A DNA stretch of 32,000 nucleotides from Mesoplasma florum L1 (GTDB lineage Bacteria; Bacillota_I; Bacilli_A; Mycoplasmatales; Mycoplasmataceae), in assembly GCF_000008305.1 (NCBI RefSeq), contig NC_006055.1, forward strand, positions 1-32,000, in the 5' to 3' direction. A program made the position numbers and the translations under genes. Positions within the stretch are counted from its first letter, which is position 1; each line of letters opens with the position of its first letter. The notes beneath the pieces are model-generated. The model was given only the letters and a program-made list of their open reading frames with translations. It did no database searches and had not been told where the DNA came from. This document shows, piece by piece, positions 1 through 32,000 of the stretch.

Positions 1-1332
1 ATGGAAACAAAAGCACTTTGAGAAAAATTAATTAATAAGTTAAAGAAGGAAAAATTAATAGATCAAGACATTATTGAAGAATATATTGTTACTTCAGAAT
101 TAATTAAAATTTCAAATACAGAGTTCGTAATCCTTGTTAGATCTAATCTTGGTGTAACTATTTTAAATGAATTTAAAGAAGTATTTGTGTACGAATTTAA
201 ATCAGTTTTAAACAGTTATGTGTCTGTTGATTTTTTAACTAAAGAAATTTTTGAGAAAAATACAAAAAAAGAGAATAAAAAAGAACCCATAAATACTGTT
301 TTATCTGAAAATGCACTTACTTTTGAGAATTTTATAGTTGGGTCAAGTAATAAACAAGCTAATTTAGCTGCTAAAAATGTTGTTGCAAACCCTGGTATGA
401 GTTTTAATCCTTTATTTATTTATGGAGATTCAGGACTGGGTAAAACACATTTATTACAAGCTATTAAAAATCAAGCAGAATTAAATGGAAAAAAAGTTTT
501 ATATTTAACATCTGAAGAATTTACAAAAAGAATTGTTAATGCTTTAAACAAAGGTGATTTAAGTGAAATAGAAGAATTAAAAACTGAGATAAATTCTAAT
601 GAATTCTTTATTTTAGATGATGTTCAATTTTTAAGTAAAAAAGATAAAACAAACGAGTTTTTCTTTAACATTATTAACAATTTTACTGAAAATGGTAAAC
701 AATTAGTTTTTTCTAGTGATAAAACTCCTGAATTGTTAAATGGTTTTGATAAAAGAATGATAACTAGATTTAATTCAGGTTTATCAACACCTATTAATGC
801 TTTAGATATTCCAACTGCCAAATTGATAATTGAAGCTGAAATTAAAAAACAAGGTTTAAAACAAAAAATTAAAGAAGATGCCGTTGTTTACTTAGCTCAA
901 AACTTTAGCGATGATGTTAGAAAAATTAAAGGTTTAGTTAATAGATTACTTTTCTTTGGTATTCAAAACGATTTAGGTCACATAATTGATTTGGAAGATG
1001 TTATTGACTTATTTAAAGATACACCTTCAGCTAATTTAGGATTATTAAATGTTAAAAAAATTAAAGAAGTTGTTGCTAAAAAATATGATGTTACTATAAA
1101 AGCCATCGATGGTAAAGCAAGAACAACTGCTATAAAAAATGCTAGACATCTTTCTATGTATTTTGCAAAAATAATTTTAAACCATACATCAACTCAAATT
1201 GGTGCAGAATTTGGTGGAAGAGATCATAGTACAGTTTTAAGTGCTATTTCGCGTATTGAAAAATTAATATATAAAGAAAAAGAATTCAAAAAAATAGTTG
1301 AGTCTTTAAAAAACGAAATAATAGGAAAATAG
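1..1332 (+). CDS. dnaA: Chromosomal replication initiator protein DnaA
   Basis: ATG at base 1. The frame is continuous with track ORF 187..1332 once TGA 19-21 is read as Trp. Walker A GDSGLGKTHLL, a DDVQF box and the C-terminal DnaA-box-binding region ARHLSMYF..GGRDHSTV are present. Stop is TAG 1330-1332. Confidence 0.96.
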
Positions 1333-1358
1333 ATGTAAATTCGCATCTATTTTTTTTG
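1330..1358 (+). terminator. Intrinsic terminator after dnaA
   Basis: Hairpin TAGATG-taaattcg-CATCTA followed by a run of 8 T. Confidence 0.6.
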
Positions 1359-1367
1359 TGTGGAAAA
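1359..1367 (-). promoter_or_regulatory. DnaA box (TGTGGAAAA, reverse complement TTTTCCACA)
   Basis: One mismatch to the TTATCCACA consensus. It lies in the dnaA-dnaN spacer, inverted relative to the box at 1429. Confidence 0.6.
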
Positions 1368-1428
1368 GAAATTAAACTTGTTGAATAAAAAGTCATTTAA
1401 ACCTTTATTTACCGTTGTTTTATGAGTG

Positions 1429-1437
1429 TTTTCCACA
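1429..1437 (+). promoter_or_regulatory. DnaA box (TTTTCCACA)
   Basis: Same 9-mer as 1359-1367 in the opposite orientation, 61 nt away. Confidence 0.6.
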
Positions 1438-1556
1438 TATCAACTGCATTATAAATATTACTTATATAAAGAATAATATAATATATAAAAGCATGCGTAT
1501 TTCTTTTGTTTTTATTTTATAAATATGAGATAATATATATTGTAAATAAGAGGTGT
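1438..1556. other. AT-rich tract, candidate DNA-unwinding element of oriC
   Basis: Almost pure A/T sequence (e.g. TATAAATATTACTTATATAAAGAATAATATAATATATAAAAG) directly next to the DnaA-box pair and upstream of dnaN. Confidence 0.4.
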
Positions 1557-1559
1557 TAT

Positions 1560-2681
1560 ATGAGATTAAGTATAAATAAATCAGTTCTATTAAATGAATT
1601 AACAAAGGCAAGTAAATTAATTGAACTTAAAAATGTTAACCCAGCATTACAAGGGGTTTATATGGAAGTTAGTTTTGATAAACTTGTTATAGTTTCATCA
1701 AACACGTCTACATCTTTTAAAGCTGAATTAAATAATGAAAACTCAGATTTAATCATAGAACAACCAGGACGTATATTAGTTAAACCTAAATTTATTTTAG
1801 AATTACTTAGAAAGTTAGACAGTGAGTTTGTAACACTTTCTACATTTGCTGAAAATGAATTAGAAATAATAACAGAAAAATCAAATTTAAAAGTTTCTAT
1901 ATTAAATGTAGAAGAATTCCCATTAATTGGTTTTGTTGAAAATGGTTTAGAATTATCTATTGATTCTCAAGAATTTAAAAGCACACTTACTCAAACTATT
2001 AGTTCAATTAATGAATGAAACCAAAAAGTTGTTTTAGCTGGAATGAATTTAAAAATAAAAGATAACAAAATATCATTTGTTACAACTGACTTATTTAGAG
2101 TTAGTTTAAAAGAAATCATTTTAAATGAAGCAACTAATCAGGAAGTAGATATTATTATTCCATACAAAACTTTAATAGAATTAAGAAACTTAATAGAAAA
2201 CGTTAAAGAATTTAAAATTATAATACATGATACTAATGCAACATTTAAATTAGATAATGATTTATTACAATCTACTTTAATTGATGGAAGATATCCAAAT
2301 GTTCATTCAGCATTCCCTACAACACATGAAATAAAATTAGAATTAAAAGCTAAAACATTATTAAAAGTTTTAAGTAGATTTGAATTAACAAACGATCAAA
2401 ACATTACTTCAGTTGTTAATTTAGAAATTCAACAAAGTGGAATTATATTAAAAACAACAATTGCTGAAACAGTTAAATATGAAGAAAAATTTACAGAATA
2501 TAAATATGAAGGTTCAAGTAATTTAAATATTAACTTTAATACAAAATATTTAATTGAAGCTATAAGAAGTTTTGATGATCAACTAATTCATTTAACTTTT
2601 AATTCTCAAAATAAACCTGTATTAATAACAGGAGCACAAAAAAGAGATTTGAAACAAGTAGTTTTACCAACTTATGCATAA
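1560..2681 (+). CDS. dnaN: DNA polymerase III beta subunit (sliding clamp)
   Basis: RBS AAGAGGTG lies 6 nt before ATG 1560. Track ORFs 1506..2018 and 2043..2681 share a frame and are joined through TGA 2016-2018. Length is 373 aa, and the position after dnaA is typical. The N-terminus MRLSINKSVLLNEL is clamp-like. Confidence 0.93.
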
Positions 2682-2682
2682 T

Positions 2683-2717
2683 AAAAAAATCAGGAAATTT
2701 CCTGATTTTATTTTTTT
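2683..2717. terminator. Bidirectional intrinsic terminator (dnaN convergent with the minus-strand gene)
   Basis: Palindrome ATCAGGA-aatt-TCCTGAT flanked by an A-run on the left and a T-run on the right, so it can serve both convergent genes. Confidence 0.7.
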
Positions 2718-3682
2718 GTATTATTAAACTTTAAAGAACCTTCAATATCTGAATATCCACGTTTTTTTGAAATAGTAACTGGGAAGTTAAAGAAATCTTC
2801 AAAGAAATCTTTAACACCACTTATACCAGCTAATTCACCAGTAACATATAATCCATTTTTAACAACACCACTTCTAACTAATGCTGAAGAATTTTCTAAA
2901 ACAGATGTTATTAAGCTTTTGTAGTTTGTAAAAGATTTAATGAAAATCTTTTTAAATTCTTCACTAACGCAAACAACACTTCTTCTTTCGTTAGTAATAA
3001 TATCTTTACCTACGATACTTAATTCTAATTCATCTCTTAATTTAATAATTGTTCCAAGTGATCATTTAATTTTTTCAATCATATCACTATCAACAGAAAT
3101 AGAATATTCTTCTTTAATAAATTGATTTAAAGAATCATCTAAAAATTTCTCAGCATAAATTGTTTCTTTTTCTTTAATTATTTTACCTTCAACAATTAAA
3201 GCAACTTTAGCGTAAGCTTGATTAATATCTAAAATTAATACTCCATATTCATCTTTAATATCTGCATTAGCACCTAAAGCAGAAAGTATTATTCTTGGAG
3301 AAAAAGAAATTGAAGCAAAGTTTGTATTCTCGCTAAATAAATTTTGGAAGAATTCTTGAATGAAGTCATTATCTGAGTTAGGACAAGATATAACAATTTT
3401 AGCTCCGTCAAATTCGTCTTTAAATCTTTCAACAAGAATTGTTACATATTGTTTAAAAATTTCTAAATCTTGAATAATGTACTTATCAAGAATATTAACA
3501 ACTTTTAAAGGATCATCTAGTCTACCAATAGTATTTTTAACATCACGACCATATAAAACAATTTCAGTTGTTAAAACGTTTCAACAAACTAAACTAAAGT
3601 CATCGTAAATTTTGCCTTTCTCAGATGAAATTATTCTTGTAAATTCTTCACCAAAAACTATTCCTATTTTTTTATCACTCAT
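2708..3682 (-). CDS. Actin-fold MreB-like protein with degenerate nucleotide-binding motifs (hypothetical)
   Basis: Hand translation on the minus strand runs from ATG (complement of 3680-3682, RBS GTGAGGA upstream) to TAA (complement of 2708-2710). This gives 975 nt, 324 aa and two TGA Trp codons. The track misses it because there is no internal ATG/GTG/TTG after the first TGA. The protein is collinear with the MreB layout: IGIVFGEEFT at the phosphate-1 position, GRDVKNTIGR resembling MreB G.DAK.M.GR, LILDINQAYAKVAL at phosphate-2, and LYVTGELAGISGVKDFF at the adenosine motif. Confidence 0.75.
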
Positions 3683-3716
3683 AATATTCCTCACTTTTCT
3701 CACATTAATTATAGTA

Positions 3717-3722
3717 TATAAT
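3717..3722 (+). promoter_or_regulatory. Candidate -10 box (TATAAT) for rnmV-rsmA
   Basis: TATAAT lies about 28 nt upstream of the rnmV start, in the divergent intergenic region. No convincing -35 was found. Confidence 0.3.
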
Positions 3723-3750
3723 AAACTTAATGTTAGATATAGGTGAATTA

Positions 3751-4278
3751 ATGGCAAATGAAATAATTATTGTTGAAGGTAAATCAGATTCACAAAAATT
3801 AAAGAAAATTTATGGCGAAAATTTAATAACATTCGAAACAAATGGACTAGGAATTGATGATAAAAAATTAAATTCCATAAAAGAATTAAGTAAAAAAAAT
3901 AAAATTATAATTTTTACAGATCCAGACGGACCAGGTAAAAAAATTAGAGAAACAATAATTGAATTTTTAGATGTTGATGTTTTTAATGCATTTGTTTCAA
4001 AGCAAGATATTGATAAAAATTCTAAAAAAATAGGTTTAGCTGAAGCAAGTGAAGAAGCTATTAAAAAAGCTTTAGATAATTTAATTACATATAATAAAAA
4101 AAATATTTCAATTTCTTGAGATGAATATGTTAAAAATGATTTTTACATAAAAGCAAACAGAATTATAATTGCTAATCATTTTAATTTGAGTGAAGATATG
4201 AGTTCAAAGAGTTTATTCAAATGATTAAATTGAATGAATTTAAAAGTTAAAGATATAGAAAAAATAATAGGTGAGTAG
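3751..4278 (+). CDS. rnmV: Ribonuclease M5 (Toprim domain, 5S rRNA maturase)
   Basis: RBS AGGTGA lies 4 nt before ATG 3751. Toprim motifs IIIVEGKSDSQKL and IIIFTDPDGPGKKIR are present. The frame continues through TGA at 4117, 4222 and 4231 to TAG 4276-4278, giving 175 aa. Confidence 0.88.
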
Positions 4279-4279
4279 A

Positions 4280-5083
4280 ATGAAAGTTGAAGCAAAGAAA
4301 AAATTTGGTCAAAACTTTATTAGTGATCAAAATTTAATTAATAAGATAGTTTCAATATTAGGTAATGATAAAGATCAACTAATTATAGAAATTGGTCCAG
4401 GAACAGGAGCACTAACTAAATTACTTGCACAAAAATATAACAAAGTAGTAGCAATAGAAATTGATACTGACATGGAGCCTATTTTAAAAAAAGAAATAAC
4501 AAATGACAATTTCGAATTATTTCTTTCAGATGTGTTATTAGTTGATTTTGAAAAATTAATAAAAGAAAAAAGACAACATGAAAATCAAAAAGTTTCAATA
4601 ATTTCTAACATGCCTTACTATATAACAAGTGAAATACTTTTTAGAACATTAAATGTAAGTGATAAGTTAACAAAAGCTGTTTTTATGATGCAAAAAGAAG
4701 TTGCTATTAGAGTGTGTTCATATAAAGGCGAAAATAATTACAATAATCTTTCAGTTGCTTGTGAATTTTATGCAGATAAAAAATATGAGTTTACAGTTCC
4801 TAAACATATGTTCTACCCAGTACCGAAAGTGGATTCTGCAATAATATCATTAACATTCAACAATAAATACACTGAACAAATTAAAGACAAAGATAAATTC
4901 TTAACATTTTTAAGAAAAATATTTAATAACAGAAGAAAAACAATATTGAATAATTTATCAAATGTAACTAATGACAAAACAAAAGCTAATGAAATCCTTG
5001 ATAATCTTAATATTGATAAATCATTAAGACCTGAAGTAGTTGGTTTAGAAGACTTTATTAGAATTTACAACAAAACTAGATAA
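4280..5083 (+). CDS. rsmA: 16S rRNA (adenine1518/1519-N6)-dimethyltransferase
   Basis: RBS AGGTGA precedes ATG 4280. Motifs: KKKFGQNF, SAM-binding IIEIGPGTGALT, and NMPYYITS. Length is 267 aa. Confidence 0.93.
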   Translation: MKVEAKKKFGQNFISDQNLINKIVSILGNDKDQLIIEIGPGTGALTKLLAQKYNKVVAIEIDTDMEPILKKEITNDNFELFLSDVLLVDFEKLIKEKRQHENQKVSIISNMPYYITSEILFRTLNVSDKLTKAVFMMQKEVAIRVCSYKGENNYNNLSVACEFYADKKYEFTVPKHMFYPVPKVDSAIISLTFNNKYTEQIKDKDKFLTFLRKIFNNRRKTILNNLSNVTNDKTKANEILDNLNIDKSLRPEVVGLEDFIRIYNKTR

Positions 5084-5095
5084 TATTTTGTAATT

Positions 5096-5127
5096 AAAAG
5101 TGGCTTCTTGCTACTTTTTTAATTTTT
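5096..5127 (+). terminator. Intrinsic terminator after rsmA
   Basis: Stem AAAAGTGGC / GCTACTTTT (one G-U pair), loop TTCTT, followed by T-rich TTTTAATTTTT. Confidence 0.6.
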
Positions 5128-5301
5128 ATTTGTGCTAAAAACTTGAAATAAAGCAATTTAAGGGCATTTTTTAAGCATTTTATTAAAAATCAGTACTTTT
5201 TATGGGTTTTAACTCCATTGCCTGTTTTTATAGTAAAAATGGCTTAATTAATATATAATATATATTAAGGAAACTTAGAAAGAAACGGGTGAACAAATTA
5301 T

Positions 5302-7209
<1,908 letters not shown>

Positions 7210-7235
7210 ACAAAGAATAGAAAAGGTGAATTAAA

Positions 7236-9713
7236 ATGAGTGAAAAAAACTTAGAACATAACCACGGTATTATCAAGGGTATTGATATTGCTGCTGAGGT
7301 TAGAAAAGACTTTTTAGAATATTCAATGTCTGTTATTGTTAGTCGTGCGCTTCCAGACTTGAAAGATGGTTTAAAACCTGTTCACCGTCGTATTATTTAT
7401 GCGATGAATGACTTAGGTATTACTGCAGATAAACCACACAAAAAATCAGCACGTATTGTTGGGGAAGTTATTGGTAAGTACCACCCCCATGGTGATACAG
7501 CTGTTTATGATTCAATGGTAAGAATGGCTCAAGACTTTTCATACCGTTACCCATTAGTTGATGGACATGGTAACTTTGGTTCAATCGATGGTGATGGAGC
7601 TGCTGCTATGCGTTATACCGAAGCTAGATTAGCTAAAGTATCAAACTTCATCATTAAAGATATTGATATGAACACCGTTCCTTTTGTTGATAACTATGAT
7701 GCTAGTGAAAGAGAACCTGCTTATTTAACAGGATACTTCCCTAACTTATTAGCCAATGGAGCTATGGGTATTGCTGTTGGGATGGCAACAAGTATTCCAC
7801 CCCACAACTTAAGAGAAGTAATTAGTGCAATTCATGCTTTCATTGATAATAAAGACATTACAATTGATGAAATTTTAGATAACCACATTATGGGACCAGA
7901 TTTCCCAACAGGTGCGTTAATGACAAATGGAATCAGAATGCGTGAAGGTTATAAAACTGGTAGAGGTGCTGTAACTATTCGTGCTAAAGTAGCTCTTGAA
8001 GAAAATGATCGTCATGCAAGATTTATAATTACTGAAATTCCATACCAAACTAATAAAGCTAAATTAATTGAAAGAATTGCTGAATTGGTTAAAACAAAAC
8101 AATTAGAAGGTATCTCAGATATTCGTGATGAATCTAACTATGAAGGTATCAGAATTGTTATTGAATTAAGACGTGATTCAAATCCAGATGTTGTTTTATC
8201 TAAGTTATATAAATTTACTAACTTACAAACAACATATTCATTAAACTTATTATCATTACATAATAACATTCCTGTGTTATTGGATTTAAAATCAATTATT
8301 AAACATTATGTTGATTTCCAAATCAATGTAATTATTAAACGTTCAATTTTTGAAAAAGATAAAATTGAAAAACGTTTCCACATCTTAGAGGCTTTAGATA
8401 CTGCATTAGATAACATTGATGCTATTGTTAATATTTTAAGAAACTCACCAGAGTCAAACGAAGCTAAAATGAAATTAACAGAAGCGTTTGGATTTGATGA
8501 AGAACAAAACAAAGCTATCTTAGATATGAGATTACAACGTTTAGTTGGATTAGAACGTGGAAAAATTCAACAAGAAATGGCTCAAATCAAAGAAAGAATT
8601 GATTATTTAACATTATTAATTTCTGATGAAACAGAACAAAACAATGTTCTTAAAAATCAATTATCTGAAATTGCTGAAAAATTCGGTGATAACAGAAGAA
8701 CTGAAACAATTGATGAAGGATTAATGGACATCGAAGATGAAGAATTAATTCCTGATGTTAAAACAATGATTCTTTTAAGTGATGAAGGATATATCCGTCG
8801 TGTTGATCCAGAAGAATTTAGAGTTCAAAAACGTGGTGGTAGAGGAGTTAGTGTTAACTCATCTAATGAAGACCCAATTGTAATTGCTACAATGGGTAAA
8901 ATGCGTGACTGAGTATTATTCTTTACTAATTCAGGAAAAGTATTTAGAACAAAAGCATATAACATTAGACAATACTCACGTACAGCACGTGGATTACCAA
9001 TTGTTAACTTCTTAAATGGATTAACAGCTGGAGATAAAATTACAGCTATTCTTCCATTAAGAAATGTAAAAGAAAAAATGAATTACTTAACTTTCATTAC
9101 TGAAAAAGGAATGATTAAAAAAACAGATATTTCATTATTCGACAATATTAACAAGAATGGTAAGATTGCTATTAACTTAAAAGAAGATGATCAATTAGTA
9201 ACAGTATTTGCAACAACTGGAGAAGATACAATTTTTGTTGCTAATAAATCAGGAAAAGTTATTAGAATCCAAGAAAATATTGTTAGACCACTTTCAAGAA
9301 CAGCATCAGGAGTTAAAGCTATTAAACTTGATGAAAATGATGTTGTGGTTGGAGCAGTTACTTCATTTGGAATTGAAAACATAACAACTATTTCATCAAA
9401 AGGAAGCTTCAAGAAAACAAATATTGATGAATATAGAATTTCAGGCCGTAATGGAAAAGGAATTAAAGTAATGAACCTAAATGAAAAAACAGGTGACTTT
9501 AAATCAATTATTGCAGCTAGAGAAACTGATTTAGTATGTATTATTTCAACTGATGGAAACTTAATTAAAACTAAAGCATCAGACATTCCTGTTTTAGGAA
9601 GAGCTGCGGCGGGAGTTAGAGGTATTCGTTTAAGTGAAGGTAATAAAATTCAAGCAGTAATGCTTGAGTACCGTAAACATGGAGAAGAAAACCAAGAATT
9701 CGAAGAAGATTAA
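7236..9713 (+). CDS. gyrA: DNA gyrase subunit A
   Basis: RBS AAAGGTGA precedes ATG 7236. Motifs: [19 protein letters not shown], and the catalytic-Tyr region [10 protein letters not shown]. Track ORFs 7236..8912 and 9078..9713 share a frame and are joined through TGA 8910. Length is 825 aa. Confidence 0.97.
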
Positions 9714-9738
9714 AAAAGAGGGCAACCTCTTTTTTTTA
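9714..9738 (+). terminator. Intrinsic terminator after gyrA
   Basis: Stem AAAGAGG / CCTCTTT, loop GCAA, then a T-run. Confidence 0.75.
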
Positions 9739-9772
9739 TAAAGTATTTCGATAAAAACGAAATACTTTATAA
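9736..9772. promoter_or_regulatory. Perfect 15-bp inverted repeat (TTATAAAGTATTTCG-n7-CGAAATACTTTATAA), candidate operator
   Basis: I verified the two arms base by base as exact reverse complements. The right arm overlaps the TATAAT at 9768-9773 upstream of the PTS gene. Confidence 0.5.
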
Positions 9773-9773
9773 T
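9768..9773 (+). promoter_or_regulatory. Candidate -10 box (TATAAT) of the PTS/beta-glucosidase operon
   Basis: TATAAT lies 64 nt upstream of the preferred PTS start and immediately after the gyrA terminator. Confidence 0.4.
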
Positions 9774-9836
9774 TTTAAGATGCTAAAAGAAAAAGCTTTA
9801 TATTATGGGAAAATATTCCAGAAAGGAAATAGTTAT

Positions 9837-12362
9837 ATGGAAATAAAAATATATGCTCCTGTTGATTGTGAAGTTTTAACTATTGATAAATGTTCTGATA
9901 AAGCTTTTTCACAAAAACTATTAGGAGATGGGCTTCTTATTAAACCGAAAAAAGGTAACTTTACTTTGCCGTTTGATGAAGCTAAAACTATTATGGTATT
10001 TGATACAAAACACGCATATGGTTTTGACATTAGCGGTGTTGGTATTTTAATACATTGTGGGCTTGAAACAGTAAACTTAAATGGTGAACCATTTTCAACA
10101 AGTCTGCAACCAAACCAAACGGTTAAAAAGGGCGAAAAAATATTTGATGTTGATTTAAAAATTTTGAAAAACAAAAATATTTCTTCAGAAACTCCAATCG
10201 TATTTGATAAAAATGTAAAAATAAAAAATTTAAGGGAAGGTTCATATAAACAAGGTGAATTAATTTGTAATATTGAATTTTTAAATGAGAATAAAGATCA
10301 AGAAATTAAAATTGATTCATTAGAAGATTTTTTTAATGTAAAAAATAAATATCAAAAAATTGCTTTTGATATTAATAAATGTGTTGGTAATAAAGAAAAT
10401 TATAAAAATGTTTATAACTGTATGACAAGACTTAGATTTCAAATAAAAAACAAAGAATTAGTAAATGAAGAAGAACTTCAAAAAATTAGTCTTGTAAAAC
10501 AACTTGTTTGAAATGGGGCAGAACTTCAGGTAATTATAGGGCAAGAAGTTTATAAAGTAAAAGATGAAGTTGTTGCCCAAAATGAATTTGTTGAATCTGT
10601 TGTTAAAGATGCCAATAAAGAAAAAAAATCAATTATTGGTAAATTTATGCAATTAATTGGAGGAACCTTAATTAGACAAATTCCCGTAATGACTGGGTGT
10701 GGAATCATTCAAGCTTTAATGGCCTTGTTGGTTATTGGGGGTATTATGCCTTCAATAGTTACATCAGGAACACCTGGTGAAGGACAAATATCTTTATTTG
10801 ATCCTAATCTTAATGCAGGTTGAGTTGCCTTATTTATTATTGCTAGAAGCGCAACATACTTTGCAGGTATAGTTGTTGCATATTCAGCTAGTGAGTACTT
10901 CGGTTTAAATCCAATTTTAGGTATAACAATTGGTATTATTCTTTCATCTCCACTTATTTTCTTATATGGTGGTCCAAATGGAATTGGTGAGGAAAAACTT
11001 TGAATTAATTTAGGTGAATTAAATACAAACAACATACCATTTAATAATATAACTAGAATATTTAAGATAGCGCCGTTAGGGACGAAAGTATTTGTTATTA
11101 TGCCTGTTATTTGAATTGCATCAAAAATTAACACATGAGTGTTAAAATGAATGCCAACAGCTTTAGATTTAATGTTTAGACCATTTATTTTATTCTTGGT
11201 TTGTTCACTTGTTGGATTCTTCTTATTTGCACCTGTTTGATATACTTTTGAAGCTTTATTTGGTGCACTTATGTATTATGTAACTAGTGCACCATTAGGT
11301 ATTGGTGTAGGAATTTATGTAGGAATGTGACAACTTTGTGTTATTTTCGGATTACACGGTCCATTAGGAATAGCTGCTCAAGTTGAATATTTATCAAACG
11401 GAGGTTGATCATACCTTGCAATTGGTGGTTCAGTTTCAGTTTGAGCTCAAGTTGGGGCATTAATTGGAGTTGCTATTATAACAAGAGATAGTGTATTAAA
11501 AAATCAAGCTTGGGGAATGGTTCCTATGGGACTTTTAGGAATTACAGAACCAATACTTTATGGAATAAACCTTCCTAAAAAAAGACCATTAATAGCGGGT
11601 ATAATGGCTGCATTTATTGCTGGAGCATTTATGAATTGAATGGGTGTTTCTATGAGAGCTCAAACCGGAATAGGTGTATTTGAAGCTATTGGATTCTTTG
11701 CTGATCCTACAATGGGAGGAACGGCAACTTTAGGTGGATTACAAAACGGATTATTCTATATTTTTGGTTGCCTATTATCAGTTGGTTCTGCAATTGGTAT
11801 AACAATGTTAATTTATAAAGAAAGATTTGAAGAAAAATCTTTAGTTGCTAAAACAACAAGAAAAATGTTTAAATATGTTGTTAAAGAAAAAGATTTTGAA
11901 AAAGAATTAGCAAAAAACTTAAAAGAAAATCTTAATGAAATATCACAAACTTATACAAAAGAAGAAAATAAATTTATTAAGGAACAAGAAAAAAATATTC
12001 AACAATATTTAAAATTAGTTGCAAAAATAAATGAAAAAAATATTCAAAATGATGAAAAAATTGAAAAATGTTATAAAGAAGGAAAAAAAGCAATTAAATC
12101 AAATAATAATAGTAAAGCTTTATTAATGAAAGAAAAAATTGATTCTCTTTCAAAATTAGATCTATCAGATTTAGAAAGAGAAAAAAATGAATTAAAATCA
12201 AAAATAGACTTTAATGGAATTAATGAAATTAAAAATCAAAAACTAAAACTTATTAATGCTATTGTTGATAAAGTTGAAAAAGAAAATAATGTTGATTTAT
12301 CAAAATATAAAAATGAATACTCAAAAGATGTTGATTCATTGTTATTAAATTATGCTTTATAG
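9837..12362 (+). CDS. PTS sugar transporter, fused EIIA-EIIB-EIIC (glucose/beta-glucoside family) with a charged C-terminal tail
   Basis: EIIA-Glc signature: KHAYGFD...GILIHCGLETVNLNG. EIIB phospho-Cys motif: NCMTRLRF. EIIC motif: GITEPILYGINLPKKRP. I checked the frame codon by codon from 10509 to 11640; it contains 10 TGA Trp codons and no TAA/TAG. I prefer start ATG 9837 (AAAGGAAA RBS) over ATG 9780. Stop is TAG 12360-12362, giving 841 aa. Confidence 0.88.
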
Positions 12363-12375
12363 AGAGAATTAAAAA

Positions 12376-13837
<1,462 letters not shown>

Positions 13838-13839
<2 letters not shown>

Positions 13840-13872
13840 AATAGTGCTCTTTAAGGGCACTATTTTATTTTA
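13838..13872 (+). terminator. Intrinsic terminator after GH1 paralog 1
   Basis: 12-bp stem AAAATAGTGCTC / GGGCACTATTTT (one G-U pair), loop TTTAA, then a T-rich tail. Confidence 0.7.
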
Positions 13873-13897
13873 TAATTATAAAAGAATAGAGGTTTTT

Positions 13898-14632
13898 ATG
13901 AAAGAAAAAATGGCTTTTAGATTTCTTGAAGAAATAGCTGAACAAGATTTCAATTTAACTAATAAATTAATAGCTGAAACTTTATTAGAAAATGCTATGA
14001 AAGGTCATTTTTTAGCTCAAAAAGACGTTTGTGATAAATGCTTTGTATCTGCAAGTACAATAACTAAATTCTCTAAAACTTTAGGTTATGAAGGTTTTCG
14101 TGAACTTATATTTTCATTAAAAAATGAATATGACGTAATTGCTCAAAAGAAAAAAACAATTGATAAAATTAATATATTTGAATCCATTGAATCATGAATA
14201 ATTAATTCTAAAAATTTTATTGAAAATTTAGGAAAAAATATAATTAATTCTAAAAGAATTAATATTTATTATTCTTATTGTTTAAAAAGCAGTGCAGAGT
14301 CTTTATATGAAACAATTCTTGGAATAAATAAAGATGTTTTTCTTATAAATCATAATCAAATATCAATAATTAATCATCAATTAAGAACAGGTGATATAAA
14401 CATATTCTTAGTATCTGGAAAAGATAACCAAACCCTTCTGAAATACTATCAGTATATTTTGGCTAATCAAAAATCATCAAATTTTGTAATTGCTTCAAAA
14501 CTAAGTAATTGAGTAGAAAAAAATAACGATTTTGCTATAACTTTTGATATTGGTGATGATTTTTCTCTTTCTTTATATAGAAATATAGCTCTTCAATGCT
14601 TGACATTAGAGTTGTTAAAATTAATAGTTTAA
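13898..14632 (+). CDS. RpiR/MurR-family transcriptional regulator (HTH plus SIS domain)
   Basis: RBS AGAGG precedes ATG 13898. The HTH region is AQKDVCDKCFVSASTITKFSKTLGYEGFRELIFSLK, followed by a SIS-like C-terminal half. The frame is joined through TGA 14195 and 14510. Stop is TAA 14630-14632, giving 244 aa. Confidence 0.8.
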
Positions 14633-14853
14633 ACTACTTTCTATTTTTAGAAGTATTTTTTTTATTTCTTTCAGAATATATAAATATATTGTTTTTAGGG
14701 ATAATTAAATTAGAAGAGCTTTTATTAAAATATTTGTTCTTTCCACCATCTAAATAATTTAATAGATTGGTGTAAAAAATTAAATTAAAACGAAAAAAGA
14801 ATTTTAAAAATATAAGAAATATTAACGTTTTATTATTTATGAAGGAGTAAGAA

Positions 14854-16248
14854 ATGAATAAATTTCCAAAAGATTTTTTATGAGGTGCGTCAACAAGCGC
14901 TTATCAATTTGAAGGAGCTATTAAACAAGGTGGTAAAGTAAGTTCTATTATGGATAGATTTGACGAACAGCCGTCATATCCAAAAGGAATAACAGGTTTT
15001 AAAGAGGCTTCAGATCACTATAATCATTGAAAAGAAGATGTAAAACTTATGTCTGAAATGGGATTCAAATCATATAGATTTTCGATTTCATGACCAAGAA
15101 TTATTAAAAATAAGGAAGGTGAAATTAATAAAGAAGGAATTAAATTTTATAATGATTTAATTGATGAACTTTTTAAACATAAAATTGAACCAATAGTGAC
15201 AATGTTTCATTTTGATATACCAGATTTTATCCAAGAAATTGGTGGTGTATGTACTAACGAATTTACAAAACAATTTGAAATTTACTCAGAAGTTTTATTT
15301 AAAAATTTTGGTTCAAAAATTAAATATTGATTAACAATAAACGAATTGAATATGTTTGCTCTAGCAGGACAAATTATTGGTGTTGTCCCAAGCGATCAAA
15401 AGATTAATTCATGACAATTAATGCACCATTTAAATGTTGCACAAGCTAAAGCTATTGTATTGTGTAGAAAAATTTGTCCATCTGCAAAAATAGGGCCTGC
15501 GCCAAATATTTCAACTGTTTACCCAGATTCAAATAAACCATTAGACTATGTAGCAAAATTAAATTTAGACATGGTTAGAAATTGAGTTTACTTAGATATT
15601 GTTTGTAGAGGTGAATATAGTCCAATATTTATTAATGGATTAAAAAAAATGGGACTTGAAATTACTATCACGGAGGAAGAAAAACAAATTCTTAAAAATT
15701 CTAAACCTGATTTTATTGCATTTAATTATTATTCAACAATGACTGTTAAAATGCCTACTGAAGAAAGTTTAAAGAATACAAAAAAAGATCAACAACAAGG
15801 ATTATCTATGCCAGGTTTTGGCGAAAGTGTTAAGAATGATAAACTTGAAAAAACTCAATTTGGTTGAGAGATTGACCCAGTTGGTTTTAGAAATACATTA
15901 AGAGAAGTTTATGACAGATATCAACTTCCAATCATGATAACAGAAAATGGAATCGGTGCAAGAGATGTTCTTGAAGAAGACGGAAAAATTCATGATAACT
16001 ACAGAATAGAATACTATGAAAAACACATACAGCAAATGGCTCTTGCAATTGCTGATGGAGTTGAAATGATTGGTTACATGCCTTGAAGTGCTATCGACTT
16101 AGTTTCGACTCACGAAGGTATTTCAAAAAGATATGGATTTGTATATGTTAACAGAGATGAATTTGATTTAAAAGATATGAAAAGATATAAAAAAGATAGT
16201 TTTCATTGATATAAAGAATTAATTAAAAATAATGGTGAAAATATTTAG
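14854..16248 (+). CDS. Glycoside hydrolase family 1 (phospho-)beta-glucosidase/galactosidase, divergent paralog 2
   Basis: RBS GAAGGAG precedes ATG 14854. N-terminus MNKFPKDFLWGASTSAYQFEGA. Motifs WLTINELN and MITENGIG are present. I checked the whole frame by hand; it contains 9 TGA Trp codons and no TAA/TAG. Length is 464 aa. Confidence 0.9.
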
Positions 16249-16263
16249 AGGAGATAGATACAT

Positions 16264-17718
16264 ATGACTAAAAAATTAGAATTTCCAAGCAATTTTTTAT
16301 GAGGTGGTGCTACTGCAGCATCTCAAATAGAAGGTGCTTATAATGTAGATGGAAAATCTCTTTCTGCTATTGAAATGATACCGTTTATTGAATTAAAAGA
16401 TAGAAAAGATTTATCACAAACAAGAAAGTTAACAACCCAAGATTTACTTGACTCTATTGAAAATAAAAAAGGTTTACATTACCCTAAAAGATTTGGAATA
16501 GACTTTTATCATAAATATAAAGAAGATATTGCTTTGTTTAAAGAAGCTGGAATGAAAGTGTTTAGAATGTCAGTTGCATGAACACGAATTTTTCCCAATG
16601 GAGATGAAACAGAACCTAATAGAAAAGGTCTAGAATTTTATAAAAACGTTTTTGAAGAATGCAAAAAACAAGGTTTAGAAATAATGGTAACTATAAATCA
16701 TTTTGACATGCCTTTTTCAATAATTCAAAAATATGGCGGATGAAAAAATAGACAAGTAATTGATATGTATTTTAAATACTCAAAAACTTTAATAGACGAA
16801 TTTCATAGCTATGTTAGATACTGATTACCTTTTAACGAAATCAATTTAGGTGTTTTATTTTCTGCAATGGGATTAGAGGGTAATAACGAAGAAAAAAGTT
16901 TAGCGGAAAGATTAGCAGGAACTTATCAGGATCTTCATAATCAATTTGTAGCGCAAGCAAAATTCATAGAGTATTCAAAAAAATTTAGTAATACAAAAGT
17001 TGGGTGTATGGTAGCAGATACAACAACATATGCAATTGATTGTAATCCAGTTAATGTTTTAGAAAATCAAAGAAAAGAACAAATGAAAAAGTTTTTTTAC
17101 TATGATGTTATGACAAAAGGAGAATATCCAAGCTATTCAAAAAGATACTTTAAAGAAAATGGGATTAATATTGTTAAAGAAAAAACAGATGATGAATTAC
17201 TTAAAAATAATACAGTTGAATTTTTATCATTCAGTTATTATATGTCTAGCACAATTGCTAAAGAAGAAGTTGAATTAACCGAGGGTAATTTAATGAAAAT
17301 GGGAAAAAATCCGTTTTTAGTTGCAACTGAATGAGGATGACAAATTGATCCTATTGGACTTAGATATTGCTTAAATCAGTTATGAGACAGATATCATTTA
17401 CCTTTATTTATTTCTGAAAATGGTATGGGTGTTTTAGAAACATTAAATGAAAATAATACTGTAGATGATGATTATCGAATTGAATATTTGAGTAGACACT
17501 TTGAACAAATGAGCGAAGCTATTAAAGACGGAGTAAATTTATTTGGATATACAATGTGAACACCTATTGATGTTGTTAGTGCAGGATCAAATGAAATGTC
17601 AAAAAGATATGGATTAATATTTGTAGATTATGATGATTATCATAGAGGAACAGGGAATAGATTTAAGAAAAAATCTTTTACTTGATTCCAAAACTTTATG
17701 AAAACAAGCGAAGTTTAA
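16264..17718 (+). CDS. 6-phospho-beta-glucosidase, glycoside hydrolase family 1 (paralog 3, close to paralog 1)
   Basis: RBS AGAGGAG precedes ATG 16264. N-terminus MTKKLEFPSNFLWGGATAASQIEGAY. Motifs LPFNEIN and FISENGMG are present. It shares long identical blocks with 12376..13839, e.g. YPKRFGIDFYH, GWQIDPIGLRY and [14 protein letters not shown]. Length is 484 aa. Confidence 0.92.
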
Positions 17719-17727
17719 GGAGATAAA

Positions 17728-18645
17728 ATGAAATATTATACTTTTGATATAGGTGGAACATCTACAAAGTACCTAATTTTTGAAGATAAAAAAGTTATTA
17801 AATCTGGCGTAATTGAGTATAAAGAACAAATGAAAGAAAAAGGTTCAATTAGAGACAAAATAACTTTAACTAAAATATTTGATGAAATATCAGTTATGCT
17901 TGAAAATGAAAGTATGGATTTTTGTTTAGGGCTATCAATTCCAGGTATTGTAGATAGTAAAAACCAAAAAATTTTAAGTGATTCTGGAATATCTGAAACA
18001 AATATCGATATTCAAGATTACTTTAAAAAATTTAAGAATATTATTAAATTAAGTATTGAAAACGATGCTAAATCAGCAGCATATGGTGAATTTTATTTTG
18101 GACAAGATCAAAAACCTATAAATATGGTACATCTGACTTTTGGTACAGGATTAGGTTGCGGAATTATTATAAATAAAGAAATTTATAGAACAATAAATCA
18201 TAAGGCCGGAGAAATTGGCAAAAGTTATTCAAACATAAATAGCACAGAGTCAGTTGTAGTAATGGACACAAGCGTTATTGCAATATTAATAAAATATAAA
18301 ATGGCAACAGGAAAAGAAATAAGTGGAAAAGAATTCTTTGAATTATACGAGAAAAAAGACCCTTTAGTTCAAAAATTAATGAAGGATTGAACATCAGCTG
18401 TTGCAAGAACCATTATTGGATTAGATTATAGTTTTGACTTTGATTTATTAACAATTGGTGGTGGCGTTAGCGATAATAAAATTTTTCAAAAACTTTTATT
18501 TGAAGAACTTGATTTAAATAAAGACTTTGAATTTATGGGAAATAAACTATCATCAAATGGTCAAACAATAAGCAAAGTAAAAATATCTAATTTAAAAAAT
18601 GATGCAGGTTGTTACGGAATGTTGGCAATTTTAAAACAAAATTAA
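17728..18645 (+). CDS. ROK-family sugar kinase (glucokinase / beta-glucoside kinase-like)
   Basis: RBS AAGGAG precedes ATG 17728. The N-terminal ATP motif is FDIGGTSTKY. The ROK-type glycine-rich block is GTGLGCGIIINKEIYRTINHKAGEIGK. The frame continues through TGA 18388 to TAA 18643-18645, giving 305 aa. Confidence 0.85.
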
Positions 18646-18649
18646 TAAA

Positions 18650-18686
18650 AAAACAAAGTTTAAAATTAAGACTTTGTTTTTTATTT
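18650..18686. terminator. Bidirectional intrinsic terminator (ROK kinase convergent with mnmE)
   Basis: Stem AAAACAAAGT / ACTTTGTTTT with an 11-nt loop, flanked by an A-run and a T-run. It overlaps the mnmE stop codon. Confidence 0.65.
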
Positions 18687-20039
18687 ACCTAAACAATACT
18701 TTTTGAATATATTATCAATTATTTCTTCGTCATATTGCTCACCAATTAATTGATTTAAATAATCTCAAGCTTCATGAAGATCAACATTAACAATATCAAT
18801 TGGCATACCACCAATAATTGCGTTTAAAGATTTTTCAAGTCTGTCTTTTACTTGCTCAACAAGAGTTATTTGCTGTAAATTAATTAGTATTAAAGAATCG
18901 TTATTTATTATCTCTTCATTTATATGCATTTGTTCAATTTTCATTATTAAGTTATCTATGTCATTATTAATCGCGCTAGTATAGACAAAATTATTATGTA
19001 AGTCTTTAATTTTATTTCTCTCTATGTCATTAATAAATTCACTTTTATTAAATACAAGTATGTAATTTTTGTTTTCTAATTTGTCAAAAATCATTTTATT
19101 TTCTTCATCATTAATTGATTTGAAATCAACAACAAATAAAACTAGTTCTGCTTCATCAATAATTTTTAATGATTTTTCAATTCCAAGACCTTCTACAATA
19201 TCAGTTGTTTCTCTAATACCGGCTGTATCAATTAAATTTAAACTTATATTTTCTAAATTAATTTCTCCAGTTACAATGTCTCTTGTTGTACCATGAATGT
19301 CTGTGACTATTGCTTTATCCTCATTTAATAATGCATTTAATAATGAAGACTTTCCAACATTTGTTTTACCAACAATAGCAGTTTTTATACCATTAGTATT
19401 TTTAATGGCCATTTTTGATCTTTTTAATAAATTGTTAACTTCTTCATTTATGCCAGATAAGGCTTTTGCTAATTCAGGAATACTGCTTCCCTCAACATCG
19501 TCATAATCAGGATAATCAATTGAAACTTGAATTCTAGAAATAATGTCTAATAAATTACCTTTTAGATTTATAATACTTTGATTATGGGCGCCACTCATAT
19601 TATTAACACCAATCTTTAAAGCTAATTCATTTTTAGCGAAGATTAAATCATTAATACCCTCAGCTTGAATTAAATCTATTTTATTGTTTAAAAATGCTCT
19701 TTGACTAAATTCACCTTTATTAGCCATTCTTGCGCCATTCTTGATAATTAAATTGATTATTCTCTGAGTGTTTAAAATACCCCCATGACAAGCAATTTCA
19801 ACAACGTTTTCACCTGTAAAGCTTGCAGGAGAAACAAATGATGTTATAACAACTTCATCAACCAACTCTTGACCATCAAACATTTTTCTAACTCAAACAT
19901 TTTTTTCTTCTTTAATTTTTGTTTTTAATAATTTATTAATAATGTTAAAACTGTCATCACCACTAATTCTAATTAATGAAATAGCTTGTGTTGATATATT
20001 AGTTGTTGGTGCTACTATAGTTTGATTTAAATTGTTCAT
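18681..20039 (-). CDS. mnmE: tRNA modification GTPase MnmE (TrmE)
   Basis: RBS CAGGAG precedes the ATG (complement of 20037-20039). G-domain motifs are [14 protein letters not shown] and DTAGIRET. The conserved C-terminal C-x-G-K is present as KYCLGK before the stop. Track ORF 18765..19883 is extended in-frame at both ends through TGA codons. Length is 452 aa. Confidence 0.93.
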
Positions 20040-20081
20040 GTAGATCTCCTGTCTTTATTACTTATTATACTATTTTAACAA

Positions 20082-20103
20082 TAAAAAAGATTCCGAAGAA
20101 TCT
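20082..20103 (-). terminator. Intrinsic terminator after the YfcC-type transporter gene
   Basis: On the minus strand: AGATTC-ttcg-GAATCT followed by TTTTTT. Confidence 0.65.
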
Positions 20104-20110
20104 AATTGAA

Positions 20111-21676
20111 TTAAGCAATATTACCGCCAATAGCACCACCAATTGAAATCATAACAATTGAAAGTATAAATAGAATAACTAATATAGGTCACATAACTTT
20201 AAAGAATTTTGTGTAATCTATTTTTGCAATACCAATAGCAGCCATTATAATACCCGATGTTGGCGTGAATAGATTTATGAATCCGTTTGCCATAGAAAAG
20301 GCAGTTATAGAACCACTAGCCAATACATCTGAGTCTTTTGCAAGAACTCCTCCTAGTAATGGGAATACTGCTCTTGCAAACCCTGATGTTGAAGGAATAA
20401 ATAATGAAAGAGGAATAAATAATATAAATAGAATAATTAGAATACCTATTGATGAATTAATTCCACCAATTGAACTAGCTAAACCAGAAACAACTAATTG
20501 TTGTATAAGTGATTTTTCAAGTGCTCAACCAATTCCACCTGCAACAGCAATAACTAAACAAACTCCAAATAAATCTTTGGCTCCAGCCATAAATTGATCT
20601 AAGAAACCATCTTCACCTAATCCATTAACTAATCCAAGCACAATTGAAGATAATAAGAAAATTGCTGAAACAACAATAAATCCACCATTTCCAAAACCTT
20701 CAGCTTGACTTGATAAATAGGGAATGTGTGTATTTATTCATTCTCCAAATTTATAAAAAGGCCCATAACTTGTTTTGTTATCATAACCTAAAATACTATC
20801 TCAACCAACCATATAGAAAATCATTAAAATAAATGTTAATCCAAAAAATACTAAAGTTAATTTTCTTTTTCAATTCATGTCTATTTTTTCAGCTGCTTCA
20901 TTTAAAAAGAATTTTTTATCTTCTTCCATTGTTTTGAAAACAACTGATTTTTGAGGATTCATTTTAACTCTTCATGAATATCACATTACAAAAATTATAG
21001 ATGCAGTTGTCATAACAAATCAAGATGTAAGTCTTCAAACTAAACCATCACCAACAGATGTTTCAATGCCAGCACCAGAACCATTTATTGTATCAACAGC
21101 AACCCCAATTGCAAAAGGATTAACTGTTGAGTTCATTACACCAACACCAGCACCAAGTAAAACAATCATAAAACCAGTTAATTTATCAAAACCAGCTGCC
21201 ATCATTAAAGGAATACAAATCATATAGAATCCTAAAGATTCTTCTGCCATACCTTCTGCACTACCAACTATAGAGAAGAAGACCATTAAAGGTATAATCG
21301 CTCATATTTCTTTACCTTTTAATGCAGATGTTATATTTTGCGAAAATCCTTCTAATGCTTTAGAACAAATAACAATATTTAAAAATCCTCCTAAAGCAAC
21401 TAAGAAAACAATAATCTCAGCGCCACTGACAAATCCATTAATAGGAGCAATAAATAAATCAAATATTCCTAAAGCAACAATATCATGTGATTCATTTTTG
21501 TCATCGATAACACTAACACCACTTCATTTTAGAATTCAGCTTATAAAAATAATAAATGCAATGATTAACAAAAGAATTGTAAAAGCGGAAAGCATTTTAA
21601 ATTGTTTTTTTTCTTTTGTTGATGGAACATCTTTATTTTTTTTGAAAGGATTTTTTATTTTAAAATCGTTTTTCAT
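20111..21676 (-). CDS. YfcC/DcuC-fold membrane transporter (putative basic amino acid antiporter, ArcD-like)
   Basis: Start is the ATG at complement of 21674-21676 and stop is the TAA at complement of 20111-20113, giving 1566 nt and 521 aa. I checked every plus-strand triplet in this frame from 20111 to 21037 and found no TAA/TAG. The protein is polytopic and hydrophobic, and contains GSAEGMAEESLGFYMICIPLMMAAGFD, which is typical of the YfcC family. Confidence 0.72.
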
Positions 21677-21723
21677 TAGAATTGACCCCAATCTTTAAAA
21701 TTTATTAAGTAAAATGATTATAT

Positions 21724-21748
21724 AAAAAAAAGAGTACTTTTAGTACCC
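21724..21748 (-). terminator. Intrinsic terminator after the APC permease gene
   Basis: On the minus strand: GGGTACT-aaa-AGTACTC (one G-U pair) followed by T8. Confidence 0.6.
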
Positions 21749-21758
21749 TTGAAATATA

Positions 21759-23372
21759 TTAATTTTCTTTTCTTTTAAAAACCTTATTTTTTAAATAGAT
21801 TAAATCAGTTTTTATACTTATGCTATCTTCAATTTCAATGTTTGGGTTGATTTCTCCATCTCACCCATCCAAATATGGATCTTTCTTAAATTTGTATTCT
21901 TGAATTAAGAAAACAATAACATTAATAGTTAAAGAAACCACTAAGATAATTAAGAATCACATTCCTGACTGAGTTATTCCTCAGTCACCTTTAGCAATGT
22001 TTTTTGGCTCTCAAATAAATGCGAAAATTCCAAAGAAAATAAATATAGCCATAAAGAGTGAAGAAATAATCCCACAAACCATAAATAATTTAGTTTGTTC
22101 AACTTTAACTTTCTTTGTGAATCTATTAACAACACCTGCTACCATAACAGCTAATACCATTATAAAAACTAATGCACTAGTTCCAGAAGAAAACCAATTT
22201 ATATAATCAGTTGGTCTATTTAATAACTCTTCTACATTTTCAATGCTTCCTGAGCCAACGGCTGAACCTATTCCATCTCATCCATCTCTTGTTGTAGAAA
22301 TACCTATAGTTATTAGGAAAGTGTAAGCAACAATAAAAATTATTAATTGTATGAAACCAGCTTCTTTATAGTTCATACTTCTTTTTTTTGTATAAATTGT
22401 TTTATTGTTAGCATCAGATGCTAAATCAACTATAGCGATATCAACGAATATGTTTGATCCTAATAAACATATACTCATCAGTATTAAGTTTGAGATAATT
22501 CTGGCAGCAGCACTTTCTTTACCACCTAACATTTTTTCTAATAACTTAACAATTGATCCATCTGGAGAACCCATAAACAATGATAAGGCCATTAGTACAT
22601 AAAATATAGCAACAAATATCATACCTGCGAATAAAGCTTTTGGAACAACATCTTTATTTGTTGCAGTTTTTTGTGCATTAGCAATATATACATATCCATC
22701 AAATGCAAATAAAATACCACCAAATCCACCTAGGAAAAGTATTGGTGATCATTCATTTGTTCCTCATGTATTTTTGTCAATTCCACCATTTCATCATGCA
22801 CTTGTACCACCTGTTTTATCAATTAAAATAAAACCTGCAATAAACGCAATTAGTAAAGGTAAAAATTTAATTAAAATACCGACAACTTGAATTTTTCTGT
22901 TAATAAATCTTTTATAGATAGACAAAATTGTACAAGTAATAAATATACTTATCCCAACAACTAAATAAATTAGTAATTGTTGATAAGGTGTAATTGGAGC
23001 ACCAATTGCTAATAATAAATAGTTAACAGCTCCAGCCACAAAAACACTTTGTGTGCTGGGTATATAAACTCATCCATACATAATAGAGAAAAAAGAAGCA
23101 GTTTTTCTATTTATAAATATTTTAGCTCAGTTCCCCAATGTACCATTACCAAAATGTTTTGTTGATGATGAAATTTCAATAAAAACAATCATTGACATGA
23201 TACAAATAACACCAACAAAGGATCAAAGAATTAATGCAATTATTGGGTTGTTTGTTTGATTTAATAATTCACTATTTTTCATATAAATACCAGAACCAAT
23301 TACAGTTCCAATAACCATTACAAAAAGAGTTAAAAATTCAAACGTTTTAGTTTTAGTTTTTTTAGTATTCAT
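21759..23372 (-). CDS. Amino acid permease, APC superfamily
   Basis: Start is the ATG at complement of 23370-23372 and stop is the TAA at complement of 21759-21761, giving 1614 nt and 537 aa. N-terminus: MNTKKTKTKTFEFLTLFVMVIGTVIGSGIYMK. Track fragments 22278..22622 and 22794..23039 share a frame, and I translated the gaps by hand and found only TGA codons. The protein is polytopic. Confidence 0.78.
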
Positions 23373-23433
23373 TGTTTTAACTTTCTATAAGATTAAAAAT
23401 AATTGTAATATAAAATTTTTAAAAGTGAAAACA

Positions 23434-23457
23434 AAATAAAAAAACACTCTAAGTGTT

Positions 23458-23458
<1 letters not shown>
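23434..23458 (-). terminator. Intrinsic terminator after serS
   Basis: On the minus strand: AAACACT-tag-AGTGTTT followed by TTTTTTATTTT. It overlaps the serS stop codon. Confidence 0.65.
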
Positions 23459-24726
<1,268 letters not shown>

Positions 24727-24874
24727 TTTTCCTCCAAGATCACTATGTGATTGCTATTTAAAATTATAATACAAATTAAGTTATAAAAAATCTATTCTTA
24801 TTAGATAGAAAGCTATAATGTAATATTTATTATAAAAATAAGGTAAAATTTAAAAATGTATAGGAGATGTTTAA

Positions 24875-25738
24875 ATGGATTTACAAGTAAGGGCGATAAG
24901 CCATAAACATAACGCAAAAATAGCAATAGTAGATATTAGTGAAAGTATGAGAGAGATTTGTGATTTACAAAAAACAAATCCATTCATTAGTATTGCATTA
25001 TCAAAATTCACTTTAGGTAATACATTGATTTCTTTAGATAATAAAGAGCTTGCAAAAATTAATTCAAACTATGTTTCAAAAAATGGAGCAGTTAAAAAAA
25101 TGATTGCTGAATTTCAAAACAATAAAGTTAGAGCATATGCACAAGTTAAAGATTTTGATATAGAAGAATATATTCCTAGATTAAGTAATAATCCTGTTTA
25201 TGCCACCGTTGGTACTGAGGGACAATTATTAAATAGTAGAGATATGGGATTAAAAGAACCATATATTTCAACAATTAATACAGATTCTCCAAATATGGAT
25301 CATATTTGAATGGATTTTTTAAGAGATAGTAATCAAGTTGGTTCTCTTTTAACTAGTGAAGTTAAATTGGATGATGAATTAAAAATAAAAAAAGTTGTAG
25401 GTATATTAATTCAATTACTACCAGAACACACTCAAGAAGATATAGACTTGCTTGACTCAAAGTTAGGTAATACAAAATTTATTTGTGAAGTATTGATGAA
25501 ATCAACAAATTATAACCAGGTTATAAAAGAAATATTCGAAGATGCAGTTATATTAGAAAGCAAGCAAATTATTTTTGAGTGCACTTGCAATGATAATAAA
25601 ATATTAGATTCAGTAAAATTATTGGGACAAAATGAAATTCAGCAATTAATAGAGAATAAAGAAGATGTCCAAGTTATCTGTGATTTTTGTAACAAAGAAT
25701 ACATTGTAAATAATCAAAATCTTAAAAACTTAATATAA
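24875..25738 (+). CDS. hslO: Redox-regulated chaperone Hsp33
   Basis: RBS AGGAG precedes ATG 24875. Track ORFs 24875..25309 and 25310..25738 are contiguous across TGA 25307. The C-terminal zinc motif is C-x-C (FECTCN) plus C-x-x-C (ICDFCNKEY). Length is 287 aa. Confidence 0.9.
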
Positions 25739-25751
25739 AAATAACAATAGA

Positions 25752-25790
25752 TTGGCCTTTTATTTTGCCAAAAATCTTTTGTTTTTTTAT
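25752..25790 (+). terminator. Possible weak intrinsic terminator after hslO
   Basis: Short stems TTGGC/GCCAA and CAAAA/TTTTG followed by T7. The hairpins are weak and AU-rich. Confidence 0.35.
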
Positions 25791-25860
25791 TTAAATGTTA
25801 AAATTATTAAGATATTGTTTTAACATTTTATAAATTTTTAAGGAAAGAATAGGGATAATA

Positions 25861-27675
25861 ATGGCTAATAACAAAAAAAACACAAACACAAATACTTGAT
25901 CAAAAGCCACAAATACAAAGGCTGTTAATGCTCAAAAAGCTAATCAAGTTAAAAATGAATCAGCACATAATAAAGAAATAGTTGATAAATATAAAGAAGC
26001 TATCAATTCAACAAATAAAAACTCTAAACAACCAACTAAAAAAGTTGTTGAACCAAAAACTTCAACAGTTGTAGCAAATTCAAATACAAAAAAACCTTTA
26101 TCAAAAAGTGAAGAAAAATTAATTAATAAGATAAATGAAAAAGAATTAATAAAGCAAAAGATTGCTGAAGATAAAAAATTGAAAAAACAAAATAAAGCAG
26201 AAGCTAAAAGGATTTATCAAGAACAAATTAAACAAGAAAAAAACAGAATTTTATTGGAAAAACAAGAAAAAGATCTAAAACAAATACAAGAAGCGGAAGC
26301 AAAGGCCAAAAAAATGGAAGCTGAAAGAATAGCAGACGCTAAAAAATTAGCTCTTGAAGAAAAAGCGGCGAAGCAAGCAGAAAAAGCTCAAGCTAAAAAA
26401 ATGGAAGCTGAAAGAATAGCTTTAGAGAAAAAAGCTGCTGCAGAAAAAGCGAAAGCAGAAAAGCAAGCAGAAGCTGAAAGAATAGCAGCCGCTAAAAAAT
26501 TAGCTCTTGAAGAAAAAGAAAGAGAAAAATTAATTGAAGCTCAAAAATTAATTGAAGAGAAAAAAGCTGCAGAAAATGCTAAGAAAATTGAAGATGAAAA
26601 AATTCAAAAAGAATTAAAAACAAAAGCAGAATTTGAAGCAAAACAAAAAGAAACAGAAAATAAAAAAATAGCAAAAGAAGAGAGAACAAACATGGGACAA
26701 ACTCAAACTGAAAAAACACCTAAAGTAGGTAAAAATTCAAAAACTTCTGAAGCTAGAGAAATTCAAGTTTTTGAACCAACAGCAGAATCTGAAGCAAAAC
26801 GTGAATTTATTGAAATTGATCCTAAAACAAACTTTGATAAAGGTGTTAAAGGTTTAAAACAAAAAAATAAATATCAAAAACAGTTAACAAGCAAATATTC
26901 TAAAGATATTTTAAGTGAAGGTACTATTGTTACAACAACAAACTGTAAACCAAATACTTTAGAACATATTATTGAATTAAAAGATGTTAGAAAATCATAT
27001 ATTACAGGGGACTTAGAAACACCTATTTTAAAAGGTATTGATGTCAAATTAGATAAAGGTGATTTCATCGTTATCTTAGGACCATCAGGTTCTGGAAAAA
27101 CAACCTTCTTAAACGTTATCTCTGGATTAGATAAAGCAACTGAGGGTGATGTATTCATTTTAGGTTCAAACTTATCTTTATTAAAAGATTCACATTTAAC
27201 AAAATTTAGAAGAAGAAATGTAGGATTTATTTTCCAACAATATAACTTATTAACAAATTTAACTTCAAAAGAAAATGCTGAAGTTGGACAAAACCTTGCG
27301 AATAAAAATAAACAAGGAATGAGCATTGAAGAAATTTTTGAAACAATTGGAATGAAAGAACAAATGAATAAGTACCCTCATCAAATGTCAGGGGGGCAAC
27401 AACAAAGGGTTTCTATTGCTAGAGCTTTAGCTAAAAATCCTGAAATATTGTTTGCCGATGAGCCAACAGGTGCGTTAGATGAAGAAATGGGACGTAAAGT
27501 TTTAGAAATTTTAGTAAAAGTTAACCGTGAGCAAAAAACAACAGTTGTTGTAGTTACTCATAACCCTAACATTGCAAAAATAGCTAATACTGTAATTCAT
27601 ATTAAAAACGGATTAATTGACAGTTTAGAAAAAAACTCAAAACCTGCTGATCCAAAAACTATTGAATGATCATAA
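25861..27675 (+). CDS. ABC transporter ATP-binding protein (MacB/LolD/FtsE-like ATPase) with a long N-terminal Lys/Glu/Ala-rich extension
   Basis: ATG 25861 (RBS AAGGAAAG/AGGGA upstream) is in frame with track ORF 26179..27669, with one TGA at 25897. Walker A GPSGSGKTT, Q-loop FIFQQYNLL, signature MSGGQQQRVSIARAL and Walker B ILFADEPTGALD are present. The frame reads through TGA 27667 to TAA 27673-27675, giving 604 aa. The ABC domain starts near 26968. Confidence 0.88.
26308..26518 (+). repeat. In-frame near-identical DNA repeats inside the ABC ATPase N-terminal extension
   Basis: AAAAAAATGGAAGCTGAAAGAATAGC occurs at 26308 and 26395, 87 nt apart. GAAGCTGAAAGAATAGCAG(A/C)CGCTAAAAAATTAGCTCTTGAAGAAAAAG occurs at 26317 and 26470, 153 nt apart. 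Both spacings are multiples of 3. Confidence 0.85.
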
Positions 27676-27679
27676 AAAT

Positions 27680-27703
27680 GAACCTATAATGGTTCTTTTT
27701 TTT
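27680..27703 (+). terminator. Intrinsic terminator after the ABC ATPase gene
   Basis: GAACC-tataat-GGTTC followed by T8. Confidence 0.55.
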
Positions 27704-27724
27704 GTTTTTATCAATAATAAGTCT

Positions 27725-27730
27725 TATAAT
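27725..27730 (+). promoter_or_regulatory. Candidate -10 box (TATAAT) for the 706-aa lipoprotein gene
   Basis: TATAAT lies 36 nt upstream of ATG 27767 and after the preceding terminator. Confidence 0.3.
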
Positions 27731-27766
27731 TAAAATATTATATAAAAAGAAAGATGTTGAAATAAA

Positions 27767-29887
27767 ATGAAAAAACTATTATTAACACTATCATCTGTAC
27801 TTATAGTTGGAGGAGCCGCTGGTTCTGTTATTTCATGTGGTGTAAAGCCAGAAAAAGAAGTTGTCTTTGCCTTAATTGGTGGGTCAACAATGAGTGATAA
27901 TGACTTAGAAAAACTTAATGCATATAAAGAAATGGCTGATGAATTTAATAAAACACATTCCCAAGAAAATGGATTTGCTCCCATCAAGGTTGTCTGAAGA
28001 GATTCTAATTATCTTAATAATTCAGTTCTTTCTGGGGATAATTTACCTGACTTATATATATCTTATGTGGATGCTGCGTCAACATATCTTGAATCTACAG
28101 TTGCTGATCAAGTAAGAGATATGGAAGATTCTATGGGTGAAGAAGGTTTTACAAAGTTTACAAATGATTTAATAACACCAGCATTTATTAATGAGGGTAA
28201 ATATAAAGATACTCAAGTTGTTTTACCATTTGGTAAATCATTTGATATATCAGTTATTAATGTAAATTTATTGTTTGAATTTATGGGGCTATTTAAAAAT
28301 GCTGGAGTTGAAAAAAAACTAGAAGAGCTTAAAACAACATATGAAGCCTATAATATAAAAAGATCTGATGTTCTTGAGCAACAAACTGAAATGTCAGGAA
28401 CAAAAGTGTTTAAGGATAATTTAAAAATAGTAGGCTCAAACAATAATGAAATAAAATCAACAGAAAATGAAATTGTTTTAGAGGAAAGTAACTACAATTA
28501 TTTAATAAATCTTTTTACTAATGTGGAAAATAGTATTGAAGGTATTAAATCCATTTTTGCATCAACTGATAATGTTTTAGAATTGACAAAAGCAATGAAT
28601 CAAATAATTCAAAGTGATGGTTTAGATGTAACTATTAAAATTGATAATAATCAGTATGTAAAACCAAAAGAAAGATATAATTTTGCCTTTGGAATCGATT
28701 CTCTTGATAATAAATACTACATGGATTATGCATCAACTGATACTGGAACTGAAATTATTGATATTCAAAACAGTGAAGATTTTTGATATAAAGCAACTTA
28801 TGAAAATAAAAAAGCCAATATTGAATTGAATTCTAAATCTAAAAGCTTTAAGGATACATCAAAATACCTACAAGGTATGAAAGAAATTGCATTAAGCAAT
28901 AAAGGCCAAGAAAATAAGCTGACTTACTCTGAACAATGAAATGGAGTTTTCTCGACATCAAGATATGAACAGAATTCTCAGTCTAGAACATATATAACGC
29001 AAGATTTTACAAAAGGGACTATGTTTATGGGCGGTGCATCATCAGCAAATGATTTTTACTTTACTTCATCATGAACAAAAAAAGTAGATGTTTATAGGTC
29101 TCAAGAAACTTCGTCGGCAATAGCACAAGAAAATAAGAATGTAACTTACACGCCTGTTACTAGAGCAGATATTATAACAACATCCAAAACAAATGAGTCA
29201 AATCCACAAAAAGCTGTGTTTATGTCTCAAGGGAGAGGAATAGCTGGTTTTAAATCTAATGGTAGTAATGCTGCTCAAAAAGAAGAAAGTGTAAAAGGAT
29301 TTTTAAATTATATTATGCAGCCAATTCCTTCAGCAAGGTTTGCATTAAGAACAAGTTACATGCCAGCAACAAAATCAGGCATGTTAGTCTATGAAAATTA
29401 TTTAAATGGAAATTTCAATAATGCAAATGGAGAGCCTCAAAATCAAACAGAATTAGAAAAAGCAGTAAAAGAAATAGAACAAACGTATAATGGTAATGAA
29501 AAAATAACAGATTCAGAAATTAAGGAATTGGTTCCAAAATATTTTTATCAAATAATGACTAATGGTAAACCTGAATGAAAAGCCGGCATTAGTCCAGTTA
29601 ATACAGGATTTATAAATGATTATTTGAATCCAAAAATAGAAGATAATGATCCAAATATTAGTTTAGTTTCGTCAAAAGCAAATCCAGTGACTGATATAGT
29701 TAGAAGCGGTATTAAAAATTCAATAAATGGAACAAATACAATTATGGATTTAGCCAAAAAACCTAACATGAGTTTTTATGATTTATTAAGTGAAGCAAAA
29801 GATCCTAAAGACCCATCATATTTAACTTACTGATTAAGAAGAAATCAGGGTGATTTTTATCAAGAAATAAATATTAATCATAAATAA
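27767..29887 (+). CDS. Large surface lipoprotein with a solute-binding-protein-like (family 1 SBP) N-terminal region
   Basis: Signal peptide plus lipobox: MKKLLLTLSSVLIVGGAAGSVIS-C. SBP-like features: VVFALIGGS...LNAYKEMADEFNKTH and SGDNLPDLY. Five track fragments (27767, 28067, 29216, 29624 and the tail) share a frame, and I read the gaps by hand and found only TGA. Stop is TAA 29885-29887, giving 706 aa. Confidence 0.8.
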
Positions 29888-29918
29888 AAAATAATTCAAT
29901 AATAACTAACATTTATTT

Positions 29919-29946
29919 TTGAATTTTTAAATTGTATATTTATATA
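29919..29946 (+). promoter_or_regulatory. Candidate promoter of riboswitch cassette 1
   Basis: Two alternatives: TTGAAT (29919-29924) with a 16-nt spacer to TATATA (29941-29946), or TG-TATATT at 29933-29940. I cannot say from sequence which -10 is used. Confidence 0.4.
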
Positions 29947-29964
29947 GCAACTGAATATTAAGAA

Positions 29965-30090
29965 ACTTATACAGGGTAGCATAATGGGCTACTGACCCCG
30001 CCATGAAACCTATTTCATGACTATAGGTCTTTATAAACACTTTAATTAAAGTTTCTTTCAACATCAAAACTTGAAAGAAACTTTTTATTT
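29965..30090 (+). promoter_or_regulatory. Purine-riboswitch-family aptamer (guanine/2'-deoxyguanosine class) plus intrinsic-terminator expression platform, copy 1
   Basis: P1: CUUAUA (29966-71) pairs with UAUAGG (30022-27). P2: GUAGC-AUAAUGG-GCUAC. J2/3: UGACCCCGCC. P3: CAUGAAA-CCUA-UUUCAUG. A C sits at the specificity position in GA-C-UAUA. The terminator is AAAGTTTCTTTCAA (30048-61) / TTGAAAGAAACTTT (30071-84) followed by a T-run. The downstream gene starts at 30126. Confidence 0.85.
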
Positions 30091-30125
30091 AGTTGAATTT
30101 TTAATAAAAAGAAAGGAAAAACATA

Positions 30126-30965
30126 ATGAAAAAATTAATAGCAATTTTAGGGGCAGTTGGATTAACTGCTACAGGTTCAGCAAGTTTATTAGTTTCTTGC
30201 TCAACACCAGTTGAAAAAGATTTTTCTTCTGAAATAGGCAAAATGGTAAAAGATTACATAAAAATTGATCAGGGAACTATATATGAAGATTCAAATGAAA
30301 TTTATACAAAATTGAAATCGTTTAATAAAGAAATGGAATCTGAAATTTTAAAATTAAAAAATGTAGATGGAGTTTCAAAGTTTAATGAAAAAGAAGGAAC
30401 ATTTTCTGATCCTGATTCAAGCATTAAACCATCAAGCGCAGATGCGGTATGATTTCATTCAGTTTACACATCATCAAGTGTAAGCGAATTCTCAAATAAT
30501 AATGATTTTAATAAGTGAACAATTACTATTCAATACAGAACACCAGCAACTAATAAAACAACTGGTGAATTATATTGAGGAAAATATAATAAAACTTACA
30601 TAAATGATATTGAATTTTTTAAAGCTAAAAAACCTAATGCGATATTAAAAAACTCAGATGGAACAGAGCAATCAGAAAATTCTTTTACTCTTGTAGATAA
30701 TGAAGTAAAGATTAGAGTAGATAAAGGTTATAATAGAGAAAACATAATTCTTAATGGAAATGAAAAAATTACGGATATAAATATTTCACTTGATACTCAA
30801 TTATTTGAAGAACCTGAAATAAAATTAGGCAATGATAAATTCCCAACATATTTTGATTTAACACTTAAATTAAAACAGGGACAAACATTATCAGTAGACC
30901 AAAAAATATTTATTAAATTACCATCATTTCAAGATATTAAACTAATAATTAAAGCACAAAATTAA
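30126..30965 (+). CDS. Lipoprotein of unknown function (riboswitch cassette 1)
   Basis: RBS AAAGGA precedes ATG 30126. Signal peptide plus lipobox: MKKLIAILGAVGLTATGSASLLVS-C. I checked the frame codon by codon through TGA at 30450, 30516 and 30576 to TAA 30963-30965, giving 279 aa. I recognise no family. Confidence 0.85.
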
Positions 30966-30971
30966 TAACAG

Positions 30972-30980
30972 TGATATAAT
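30972..30980 (+). promoter_or_regulatory. Extended -10 promoter (TGaTATAAT) of riboswitch cassette 2
   Basis: TG at 30972-73 and TATAAT at 30975-80, starting 7 nt after the stop of the preceding lipoprotein gene and 24 nt before P1 of aptamer 2. Confidence 0.55.
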
Positions 30981-31004
30981 TTTGTTAACAACTTAATATG
31001 AAAA

Positions 31005-31104
31005 ACTTATACAGGGTAGCATATTGGGCTACTGTTCCGCCTCAAGACCAATCTTGAGACTATAAGTGTAAAGGTTTTTTGGTTATCAAAAAACCTTTTT
31101 TATT
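31005..31104 (+). promoter_or_regulatory. Purine-riboswitch-family aptamer plus intrinsic-terminator expression platform, copy 2 (variant J2/3)
   Basis: P1: ACUUAUA (31005-11) pairs perfectly with UAUAAGU (31061-67). P2: GUAGC-AUAUUGG-GCUAC. J2/3: UGUUCCGCC. P3: CUCAAGA-CCAA-UCUUGAG, which is fully compensatory relative to copy 1. The terminator is a perfect 12-bp stem AAAGGTTTTTTG (31070-81) / CAAAAAACCTTT (31087-98) followed by TTTTATT. Confidence 0.85.
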
Positions 31105-31148
31105 ATCTAAAGTTTTTCTTTAGGTTGTATTCAAAATTAGGGGGAAAT

Positions 31149-31826
31149 ATGAAAAAATTATTAGCAATTTTAGGAGCAGTTGGATTATCAGTAACAGGAG
31201 CTTCAATAGTAGTTTCTTGTGGTGGTAATGGTAATACTGATATTACAGATCCTGAAACAGGCTTAGTTGCATTATCAAAAATAAAAAATTTAACTTTAGA
31301 TTTAGGGGAAATTGGAGAAAACAGTTCGCTGAATATATCTAAAGCTTTTTTTGAAAAAAATGAATCTGTATTAAAAAAAGCTGTTGGAGATACATTAACT
31401 GCAAATATGTTTTATGTTTCAAAAATAACTTCAACTTCAGCAACAATTACAGGTAAAAATACTAACCAGGAATTATTAAGTCCATCTGCAGATTTTGCAG
31501 TAACAGTTAGTTTTACATCAGAAAGCGATGGAAGAATAGACTTAGCAAAATTAGAAGGTCTAGTTACAAGTAATTTAATTGTTAATAAAACAAAGTATCA
31601 AGGAACAGGAAATTATGACAAATCAAATGCTATTGCAGATGCATTAATAGAAGCAAATAAAGAACTACTAAAAGAAACAGTAGCAAAAGATTTTTATTTA
31701 TTAAAGTCTGATCTTGTTGAACCGTCAGACGGCAAACCTGGTGTAGCAAAATTAGAAGGTAGCACATCAAGTTTAAAAGTAAAAAGTGGTTCACCAGTAG
31801 AAATAACATTTACACTAAGCGAATAA
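31149..31826 (+). CDS. Lipoprotein of unknown function (riboswitch cassette 2)
   Basis: RBS AGGGGA precedes ATG 31149, which is internal to track ORF 31125..31826. Signal peptide plus lipobox: MKKLLAILGAVGLSVTGASIVVS-C. Length is 225 aa with no TGA. Confidence 0.85.
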   Translation: MKKLLAILGAVGLSVTGASIVVSCGGNGNTDITDPETGLVALSKIKNLTLDLGEIGENSSLNISKAFFEKNESVLKKAVGDTLTANMFYVSKITSTSATITGKNTNQELLSPSADFAVTVSFTSESDGRIDLAKLEGLVTSNLIVNKTKYQGTGNYDKSNAIADALIEANKELLKETVAKDFYLLKSDLVEPSDGKPGVAKLEGSTSSLKVKSGSPVEITFTLSE

Positions 31827-31831
31827 AACAA

Positions 31832-31858
31832 AAAATAGACATTGGTCTATTTTCTTTG
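31832..31858 (+). terminator. Intrinsic terminator after the cassette 2 lipoprotein
   Basis: AAAATAGAC-attg-GTCTATTTT followed by CTTTG. Confidence 0.6.
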
Positions 31859-31947
31859 TGACTCTTATTTAATTTGTATATATAATAATATCACAAAAAT
31901 TAACACTTAACATTGTATTTAGTTTTTATAAAAAATAAATAATATAT

Positions 31948-31953
31948 TATAAT
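31948..31953 (+). promoter_or_regulatory. Candidate -10 box (TATAAT) of riboswitch cassette 3
   Basis: TATAAT lies 22 nt upstream of the third ACTTATA P1-like leader, matching the spacing in cassette 2. Confidence 0.45.
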
Positions 31954-31975
31954 ATCTTTAACTTAATAAAAATTA

Positions 31976-32000
31976 ACTTATACATGATAACATATCGGGT
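31976..32000 (+). promoter_or_regulatory. 5' part of a third purine-riboswitch-like aptamer (truncated by the window end)
   Basis: ACTTATACATGATAACATATCGGGT shares the P1 5' strand ACUUAUAC and the upstream leader AACTTAATA..AACTTATACA with copies 1 and 2. The rest lies outside the window. Confidence 0.5.

Follow-up and report, generated by a model that had tools for sequence, protein, structure and literature searches.

What does an actin-like protein do in Mesoplasma florum L1, a wall-less, non-motile and non-helical bacterium with ovoid, not perfectly round, cells? The question is raised by mfl003, which occupies positions 2708–3682 of the minus strand in the window analyzed here (bases 1–32000 of M. 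florum L1, 32,000 nucleotides). Under genetic code 4 the reading frame from 3682 to 2708 (−) is uninterrupted and encodes 324 residues, in agreement with the initial annotation, which had described a 324-residue minus-strand protein absent from its ORF track; the gene is split or missed in table-11 ORF lists because it contains two in-frame TGA codons read as tryptophan (3581–3583, W34; 3062–3064, W207). The product matches AAT75359.1/Q6F2B6 of M. florum L1 exactly; GenBank, RefSeq, KEGG and RAST name it "actin-like protein" or "rod shape-determining protein MreB", with the same MreB/actin-like labels in the supplementary tables of M. florum papers, and it is the sole annotated mreB homologue of this organism. 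From the sequence comparisons described below, Mfl003 is most probably a "pseudo-MreB" with a structural or adaptor role and no enzymatic activity, derived from Spiroplasma MreB3 and predicted to keep the MreB fold.

The gene carries its own expression signals. Its promoter and 5′UTR span 3683–3736 (−), with a −10 box (TATAAT) at 3708–3713, a −35-like element (CTAACA) at 3731–3736 and a Shine-Dalgarno sequence (GAGGA) at 3688–3692, 5 nt before the ATG. Transcription start sites with −10 boxes were mapped by 5′-RACE to 3701 and 3706 (Matteau 2020 Dataset), and mfl003 was published as the monocistronic unit TU_003 with a 19-nt 5′UTR. A bidirectional intrinsic terminator at 2686–2709, shared with the convergent downstream neighbor dnaN (1560–2681, +), has a 10-bp stem with a run of T residues after it on either strand (0.1 expected from shuffled sequence) and coincides with the published stem-loop at 2689–2705; the scanned promoter and terminator agree with the published start sites and transcription unit. 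The transcript reaches a mean FPKM of 2046, and peptides have been detected, with ∼120 protein copies per cell, which is few for a cytoskeleton. By transposon mutagenesis mfl003 is non-essential and dispensable in rich medium, and it has no counterpart in JCVI-syn3.0.

The likeness of the Mfl003 sequence to MreB is far above chance. The Pfam model MreB_Mbl (PF06723) aligns with residues 4–320 at E = 1.7e-38 (HMMER; 132.7 bits, gathering cutoff 27) and matches 12 of 12 family members, while sequence matches in the PDB to MreB3, MreB5 and Thermotoga MreB have E values from 1e-38 to 1e-18. The AF2 model (pLDDT 92.9, pTM 0.88) predicts that the four-subdomain MreB fold is kept, with Foldseek TM scores of 0.79–0.89 to 25 MreB chains and 0.67–0.77 to MamK and actin, the top match being Spiroplasma MreB3 (SpeMreB3, 7e1c/7e1g, TM 0.88–0.89). 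The MreB-like actin fold claimed in the initial annotation is thus recovered both by the profile search and by structural comparison of the predicted model. Mfl003 falls below the cutoffs of all the NCBIfam naming models, scoring 99.3 bits with NF010539 (cutoff 293), 71.3 with TIGR00904 (365.75) and 106.5 with NF010540 (515); for comparison, NF010539 gives 357 bits for S. citri MreB5 (ScMreB5) and 301 bits for S. mirum MreB3, and MreB model scores fall stepwise from 357 to 301, 212 and 99–132 bits. An FtsA identity was rejected (TIGR01174 gives 23.4 bits where 175.85 is required, and there is no match to Pfam FtsA), as were PilM and ParM by model scores, with no match to Pfam PilM. The FtsA/PilM label carried by the M. 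chauliocola orthologue in UniRef is unsupported by these scores.

The motifs of the nucleotide site were placed by HMMER and MAFFT alignments, using ScMreB5 numbering and counting 13 family members against 37 canonical MreBs, with residue roles assigned according to Pande 2022 and Takahashi 2022; the four motif placements proposed earlier hold in these alignments. In the phosphate-1 loop (residues 6–17, IGIVFGEEFTRI; 3632–3667, −), D12, T15 and N17 of ScMreB5 are replaced by V9, E12 and F14, G11 is kept, and the D12 column, whose Asp coordinates Mg and is present in 37/37 canonical MreBs, is Val or Ile in 13/13 family members. The segment GRDVKNTIGR aligns with the G..AK.MIGK segment. The phosphate-2 loop (residues 149–162, LILDINQAYAKVAL; 3197–3238, −) is changed from DIGGGTT to DINQAYA, with GGG replaced by NQA, T161 by Y157 and D163 by K159, and its Asp kept as D152. 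The adenosine motif (LYVTGELAGISGVKDFF) lies together with the family's most conserved helix in residues 278–298 (LYVTGELAGISGVKDFFEDFF; 2789–2851, −), and here GGGA has become GELA, with G282 kept and the second glycine gone in every family member. The three loops therefore read V-F-G-E-E-F-T for D-x-G-T-x-N-T, D-I-N-Q-A-Y-A for D-x-G-G-G-T-T and G-E-L-A for G-G-G-A, none of the motifs is intact, and all three are degenerate in 13/13 family members. The earlier statement that the key Asp, Gly and Thr residues are replaced in all three motifs is right as to this degeneracy but too sweeping, since D152, G11 and G282 remain.

The catalytic motif E…T-X-[D/E], defined by Takahashi 2022 (E140, T167 and E169 in CcMreB), is absent from Mfl003, which has R130…Y157-A158-K159; residues at the three positions in the family are R/K/T/S, K/N/Y/C and T/K/E/H/Y. 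The codon for R130 (3293–3295, −) marks the catalytic-Glu site (E134 in ScMreB5, E140 in CcMreB, Asp in MreB3), a column that is Glu in 30/37 canonical MreBs and R5 K3 T3 S2 in the family. This exchange of Glu for R130 had been overlooked in the initial annotation. Among 56 columns invariant in canonical MreB, the family keeps 14 and loses 27. The replacements in the pocket are bulky and differ in identity among the family's species, so constraint there is relaxed. Two residues of IIB, E203 and K206 (AExIK motif), are also kept; their equivalents in MreB structures presumably sit close to the ribose and base, and some nucleoside or nucleotide binding is therefore conceivable. We infer that Mfl003 no longer binds or hydrolyzes ATP in the manner of actin and is a pseudo-ATPase, and the degenerate site is in line with the proposal of an inactive MreB descendant in an Entomoplasmatales-type genome.

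The surfaces of the protein are remodeled as well. In SpeMreB3, E285 and the D289–K70′ pair make longitudinal contacts in antiparallel double protofilaments. The equivalents of E285 and D289 are gone in 13/13 family members: on IIA, a Glu present in 37/37 canonical MreBs is replaced by Y/L/I/N/F and an Asp present in 37/37 by G10 S3. Residues 264–272 (NSSALVRSG; 2867–2893, −) stand in place of the invariant T-P-P-E-L-x-x-D and include a new, near-invariant R270 (Arg in 12/13). Neither the canonical GRD..G.P signature nor that of the IA helix remains, and the equivalent of ScMreB5 K57 and SpeMreB3 K70, an intra-protofilament contact, is Arg or Lys in 12/13. In the IIB segment (residues 198–221, DSDMIEKIKWSLGTIIKLRDELEL; 3020–3091, −), position 200 is E8 D5 in the family versus R24 K8 in canonical MreB, and IKLRDELEL forms a conserved patch specific to the family. 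Residues 290–298 show the greatest surplus of family over canonical conservation (0.88 versus 0.51), and per-site conservation in the two groups correlates at just 0.17. Hinge and core glycines are kept (G23, G45, G137, G147, G225, G277, G282 and G315). The family alignment shows none of the MreB membrane-targeting elements (N-terminal amphipathic helix, hydrophobic loop, basic C-terminal tail): Mfl003 begins 4 residues ahead of strand 1 and has no C-terminal extension, and its membrane-loop site, which reads K-D-E-F-D-G, is polar or charged family-wide with a 2-aa deletion. That the membrane anchors and the acidic filament-contact residues are gone had not been remarked in the initial annotation.

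The Mfl003 family, with members in Mesoplasma, Williamsoniiplasma and Tullyiplasma, is monophyletic in the sequence comparisons. An exhaustive HMMER search returned five family representatives at 338–176 bits, then a gap, then Spiroplasma MreBs from 119 bits, and the neighbor-joining (NJ) tree recovers the family in 200/200 bootstraps. Intact ORFs at 34–98% identity are present in at least 13 species or lineages, a count to be read with the knowledge that word-indexed protein searches miss some known members; an exact 8-mer scan of contigs, insensitive to diverged copies, matched M. grammopterae and M. photuris alone. All 12 of 12 members have their best BLASTP score against S. mirum MreB3, the family groups with MreB3-type proteins apart from MreB2/4/5 in 180–189 of 200 NJ bootstraps, and hhalign scores the family at 395 against MreB3-type and at 274, 262 and 255 against the other groups. 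Derived residues shared with MreB3-type proteins include K245, F251, K291, F298, L133 and L151, and a 2-aa deletion is shared with Apis-type MreB3; the Lys at the catalytic-Thr position is found in 4/13 members (Tyr in M. florum), and none of the 13 has the Asp in place of the Glu. Together with the rnmV-ksgA synteny and SpeMreB3 as the closest structural match, these data indicate vertical descent from the Spiroplasma MreB3 lineage, an ancestry not recognized earlier, with the proviso that distance trees and profile scores could be affected by long-branch attraction between two fast-evolving lineages. Horizontal transfer was rejected because rnmV-ksgA synteny is conserved and the family nests within the Spiroplasma MreBs. 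The gene is under purifying selection no weaker than that on dnaA and dnaN: dN/dS is 0.051 and 0.096, equal to or below those of the two replication genes, amino acid identity between M. florum and M. chauliocola is 88.6% for Mfl003 versus 83.3% for DnaA and 81.8% for DnaN, and 29 columns are invariant in the family alignment.

The closest known relative is thus Spiroplasma MreB3 (7E1C/7E1G), which resembles Mfl003 in sequence, profile, structure and tree, holds the same slot beside rnmV-ksgA and shares the C-terminal motif G[VIL]K.F[FL]E.[FY]F.[FI]P. MreB3 already lacks E…T-X-[D/E], with the catalytic Glu changed to Asp and Thr to Lys (Takahashi 2020, 2022), and its ATPase activity is among the lowest in the actin superfamily. 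Identity to the Mfl003 family is only 26–33%, however, and MreB3 differs in having intact DLGT, DIGGG and GG loops, in binding AMPPNP and polymerizing on nucleotide binding, in keeping E285/D289 and, in the citri group, in an N-terminal amphipathic helix that the family lacks. The Mfl003 family, unlike MreB3, exists without MreB1/2/4/5 or fibril and in non-helical cells. S. citri MreB5 (7BVY/7BVZ) has the same fold (TM 0.83–0.85) and, at K57, a basic residue that Mfl003 keeps, and its filament assembly is a precedent for independence of nucleotide state (Pande 2022). MreB5 is an active ATPase through D12, E134, D156 and T161, where Mfl003 has V9, R130, D152 and Y157, and it binds membrane by I95/W96 and a basic C-terminal tail, where Mfl003 has E90/F91 and no tail. 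The canonical rod-shape proteins MreB, Mbl and MreBH (T. maritima 1JCE, C. crescentus 4CZ*, Geobacillus 7ZPT) share PF06723 and the fold (TM 0.79–0.84), but identity is 17–21%, 14 of the 56 invariant columns are kept, the NCBIfam cutoffs are failed, and the ATP site, membrane loop and T-P-P-E-L-x-x-D contact motif are lost; M. florum, unlike the hosts of these proteins, lacks a cell wall, RodZ and an elongasome that an MreB could organize. Pseudo-ATPases of the actin/Hsp70 superfamily such as the nuclear actin-related proteins have degenerate sites and keep the fold as a binding or structural module. Their homology with Mfl003 is limited to the superfamily fold, and no example of a bacterial MreB-derived pseudo-ATPase was found in the papers searched.

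Since mfl003 is kept under selection, the non-catalytic, scaffold-type role suggested in the initial annotation is reasonable. Family-specific constraint appears to have shifted away from the nucleotide cleft and toward the molecule's two ends, namely the bottom of IIA (residues 143–147, 270–278 and 290–298) and the top of IIB (residues 200–221), with an apparent charge reversal that places R270 (IIA) and D/E200 (IIB′) where canonical MreB pairs E/D with R/K. Constraint at both ends combined with this reversal leads us to prefer nucleotide-independent head-to-tail self-association, which would give cytoplasmic oligomers or filaments that are short and static (120 subunits could make ∼0.3 μm of double filament at most) and that would serve a partner as a scaffold, in contrast to a dynamic cytoskeleton bound to the membrane and driven by ATP. 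Self-association is weakly suggested, and the facing of R270 and D/E200 is putative. As a whole explanation, a pseudo-ATPase descendant of MreB3 that self-associates without nucleotide as a scaffold is the reading we tentatively favor, at somewhat less than an even chance. A bolder and unlikely version makes Mfl003 a nucleotide-free actin forming a charge-reversed head-to-tail polymer with a motility-independent function inherited from MreB3, such as in cell size, division or a cytoplasmic complex; if true, this would explain why this one paralog outlived the Spiroplasma cytoskeleton, would be the first MreB to polymerize independently of ATP, and would give a handle on the role of MreB3 in Spiroplasma.

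The position of mfl003 had earlier suggested a chromosome or origin function, with an inactive MreB kept between dnaN and rnmV. The dnaA-dnaN spacer, 1.3 kb from mfl003, does contain two DnaA-box-like sites, M. florum, M. chauliocola and M. corruscae share the order dnaA-dnaN-mreBL-rnmV, and reviews tie MreB to chromosome segregation. However, mfl003 is divergent from rnmV (3751–4278, +) and ksgA (4280–5083, +), and this arrangement is also found in S. mirum, S. turonicum, two Logan loci (L004 and L009), M. chauliocola and M. corruscae; because S. mirum and S. turonicum have rnmV-ksgA at the head of the mreB2-mreB5 cluster, which lies across oriC, the position is inherited, and the linkage is older than the move beside dnaN, an adjacency limited to the Mesoplasma loci among those examined and interrupted by an extra gene in M. 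chauliocola. Strictly, the slot adjoining rnmV-ksgA in S. mirum and S. turonicum is mreB2, with the mreB2/mreB3 pair diverging from it, so that ancestry by MreB3 position needs loss of mreB2. A DnaA-box scan found none flanking mfl003 and a total at chance across the window (13 versus 12 expected), the family proteins are acidic (pI 4.9–6.7) with no DNA-binding domain found by Pfam, and the gene is monocistronic with its own promoter and terminator. The location near oriC is inherited synteny with no sign of an origin-linked role, and a function there is highly improbable.

Scarcely more credible is a working nucleotide-dependent MreB that slowly hydrolyzes ATP or GTP via non-canonical residues and forms membrane filaments shaping the ovoid cell: the kept D152, G11, G282, E203 and K206, the polymerization of MreB3 on nucleotide binding despite its own lack of the catalytic motif, and the cell form would fit, but the bulky, variable replacements of the phosphate-1 Asp, phosphate-2 GGGT and adenosine GG in 13/13, the absence of all three membrane elements and an NF010539 score at one third of the cutoff speak against it. 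The idea of a functionless relic of the Spiroplasma cytoskeleton en route to loss, which would suit dispensability, absence from JCVI-syn3.0, the loss of half the MreB-invariant positions and a literature in which mreB counts as lost from this clade, is effectively refuted by the intact ORFs in at least 13 species or lineages, dN/dS of 0.05–0.10, conservation above DnaA and DnaN, the 29 invariant columns, the strong promoter and the detected transcript and peptides. Possible, though doubtful, is a monomeric adaptor that has kept the actin fold alone, does not self-assemble and binds another protein as a regulator or chaperone-like partner, with candidate binding surfaces at the barbed-end-like cleft loop KDEYG, helices 241–263, 267–276 and 290–298 and the IIB tip. 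The acidic contact residues lost in 13/13 together with many canonical interface signatures, the low copy number, the correlation of 0.17 and the missing membrane-binding element are all consistent with it. The scaffold reading is better matched by the basic K57/K70-equivalent residue kept in 12/13 and by new patches of opposite charge at both complementary ends, as expected of a remodeled self-contact, and the conserved neighborhood offers no candidate partner for an adaptor.

Papers on Mollicute evolution and the Spiroplasma cytoskeleton state that the Mycoides-Entomoplasmataceae clade has lost mreB, and none discussing Mesoplasma or Entomoplasma mreB genes, mfl003 included, was found in the literature searched. 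The earlier view that reports of MreB among Mollicutes are generally confined to Spiroplasma and Haloplasma holds for those papers but not for the databases, which already label Mfl003 as MreB. Because the gene and its label are public, the novelty here lies in interpretation: a monophyletic family, its MreB3 descent, family-wide degeneracy of the site, lost anchors and contacts, and low dN/dS. The repeated statement of loss is corrected, at least 13 non-helical species or lineages retaining one copy. An MreB predicted to lack ATP chemistry, and without membrane anchors or canonical filament contacts, that is yet under strong selection amounts to a natural experiment on what the actin fold can do without nucleotide turnover. 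There may also be a second role, unrelated to swimming, for MreB3, the most enigmatic of the Spiroplasma paralogs. M. florum, whose genome is near-minimal, can be worked on with transposon mutants, genome transplantation and quantitative omics, and mfl003 is a conserved non-essential gene on whose retention minimal-genome designs must decide.

The gene mfl003 is a single unbroken ORF of 324 codons (3682..2708, minus strand) when TGA is translated as Trp. It was missing from the ORF track available to the initial annotation because two in-frame TGA codons, at 3581–3583 (W34) and 3062–3064 (W207), split the table 11 ORFs, and the 324-residue minus-strand protein proposed there is borne out by the translation. 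A Shine-Dalgarno sequence (GAGGA) lies 5 nt ahead of the ATG and a −10 box (TATAAT) at 3708–3713, both on the minus strand; Matteau et al. (2020) mapped two transcription start sites, 3701 and 3706, and assigned the gene to a monocistronic unit (TU_003). Convergent dnaN and mfl003 share a bidirectional terminator, the perfect 10-bp hairpin AAAATCAGGAAATTTCCTGATTTT (2686–2709, both strands), which has T-runs on either side and overlaps the mfl003 stop codon. The same study mapped a second start site inside the gene at 3388/3389 (minus strand; −10 box 3395–3401), defining a "non-coding" unit, TU_NC_001 (2689–3389), and promoter-like hexamers near this site (3388–3401, minus strand) were also found in our own scan. 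A truncated protein from this internal start seems unlikely, because the next in-frame ATG comes only at codon 201.

The protein matches Pfam MreB_Mbl over its full length (E = 1.7e-38), and a match was obtained for 12/12 scanned members of its family, the mfl003-type MreB-like proteins of Mesoplasma, Williamsoniiplasma and Tullyiplasma. An AlphaFold2 model built from a 46-sequence alignment (pLDDT 92.9, pTM 0.88) has as its top Foldseek match Spiroplasma eriocheiris MreB3 (SpeMreB3; TM 0.88–0.89, rmsd 2.6–2.9 Å), followed by S. citri MreB5 (ScMreB5; TM 0.83–0.85) and the Thermotoga, Geobacillus and Caulobacter MreBs (0.79–0.84), with MamK and actin far lower. Hence mfl003 is an MreB-fold protein, and these Pfam and Foldseek matches uphold the MreB descent suggested initially. 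It nevertheless falls below every NCBIfam MreB cutoff (99 vs 293 bits), scores against the same model being graded from ScMreB5 (357) through S. mirum MreB3 (301) and the S. turonicum MreB3-type protein (212) to the family (99–132).

In ScMreB5, D12, E134 and D156 were reported to hold the Mg2+ water shell, with E134 and T161 at the catalytic water, and the published catalytic motif of MreB is E…T-X-[D/E]. D12 corresponds to V9 in mfl003 (V/I in 13/13 family members), T15 to E12, N17 to F14, E134 to R130 (R/K/T/S among the 13), the glycines G158–G160 to N-Q-A, T161 to Y157 (K/N/Y/C among the 13) and D163 to K159, while the G-G-G-A of the adenosine motif reads G-E-L-A. The degenerate motifs described in the initial annotation are therefore real, but its statement that the key Asp, Gly and Thr residues are all replaced is too broad: D152, the equivalent of D156, is present in mfl003 and mostly kept across the 13, as are G11 and G282 in mfl003. 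Since these three and the IIB residues E203 and K206 persist, complete loss of nucleoside binding in the family is something that we infer from the alignment rather than observe. The replacements vary by species, indicating relaxed constraint in the pocket and not a new ligand, and the adenosine motif forms a series from canonical GGGA through GGCA in MreB3 and GGLA/GGVA in the Apis type to G[EDRTV]L[AGS] in the family.

The membrane elements of MreB and the acidic residues of its longitudinal filament contact are likewise absent. Across 37 canonical and Spiroplasma MreBs, 56 alignment columns reach 90% conservation or more; 14 of these survive in the family and 27 are gone, among them the T-P-P-E-L-x-x-D motif that is invariant in MreB. 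The longitudinal contacts IIA-IIB' and IIA-IB' of the MreB3 protofilament are formed by the Glu and Asp of this motif (SpeMreB3 E285 and D289); MreB3-type proteins retain both residues (8/9 and 9/9, respectively), whereas the family has Y/L/I/N/F and G/S in 13/13. Neither an N-terminal amphipathic helix nor a basic C-tail was found in the family alignment, and the position of the ScMreB5 I95/W96 membrane loop is occupied by a polar, shortened loop. Glycine content is 5–6% vs 8.5–11% in the MreBs compared, and aromatic content 8–11% vs 4–7%.

Per-site conservation in the family correlates with that in canonical MreB at only 0.17; by this alignment measure constraint is redistributed. Conservation exceeds that of MreB at 290–298 (VKDFFEDFF), 270–278, 143–151 (KDEYG…), 213–221 (IKLRDELEL) and 247–255, and falls below it in the phosphate-2 loop and several canonical signatures. 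The canonical longitudinal contact has E/D on IIA (37/37) and R/K at the IIB' helix start (32/37); in the family, IIA instead carries R270 (12/13) and position 200 is D/E (13/13), so that, assuming these residues face each other, the charges appear to be reversed. Twenty-nine columns are invariant among members down to 34% identical. The protein is nonetheless under strong constraint: Nei-Gojobori dN/dS for mfl003 comes to 0.051 with the M. grammopterae orthologue and 0.096 with that of M. chauliocola; identity to the latter species is 88.6% for mfl003, 83.3% for DnaA, 81.8% for DnaN, 70.7% for RnmV and 86.4% for KsgA.

In an exhaustive HMMER search of 1.84 billion representatives, five sequences belong to the family and score from 338 down to 176 bits; the next matches, Spiroplasma MreBs, fall to 119 bits at 26% identity. 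Named carriers are M. florum, M. grammopterae, M. entomophilum, M. coleopterae, M. tabanidae, M. chauliocola, M. corruscae, M. syrphidae, M. seiffertii, M. photuris, Tullyiplasma ([Acholeplasma]) multilocale, Williamsoniiplasma somnilux, W. lucivorax and several metagenomic sequences. Some of the distant matches (P0154, P0241, P0251, P0267) are MreB-like domains inside much longer proteins, one such fusion carrying the domain at residues 689–970 of 1010 (P0154 is 1010 aa).

Six lines of evidence, including the best structural match and synteny, point to derivation of the family from the MreB3 lineage, although with fast lineages and distance methods long-branch attraction is possible. S. mirum MreB3 is the best-scoring paralog for 12/12 members, above MreB2, 4 and 5. 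In a neighbor-joining tree of 81 taxa the family is monophyletic (200/200 bootstraps) and groups with MreB3-type proteins to the exclusion of MreB2/4/5 in 180–189/200, the reverse never occurring, with Apis-clade-type MreB3 as the usual sister. Profile-profile scores are 395 for MreB3-type, 274 for MreB5/2, 262 for MreB4 and 255 for canonical MreB. The family and MreB3 have in common the derived residues K245, F251, K291, F298, L133 and L151, and a 2-residue deletion is common to the family and Apis-type MreB3. The mreB2-mreB3-(…)-mreB4-mreB5 cluster of S. mirum and S. turonicum begins directly beside divergent rnmV-ksgA, an arrangement that recurs at the Mesoplasma gene and at a metagenomic relative with 46% identity. 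The makeup of the cluster differs between these clades: in S. mirum (L003 7400–14383) ada and ogt-like genes separate mreB2 from mreB3, and in S. turonicum (L008 8795–16432) mreB2 adjoins mreB3, argS is inserted after mreB3 and there is a second mreB5-like copy.

The existence of mfl003 and its MreB label are already known from GenBank, RefSeq, KEGG, RAST and published supplements; the gene is in the databases and overlooked by the literature. The protein matches AAT75359.1/Q6F2B6 ("actin-like protein [Mesoplasma florum L1]") exactly, RefSeq names it "rod shape-determining protein", and the M. chauliocola copy is "Pilus assembly protein PilM" in UniRef. Positions in the window are identical to those on the chromosome. 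Mesoplasma and Williamsoniiplasma orthologues in GenBank (ATZ19114.1, ATZ20520.1, ATZ21211.1, ATZ18390.1), which by accession series we take to be genomes of the Lo et al. 2018 study, are labeled "cell shape determining protein MreB". The comparative literature holds the contrary view: Lo et al. (2018) write in their text that the Mycoides-Entomoplasmataceae clade has lost mreB. Baby et al. (2018) entered mfl003 as "Rod shape-determining protein MreB", a core gene of 13 strains; transposon mutagenesis classed it as non-essential, and JCVI-syn3.0 has no homologue. Matteau et al. (2020) gave mean FPKM of 2046 for mfl003, 193 for dnaA and 643 for dnaN (uniform coverage expectation 630), five validated peptides, ~120 molecules per cell and a "cytoskeleton" class of two ORFs only, mfl003 and FtsZ. 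The main texts of both papers leave mfl003 undiscussed, and the Mesoplasma-type copies go unmentioned in MreB phylogeny papers up to 2026. Searchable papers yielded no account of the MreB3 ancestry, of the family-wide decay that affects the ATP site, the membrane anchors and the residues for filament contact, of the strength of selection, or of the conflict with the stated mreB loss.

The ovoid, non-motile M. florum has a single annotated mreB homologue. This protein descends vertically from MreB3, is expressed and is maintained by selection; its nucleotide site is degenerate, and canonical membrane and filament-contact residues are missing. Selection and expression data exclude a functionless relic. 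The protein is probably a pseudo-ATPase serving as a structural or adaptor module, in line with the non-catalytic scaffold role envisaged initially, given the degenerate site and the selection. We favor head-to-tail self-association that needs no nucleotide and yields short static assemblies, because newly conserved patches of opposite charge occupy the two complementary ends, the K57/K70-equivalent basic residue is retained, and MreB3 has already been proposed in the literature as a static anchor filament; an adaptor that acts purely as a monomer is almost as probable. With self-association, 120 subunits would form a double filament of at most ~0.3 µm, vs a 0.4–0.7 µm cell. The protein is relevant to studies of bacterial actins, of motility in Spiroplasma and of minimal cells, and M. 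florum allows it to be tested directly.

A chromosome- or origin-linked function, suggested initially from the location of the gene between dnaN and rnmV, is not supported: this position was inherited together with rnmV-ksgA, the protein is acidic, and DnaA-box-like sites are confined to the dnaA-dnaN spacer (two inverted TTTTCCACA sites, 1359–1367 and 1429–1437), one-mismatch boxes occurring at chance level over the whole window. Adjacency to dnaN is not strictly conserved, since in M. chauliocola (L006 7003–7923) an alpha/beta-hydrolase gene, absent from M. florum and M. corruscae, separates the mreB-like gene from dnaN. Elsewhere in the window, 9837–17718 carries a sucrose-type PTS gene, three 6-phospho-beta-glucosidase paralogs and an HTH regulator; these genes are non-core among M. 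florum strains (Baby et al., 2018), which marks the region as an accessory sugar-utilization island near the origin.

Follow-up and report, generated by a model that had tools for sequence, protein, structure and literature searches.

The window, a 32,000-nucleotide stretch that corresponds to bases 1 to 32000 of Mesoplasma florum L1 and whose gene coordinates are identical to those in Matteau 2020, ends in three consecutive gene units on the forward (+) strand: one for mfl021, one for mfl022, and one that opens the operon mfl023-027. A three-copy direct repeat (family D2), with copies at 29949, 30989, and 31960, comprises the 5' leader and the start of an RNA aptamer in each unit. Inside it lies the repeated string that an earlier note, made from the letters of this DNA, had placed at 29965 and 31005; the string is 30 nt long (29965-29994 and 31005-31034), has 0 mismatches between the copies, and found a match in 0 of 100 dinucleotide-preserving shuffles, with up to 3 mismatches allowed. 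The best explanation as a whole, to which we assign a probability of roughly 0.8, is that the locus consists of three consecutive transcription units, each with its own sigma-70-type promoter and with an aptamer of the 2'-deoxyguanosine-I (2'-dG-I) class in its 5' untranslated region (UTR), and that units 1 and 2 switch transcription OFF in the manner of the experimentally studied I-A switch of the nrd leader.

Transcription start sites mapped by 5'-RACE (Matteau 2020, Dataset EV1) anchor the three promoters. Promoter 1 (29935..29947, +) has the -10 box TATATT at 29935-29940 and starts at G29947, promoter 2 (30975..30987, +) has TATAAT at 30975-30980 and starts at A30987, and promoter 3 (31948..31960, +) has TATAAT at 31948-31953 and starts at A31960. 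These starts agree with the TATAAT-like boxes that had been noticed upstream of each copy, and the gap from the end of the box to the aptamer is 25 nt in units 1 and 2 and 23 nt in unit 3. A simple consensus promoter scan returned sites no more numerous than in shuffles, and the 5'-RACE data were used instead. The similarity of the leaders, also claimed earlier, has a simple basis, in that they are the first 16 to 18 nt of the mRNAs: leader 1 (29947..29964, +) and leader 2 (30987..31004, +) are 18 nt long, while leader 3 (31960-31975, +) opens TU_023. Their base pairing suggests that they act as antiterminator strands. A MITE-like mobile module was considered for the inverted repeat of leader and tail and rejected as the main explanation, since all copies lie in the sense orientation within 5' UTRs and the transcription start is where the repeat begins.

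Covariance-model searches corroborate the proposal that the RNAs are purine riboswitches of the 2'-dG type. Against Rfam RF01510 (2dG-I), whose gathering score is 51 bits, aptamer 1 (29965..30028, +) reaches 87.4 bits (E = 3.7e-18) in a match that spans the entire model, positions 1-63, and aptamer 2 (31005..31067, +) reaches 85.6 bits (E = 1.1e-17). Aptamer 1 is built from P1 (29965-29971/30022-30028), P2 (29975-29980/29988-29993), and P3 (30002-30008/30013-30019), with J2/3 reading GACCCCGC (29994-30001); aptamer 2 is built from P1 (31005-31011/31061-31067), P2 (31015-31020/31028-31033), and P3 (31041-31047/31052-31058), with J2/3 reading GUUCCGC (31034-31040). In both, the 7-bp P3 hairpins and P1-closing strands that had been described are present, as are the strong terminators and lipoprotein genes that follow. 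Aptamer 3 is cut off by the end of the window after 25 nt (31976-32000, +), and this piece gives a truncated RF01510 match of 23.3 bits; in a 99.6%-identical strain (L003 10828-10890) the aptamer is complete, scores 81.3 bits, and has GACCUGC as its J2/3. The three-way junction of P1, P2, and P3 is upheld by compensatory changes: when 18 aptamers of 8 species are aligned, pairing holds in 96.6% of cells and both partners have changed in 9 of 20 pairs, a level reached in 0 of 500 shuffles; slid control alignments are only 32 to 42% paired. Decay does occur in such cassettes, as a homologous one in Mesoplasma tabanidae has lost its terminator by deletion, and one could ask whether the repeats here are nonfunctional relics or chance similarities. 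That is vanishingly improbable and effectively refuted, given that zero chance matches are expected, that full-length covariance-model matches reach E = 1e-17, and that the terminators are intact, the start sites mapped, and the stems covarying.

The ligand merits closer attention. The 2'-dG-I core is described as having C at the U22-equivalent, at the U51-equivalent (C58 of I-A), and at the C74-equivalent (C80 of I-A), and I-A binds 2'-dG with a KD of ~190 nM (PMC6847200). At the corresponding alignment columns (8, 35, and 57), aptamers 1 and 2 carry C, C, and C, and aptamer 3 carries C, U, and C. The pyrimidine at column 35 (C58 in I-A, U51 in xpt) is reported to set selectivity for nucleobase versus nucleoside (PMC6847200), so that 2'-dG selectivity should not be assumed for aptamer 3. 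Together with the differing length and sequence of J2/3, which is GACCCCGC in aptamer 1 and a 7-nt segment in aptamers 2 and 3 (GUUCCGC and GACCUGC), this substitution could indicate that guanine or a different purine compound, and not 2'-dG, is the ligand of one or more aptamers, above all of the third, making the array a multi-ligand system. We also count in favor of this idea that only "one variant type" is said to have been called highly selective for 2'-dG in the 2007 work of Kim. Nevertheless, we consider a multi-ligand array unlikely: within the purine clan all three aptamers score best as 2dG-I (81-87 bits), all three keep C at the U22- and C74-equivalents, and column 35 is C in the orthologous aptamers that precede the mfl023-like operon in four other species.

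Downstream of the first aptamer, expression platform 1 (30048..30095, +) is made of a terminator with its U-tract (30082-30090) and a tail. The terminator has a perfect 14-bp stem (30048-30061/30071-30084, inverted repeat I6) followed by TTTTTATTT, and it was published as a riboswitch terminator at 30050-30081 with -9.7 kcal/mol (Matteau 2020). Expression platform 2 (31070..31128, +) likewise contains a terminator hairpin (31070-31098), a U-tract (31099-31104), and a post-terminator element; in a terminator scan this hairpin has a stem of 13 bp and runs into TTTTATTAT, and the published riboswitch terminator lies at 31072-31095 with -8.1 kcal/mol (Matteau 2020). In both units the leader can find two partners. 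The segment CAACUGAAUA of leader 1 (29948-29957) is complementary to the post-terminator tail UAUUUAGUUG (30086-30095), while AAGAAACUU (29960-29968, reaching into P1) makes an antiterminator helix with the terminator 5' strand; RNAduplex energies for leader 1 are -15.4 to -16.1 kcal/mol against a shuffle mean of -7.0, with 0 of 200 shuffles as good, and the minimum free energy (MFE) fold of the full 5' UTR includes the leader helix (z = -4.46). Leader 2 is complementary over its entire length to the post-terminator element AAAGUUUUUCUUUAGGUUGU (31109-31128), through ACAACUUAA (30988-30996) and GAAAAACUU (31000-31008, reaching into P1), at -19.0 kcal/mol against a shuffle mean of -8.9 (0 of 200 shuffles as good). 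The alternative partner of GAAAAACUU is the terminator 5' strand AGGUUUUUU (31072-31080), a second duplex of -8.4 kcal/mol. This leader pairing recurs in the RNAalifold consensus of 5 orthologous leaders, and the MFE fold of unit 2 has z = -4.76. Moreover, leader types pair best with downstream regions of their own type (e.g., in M. chauliocola, where the cognate duplex has -16.2 against a noncognate mean of -6.4), although strictly compensatory changes in the helix of leader and tail are few within families.

Units 1 and 2 thus have the P/A/T/H OFF layout, in which the terminator 5' strand pairs alternatively with the P1 5' strand plus the leader, and for I-A the OFF function is published, as is this switching scheme (Helmling 2018). 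By analogy, in the absence of ligand the leader and P1 5' strand would pair with the terminator 5' strand and let RNA polymerase read through, whereas bound 2'-deoxyguanosine would keep P1 closed, allow the terminator hairpin to form, and stop transcription before the lipoprotein gene. In the read-through mRNA, the leader would then pair with the conserved element just past the terminator, which we infer would lock the ON fold and bury the 5' end of the mRNA. Published unit maps give both terminated and read-through units, with ligand constant (Matteau 2020). In rich medium all the array genes show good expression (FPKM of 681 to 5505, with proteins detected), and the switches are therefore at most partly OFF there.

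What the switches control is harder to interpret. The gene mfl021 (30126..30965, +), an open reading frame (ORF) in genetic code 4 with TGA=Trp codons, encodes a 279-amino-acid (aa) lipoprotein that has the lipobox LLVSC (...SLLVSC), scores 34.2 bits for NCBIfam LP_plasma (cutoff, 24), and is detected by RNA-seq and mass spectrometry. The gene mfl022 (31149..31826, +), also a genetic code 4 ORF, encodes a 225-aa lipoprotein with the lipobox ...SIVVSC (LP_plasma, 36.9 bits against the same cutoff of 24), and it is followed by a weak terminator (31836..31849, +; inverted repeat I4) published at 31835-31849 with -3.6 kcal/mol (Matteau 2020). Over their initial 50 nt, the signal peptide part, the two genes are 88% identical (repeat D1); sequence comparison agrees with the earlier note that the mature parts of the consecutive lipoproteins are unrelated. 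A word-indexed search found homologs of mfl021 in M. florum alone; an M. tabanidae lipoprotein that likewise follows a 2dG-I aptamer is 32% identical to it. The mfl022 protein consists of two repeats of ~85 aa, a domain found otherwise solely at the N terminus of endonuclease I lipoproteins from Mollicutes. With mature mfl022 as the query, an exhaustive HMMER search yielded two matches only, an ortholog and the protein P0030; P0030 and an M. coleopterae protein (L007 5775-6911) are both 35% identical to mfl022 (E = 1e-8 to 1e-9), and both contain Pfam Endonuclease_1. Searches of mfl021, mfl022, and the 85-aa repeat against Pfam, NCBIfam, and PDB profiles returned the signal peptide only, and the predicted structures of mfl022 (from a 3-sequence alignment; pLDDT, 38) and mfl021 (via its 98%-identical homolog P0001; pLDDT, 39) were too poor for a fold search.

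Such near-orphans invite the explanation that mfl021, mfl022, and their counterparts are fast-evolving variable surface lipoproteins, and that local recombination provided them with a module of promoter, leader, aptamer, and signal peptide; the riboswitches would be real, with no role in nucleoside or DNA acquisition. The 88% identity fits this idea, as the signal peptide part was apparently duplicated together with the module, and so do the lack of a domain or confident structure in the searches above and the IS-like genes inside the M. tabanidae array. The cargo behind the module also varies among M. florum strains and among species, with the same gene family found behind different leader types, and such turnover suits fast-evolving surface proteins just as well as dedicated salvage factors. 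We nevertheless judge this explanation somewhat unlikely, because the module is intact in eight other named species, with covarying stems and matched terminators; because the nonorphan cargos are consistently related to DNA or deoxynucleotides (ribonucleotide reductase, endonuclease I, a metallo-beta-lactamase [MBL] phosphodiesterase, and ABC importers); and because mfl022 has no known relatives other than endonuclease I lipoproteins.

The third unit differs from the picture first drawn of it, that of another cassette with a terminator and a single lipoprotein gene. The repeat copy and its truncated aptamer are real, but they precede a five-gene ABC operon: TU_023 spans 31959-40085 and comprises mfl023 to mfl027 as a single unit (Matteau 2020). 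The products are a P80/P68-like binding lipoprotein, a MalK/UgpC-type ATPase (ABC_tran plus TOBE_2), two permeases (BPD_transp_1 in each), and a ComEC/Pce-like MBL lipoprotein (Lactamase_B), the last of which, mfl027, resembles the phosphodiesterase Pce/CbpE and the MBL domains of ComEC. Lipoboxes ending in ...SC are also present in mfl020, mfl023, and mfl027. UniRef and NCBIfam label the mfl023 family P80/P68-like, but against NF045826 (lipo_P68; cutoff, 200 bits) mfl023 scores 56.6 bits and mfl020 32.1 bits, as expected of a relative rather than a member. The transporter components are most like sugar or glycerol-3-phosphate systems, and the nearest solved substrate-binding proteins (SBPs) are of the sugar and UgpB types, with weak E values. 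In the unit 3 leader, a conserved helix competes with P1, and the search for a terminator or a Shine-Dalgarno-sequestering helix yielded none that was convincing, just a 5- to 6-bp AU hairpin and GU-rich pairings in a UTR fold that is not unusually stable (z = -1.19). Because of this and the U at the C58 position of aptamer 3, the ligand and the output of unit 3 are uncertain.

By gene content, mfl023-027 is a complete importer set in one unit. In this it recalls the P80-SNase-ABC operons of Mycoplasma (M. agalactiae MAG_5030-5070 and the mhp379 locus of M. hyopneumoniae), proposed importers of nucleic-acid precursors, in which one operon likewise combines a large lipoprotein that resembles sugar SBPs, a surface lipoprotein that is a phosphodiesterase or nuclease, an ABC ATPase, and two permeases. 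The surface enzyme of the Mycoplasma operons has a staphylococcal-nuclease fold, however, whereas mfl027 has an MBL fold and comes last, and the similarity of the mfl023 SBP to the P68 model is weak and below the cutoff. We know of no description of riboswitch control of the Mycoplasma P80 operons.

The 2dG-I class, described in reviews as confined to one organism, is not so confined: its members are present in eight further Mesoplasma species and on one metagenome-derived contig. A genome-collection scan with the exact 30-mer reached M. grammopterae only, and the other species were reached via protein look-ups; the aptamer core was not found in two JGI metagenome scans. The mfl023-027-like operon is conserved in seven Mesoplasma species, and a 2dG-I aptamer lies directly before it in M. 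florum, M. coleopterae, M. tabanidae, M. entomophilum, M. chauliocola, and M. corruscae. In M. coleopterae and on the metagenome-derived contig, 2dG-I aptamers precede endonuclease I lipoproteins, and in M. grammopterae they precede nrdF-I-E and a PhnD/P37-like ABC system.

Comparison with characterized purine-type riboswitches places these elements beside I-A (dGsw/mfl, before nrdF mfl530). Both belong to the same Rfam family, aptamer 1 shares with I-A the core CAG, GACCCCGC, and GAC, and the P/A/T/H layout is the same, with the 5' aptamer strand plus leader set against the terminator 5' strand. The I-A template, as published, and the orthologous leader in M. grammopterae even have the same AAAGAAACUU leader and UAUUUAGUUG tail as found here. 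The P3 sequences differ, and I-A controls ribonucleotide reductase, whereas the present units control surface lipoproteins and an importer; further differences from I-A are the 7-nt J2/3 of aptamers 2 and 3 and the U that stands in place of C58 in aptamer 3. From the Bacillus subtilis xpt-pbuX guanine riboswitch, the elements differ in the change of U22 and, in aptamers 1 and 2, U51 to C, in shorter L2 and L3, and in a putative ligand that is a nucleoside, not guanine, but the three-way junction, loop-loop architecture, terminator-based OFF switching, and control of salvage or transport genes are alike. A further parallel is 2'-dG-II, a metagenomic class from Bacteroidetes that, in the summaries of Weinberg 2017 given by PMC8872408 and PMC6847200, is again a purine-riboswitch scaffold retuned to 2'-dG. 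Its gene partners include ComEC and endonuclease I, which parallels the ComEC-like mfl027 and the Mesoplasma endonuclease I lipoproteins behind 2dG-I. The same summaries describe a core (U22, C51, and C74) and other J2/3 changes that set 2'-dG-II apart, as do its phylum and its separate Rfam family. By score, the present elements fall into 2dG-I.

The array is not new. M. florum is reportedly the organism in which the class was discovered, its 2'-dG riboswitches being said to have been published by Kim in 2007. The names I-B, II-A, and II-B from that work presumably belong to the present elements, an assumption that we do not count as evidence. Four 2'-dG-I examples are on record for M. florum (McCown 2017), and since the three units and the nrd leader make up these four, the array represents three of the four riboswitches already published for strain L1. 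With its entries in Rfam and in the 2020 transcription-unit map, the finding of the array by itself adds nothing. The biological interest that remains is that three of the four known 2'-dG-I switches govern putative surface-protein genes.

Diverse DNA-related cargos behind one switch turn the question of "hypothetical lipoproteins" into a hypothesis about scavenging. The placement of the same switch before endonuclease I, a ComEC-like phosphodiesterase, two kinds of ABC importer, and ribonucleotide reductase suggests 2'-dG-repressed scavenging of extracellular DNA. The units and the nrd riboswitch would then form a deoxynucleoside-supply regulon in which plentiful cytoplasmic 2'-dG shuts off ribonucleotide reductase together with the surface machinery for breaking down extracellular DNA and taking up the products. 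The earlier suggestion of a role for the lipoproteins in handling nucleosides or nucleic acids gains indirect support for mfl022 and mfl023-027, but not for mfl021. A more specific proposal, which we offer tentatively and regard as doubtful in its entirety, takes the riboswitch ligand to identify the function of the operon: mfl023-027 and the P80-type relatives in other Mollicutes may import DNA breakdown products (deoxynucleosides, dNMPs, and short oligodeoxynucleotides) released by the surface endonuclease I and MBL enzymes, mfl022-type proteins may be DNA-handling accessory modules, and the leader/post-terminator pairing may be a second regulatory layer, in which read-through mRNA is stabilized while terminated transcripts keep a free 5' end for RNase J. 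In the 1980s M. mycoides was reported to take up deoxymononucleotides, and a gene for this uptake has never been assigned (Breuer 2019); if the importer proposal is true, it would supply that gene. DNA scavenging, if it takes place as suggested, would be relevant to the nucleotide economy of near-minimal cells and to whole-cell models of Mollicutes.

M. florum L1 is said to be the organism in which the 2'-dG riboswitches were discovered, with Kim, Roth and Breaker in 2007 reportedly the source. Gene positions in the window agree to the base with the L1 tables of Matteau et al. 2020 (PMC7745072, Datasets EV1 and EV3), which places it at bases 1-32000 of the chromosome. The window has a G+C content of 27%, reads TGA as a sense codon, opens at base 1 with dnaA, after which come dnaN, gyrB, and gyrA, and ends in three consecutive promoter-leader-aptamer cassettes, which precede mfl021 (unit 1), mfl022 (unit 2), and the operon mfl023-027 (unit 3). 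The earlier note had likened the copy 1 core to the type I 2'-dG aptamer and called for a covariance-model search, which bears the class out. The 2'-dG-I model (Rfam RF01510; gathering score, 51 bits) matches at full length at 29965-30028 (aptamer 1, 87.4 bits) and at 31005-31067 (aptamer 2, 85.6 bits). The repeated string noticed at 29965 and 31005 holds up as a 30-nt sequence with no matches in shuffled sequence, and a direct repeat of the leader and aptamer start occurs in three copies, at 29949, 30989, and 31960. The third copy, at 31976-32038 of the genome, does run off the window, as had been described, and scores 23.3 bits within it. An exact look-up of the mfl022 protein recovered the DNA beyond the window end from another M. 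florum strain (CP023735.1; 99.6% identical to the window across 10.8 kb), where aptamer 3 is complete at 10828-10890 of the retrieved locus (81.3 bits).

An alignment of 18 aptamers from eight Mesoplasma species upholds the three-stem junction, with 96.6% of cells paired, compared with 32-42% in slid controls; both sides have changed in 9 of the 20 pairs, which none of 500 shuffles reached. The interpretation of the array given by the earlier note, a series of surface lipoproteins gated by ligand-sensing RNAs, is supported overall. The riboswitches themselves had been described before (Kim, Roth and Breaker 2007; Rfam RF01510; the transcription-unit annotation of Matteau 2020); the present analysis adds its genus-wide distribution and regulon, a link between mfl022 and endonuclease I, a leader-tail helix, and C58U in aptamer 3.

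Published 5'-RACE data place the transcription starts at G29947 (unit 1, -10 box TATATT), A30987 (unit 2, TATAAT), and A31960 (unit 3, TATAAT) (Matteau 2020, PMC7745072). The leaders whose similarity had been remarked upon thus correspond to the opening 16-18 nt of the three mRNAs. Strong terminators had been claimed after aptamers 1 and 2, and both are found on the forward strand: a perfect 14-bp hairpin at 30048-30061/30071-30084, followed by TTTTTATTT, and a 13-bp hairpin at 31070-31098, followed by TTTTATTAT. Both are also in the terminator list of Matteau et al. 2020 (PMC7745072), where they are annotated as riboswitch terminators.

The architecture of units 1 and 2 suggests that they switch as the M. 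florum nrdF (mfl530) riboswitch, I-A, does. Experimental dissection of I-A led to a P/A/T/H scheme in which strand P pairs with T to form an antiterminator or T pairs with H to form the terminator, and ligand turns expression OFF (Helmling 2018; Kim 2017). In unit 1, AAGAAACUU (29960-29968), spanning the leader end and the start of P1, is exactly complementary to AAGUUUCUU (30049-30057) in the terminator 5' strand; in unit 2, GAAAAACUU (31000-31008) pairs with AGGUUUUUU (31072-31080). Without ligand, the leader and P1 5' strand would thus pair with the terminator 5' strand as an antiterminator, and with ligand the terminator hairpin would form, leaving the unit OFF.

A second pairing links each leader to a tail just 3' of its terminator. 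In unit 1, CAACUGAAUA (29948-29957) pairs with UAUUUAGUUG (30086-30095), and in unit 2 the entire leader pairs with AAAGUUUUUCUUUAGGUUGU (31109-31128). The duplex energies are -16.1 and -19.0 kcal/mol, respectively (shuffle means, -7.0 and -8.9; 0 of 200 shuffles as good), and these duplexes prevail in the minimum-free-energy folds of the complete 5' UTRs (z = -4.46 and -4.76). When partners were swapped among 22 cassettes, each leader type found its strongest partners among downstream regions of the same type, most clearly for the divergent leader of M. chauliocola (-16.2 with its own partner versus a non-cognate mean of -6.4), and the same tail occurs in the M. grammopterae I-A ortholog and in the published I-A template. 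Transcription reaches the tail only once the choice to terminate or read through has been made, so the tail presumably acts on read-through mRNA. Few changes within families are strictly compensatory, and we therefore offer as a hypothesis that the helix would lock the read-through mRNA in its ON fold and bury its 5' end. One M. tabanidae homolog of unit 1 (7148-7271 of the retrieved locus, L010) has cleanly lost the terminator hairpin and kept the leader-complementary tail; this cassette may be constitutively ON.

Unit 3 heads the five-gene TU_023 (31959-40085, mfl023-027), for which the published map gives a 5' UTR of 156 nt and lists no terminator in the leader (Matteau 2020, PMC7745072). 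Its fold contains a conserved helix in which the leader and P1 5' strand pair with a downstream segment (UUAAGUUGCUUCUUUUAUUAAGU), in competition with P1. Folding of this leader gave a 5-6-bp AU hairpin as the sole terminator candidate, and shuffled sequence folds about as stably as the UTR (z = -1.19). At alignment column 35, corresponding to C58 in I-A and U51 in the Bacillus subtilis xpt guanine riboswitch, the L1 aptamer 3 has U; this position reportedly decides between nucleobase and nucleoside selectivity (PMC6847200). Orthologous aptamers before the mfl023-type operon in M. coleopterae, M. tabanidae, M. entomophilum, and M. chauliocola have C. The P2 stem of aptamer 3 has likewise been rewritten by compensatory changes (GAUAAC/GUUGUC), and the orthologs of four other species are canonical. 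Given the U at column 35 and the unconvincing terminator, we assume neither 2'-dG selectivity nor a termination mechanism for unit 3. Upstream of promoter 3, AACATTGTATTTAGTT (31909-31924) resembles the unit 1 terminator tail (30079-30094) and may be what is left of an older expression platform. A published antisense start at 31877 (- strand; -10 box TATTAT, 31885-31890), directed into mfl022, also falls in the stretch from the mfl022 terminator to promoter 3.

Reviews list just four 2'-dG-I examples, all from M. florum (McCown 2017), and the three aptamers of the window plus the nrdF leader (188-nt 5' UTR) account for them. The present analysis extends the class to eight more named Mesoplasma species and one metagenome-derived contig. 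Hits number six in M. coleopterae (within 14 kb), four in M. tabanidae, three each in M. entomophilum and a second M. florum lineage (CP022512), two each in M. melaleucae, M. grammopterae, and a Logan (SRA-run assembly) contig, L015, and one each in M. chauliocola and M. corruscae; two scans of JGI metagenome contigs for the aptamer returned no copies. In six species, an aptamer stands directly before an mfl023-type operon. Further genes behind such aptamers are those for nrdF-I-E, endonuclease I, a PhnD/P37-like ABC system, several small lipoprotein families and, at lower scores, DUF1904-dus-lysS.

Individual loci illustrate this variety. In M. grammopterae (L002, 5783-7973), an aptamer of 79.8 bits is followed by genes for a PhnD/P37-like binding lipoprotein (Pfam Phosphonate-bd, E = 5.6e-13), an ATPase, and a permease of 871 aa, which by sequence make up a second ABC importer type under a 2'-dG-I switch. 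The lower-scoring hits lie past a metallo-beta-lactamase (MBL) gene, before DUF1904-dus-lysS, in M. tabanidae (L010, 17979-18041, 71 bits) and M. coleopterae (L007, 18939-19000, 64 bits). In the M. tabanidae copy, U occupies the C74/C80-equivalent position (GAUUGUAAGA), and by purine-riboswitch logic its ligand could be adenine-type, possibly 2'-dA. Also in M. tabanidae, IS-like genes (HTH_38/rve) sit inside the riboswitch-lipoprotein array (5984-6949 and 9162-9653), and a few kilobases downstream of it genes for a phosphoribosyltransferase and a xanthine/uracil permease are preceded by a conventional purine riboswitch (RF00167, 46.7 bits; 21058-21154).

The two small cargos of the window, mfl021 (about 30125-30965, + strand, 279 aa) and mfl022 (about 31148-31826, + strand, 225 aa), both exceed the LP_plasma lipoprotein cut-off, and their mature parts are mutually unrelated. 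Their first 50 nt (30126-30175 and 31149-31198), coding for the signal peptide, are 88% identical, which suggests that the duplicated module spans promoter through signal peptide. Domain and solved-structure searches with the small lipoproteins found no domain and no solved relative, and AlphaFold models of mfl022 and an mfl021 homolog have pLDDT values of 38-39. Homologs of mfl021 in a large protein database come from M. florum only; a M. tabanidae lipoprotein 32% identical to it sits directly after a 2'-dG-I aptamer. Such proteins could, less probably, be just variable surface proteins; cargo behind one leader type is swapped among strains and species, which fits that reading as well as it fits dedicated salvage factors. 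In M. florum CP022512, for instance, a lipoprotein from another family (164-188 aa; L009, 5125-5796), common to M. coleopterae, M. entomophilum, and M. tabanidae, stands in place of mfl021 behind the unit 1 riboswitch, by sequence a cargo replacement within one species. Nevertheless, mfl022 argues against that view. It consists of two repeats of about 85 aa, and searching 1.84 billion representatives exhaustively with HMMER retrieved only its ortholog and an endonuclease I lipoprotein, P0030. In P0030 and a M. coleopterae lipoprotein (L007, 5775-6911), mfl022-type repeats stand N-terminal to Pfam Endonuclease_1 (E = 2e-26 and 4e-34), and 2'-dG-I aptamers directly precede both.

The unit 3 operon begins with mfl023 (from 32115, + strand), a 692-aa binding-protein-like lipoprotein labeled PBP type 2 and P80- or P68-like. 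The operon's other products are a MalK/UgpC-type ATPase carrying a large insertion, two BPD_transp_1 permeases, and mfl027, a lipoprotein of metallo-beta-lactamase fold that is closest, among named proteins, to ComEC/Rec2 MBL domains and to Pce/CbpE, the phosphorylcholine esterase of pneumococcus. Transcripts and proteins of mfl021, mfl022, and mfl023-027 were detected in rich medium (Matteau 2020, PMC7745072). A paralog of mfl023 (41% identity), mfl020 (about 27766-29887), has its own promoter without a riboswitch and neighbors mfl019 (about 25860-27675), an ABC ATPase with a Lys/Glu/Ala-rich repetitive N terminus of about 330 aa. In M. chauliocola and M. melaleucae, two permeases still follow the mfl020 ortholog, which makes the M. 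florum mfl019/mfl020 pair look like what remains of another transporter.

Taken by gene content, the cargos that recur suggest a common theme, deoxynucleotide supply, and two independent parallels support it. In Bacteroidetes, 2'-dG-II riboswitches have ComEC and endonuclease I among their gene associations (PMC8872408, PMC6847200), which parallels the ComEC-like mfl027 and the endonuclease I lipoproteins behind Mesoplasma 2'-dG-I aptamers. In the M. hominis group, a conserved operon with a proposed role in nucleic-acid-precursor import combines a P80 lipoprotein with a surface nuclease and an ABC transporter of sugar type (Cacciotto 2013), and mfl023-027 likewise joins a P80-like lipoprotein with an ABC transporter. 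Deoxymononucleotide uptake has been reported for M. mycoides with no gene assigned (Breuer 2019), and we propose the mfl023-027 family as a candidate gene set for it. Deoxynucleotides would come either from ribonucleotide reductase or from degradation of extracellular DNA and import of the products, and both routes would shut off as 2'-dG accumulates.

Follow-up and report, generated by a model that had tools for sequence, protein, structure and literature searches.

What does a purine-type aptamer sense when it stands before a lipoprotein gene of Mesoplasma florum L1, in which direction does it switch the gene, and what could tie a surface protein to such a signal? The genome of this organism is a single 793,224-bp contig, in which TGA is read as Trp, and the window that we analyzed is its first 32 kb (32,000 nucleotides). 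Judged by its sequence, the segment 29965-30028 is a genuine 2'-deoxyguanosine (2'-dG) type riboswitch, already catalogued as such in Rfam. Moreover, the larger segment 29947-30095, the leader of mfl021, is in all likelihood a complete transcriptional 2'-dG-I riboswitch and a paralogue of the I-A element upstream of nrdF, OFF mechanism included. The 2'-dG-I class was defined in M. florum L1, and the copy in the mfl021 leader is presumably the "I-B" of Kim, Roth and Breaker (2007); in the literature that we searched, no paper with both I-A and I-B was found for M. florum, nor was the name mfl021. The riboswitch as such is nothing new, and the novelty, which is modest, lies in comparative observations and in a possible helix between the 5' and 3' ends of the leader that is specific to read-through transcripts.

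The aptamer is made up of the following elements:

29965-30028, + strand: 2dG-I aptamer, a three-way junction of P1, P2 and P3 (RF01510 match, junctions and loops identical to those of I-A, covariation in P2 and P3)
29965-29971 with 30022-30028, + strand: P1, 7 pairs, one of them U.G
30022-30028, + strand: strand A, the 3' strand of P1, UAUAGGU (Rfam alignment and predicted folds)
J1/2: CAG
P2: GGUAGC/GCUACU, that is, GUAGC/GCUAC plus a closing G.U pair
L2: AUAAUGG, 7 nt
29994-30001: J2/3, GACCCCGC
30002-30008 with 30013-30019: P3, CAUGAAA/UUUCAUG
L3: CCUA, 4 nt
J3/1: AC, with C30021 at the specificity position

This segment matches RF01510 (the Rfam 2dG-I family, gathering score 51) with 87.4 bits and an E value of 3.7e-18 over the full model (positions 1-63), and the fold of 29950-30100 has a z score of -4.2 against dinucleotide shuffles. 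Rfam profile searches of the whole M. florum L1 genome returned seven RF01510 matches, a second one within the window being at 31005-31067, and one RF00167 match. The initial annotation had listed a short P2, its L2, an L3 of CCUA, a J2/3 rich in C and, just ahead of the P1 3' strand, a C, all of which are present in the sequence, and had assigned a pocket of the 2'-dG type. The assignment holds: in addition to the RF01510 match, J2/3 GACCCCGC (GACCCGC plus one C) occurs in only two of the seven genomic copies, this one and the nrdF copy, and the three ligand-contacting C residues expected from the alignment to I-A are present at C29972, C29999 and C30021, the contacts in I-A itself being C31, C58 and C80 (PMC6847200). 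An above-threshold three-way junction, short L2 and L3 loops (7 and 4 nt) and a type I pocket thus place the copy in the 2dG-I class. The canonical guanine riboswitch (xpt type, RF00167) shares with it the three-way junction, the C at the specificity position and the L2-L3 kissing interaction, but the J2/3 of the mfl021 copy is C-rich rather than U-rich and its L2 and L3 are shortened. Nor is the copy a canonical guanine member: a C is found at 29999, where a U contacts the purine sugar edge, and RF00167 matches genome-wide only at 484045-484139. This last element, on the minus strand, precedes a gene for a 509-aa protein; read by eye, its specificity position is a U, so that the element looks adenine-type.

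I-A (mfl/dGsw), the best-known copy, given in the initial annotation as preceding ribonucleotide reductase genes, lies upstream of nrdF (mfl530) in the same genome, with its aptamer at 625525-625588; it belongs to RF01510 and has a crystal structure (3SKI). The two leaders are 84% identical over about 230 nt, from just upstream of the aptamer to beyond the U-tract. J1/2, L2, J2/3 with its extra C, L3 and J3/1 are identical, that is, all junction and loop nucleotides, and the aptamers differ only at four P3 positions, with pairing kept, and at one P1 pair, U-A in I-A and U.G in the mfl021 copy. As measured by ITC, I-A binds 2'-dG with a Kd of 190 nM and discriminates 27-fold against guanosine (PMC6847200), and we infer that the mfl021 copy binds 2'-dG as well. 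Across the type-I set of 11 sequences, 96.8% of the cells are paired and seven pairs are changed on both sides, a number matched in none of 500 shuffles, with slid partners giving 0-2; in P3, comparison with the I-B orthologues of two sister genomes reveals both-side changes from U-A to A-U and from C-G to G-C. Because the type-I sequences are close relatives, this covariation is supportive rather than decisive. In a second M. florum strain, the aptamer likewise scores 87.4 bits against the Rfam model, consistent with an unchanged sequence. The other RF01510 variants of M. florum (at 31005 and 31976 in the window, and at 668875, 778204 and 397045 in the genome) share the shortened purine-riboswitch fold, have a terminator after the aptamer and mostly precede lipoprotein or transport genes, but their J2/3 lacks the extra C (GAACCGC, GUUCCGC, GACCUGC) and their platforms differ. 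Kim et al. are said to have found that several other M. florum variants keep nucleobase binding. Finally, 2'-dG-II riboswitches (Bacteroidota and environmental sequences) have the same proposed ligand, but are of independent origin, with another pocket context and in another phylum; 2'-dG-II genes act on DNA or encode surface proteins (ComEC, endonuclease I, phospholipase D; PMC8872408).

The direction of switching depends on the expression platform, which together with the signals for initiation and translation comprises the following features:

29935-29940, + strand: TATATT, the -10 box of a promoter that belongs to the cassette itself (Dataset EV1 of Matteau et al. 2020, given there as 29934-29940, half-open; checked in the sequence)
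29947, + strand: transcription start, a G (5'-RACE, 853 read starts; PMC7745072, Dataset EV1)
29960-29968, + strand: strand P (AAGAAACUU), the 5' partner in the antiterminator helix, overlapping the 5' strand of P1 and forming 9 standard pairs with 30049-30057
30048-30061, + strand: strand T, the 5' arm of the terminator, of which 30049-30057 (AAGUUUCUU) alternatively pairs with strand P
30071-30090, + strand: strand H, the 3' arm of the terminator (30071-30084) with the U-tract UUUUUAUUU (30082-30090)
30111-30117, + strand: GAAAGGA, the ribosome-binding site, 8 nt upstream of the ATG (direct sequence reading)

A terminator had been implied by the initial annotation, and one is found: a 14-bp stem (30048-30061 with 30071-30084) with a 9-nt loop and a U-tract running to 30090, overlooked by a simple scanner because the loop limit of the scanner was 8. 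The same hairpin appears in an independent published prediction (stem 30051-30081, dG -9.7; PMC7745072). The antiterminator is the 9-bp P:T helix formed by AAGAAACUU (29960-29968) and AAGUUUCUU (30049-30057). Strand P is invariant in all 11 leaders of the type-I set, drawn from eight species-level genomes, and AAAGUUUCUUU of strand T is invariant in the 10 that keep the terminator, one copy without the hairpin being the sole exception. The element had been delimited as 29965-30090; the element stands, but not this extent, as the functional unit runs from the start at G29947 and includes the 5' switching strand 29960-29968. The helix made by that strand had been missed, and GAAAC of P3 with GUUUC of the terminator had been taken as the only antiterminator candidate. 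We rejected the latter pairing, which is 5 bp long, not conserved and absent from all predicted intermediates.

In stepwise folding from the mapped start, the aptamer is formed at 81 nt; in transcripts ending at 30057-30070, the predicted fold contains the P:T antiterminator alongside intact P2 and P3, and from 30084 onward, once strand H is made, the terminator wins. The alternative-fold calculation suggested in the initial annotation, carried out stepwise with RNAfold, thus places the P:T helix in the minimum-energy folds of the intermediate transcripts. Mutually exclusive P:A, P:T and T:H helices followed by a U-tract, the P/A/T/H design of an OFF switch, are found in the pair lists as well as in the stepwise folds. 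I-A has the same P/A/T/H platform, with invariant strands P and T and the same conserved post-terminator sequence, and for I-A the four strands, the P:T antiterminator and OFF switching under kinetic control have been described by NMR, SHAPE and kinetics (PMC5838219, PMC12268651). Since the P:T helix is homologous to that of I-A and is present in the predicted minimum-energy folds, OFF is the expected direction, which had been held to be undecidable by eye. Homology and predicted folds taken together, the mfl021 copy is probably an OFF switch that acts by ligand-dependent intrinsic termination at 30048-30090. For annotation, the gain is a switch direction (OFF) and an antiterminator assigned to the mfl021 copy by homology to I-A.

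The free-energy gap between aptamer and antiterminator is 6.1-6.7 kcal/mol in the mfl021 copy and 5.6-5.7 kcal/mol in I-A. By an estimate made without a tool, a Kd near 0.2 uM corresponds to roughly 9.5 kcal/mol; the gap lies within this value, so that ligand binding could tip the balance. The antiterminator of the mfl021 copy is the shorter one (9 bp and -8.8 kcal/mol, versus 11 bp and -11.8 kcal/mol in I-A), and because of this and of the U.G pair in P1, the set-point may differ from that of I-A; the terminator loop and distal stem also differ, as does the controlled gene, an orphan lipoprotein gene in one case and a ribonucleotide reductase gene in the other. As paralogues with near-identical energetics, the two leaders form a natural pair in which to ask how a single ligand might set different thresholds at two promoters.

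In the mechanism that we propose, RNA polymerase would either initiate at G29947 or arrive from mfl020. After transcription of the aptamer (29965-30028), 2'-deoxyguanosine could bind in its junction, and binding would lock P1, in which strand P is paired with strand A. In the absence of ligand, nascent strand T (30049-30057) would capture strand P (29960-29968), and the resulting 9-bp antiterminator would permit read-through into mfl021. With ligand, strand T would be free to pair with strand H, forming the 14-bp terminator, and transcription would stop at the U-tract, at about 30085-30090. The net outcome would be a kinetically controlled OFF switch, with mfl021 off when deoxyguanosine is plentiful.

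Published transcription data bear on how the leader is used. The promoter signal is 123 read starts per million for the mfl021 copy and 2370 for I-A (PMC7745072). According to the same study, TU_017 ends at the 30048-30090 hairpin, where the mfl020 transcript terminates too, and a curator's note identifies the terminators downstream of peg.20, 21 and 22 as riboswitches (PMC7745072). Riboswitch control of a lipoprotein gene, which the initial annotation implied to be a surprise, is therefore not new, since the M. florum L1 transcription-unit table already marks this terminator as a riboswitch (PMC7745072). We find no other terminator between mfl020 and mfl021; as mfl020 is without a terminator of its own and the published unit ends at that of the riboswitch, transcripts from the mfl020 promoter would also be gated by the aptamer. 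mfl020 (27767-29887) codes for a 706-aa P68-family-like lipoprotein. The mfl021 mRNA has a mean of about 3249 FPKM and the protein has been detected with 28 peptides (PMC7745072); since mfl021 is well expressed in rich medium, repression is at most partial under those conditions. In public RNA runs (Logan contigs, small runs), the contigs break at sequences common to the other six leaders.

Two further segments of the leader are complementary to each other:

29948-29957, + strand: extreme 5' leader, CAACUGAAUA, complementary to 30086-30095 (RNAfold folds and duplex analysis of seven leaders)
30086-30095, + strand: segment that follows the terminator and is complementary to the transcript's 5' end

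Because 30086-30095 is past the terminator, this helix is possible only in read-through transcripts. Possibly, it may sequester the 5' end and stabilize the full-length mRNA. Complementarity between the 5' end and the sequence after the U-tract is seen in five of the seven M. florum leaders, with 10 bp in the mfl021 copy. For the mfl022 leader, the duplex of about 30990-31011 with 31107-31126 has an energy of -17.4 kcal/mol, compared with -7.8 +/- 2.2 kcal/mol in shuffled leaders. The complementarity is conserved in the genus, and one-sided changes retain pairing.

The gene behind the leader and the relatives of its product are the following:

30126-30965, + strand: mfl021, a 279-aa lipoprotein (genetic code 4, three TGA codons read as Trp, lipobox VSC, Cys25)
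M. florum protein, 98% identical to mfl021
M. tabanidae P0007, 39% identical
Spiroplasma culicicola P0008, 32% identical

The gene is peg.21 (30125-30965) in the tables of Matteau et al. 2020 (PMC7745072), and its description as a 279-aa lipoprotein gene in the initial annotation agrees with the match to a signal peptide and lipobox. Sequence searches found only the three relatives listed. In Pfam nothing significant was found, NCBIfam matches only a Mollicute lipoprotein signal peptide, and an atlas search returned only generic Mollicute lipoprotein clusters. In the AlphaFold model, which is of moderate confidence (pLDDT 75.8), a helical segment at the N-terminus leads into beta-sandwich domains; the C-terminal domain has only generic Ig-like/MSP-like beta-sandwich matches (Foldseek E of 3e-3 or higher, VIA Z of 7.6 or lower), and no enzyme or catalytic, nuclease or nucleoside-binding fold was recognized in the model by Foldseek or VIA.

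Leaders like I-B, with the same pocket, the U.G pair in P1 and the same upstream leader, are found in M. tabanidae (G001) and in a second relative (G003), where they precede a different lipoprotein of 172-174 aa. DNA homology of 29912-30173 to L026:720-988 and L051:2108-2330 begins at the promoter and breaks off after signal-peptide codon 16. The breakpoint lies within the signal-peptide coding region, and the mature domain that follows is of the mfl021 type in the window and of the 172-174-aa type in G001 and G003. The I-B orthologue of M. tabanidae (L010:875-933, G001:C1:26466-26524) has kept the aptamer and the U-tract and has lost the whole terminator hairpin, so that the platform is dispensable in at least one lineage. 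At this locus, a gene for an IS30-type transposase is found just upstream, and a transposase fragment follows the mfl021 homologue. In M. tabanidae, the mature domain of the mfl021 type is preceded by the next aptamer, which is 63 nt long and has GACCCGC as its J2/3. With mfl021 as the query, this type of mature domain was not found in G003, G002 or G004; conversely, a search of the M. florum L1 genome for the 172-aa lipoprotein type found none. We therefore reject the idea that riboswitch and gene form a simple orthologous pair in the different species, given that the I-B leader precedes a different lipoprotein in two relatives.

S. culicicola (CP006681.1) has two near-identical aptamers with short loops (L052:3851-3914 and 4915-4978; RF01510 scores of 58.5 and 57.9 bits). 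The one with 58.5 bits precedes the mfl021 homologue and has J2/3 GUCUCUAC, which we take to resemble the canonical guanine type; no obvious intrinsic terminator was found after this first aptamer. The next gene, also preceded by an aptamer, codes for an SBP_bac_8 lipoprotein and is followed by genes for a DHH/DHHA1 phosphoesterase and a MalK-like ABC ATPase. This arrangement parallels that of mfl023, just downstream in the window, which encodes a 692-aa lipoprotein behind its own aptamer. In the window as well, the neighbor of mfl021 on its downstream side is thus a binding-lipoprotein gene with an aptamer in front. A gene for AP-endonuclease-2 lies just upstream of the S. culicicola aptamer pair.

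The simplest reading of these data is an ancestral array of aptamer/signal-peptide/mature-domain cassettes, from which lineages would have lost units or re-paired them by recombination within the leader and signal-peptide repeats. In all three species with mfl021 homologues (M. florum, M. tabanidae and S. culicicola), the gene is directly behind a 2dG-I-family aptamer. The comparative data support a conserved regulon link but not a specific biochemical role. We suggest, tentatively and with some doubt, that the orphan lipoproteins of the mfl021 family (helical segment plus Ig-like domains) could be a conserved accessory of a nucleic-acid/nucleoside scavenging module gated by guanine/2'-dG riboswitches, and that leader and signal-peptide modules have been swapped between mature domains through recombination inside the stretch that encodes the signal peptide, placing the same surface protein under pockets that differ from species to species. 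For a function-less Mollicute surface protein, this provides a link to the scavenging of deoxynucleosides or DNA that can be tested, because its homologues are consistently gated by 2dG-I-family aptamers and adjoin an importer operon.

The fold and the OFF logic would also hold if the cellular ligand were another guanine compound (guanine, guanosine or a nucleotide). Other pockets do precede mfl021-family genes, the 63-nt form with GACCCGC in M. tabanidae and GUCUCUAC in S. culicicola, and since the pockets differ across species, the gene seems not to demand 2'-dG specifically; nevertheless, the identity of all junction and loop nucleotides to those of I-A, with its 2'-dG Kd of 190 nM (PMC6847200), makes a different ligand unlikely for the mfl021 copy. 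It may likewise be asked whether the aptamer is an evolutionary passenger, 30048-30090 being mainly a constitutive, leaky terminator of mfl020 with negligible ligand control of mfl021. That this is the only terminator between the two genes and the published end of TU_017, that the cargo of the I-B leader varies by species, that the hairpin is lost in the M. tabanidae copy and that mfl021 is highly expressed all agree with such a scenario. However, the cassette has its own promoter and a start at 29947, substitutions in P3 are compensatory and the junction has been invariant since the duplication, strands P and T are invariant, and the second M. florum strain retains the score of 87.4 bits; we regard a passenger role as quite improbable.

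An ON switch, in which the ligand promotes read-through, for example via pairing of P3 with the terminator, draws on the ability of GAAAC in P3 (30005-30009) to pair with GUUUC (30051-30055). This pairing, however, comprises only 5 bp and would require P3 to melt, it occurs in no predicted intermediate, and the other type-I copies carry CAAAC instead of GAAAC; moreover, I-A, with its homologous platform, is an OFF switch. An ON switch is thus extremely improbable, and a 2'-dG-responsive OFF switch remains the reading that we prefer.

In two relatives (L018 and L047), 2dG-I-family aptamers precede genes for proteins with an N-terminal RH..PDGDAYGSQLGL motif, which by eye look like DHH-family phosphoesterases. 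If these proteins do belong to the DHH family, their genes would add to the riboswitch-gated ones that hint at a turnover of oligonucleotides.

Follow-up and report, generated by a model that had tools for sequence, protein, structure and literature searches.

The aptamer at 31005-31067 on the forward strand of the Mesoplasma florum L1 genome, referred to here as copy 2, is very probably one of the four published 2'-dG-I riboswitches, namely a type II variant that turns off transcription of the lipoprotein gene mfl022. The window that was analysed consists of bases 1-32000 of the 793,224-bp single-contig genome (GCF_000008305.1; PMC10884336). Copy 2 matches the Rfam 2dG-I family (RF01510) over the full model (1-63) with a score of 85.6 bits and an E-value of 1e-17, and a neighbouring aptamer on the same strand, copy 1 (29965-30028), scores 87.4 bits; both lie above the gathering score of the family (51 bits), and together they make up the two matches above threshold in the window. 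It was stated in 2017 that the known 2'-dG-I examples number only four, all of them from M. florum (McCown 2017). The L1 genome holds exactly four aptamers with a cytosine at the position equivalent to U51 of the xpt riboswitch (at 625,525, 29,965, 668,875 and 31,005), and because this count is also four, we infer that copy 2 is one of the published examples. In addition, the coordinates of published transcription tables fit the window exactly, and these tables already flag the terminator of copy 2 as a riboswitch (Matteau 2020, Datasets EV1/EV3). Copy 2 is a catalogued, already known element of the model strain in which the family was discovered; it has the same organism, coordinates and family as the M. 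florum type II 2'-dG-I variants (RF01510), shows no structural difference from them, and is probably the published type II element itself. Kim, Roth and Breaker (PNAS, 2007) reportedly divided the M. florum 2'-dG-I aptamers into type I and type II, and we take the core differences between copies 1 and 2 to be that same division. Likewise, the sequence at 625,525 is presumably the crystallised switch upstream of nrdF, which is called I-A below. Copy 2 by itself thus adds nothing new, as it is in Rfam, has its terminator flagged in published tables and is, by inference, in the 2007 paper; the comparative observations presented below (the distribution of the aptamers, a mosaic cassette, a C/U toggle, a conserved hairpin and an array) may be the only new parts of this work.

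The architecture of copy 2 was derived from the covariance-model match, and its helix coordinates were checked by folding and by covariation. Its elements, along with the comparator, are as follows.

31005-31067, + strand: aptamer copy 2
31005-31011/31061-31067, + strand: P1 of copy 2
31012-31014, + strand: J1/2 of copy 2, CAG
31015-31020/31028-31033, + strand: P2 of copy 2
31021-31027, + strand: L2 of copy 2, AUAUUGG
31034-31040, + strand: J2/3 of copy 2, GUUCCGC
31041-31047/31052-31058, + strand: P3 of copy 2
31048-31051, + strand: L3 of copy 2, CCAA
31059-31060, + strand: J3/1 of copy 2, AC
29965-30028, + strand: copy 1, the comparator, a type I aptamer with the 8-nt J2/3 GACCCCGC, upstream of the lipoprotein gene mfl021

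Copy 2 forms a P1/P2/P3 three-way junction with a 7-nt L2, a 4-nt L3 (shorter than in canonical purine riboswitches) and GG/CC loop-loop pairs. P3 is a genuine helix, which is no surprise in an established family. A first-pass annotation of this DNA had given P3 as CAUGAAA/UUUCAUG in copy 1 and CUCAAGA/UCUUGAG in copy 2 with all seven base pairs preserved, and these strings are exact, but its count of six differing positions out of seven has to be lowered to four (positions 2, 3, 4 and 6), as positions 1, 5 and 7 are the same in both copies. All four changes from copy 1 to copy 2 are double compensatory (A-U to U-A, U-A to C-G, G-C to A-U and A-U to G-C). The annotation had also quoted J2/3 with its flanking bases (UGACCCCGCC in copy 1, UGUUCCGCC in copy 2), L2 (AUAAUGG in copy 1 as opposed to AUAUUGG) and L3 (CCUA in copy 1 as opposed to CCAA), in each case correctly, and it had called P2 and J1/2 almost identical; they are indeed alike, but in fact fully so, as is the 5' strand of P1. 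Its view that P3 is selected as RNA structure agrees with an alignment of 21 distinct type I and type II aptamers from 9 genomes, in which compensation goes beyond chance expectation: both-sided changes occur at 5/7 P3 pairs and 3/6 P2 pairs, 96.6% of the paired cells hold a pair, the observed covariation was reached by none of 500 shuffles, and pairing falls to 33-44% when the partners are slid by 1-3 columns.

Copy 2 and I-A share the same fold, with identical P1 5' strand, J1/2 and P2, and alignment to I-A identifies I-A-like pocket residues in copy 2 at C31012 (C31 in I-A), C31038 (C58, the U51 equivalent) and C31060 (C80); the equivalents of C31, C57, C58 and C80 and the OFF logic are common to both. 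They differ in L2 and L3 (AUAAUGG and CCUA in I-A) and in J2/3, where copy 2 lacks the 8-nt GACCCCGC of I-A and has the 7-nt GUUCCGC. Judged against the RF01510 consensus, whose own J2/3 is 7 nt long, the shorter junction marks a type II subtype and not an exclusion from the family. The linker between P1 and the terminator also differs, being ~40 nt in I-A, whereas the copy 2 terminator follows P1 by 2 nt, and I-A regulates a ribonucleotide reductase, whereas copy 2 regulates a lipoprotein. The RF00167 family is defined by U22, U51, an 8-nt J2/3 (GUUUCUAC) and a 7-nt L3; in copy 2, both pocket positions are C, J2/3 is 7 nt long and L3 is 4 nt long. [quoted passage not shown] The metagenomic 2'-dG-II class of the Bacteroidetes and the 2'-dG-III class found with Bacillus nucleoside hydrolase are purine folds in which J2/3 changes open the sugar pocket, as in copy 2. 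However, two nucleotides inserted in J3/1 and a junction-proximal G-C pair in P1 are required for 2'-dG-II (PMC6847200), whereas J3/1 of copy 2 is AC only and its top P1 pair is A-U, and 2'-dG-III, unlike copy 2, acts as an ON switch and is associated with nucleoside hydrolase genes.

The L1 genome contains seven RF01510 matches and one RF00167 match (484,045), and three core types can be distinguished among the RF01510 aptamers.

Type I: 8-nt J2/3 GACCCCGC; 625,525 and copy 1 (29,965), with J2/3 identical in both
Type II: 7-nt J2/3 of the form G-N-N-CCGC; 668,875 (GAACCGC) and copy 2 (GUUCCGC)
Type III: 7-nt J2/3 GACCUGC, with U at the xpt U51 position; 31,976, 778,204 and 397,045 (the guaA leader)

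The expression platform of copy 2 is 79% identical to that of the 668,875 aptamer and 53% identical to that of copy 1, and the copy 1 platform is 69% identical to that of I-A. On these sequence identities, copies 1 and 2 are members of different paralogue lineages. We also considered copy 2 as a recent tandem duplicate of copy 1, a candidate that was rejected because each copy is nearer to a distant paralogue in both core and platform. The type III aptamers, exemplified by the guaA leader at 397,045 and the cassette at 31,976, resemble copy 2 in their 7-nt J2/3, short L2 and L3 and compact terminators, but differ from it in the U at the U51 equivalent (GACCUGC), a CAU J1/2 and a different P2 sequence.

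The cassette at 31,976 is the third aptamer of the region (31976-32038; L005), and it runs past the edge of the window. It is a mosaic. P3, L3 and the P1 3' strand, which make up its 3' half, match the syntenic aptamer in genome G013 (G013:41476) with 100% identity, whereas its 5' half (J1/2, P2 and J2/3) has only 72% identity to the same G013 orthologue but 94% to the type III aptamers at 778,204 and 397,045. The loci used in this comparison were G013:41476, G017:29114 and L099:2336-2398. The pattern suggests that the aptamer half that bears specificity was swapped between paralogues by gene conversion.

The expression platform of copy 2 and the gene that it precedes comprise the following features.

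30972-30973 and 30975-30980, + strand: promoter, consisting of a TG extension and the -10 element TATAAT (from sequence; Matteau 2020, EV1/EV3, gives the -10 at 30974-30980, 0-based)
30987, + strand: transcription start (A) of the copy 2 leader, TU_022 (5'-RACE gTSS assigned to peg.22/mfl022, 1704 RSPM; Matteau 2020)
31000-31013, + strand: predicted 5' strand of the antiterminator (AT), made up of the A-rich leader and the P1 5' strand (folding)
31070-31101, + strand: intrinsic terminator with a 12-bp stem (31070-31081/31087-31098), the loop GUUAU and a U run (31096-31101) (terminator scan, folding)
31107-31123, + strand: small hairpin, CUAAAG-UUUUU-CUUUAG, between terminator and ribosome-binding site (folding)
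31139-31144, + strand: ribosome-binding site, AGGGGG (sequence)
31149-31826, + strand: mfl022 (peg.22), a 225-aa genus-restricted surface lipoprotein with spiralin-like features and no Pfam domain

The promoter motif published for M. florum is TAWAAT with an EXT element. The mapped start site lies 18 nt upstream of the aptamer, and the terminator, which begins 2 nt past P1, overlaps the predicted stem-loop at 31072-31095 that carries the riboswitch flag in the published tables (Matteau 2020). By computation, this terminator competes with an antiterminator that uses the P1 5' strand, which is the arrangement of a transcriptional OFF platform. We folded successive transcripts from the mapped start at 30987 and compared their minimum free energy (MFE) structures. 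Transcripts that extend no further than 31075 are predicted to adopt the aptamer as their MFE structure. When the 3' end lies at 31081-31092, the MFE structure is instead a 13-bp AT helix formed by 31000-31013 and 31067-31080, with a predicted energy of -22.3 kcal/mol as compared to -17.9 for the aptamer alone; once the 3' strand of the terminator is included, the best full-length structure combines aptamer and terminator at -29.7. For the 668,875 paralogue and four orthologues, folding likewise predicts an AT helix with 13 pairs or more. A canonical antiterminator that uses the P1 3' strand was considered as well and rejected, because the terminator starts 2 nt after P1 and leaves no such pairing.

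Because the full-length MFE structure favours the terminator regardless of ligand, regulation by copy 2 would have to be kinetic. For I-A, it has been demonstrated experimentally that the antiterminator is formed by nucleotides 9-23 of the 5' end ("P1a") and a downstream AT strand, that the full-length RNA is OFF regardless of ligand, and that 2'-dG acts within a co-transcriptional window by locking P1 (PMC12268651). We take P1a to correspond to the 5' leader and the P1 5' strand. By this one analogy and the folding predictions, copy 2 would be a kinetically controlled OFF switch of the I-A design, with a much more compact platform. In the proposed mechanism, transcription starts at 30987, as mapped by 5'-RACE, and the three-way-junction aptamer folds, as indicated by the covariance-model match and by covariation. 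When no ligand is bound, the weak, AU-rich 7-bp P1 would open and 31000-31013 would pair with 31067-31080; the resulting antiterminator would sequester the 5' half of the terminator, such that the polymerase reads into mfl022. When ligand is bound, P1 would be locked, the terminator (31070-31098) would form and transcription would stop at the U run.

The hairpin block at 31107-31123 is conserved in type II leaders (668875, G013, G014, G015 and G017), with a closing pair that is C-G in copy 2 and U-A at 668,875. The hairpin is similar to the 5' half of the type I terminator together with its tail, and may be a remnant of that terminator.

The first-pass annotation had argued that J2/3 lines the ligand pocket in this riboswitch class and that the two adjacent cassettes probably respond to different purine compounds or with different affinities. 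This ligand hypothesis is reasonable, but it is not new and probably restates the type I and type II distinction of the discovery paper. Its structural premise stands, as residue contacts in I-A place J2/3 at the ligand and its sugar: C58 forms a pair with the guanine along its sugar edge, C57 touches O4', a stack of the three nucleotides preceding C57 walls the deoxyribose pocket, and recognition of the base is completed by C31 and C80 (PMC6847200). The same work reported that the single U51C substitution in xpt converts its preference from guanine to 2'-dG (PMC6847200), a shift that mirrors the natural difference between type III and type II. When aligned to I-A, copy 2 keeps the equivalents of C31, C57, C58, G59, C60 and C80, and the residues that contact the base (the J1/2 C, the CC-GC end of J2/3 and the J3/1 C) are the same in copies 1 and 2. 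Since the base-reading residues are those of I-A (J1/2 C, U51-position C and J3/1 C), a 2'-dG-like ligand is indicated, and copy 2 most probably senses 2'-deoxyguanosine or another guanine nucleoside close to it. The pocket wall is where the two copies diverge, as A54-C55-C56 of I-A is replaced by U-U in copy 2, making the wall one nucleotide shorter. We found no account of a type II ligand profile in the secondary literature, nor in the supplementary information of the 2'-dG-III paper.

What the shorter wall does can be read in several ways, and the identity and the length of the wall bear on them differently. Orthologues differ freely in the two nucleotides of the wall (AC, AA, AU, UU and UC): the wall is AC in the cassette syntenic to copy 2 in the genomes labelled M. 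coleopterae and in G013 and G017, and UU in M. florum L1 and strain MQ3, with UU arising independently in another genus as GUUCCAC. Their identity appears to be weakly constrained because it varies among orthologues of the same genes, and it is unlikely that UU as such specifies a different purine compound. This variation fits drift as well as it fits tuning, and it gives some weight to a reading in which copies 1 and 2 have the same ligand and the same profile and their J2/3, L2 and L3 differences are neutral paralogue drift. All base-contacting pocket residues are identical, as that reading would have it, and the third position of L3 and position 4 of L2 also vary across the family. However, the length of the wall is stable. 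The leaders of nrdF carry the 8-nt GACCCCGC in 8/8 genomes compared, and the 7-nt J2/3 of the C type precedes only lipoprotein and transporter genes, never nrdF. As the two length classes are conserved across species and partitioned by gene, the length difference appears to have been selected; moreover, I-A forms its deoxyribose pocket with the three nucleotides in front of C57, and losing one of them should alter sugar recognition. We therefore regard neutral drift as doubtful, though it merits real consideration. The part of the ligand hypothesis that concerns affinity or selectivity is plausible, as the length classes are conserved and split by gene, and the part that concerns a different compound is less so, as the base-contacting residues are identical and UU drifts in orthologues. 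The shorter sugar-pocket wall is expected to change the affinity for the ligand, the discrimination between 2'-dG, guanosine and guanine, or both, relative to copy 1.

A stronger version, in which the natural ligand of copy 2 differs qualitatively from that of copy 1 and is guanosine, a pool of G nucleosides, guanine or a phosphorylated compound such as dGMP, has several observations in its favour. A single substitution separates the type II core from that of type III, which precedes guaA and nucleoside-importer genes, and C and U alternate in orthologous leaders of sister species. The type II aptamer at 668,875 lies in front of a phosphonate-type ABC importer operon whose three genes encode a PhnD-like lipoprotein, an ATPase and a fused permease, and the PhnD-like fold usually binds phosphorylated ligands; the members of the 2'-dG-II and 2'-dG-III classes also vary widely in how well they discriminate 2'-dG from guanosine. 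Nevertheless, C at the U51 equivalent is a known determinant of nucleoside over nucleobase recognition (xpt U51C), these RNAs are classed in the literature as 2'-dG-I (McCown 2017), and nothing in the sequence of copy 2 indicates a phosphate-binding element, such that a qualitatively different ligand is unlikely. Copy 2 could also be a decayed, non-binding aptamer whose terminator either attenuates transcription constitutively or belongs to the upstream gene mfl021. No terminator is present between the mfl021 stop (30965) and the copy 2 leader, the published transcription-unit (TU) tables end mfl021 transcripts at the 31072-31095 hairpin, and RNA contigs bridge 30857-31016. Against decay, copy 2 has kept all of its helices, the GG/CC contact between the loops and the full set of pocket residues, it is identical in strain MQ3 and its aptamer is near-identical in the genomes labelled M. 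coleopterae, and it has its own strong promoter, with a start site 18 nt upstream, and a conserved predicted antiterminator; we consider this reading highly improbable. A last and speculative proposal treats type II as a specificity class of its own, either a sensor of pooled G nucleosides or one with a much higher set-point, and the three cassettes (type I at 29,965, type II at 31,005 and type III at 31,976) as a graded sensor array for products of DNA and purine breakdown whose 5' halves are exchanged by gene conversion. It would fit because the third cassette is mosaic and because of the C/U toggle in orthologous leaders of sister species, and we hold it as tentative and rather unlikely. 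The reading that we prefer remains that of a type II 2'-dG-I OFF switch with a 2'-dG-like ligand.

Aptamers of this kind are found well beyond M. florum. RF01510-type matches are present in 34/81 genomes of the family, including 6/6 genus-mates, and C occupies the U51-equivalent position in at least 12 genomes from 6 genera (loci L038-L097). The 8-nt forms GACUCCAC, GUCUCCAC and GAUUCCAC lie upstream of an nrdF homologue, of genes resembling ribonucleotide reductases and of DHH (NrnA-like) phosphoesterase genes; among these downstream genes, nrdF alone was checked by N-terminal identity, and the other ribonucleotide reductases were assigned by N-terminal resemblance. As judged from these matches, the 2017 statement of four examples in one organism is out of date, and the occurrence of natural 2'-dG-type aptamers beyond a single organism is the comparative value of the analysis. 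The type II and type III cores can differ by one substitution (GACCCGC as compared to GACCUGC), and the toggle between U and C at the xpt U51 equivalent is seen in the leaders of orthologous genes in sister species. Downstream of the third cassette lies an ABC-importer operon whose leader core is of type III in L1 and MQ3 but of type II in G012, G013, G017 and the genomes labelled M. coleopterae (loci L005, L045, L071 and L039). The leader of a Bmp-type lipoprotein gene is type III in five genus-mates (L006, L049, L056, L060 and L064) and carries GAUCCGC in G017 (L074). Together, the 8-nt and 7-nt classes partitioned by gene and the C/U toggle constitute a natural mutational series for the retuning of purine-aptamer selectivity. 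In genome G013, five consecutive RF01510 aptamers occupy ~5.3 kb (G013:36256-41538; L043-L048), each before a lipoprotein gene; their types in order are II, II with a 1-nt deletion in P3, I, II and II.

The gene regulated by copy 2 offers no clue to its ligand, because all that was recovered for mfl022 is a spiralin-like, genus-restricted lipoprotein. Only lipoprotein signal-peptide models match it in Pfam and NCBIfam, the homologue search returned M. florum and M. coleopterae only, and the spiralin-like assignment comes from Atlas features. Both mfl021 and mfl022 are transcribed in culture, as judged by RNA contigs (assembler contigs). In the published data, the start site of copy 2 has 1704 RSPM and mfl022 an FPKM of 681, as compared to 123 RSPM and an FPKM of 3249 for copy 1 and 1288 RSPM and an FPKM of about 3500 for the third cassette (Matteau 2020). 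These figures are compatible with stronger attenuation at copy 2, although mRNA stability and upstream read-through confound them. The expression of mfl022 in rich medium, which is evident from both the published FPKM and the RNA contigs, means that the switch is not fully off there. The published TU tables also list read-through units that end at the copy 2 terminator, and copy 2 may additionally gate transcripts from two upstream promoters. An antisense start (a-gTSS, 147 RSPM) was mapped by the published 5'-RACE at 31877 on the minus strand, facing into mfl022. Outside the window, in the G000:95278 region, a start site in the published TU table is parted from peg.74-77 by a predicted terminator, with the remark "Possible new riboswitch?".
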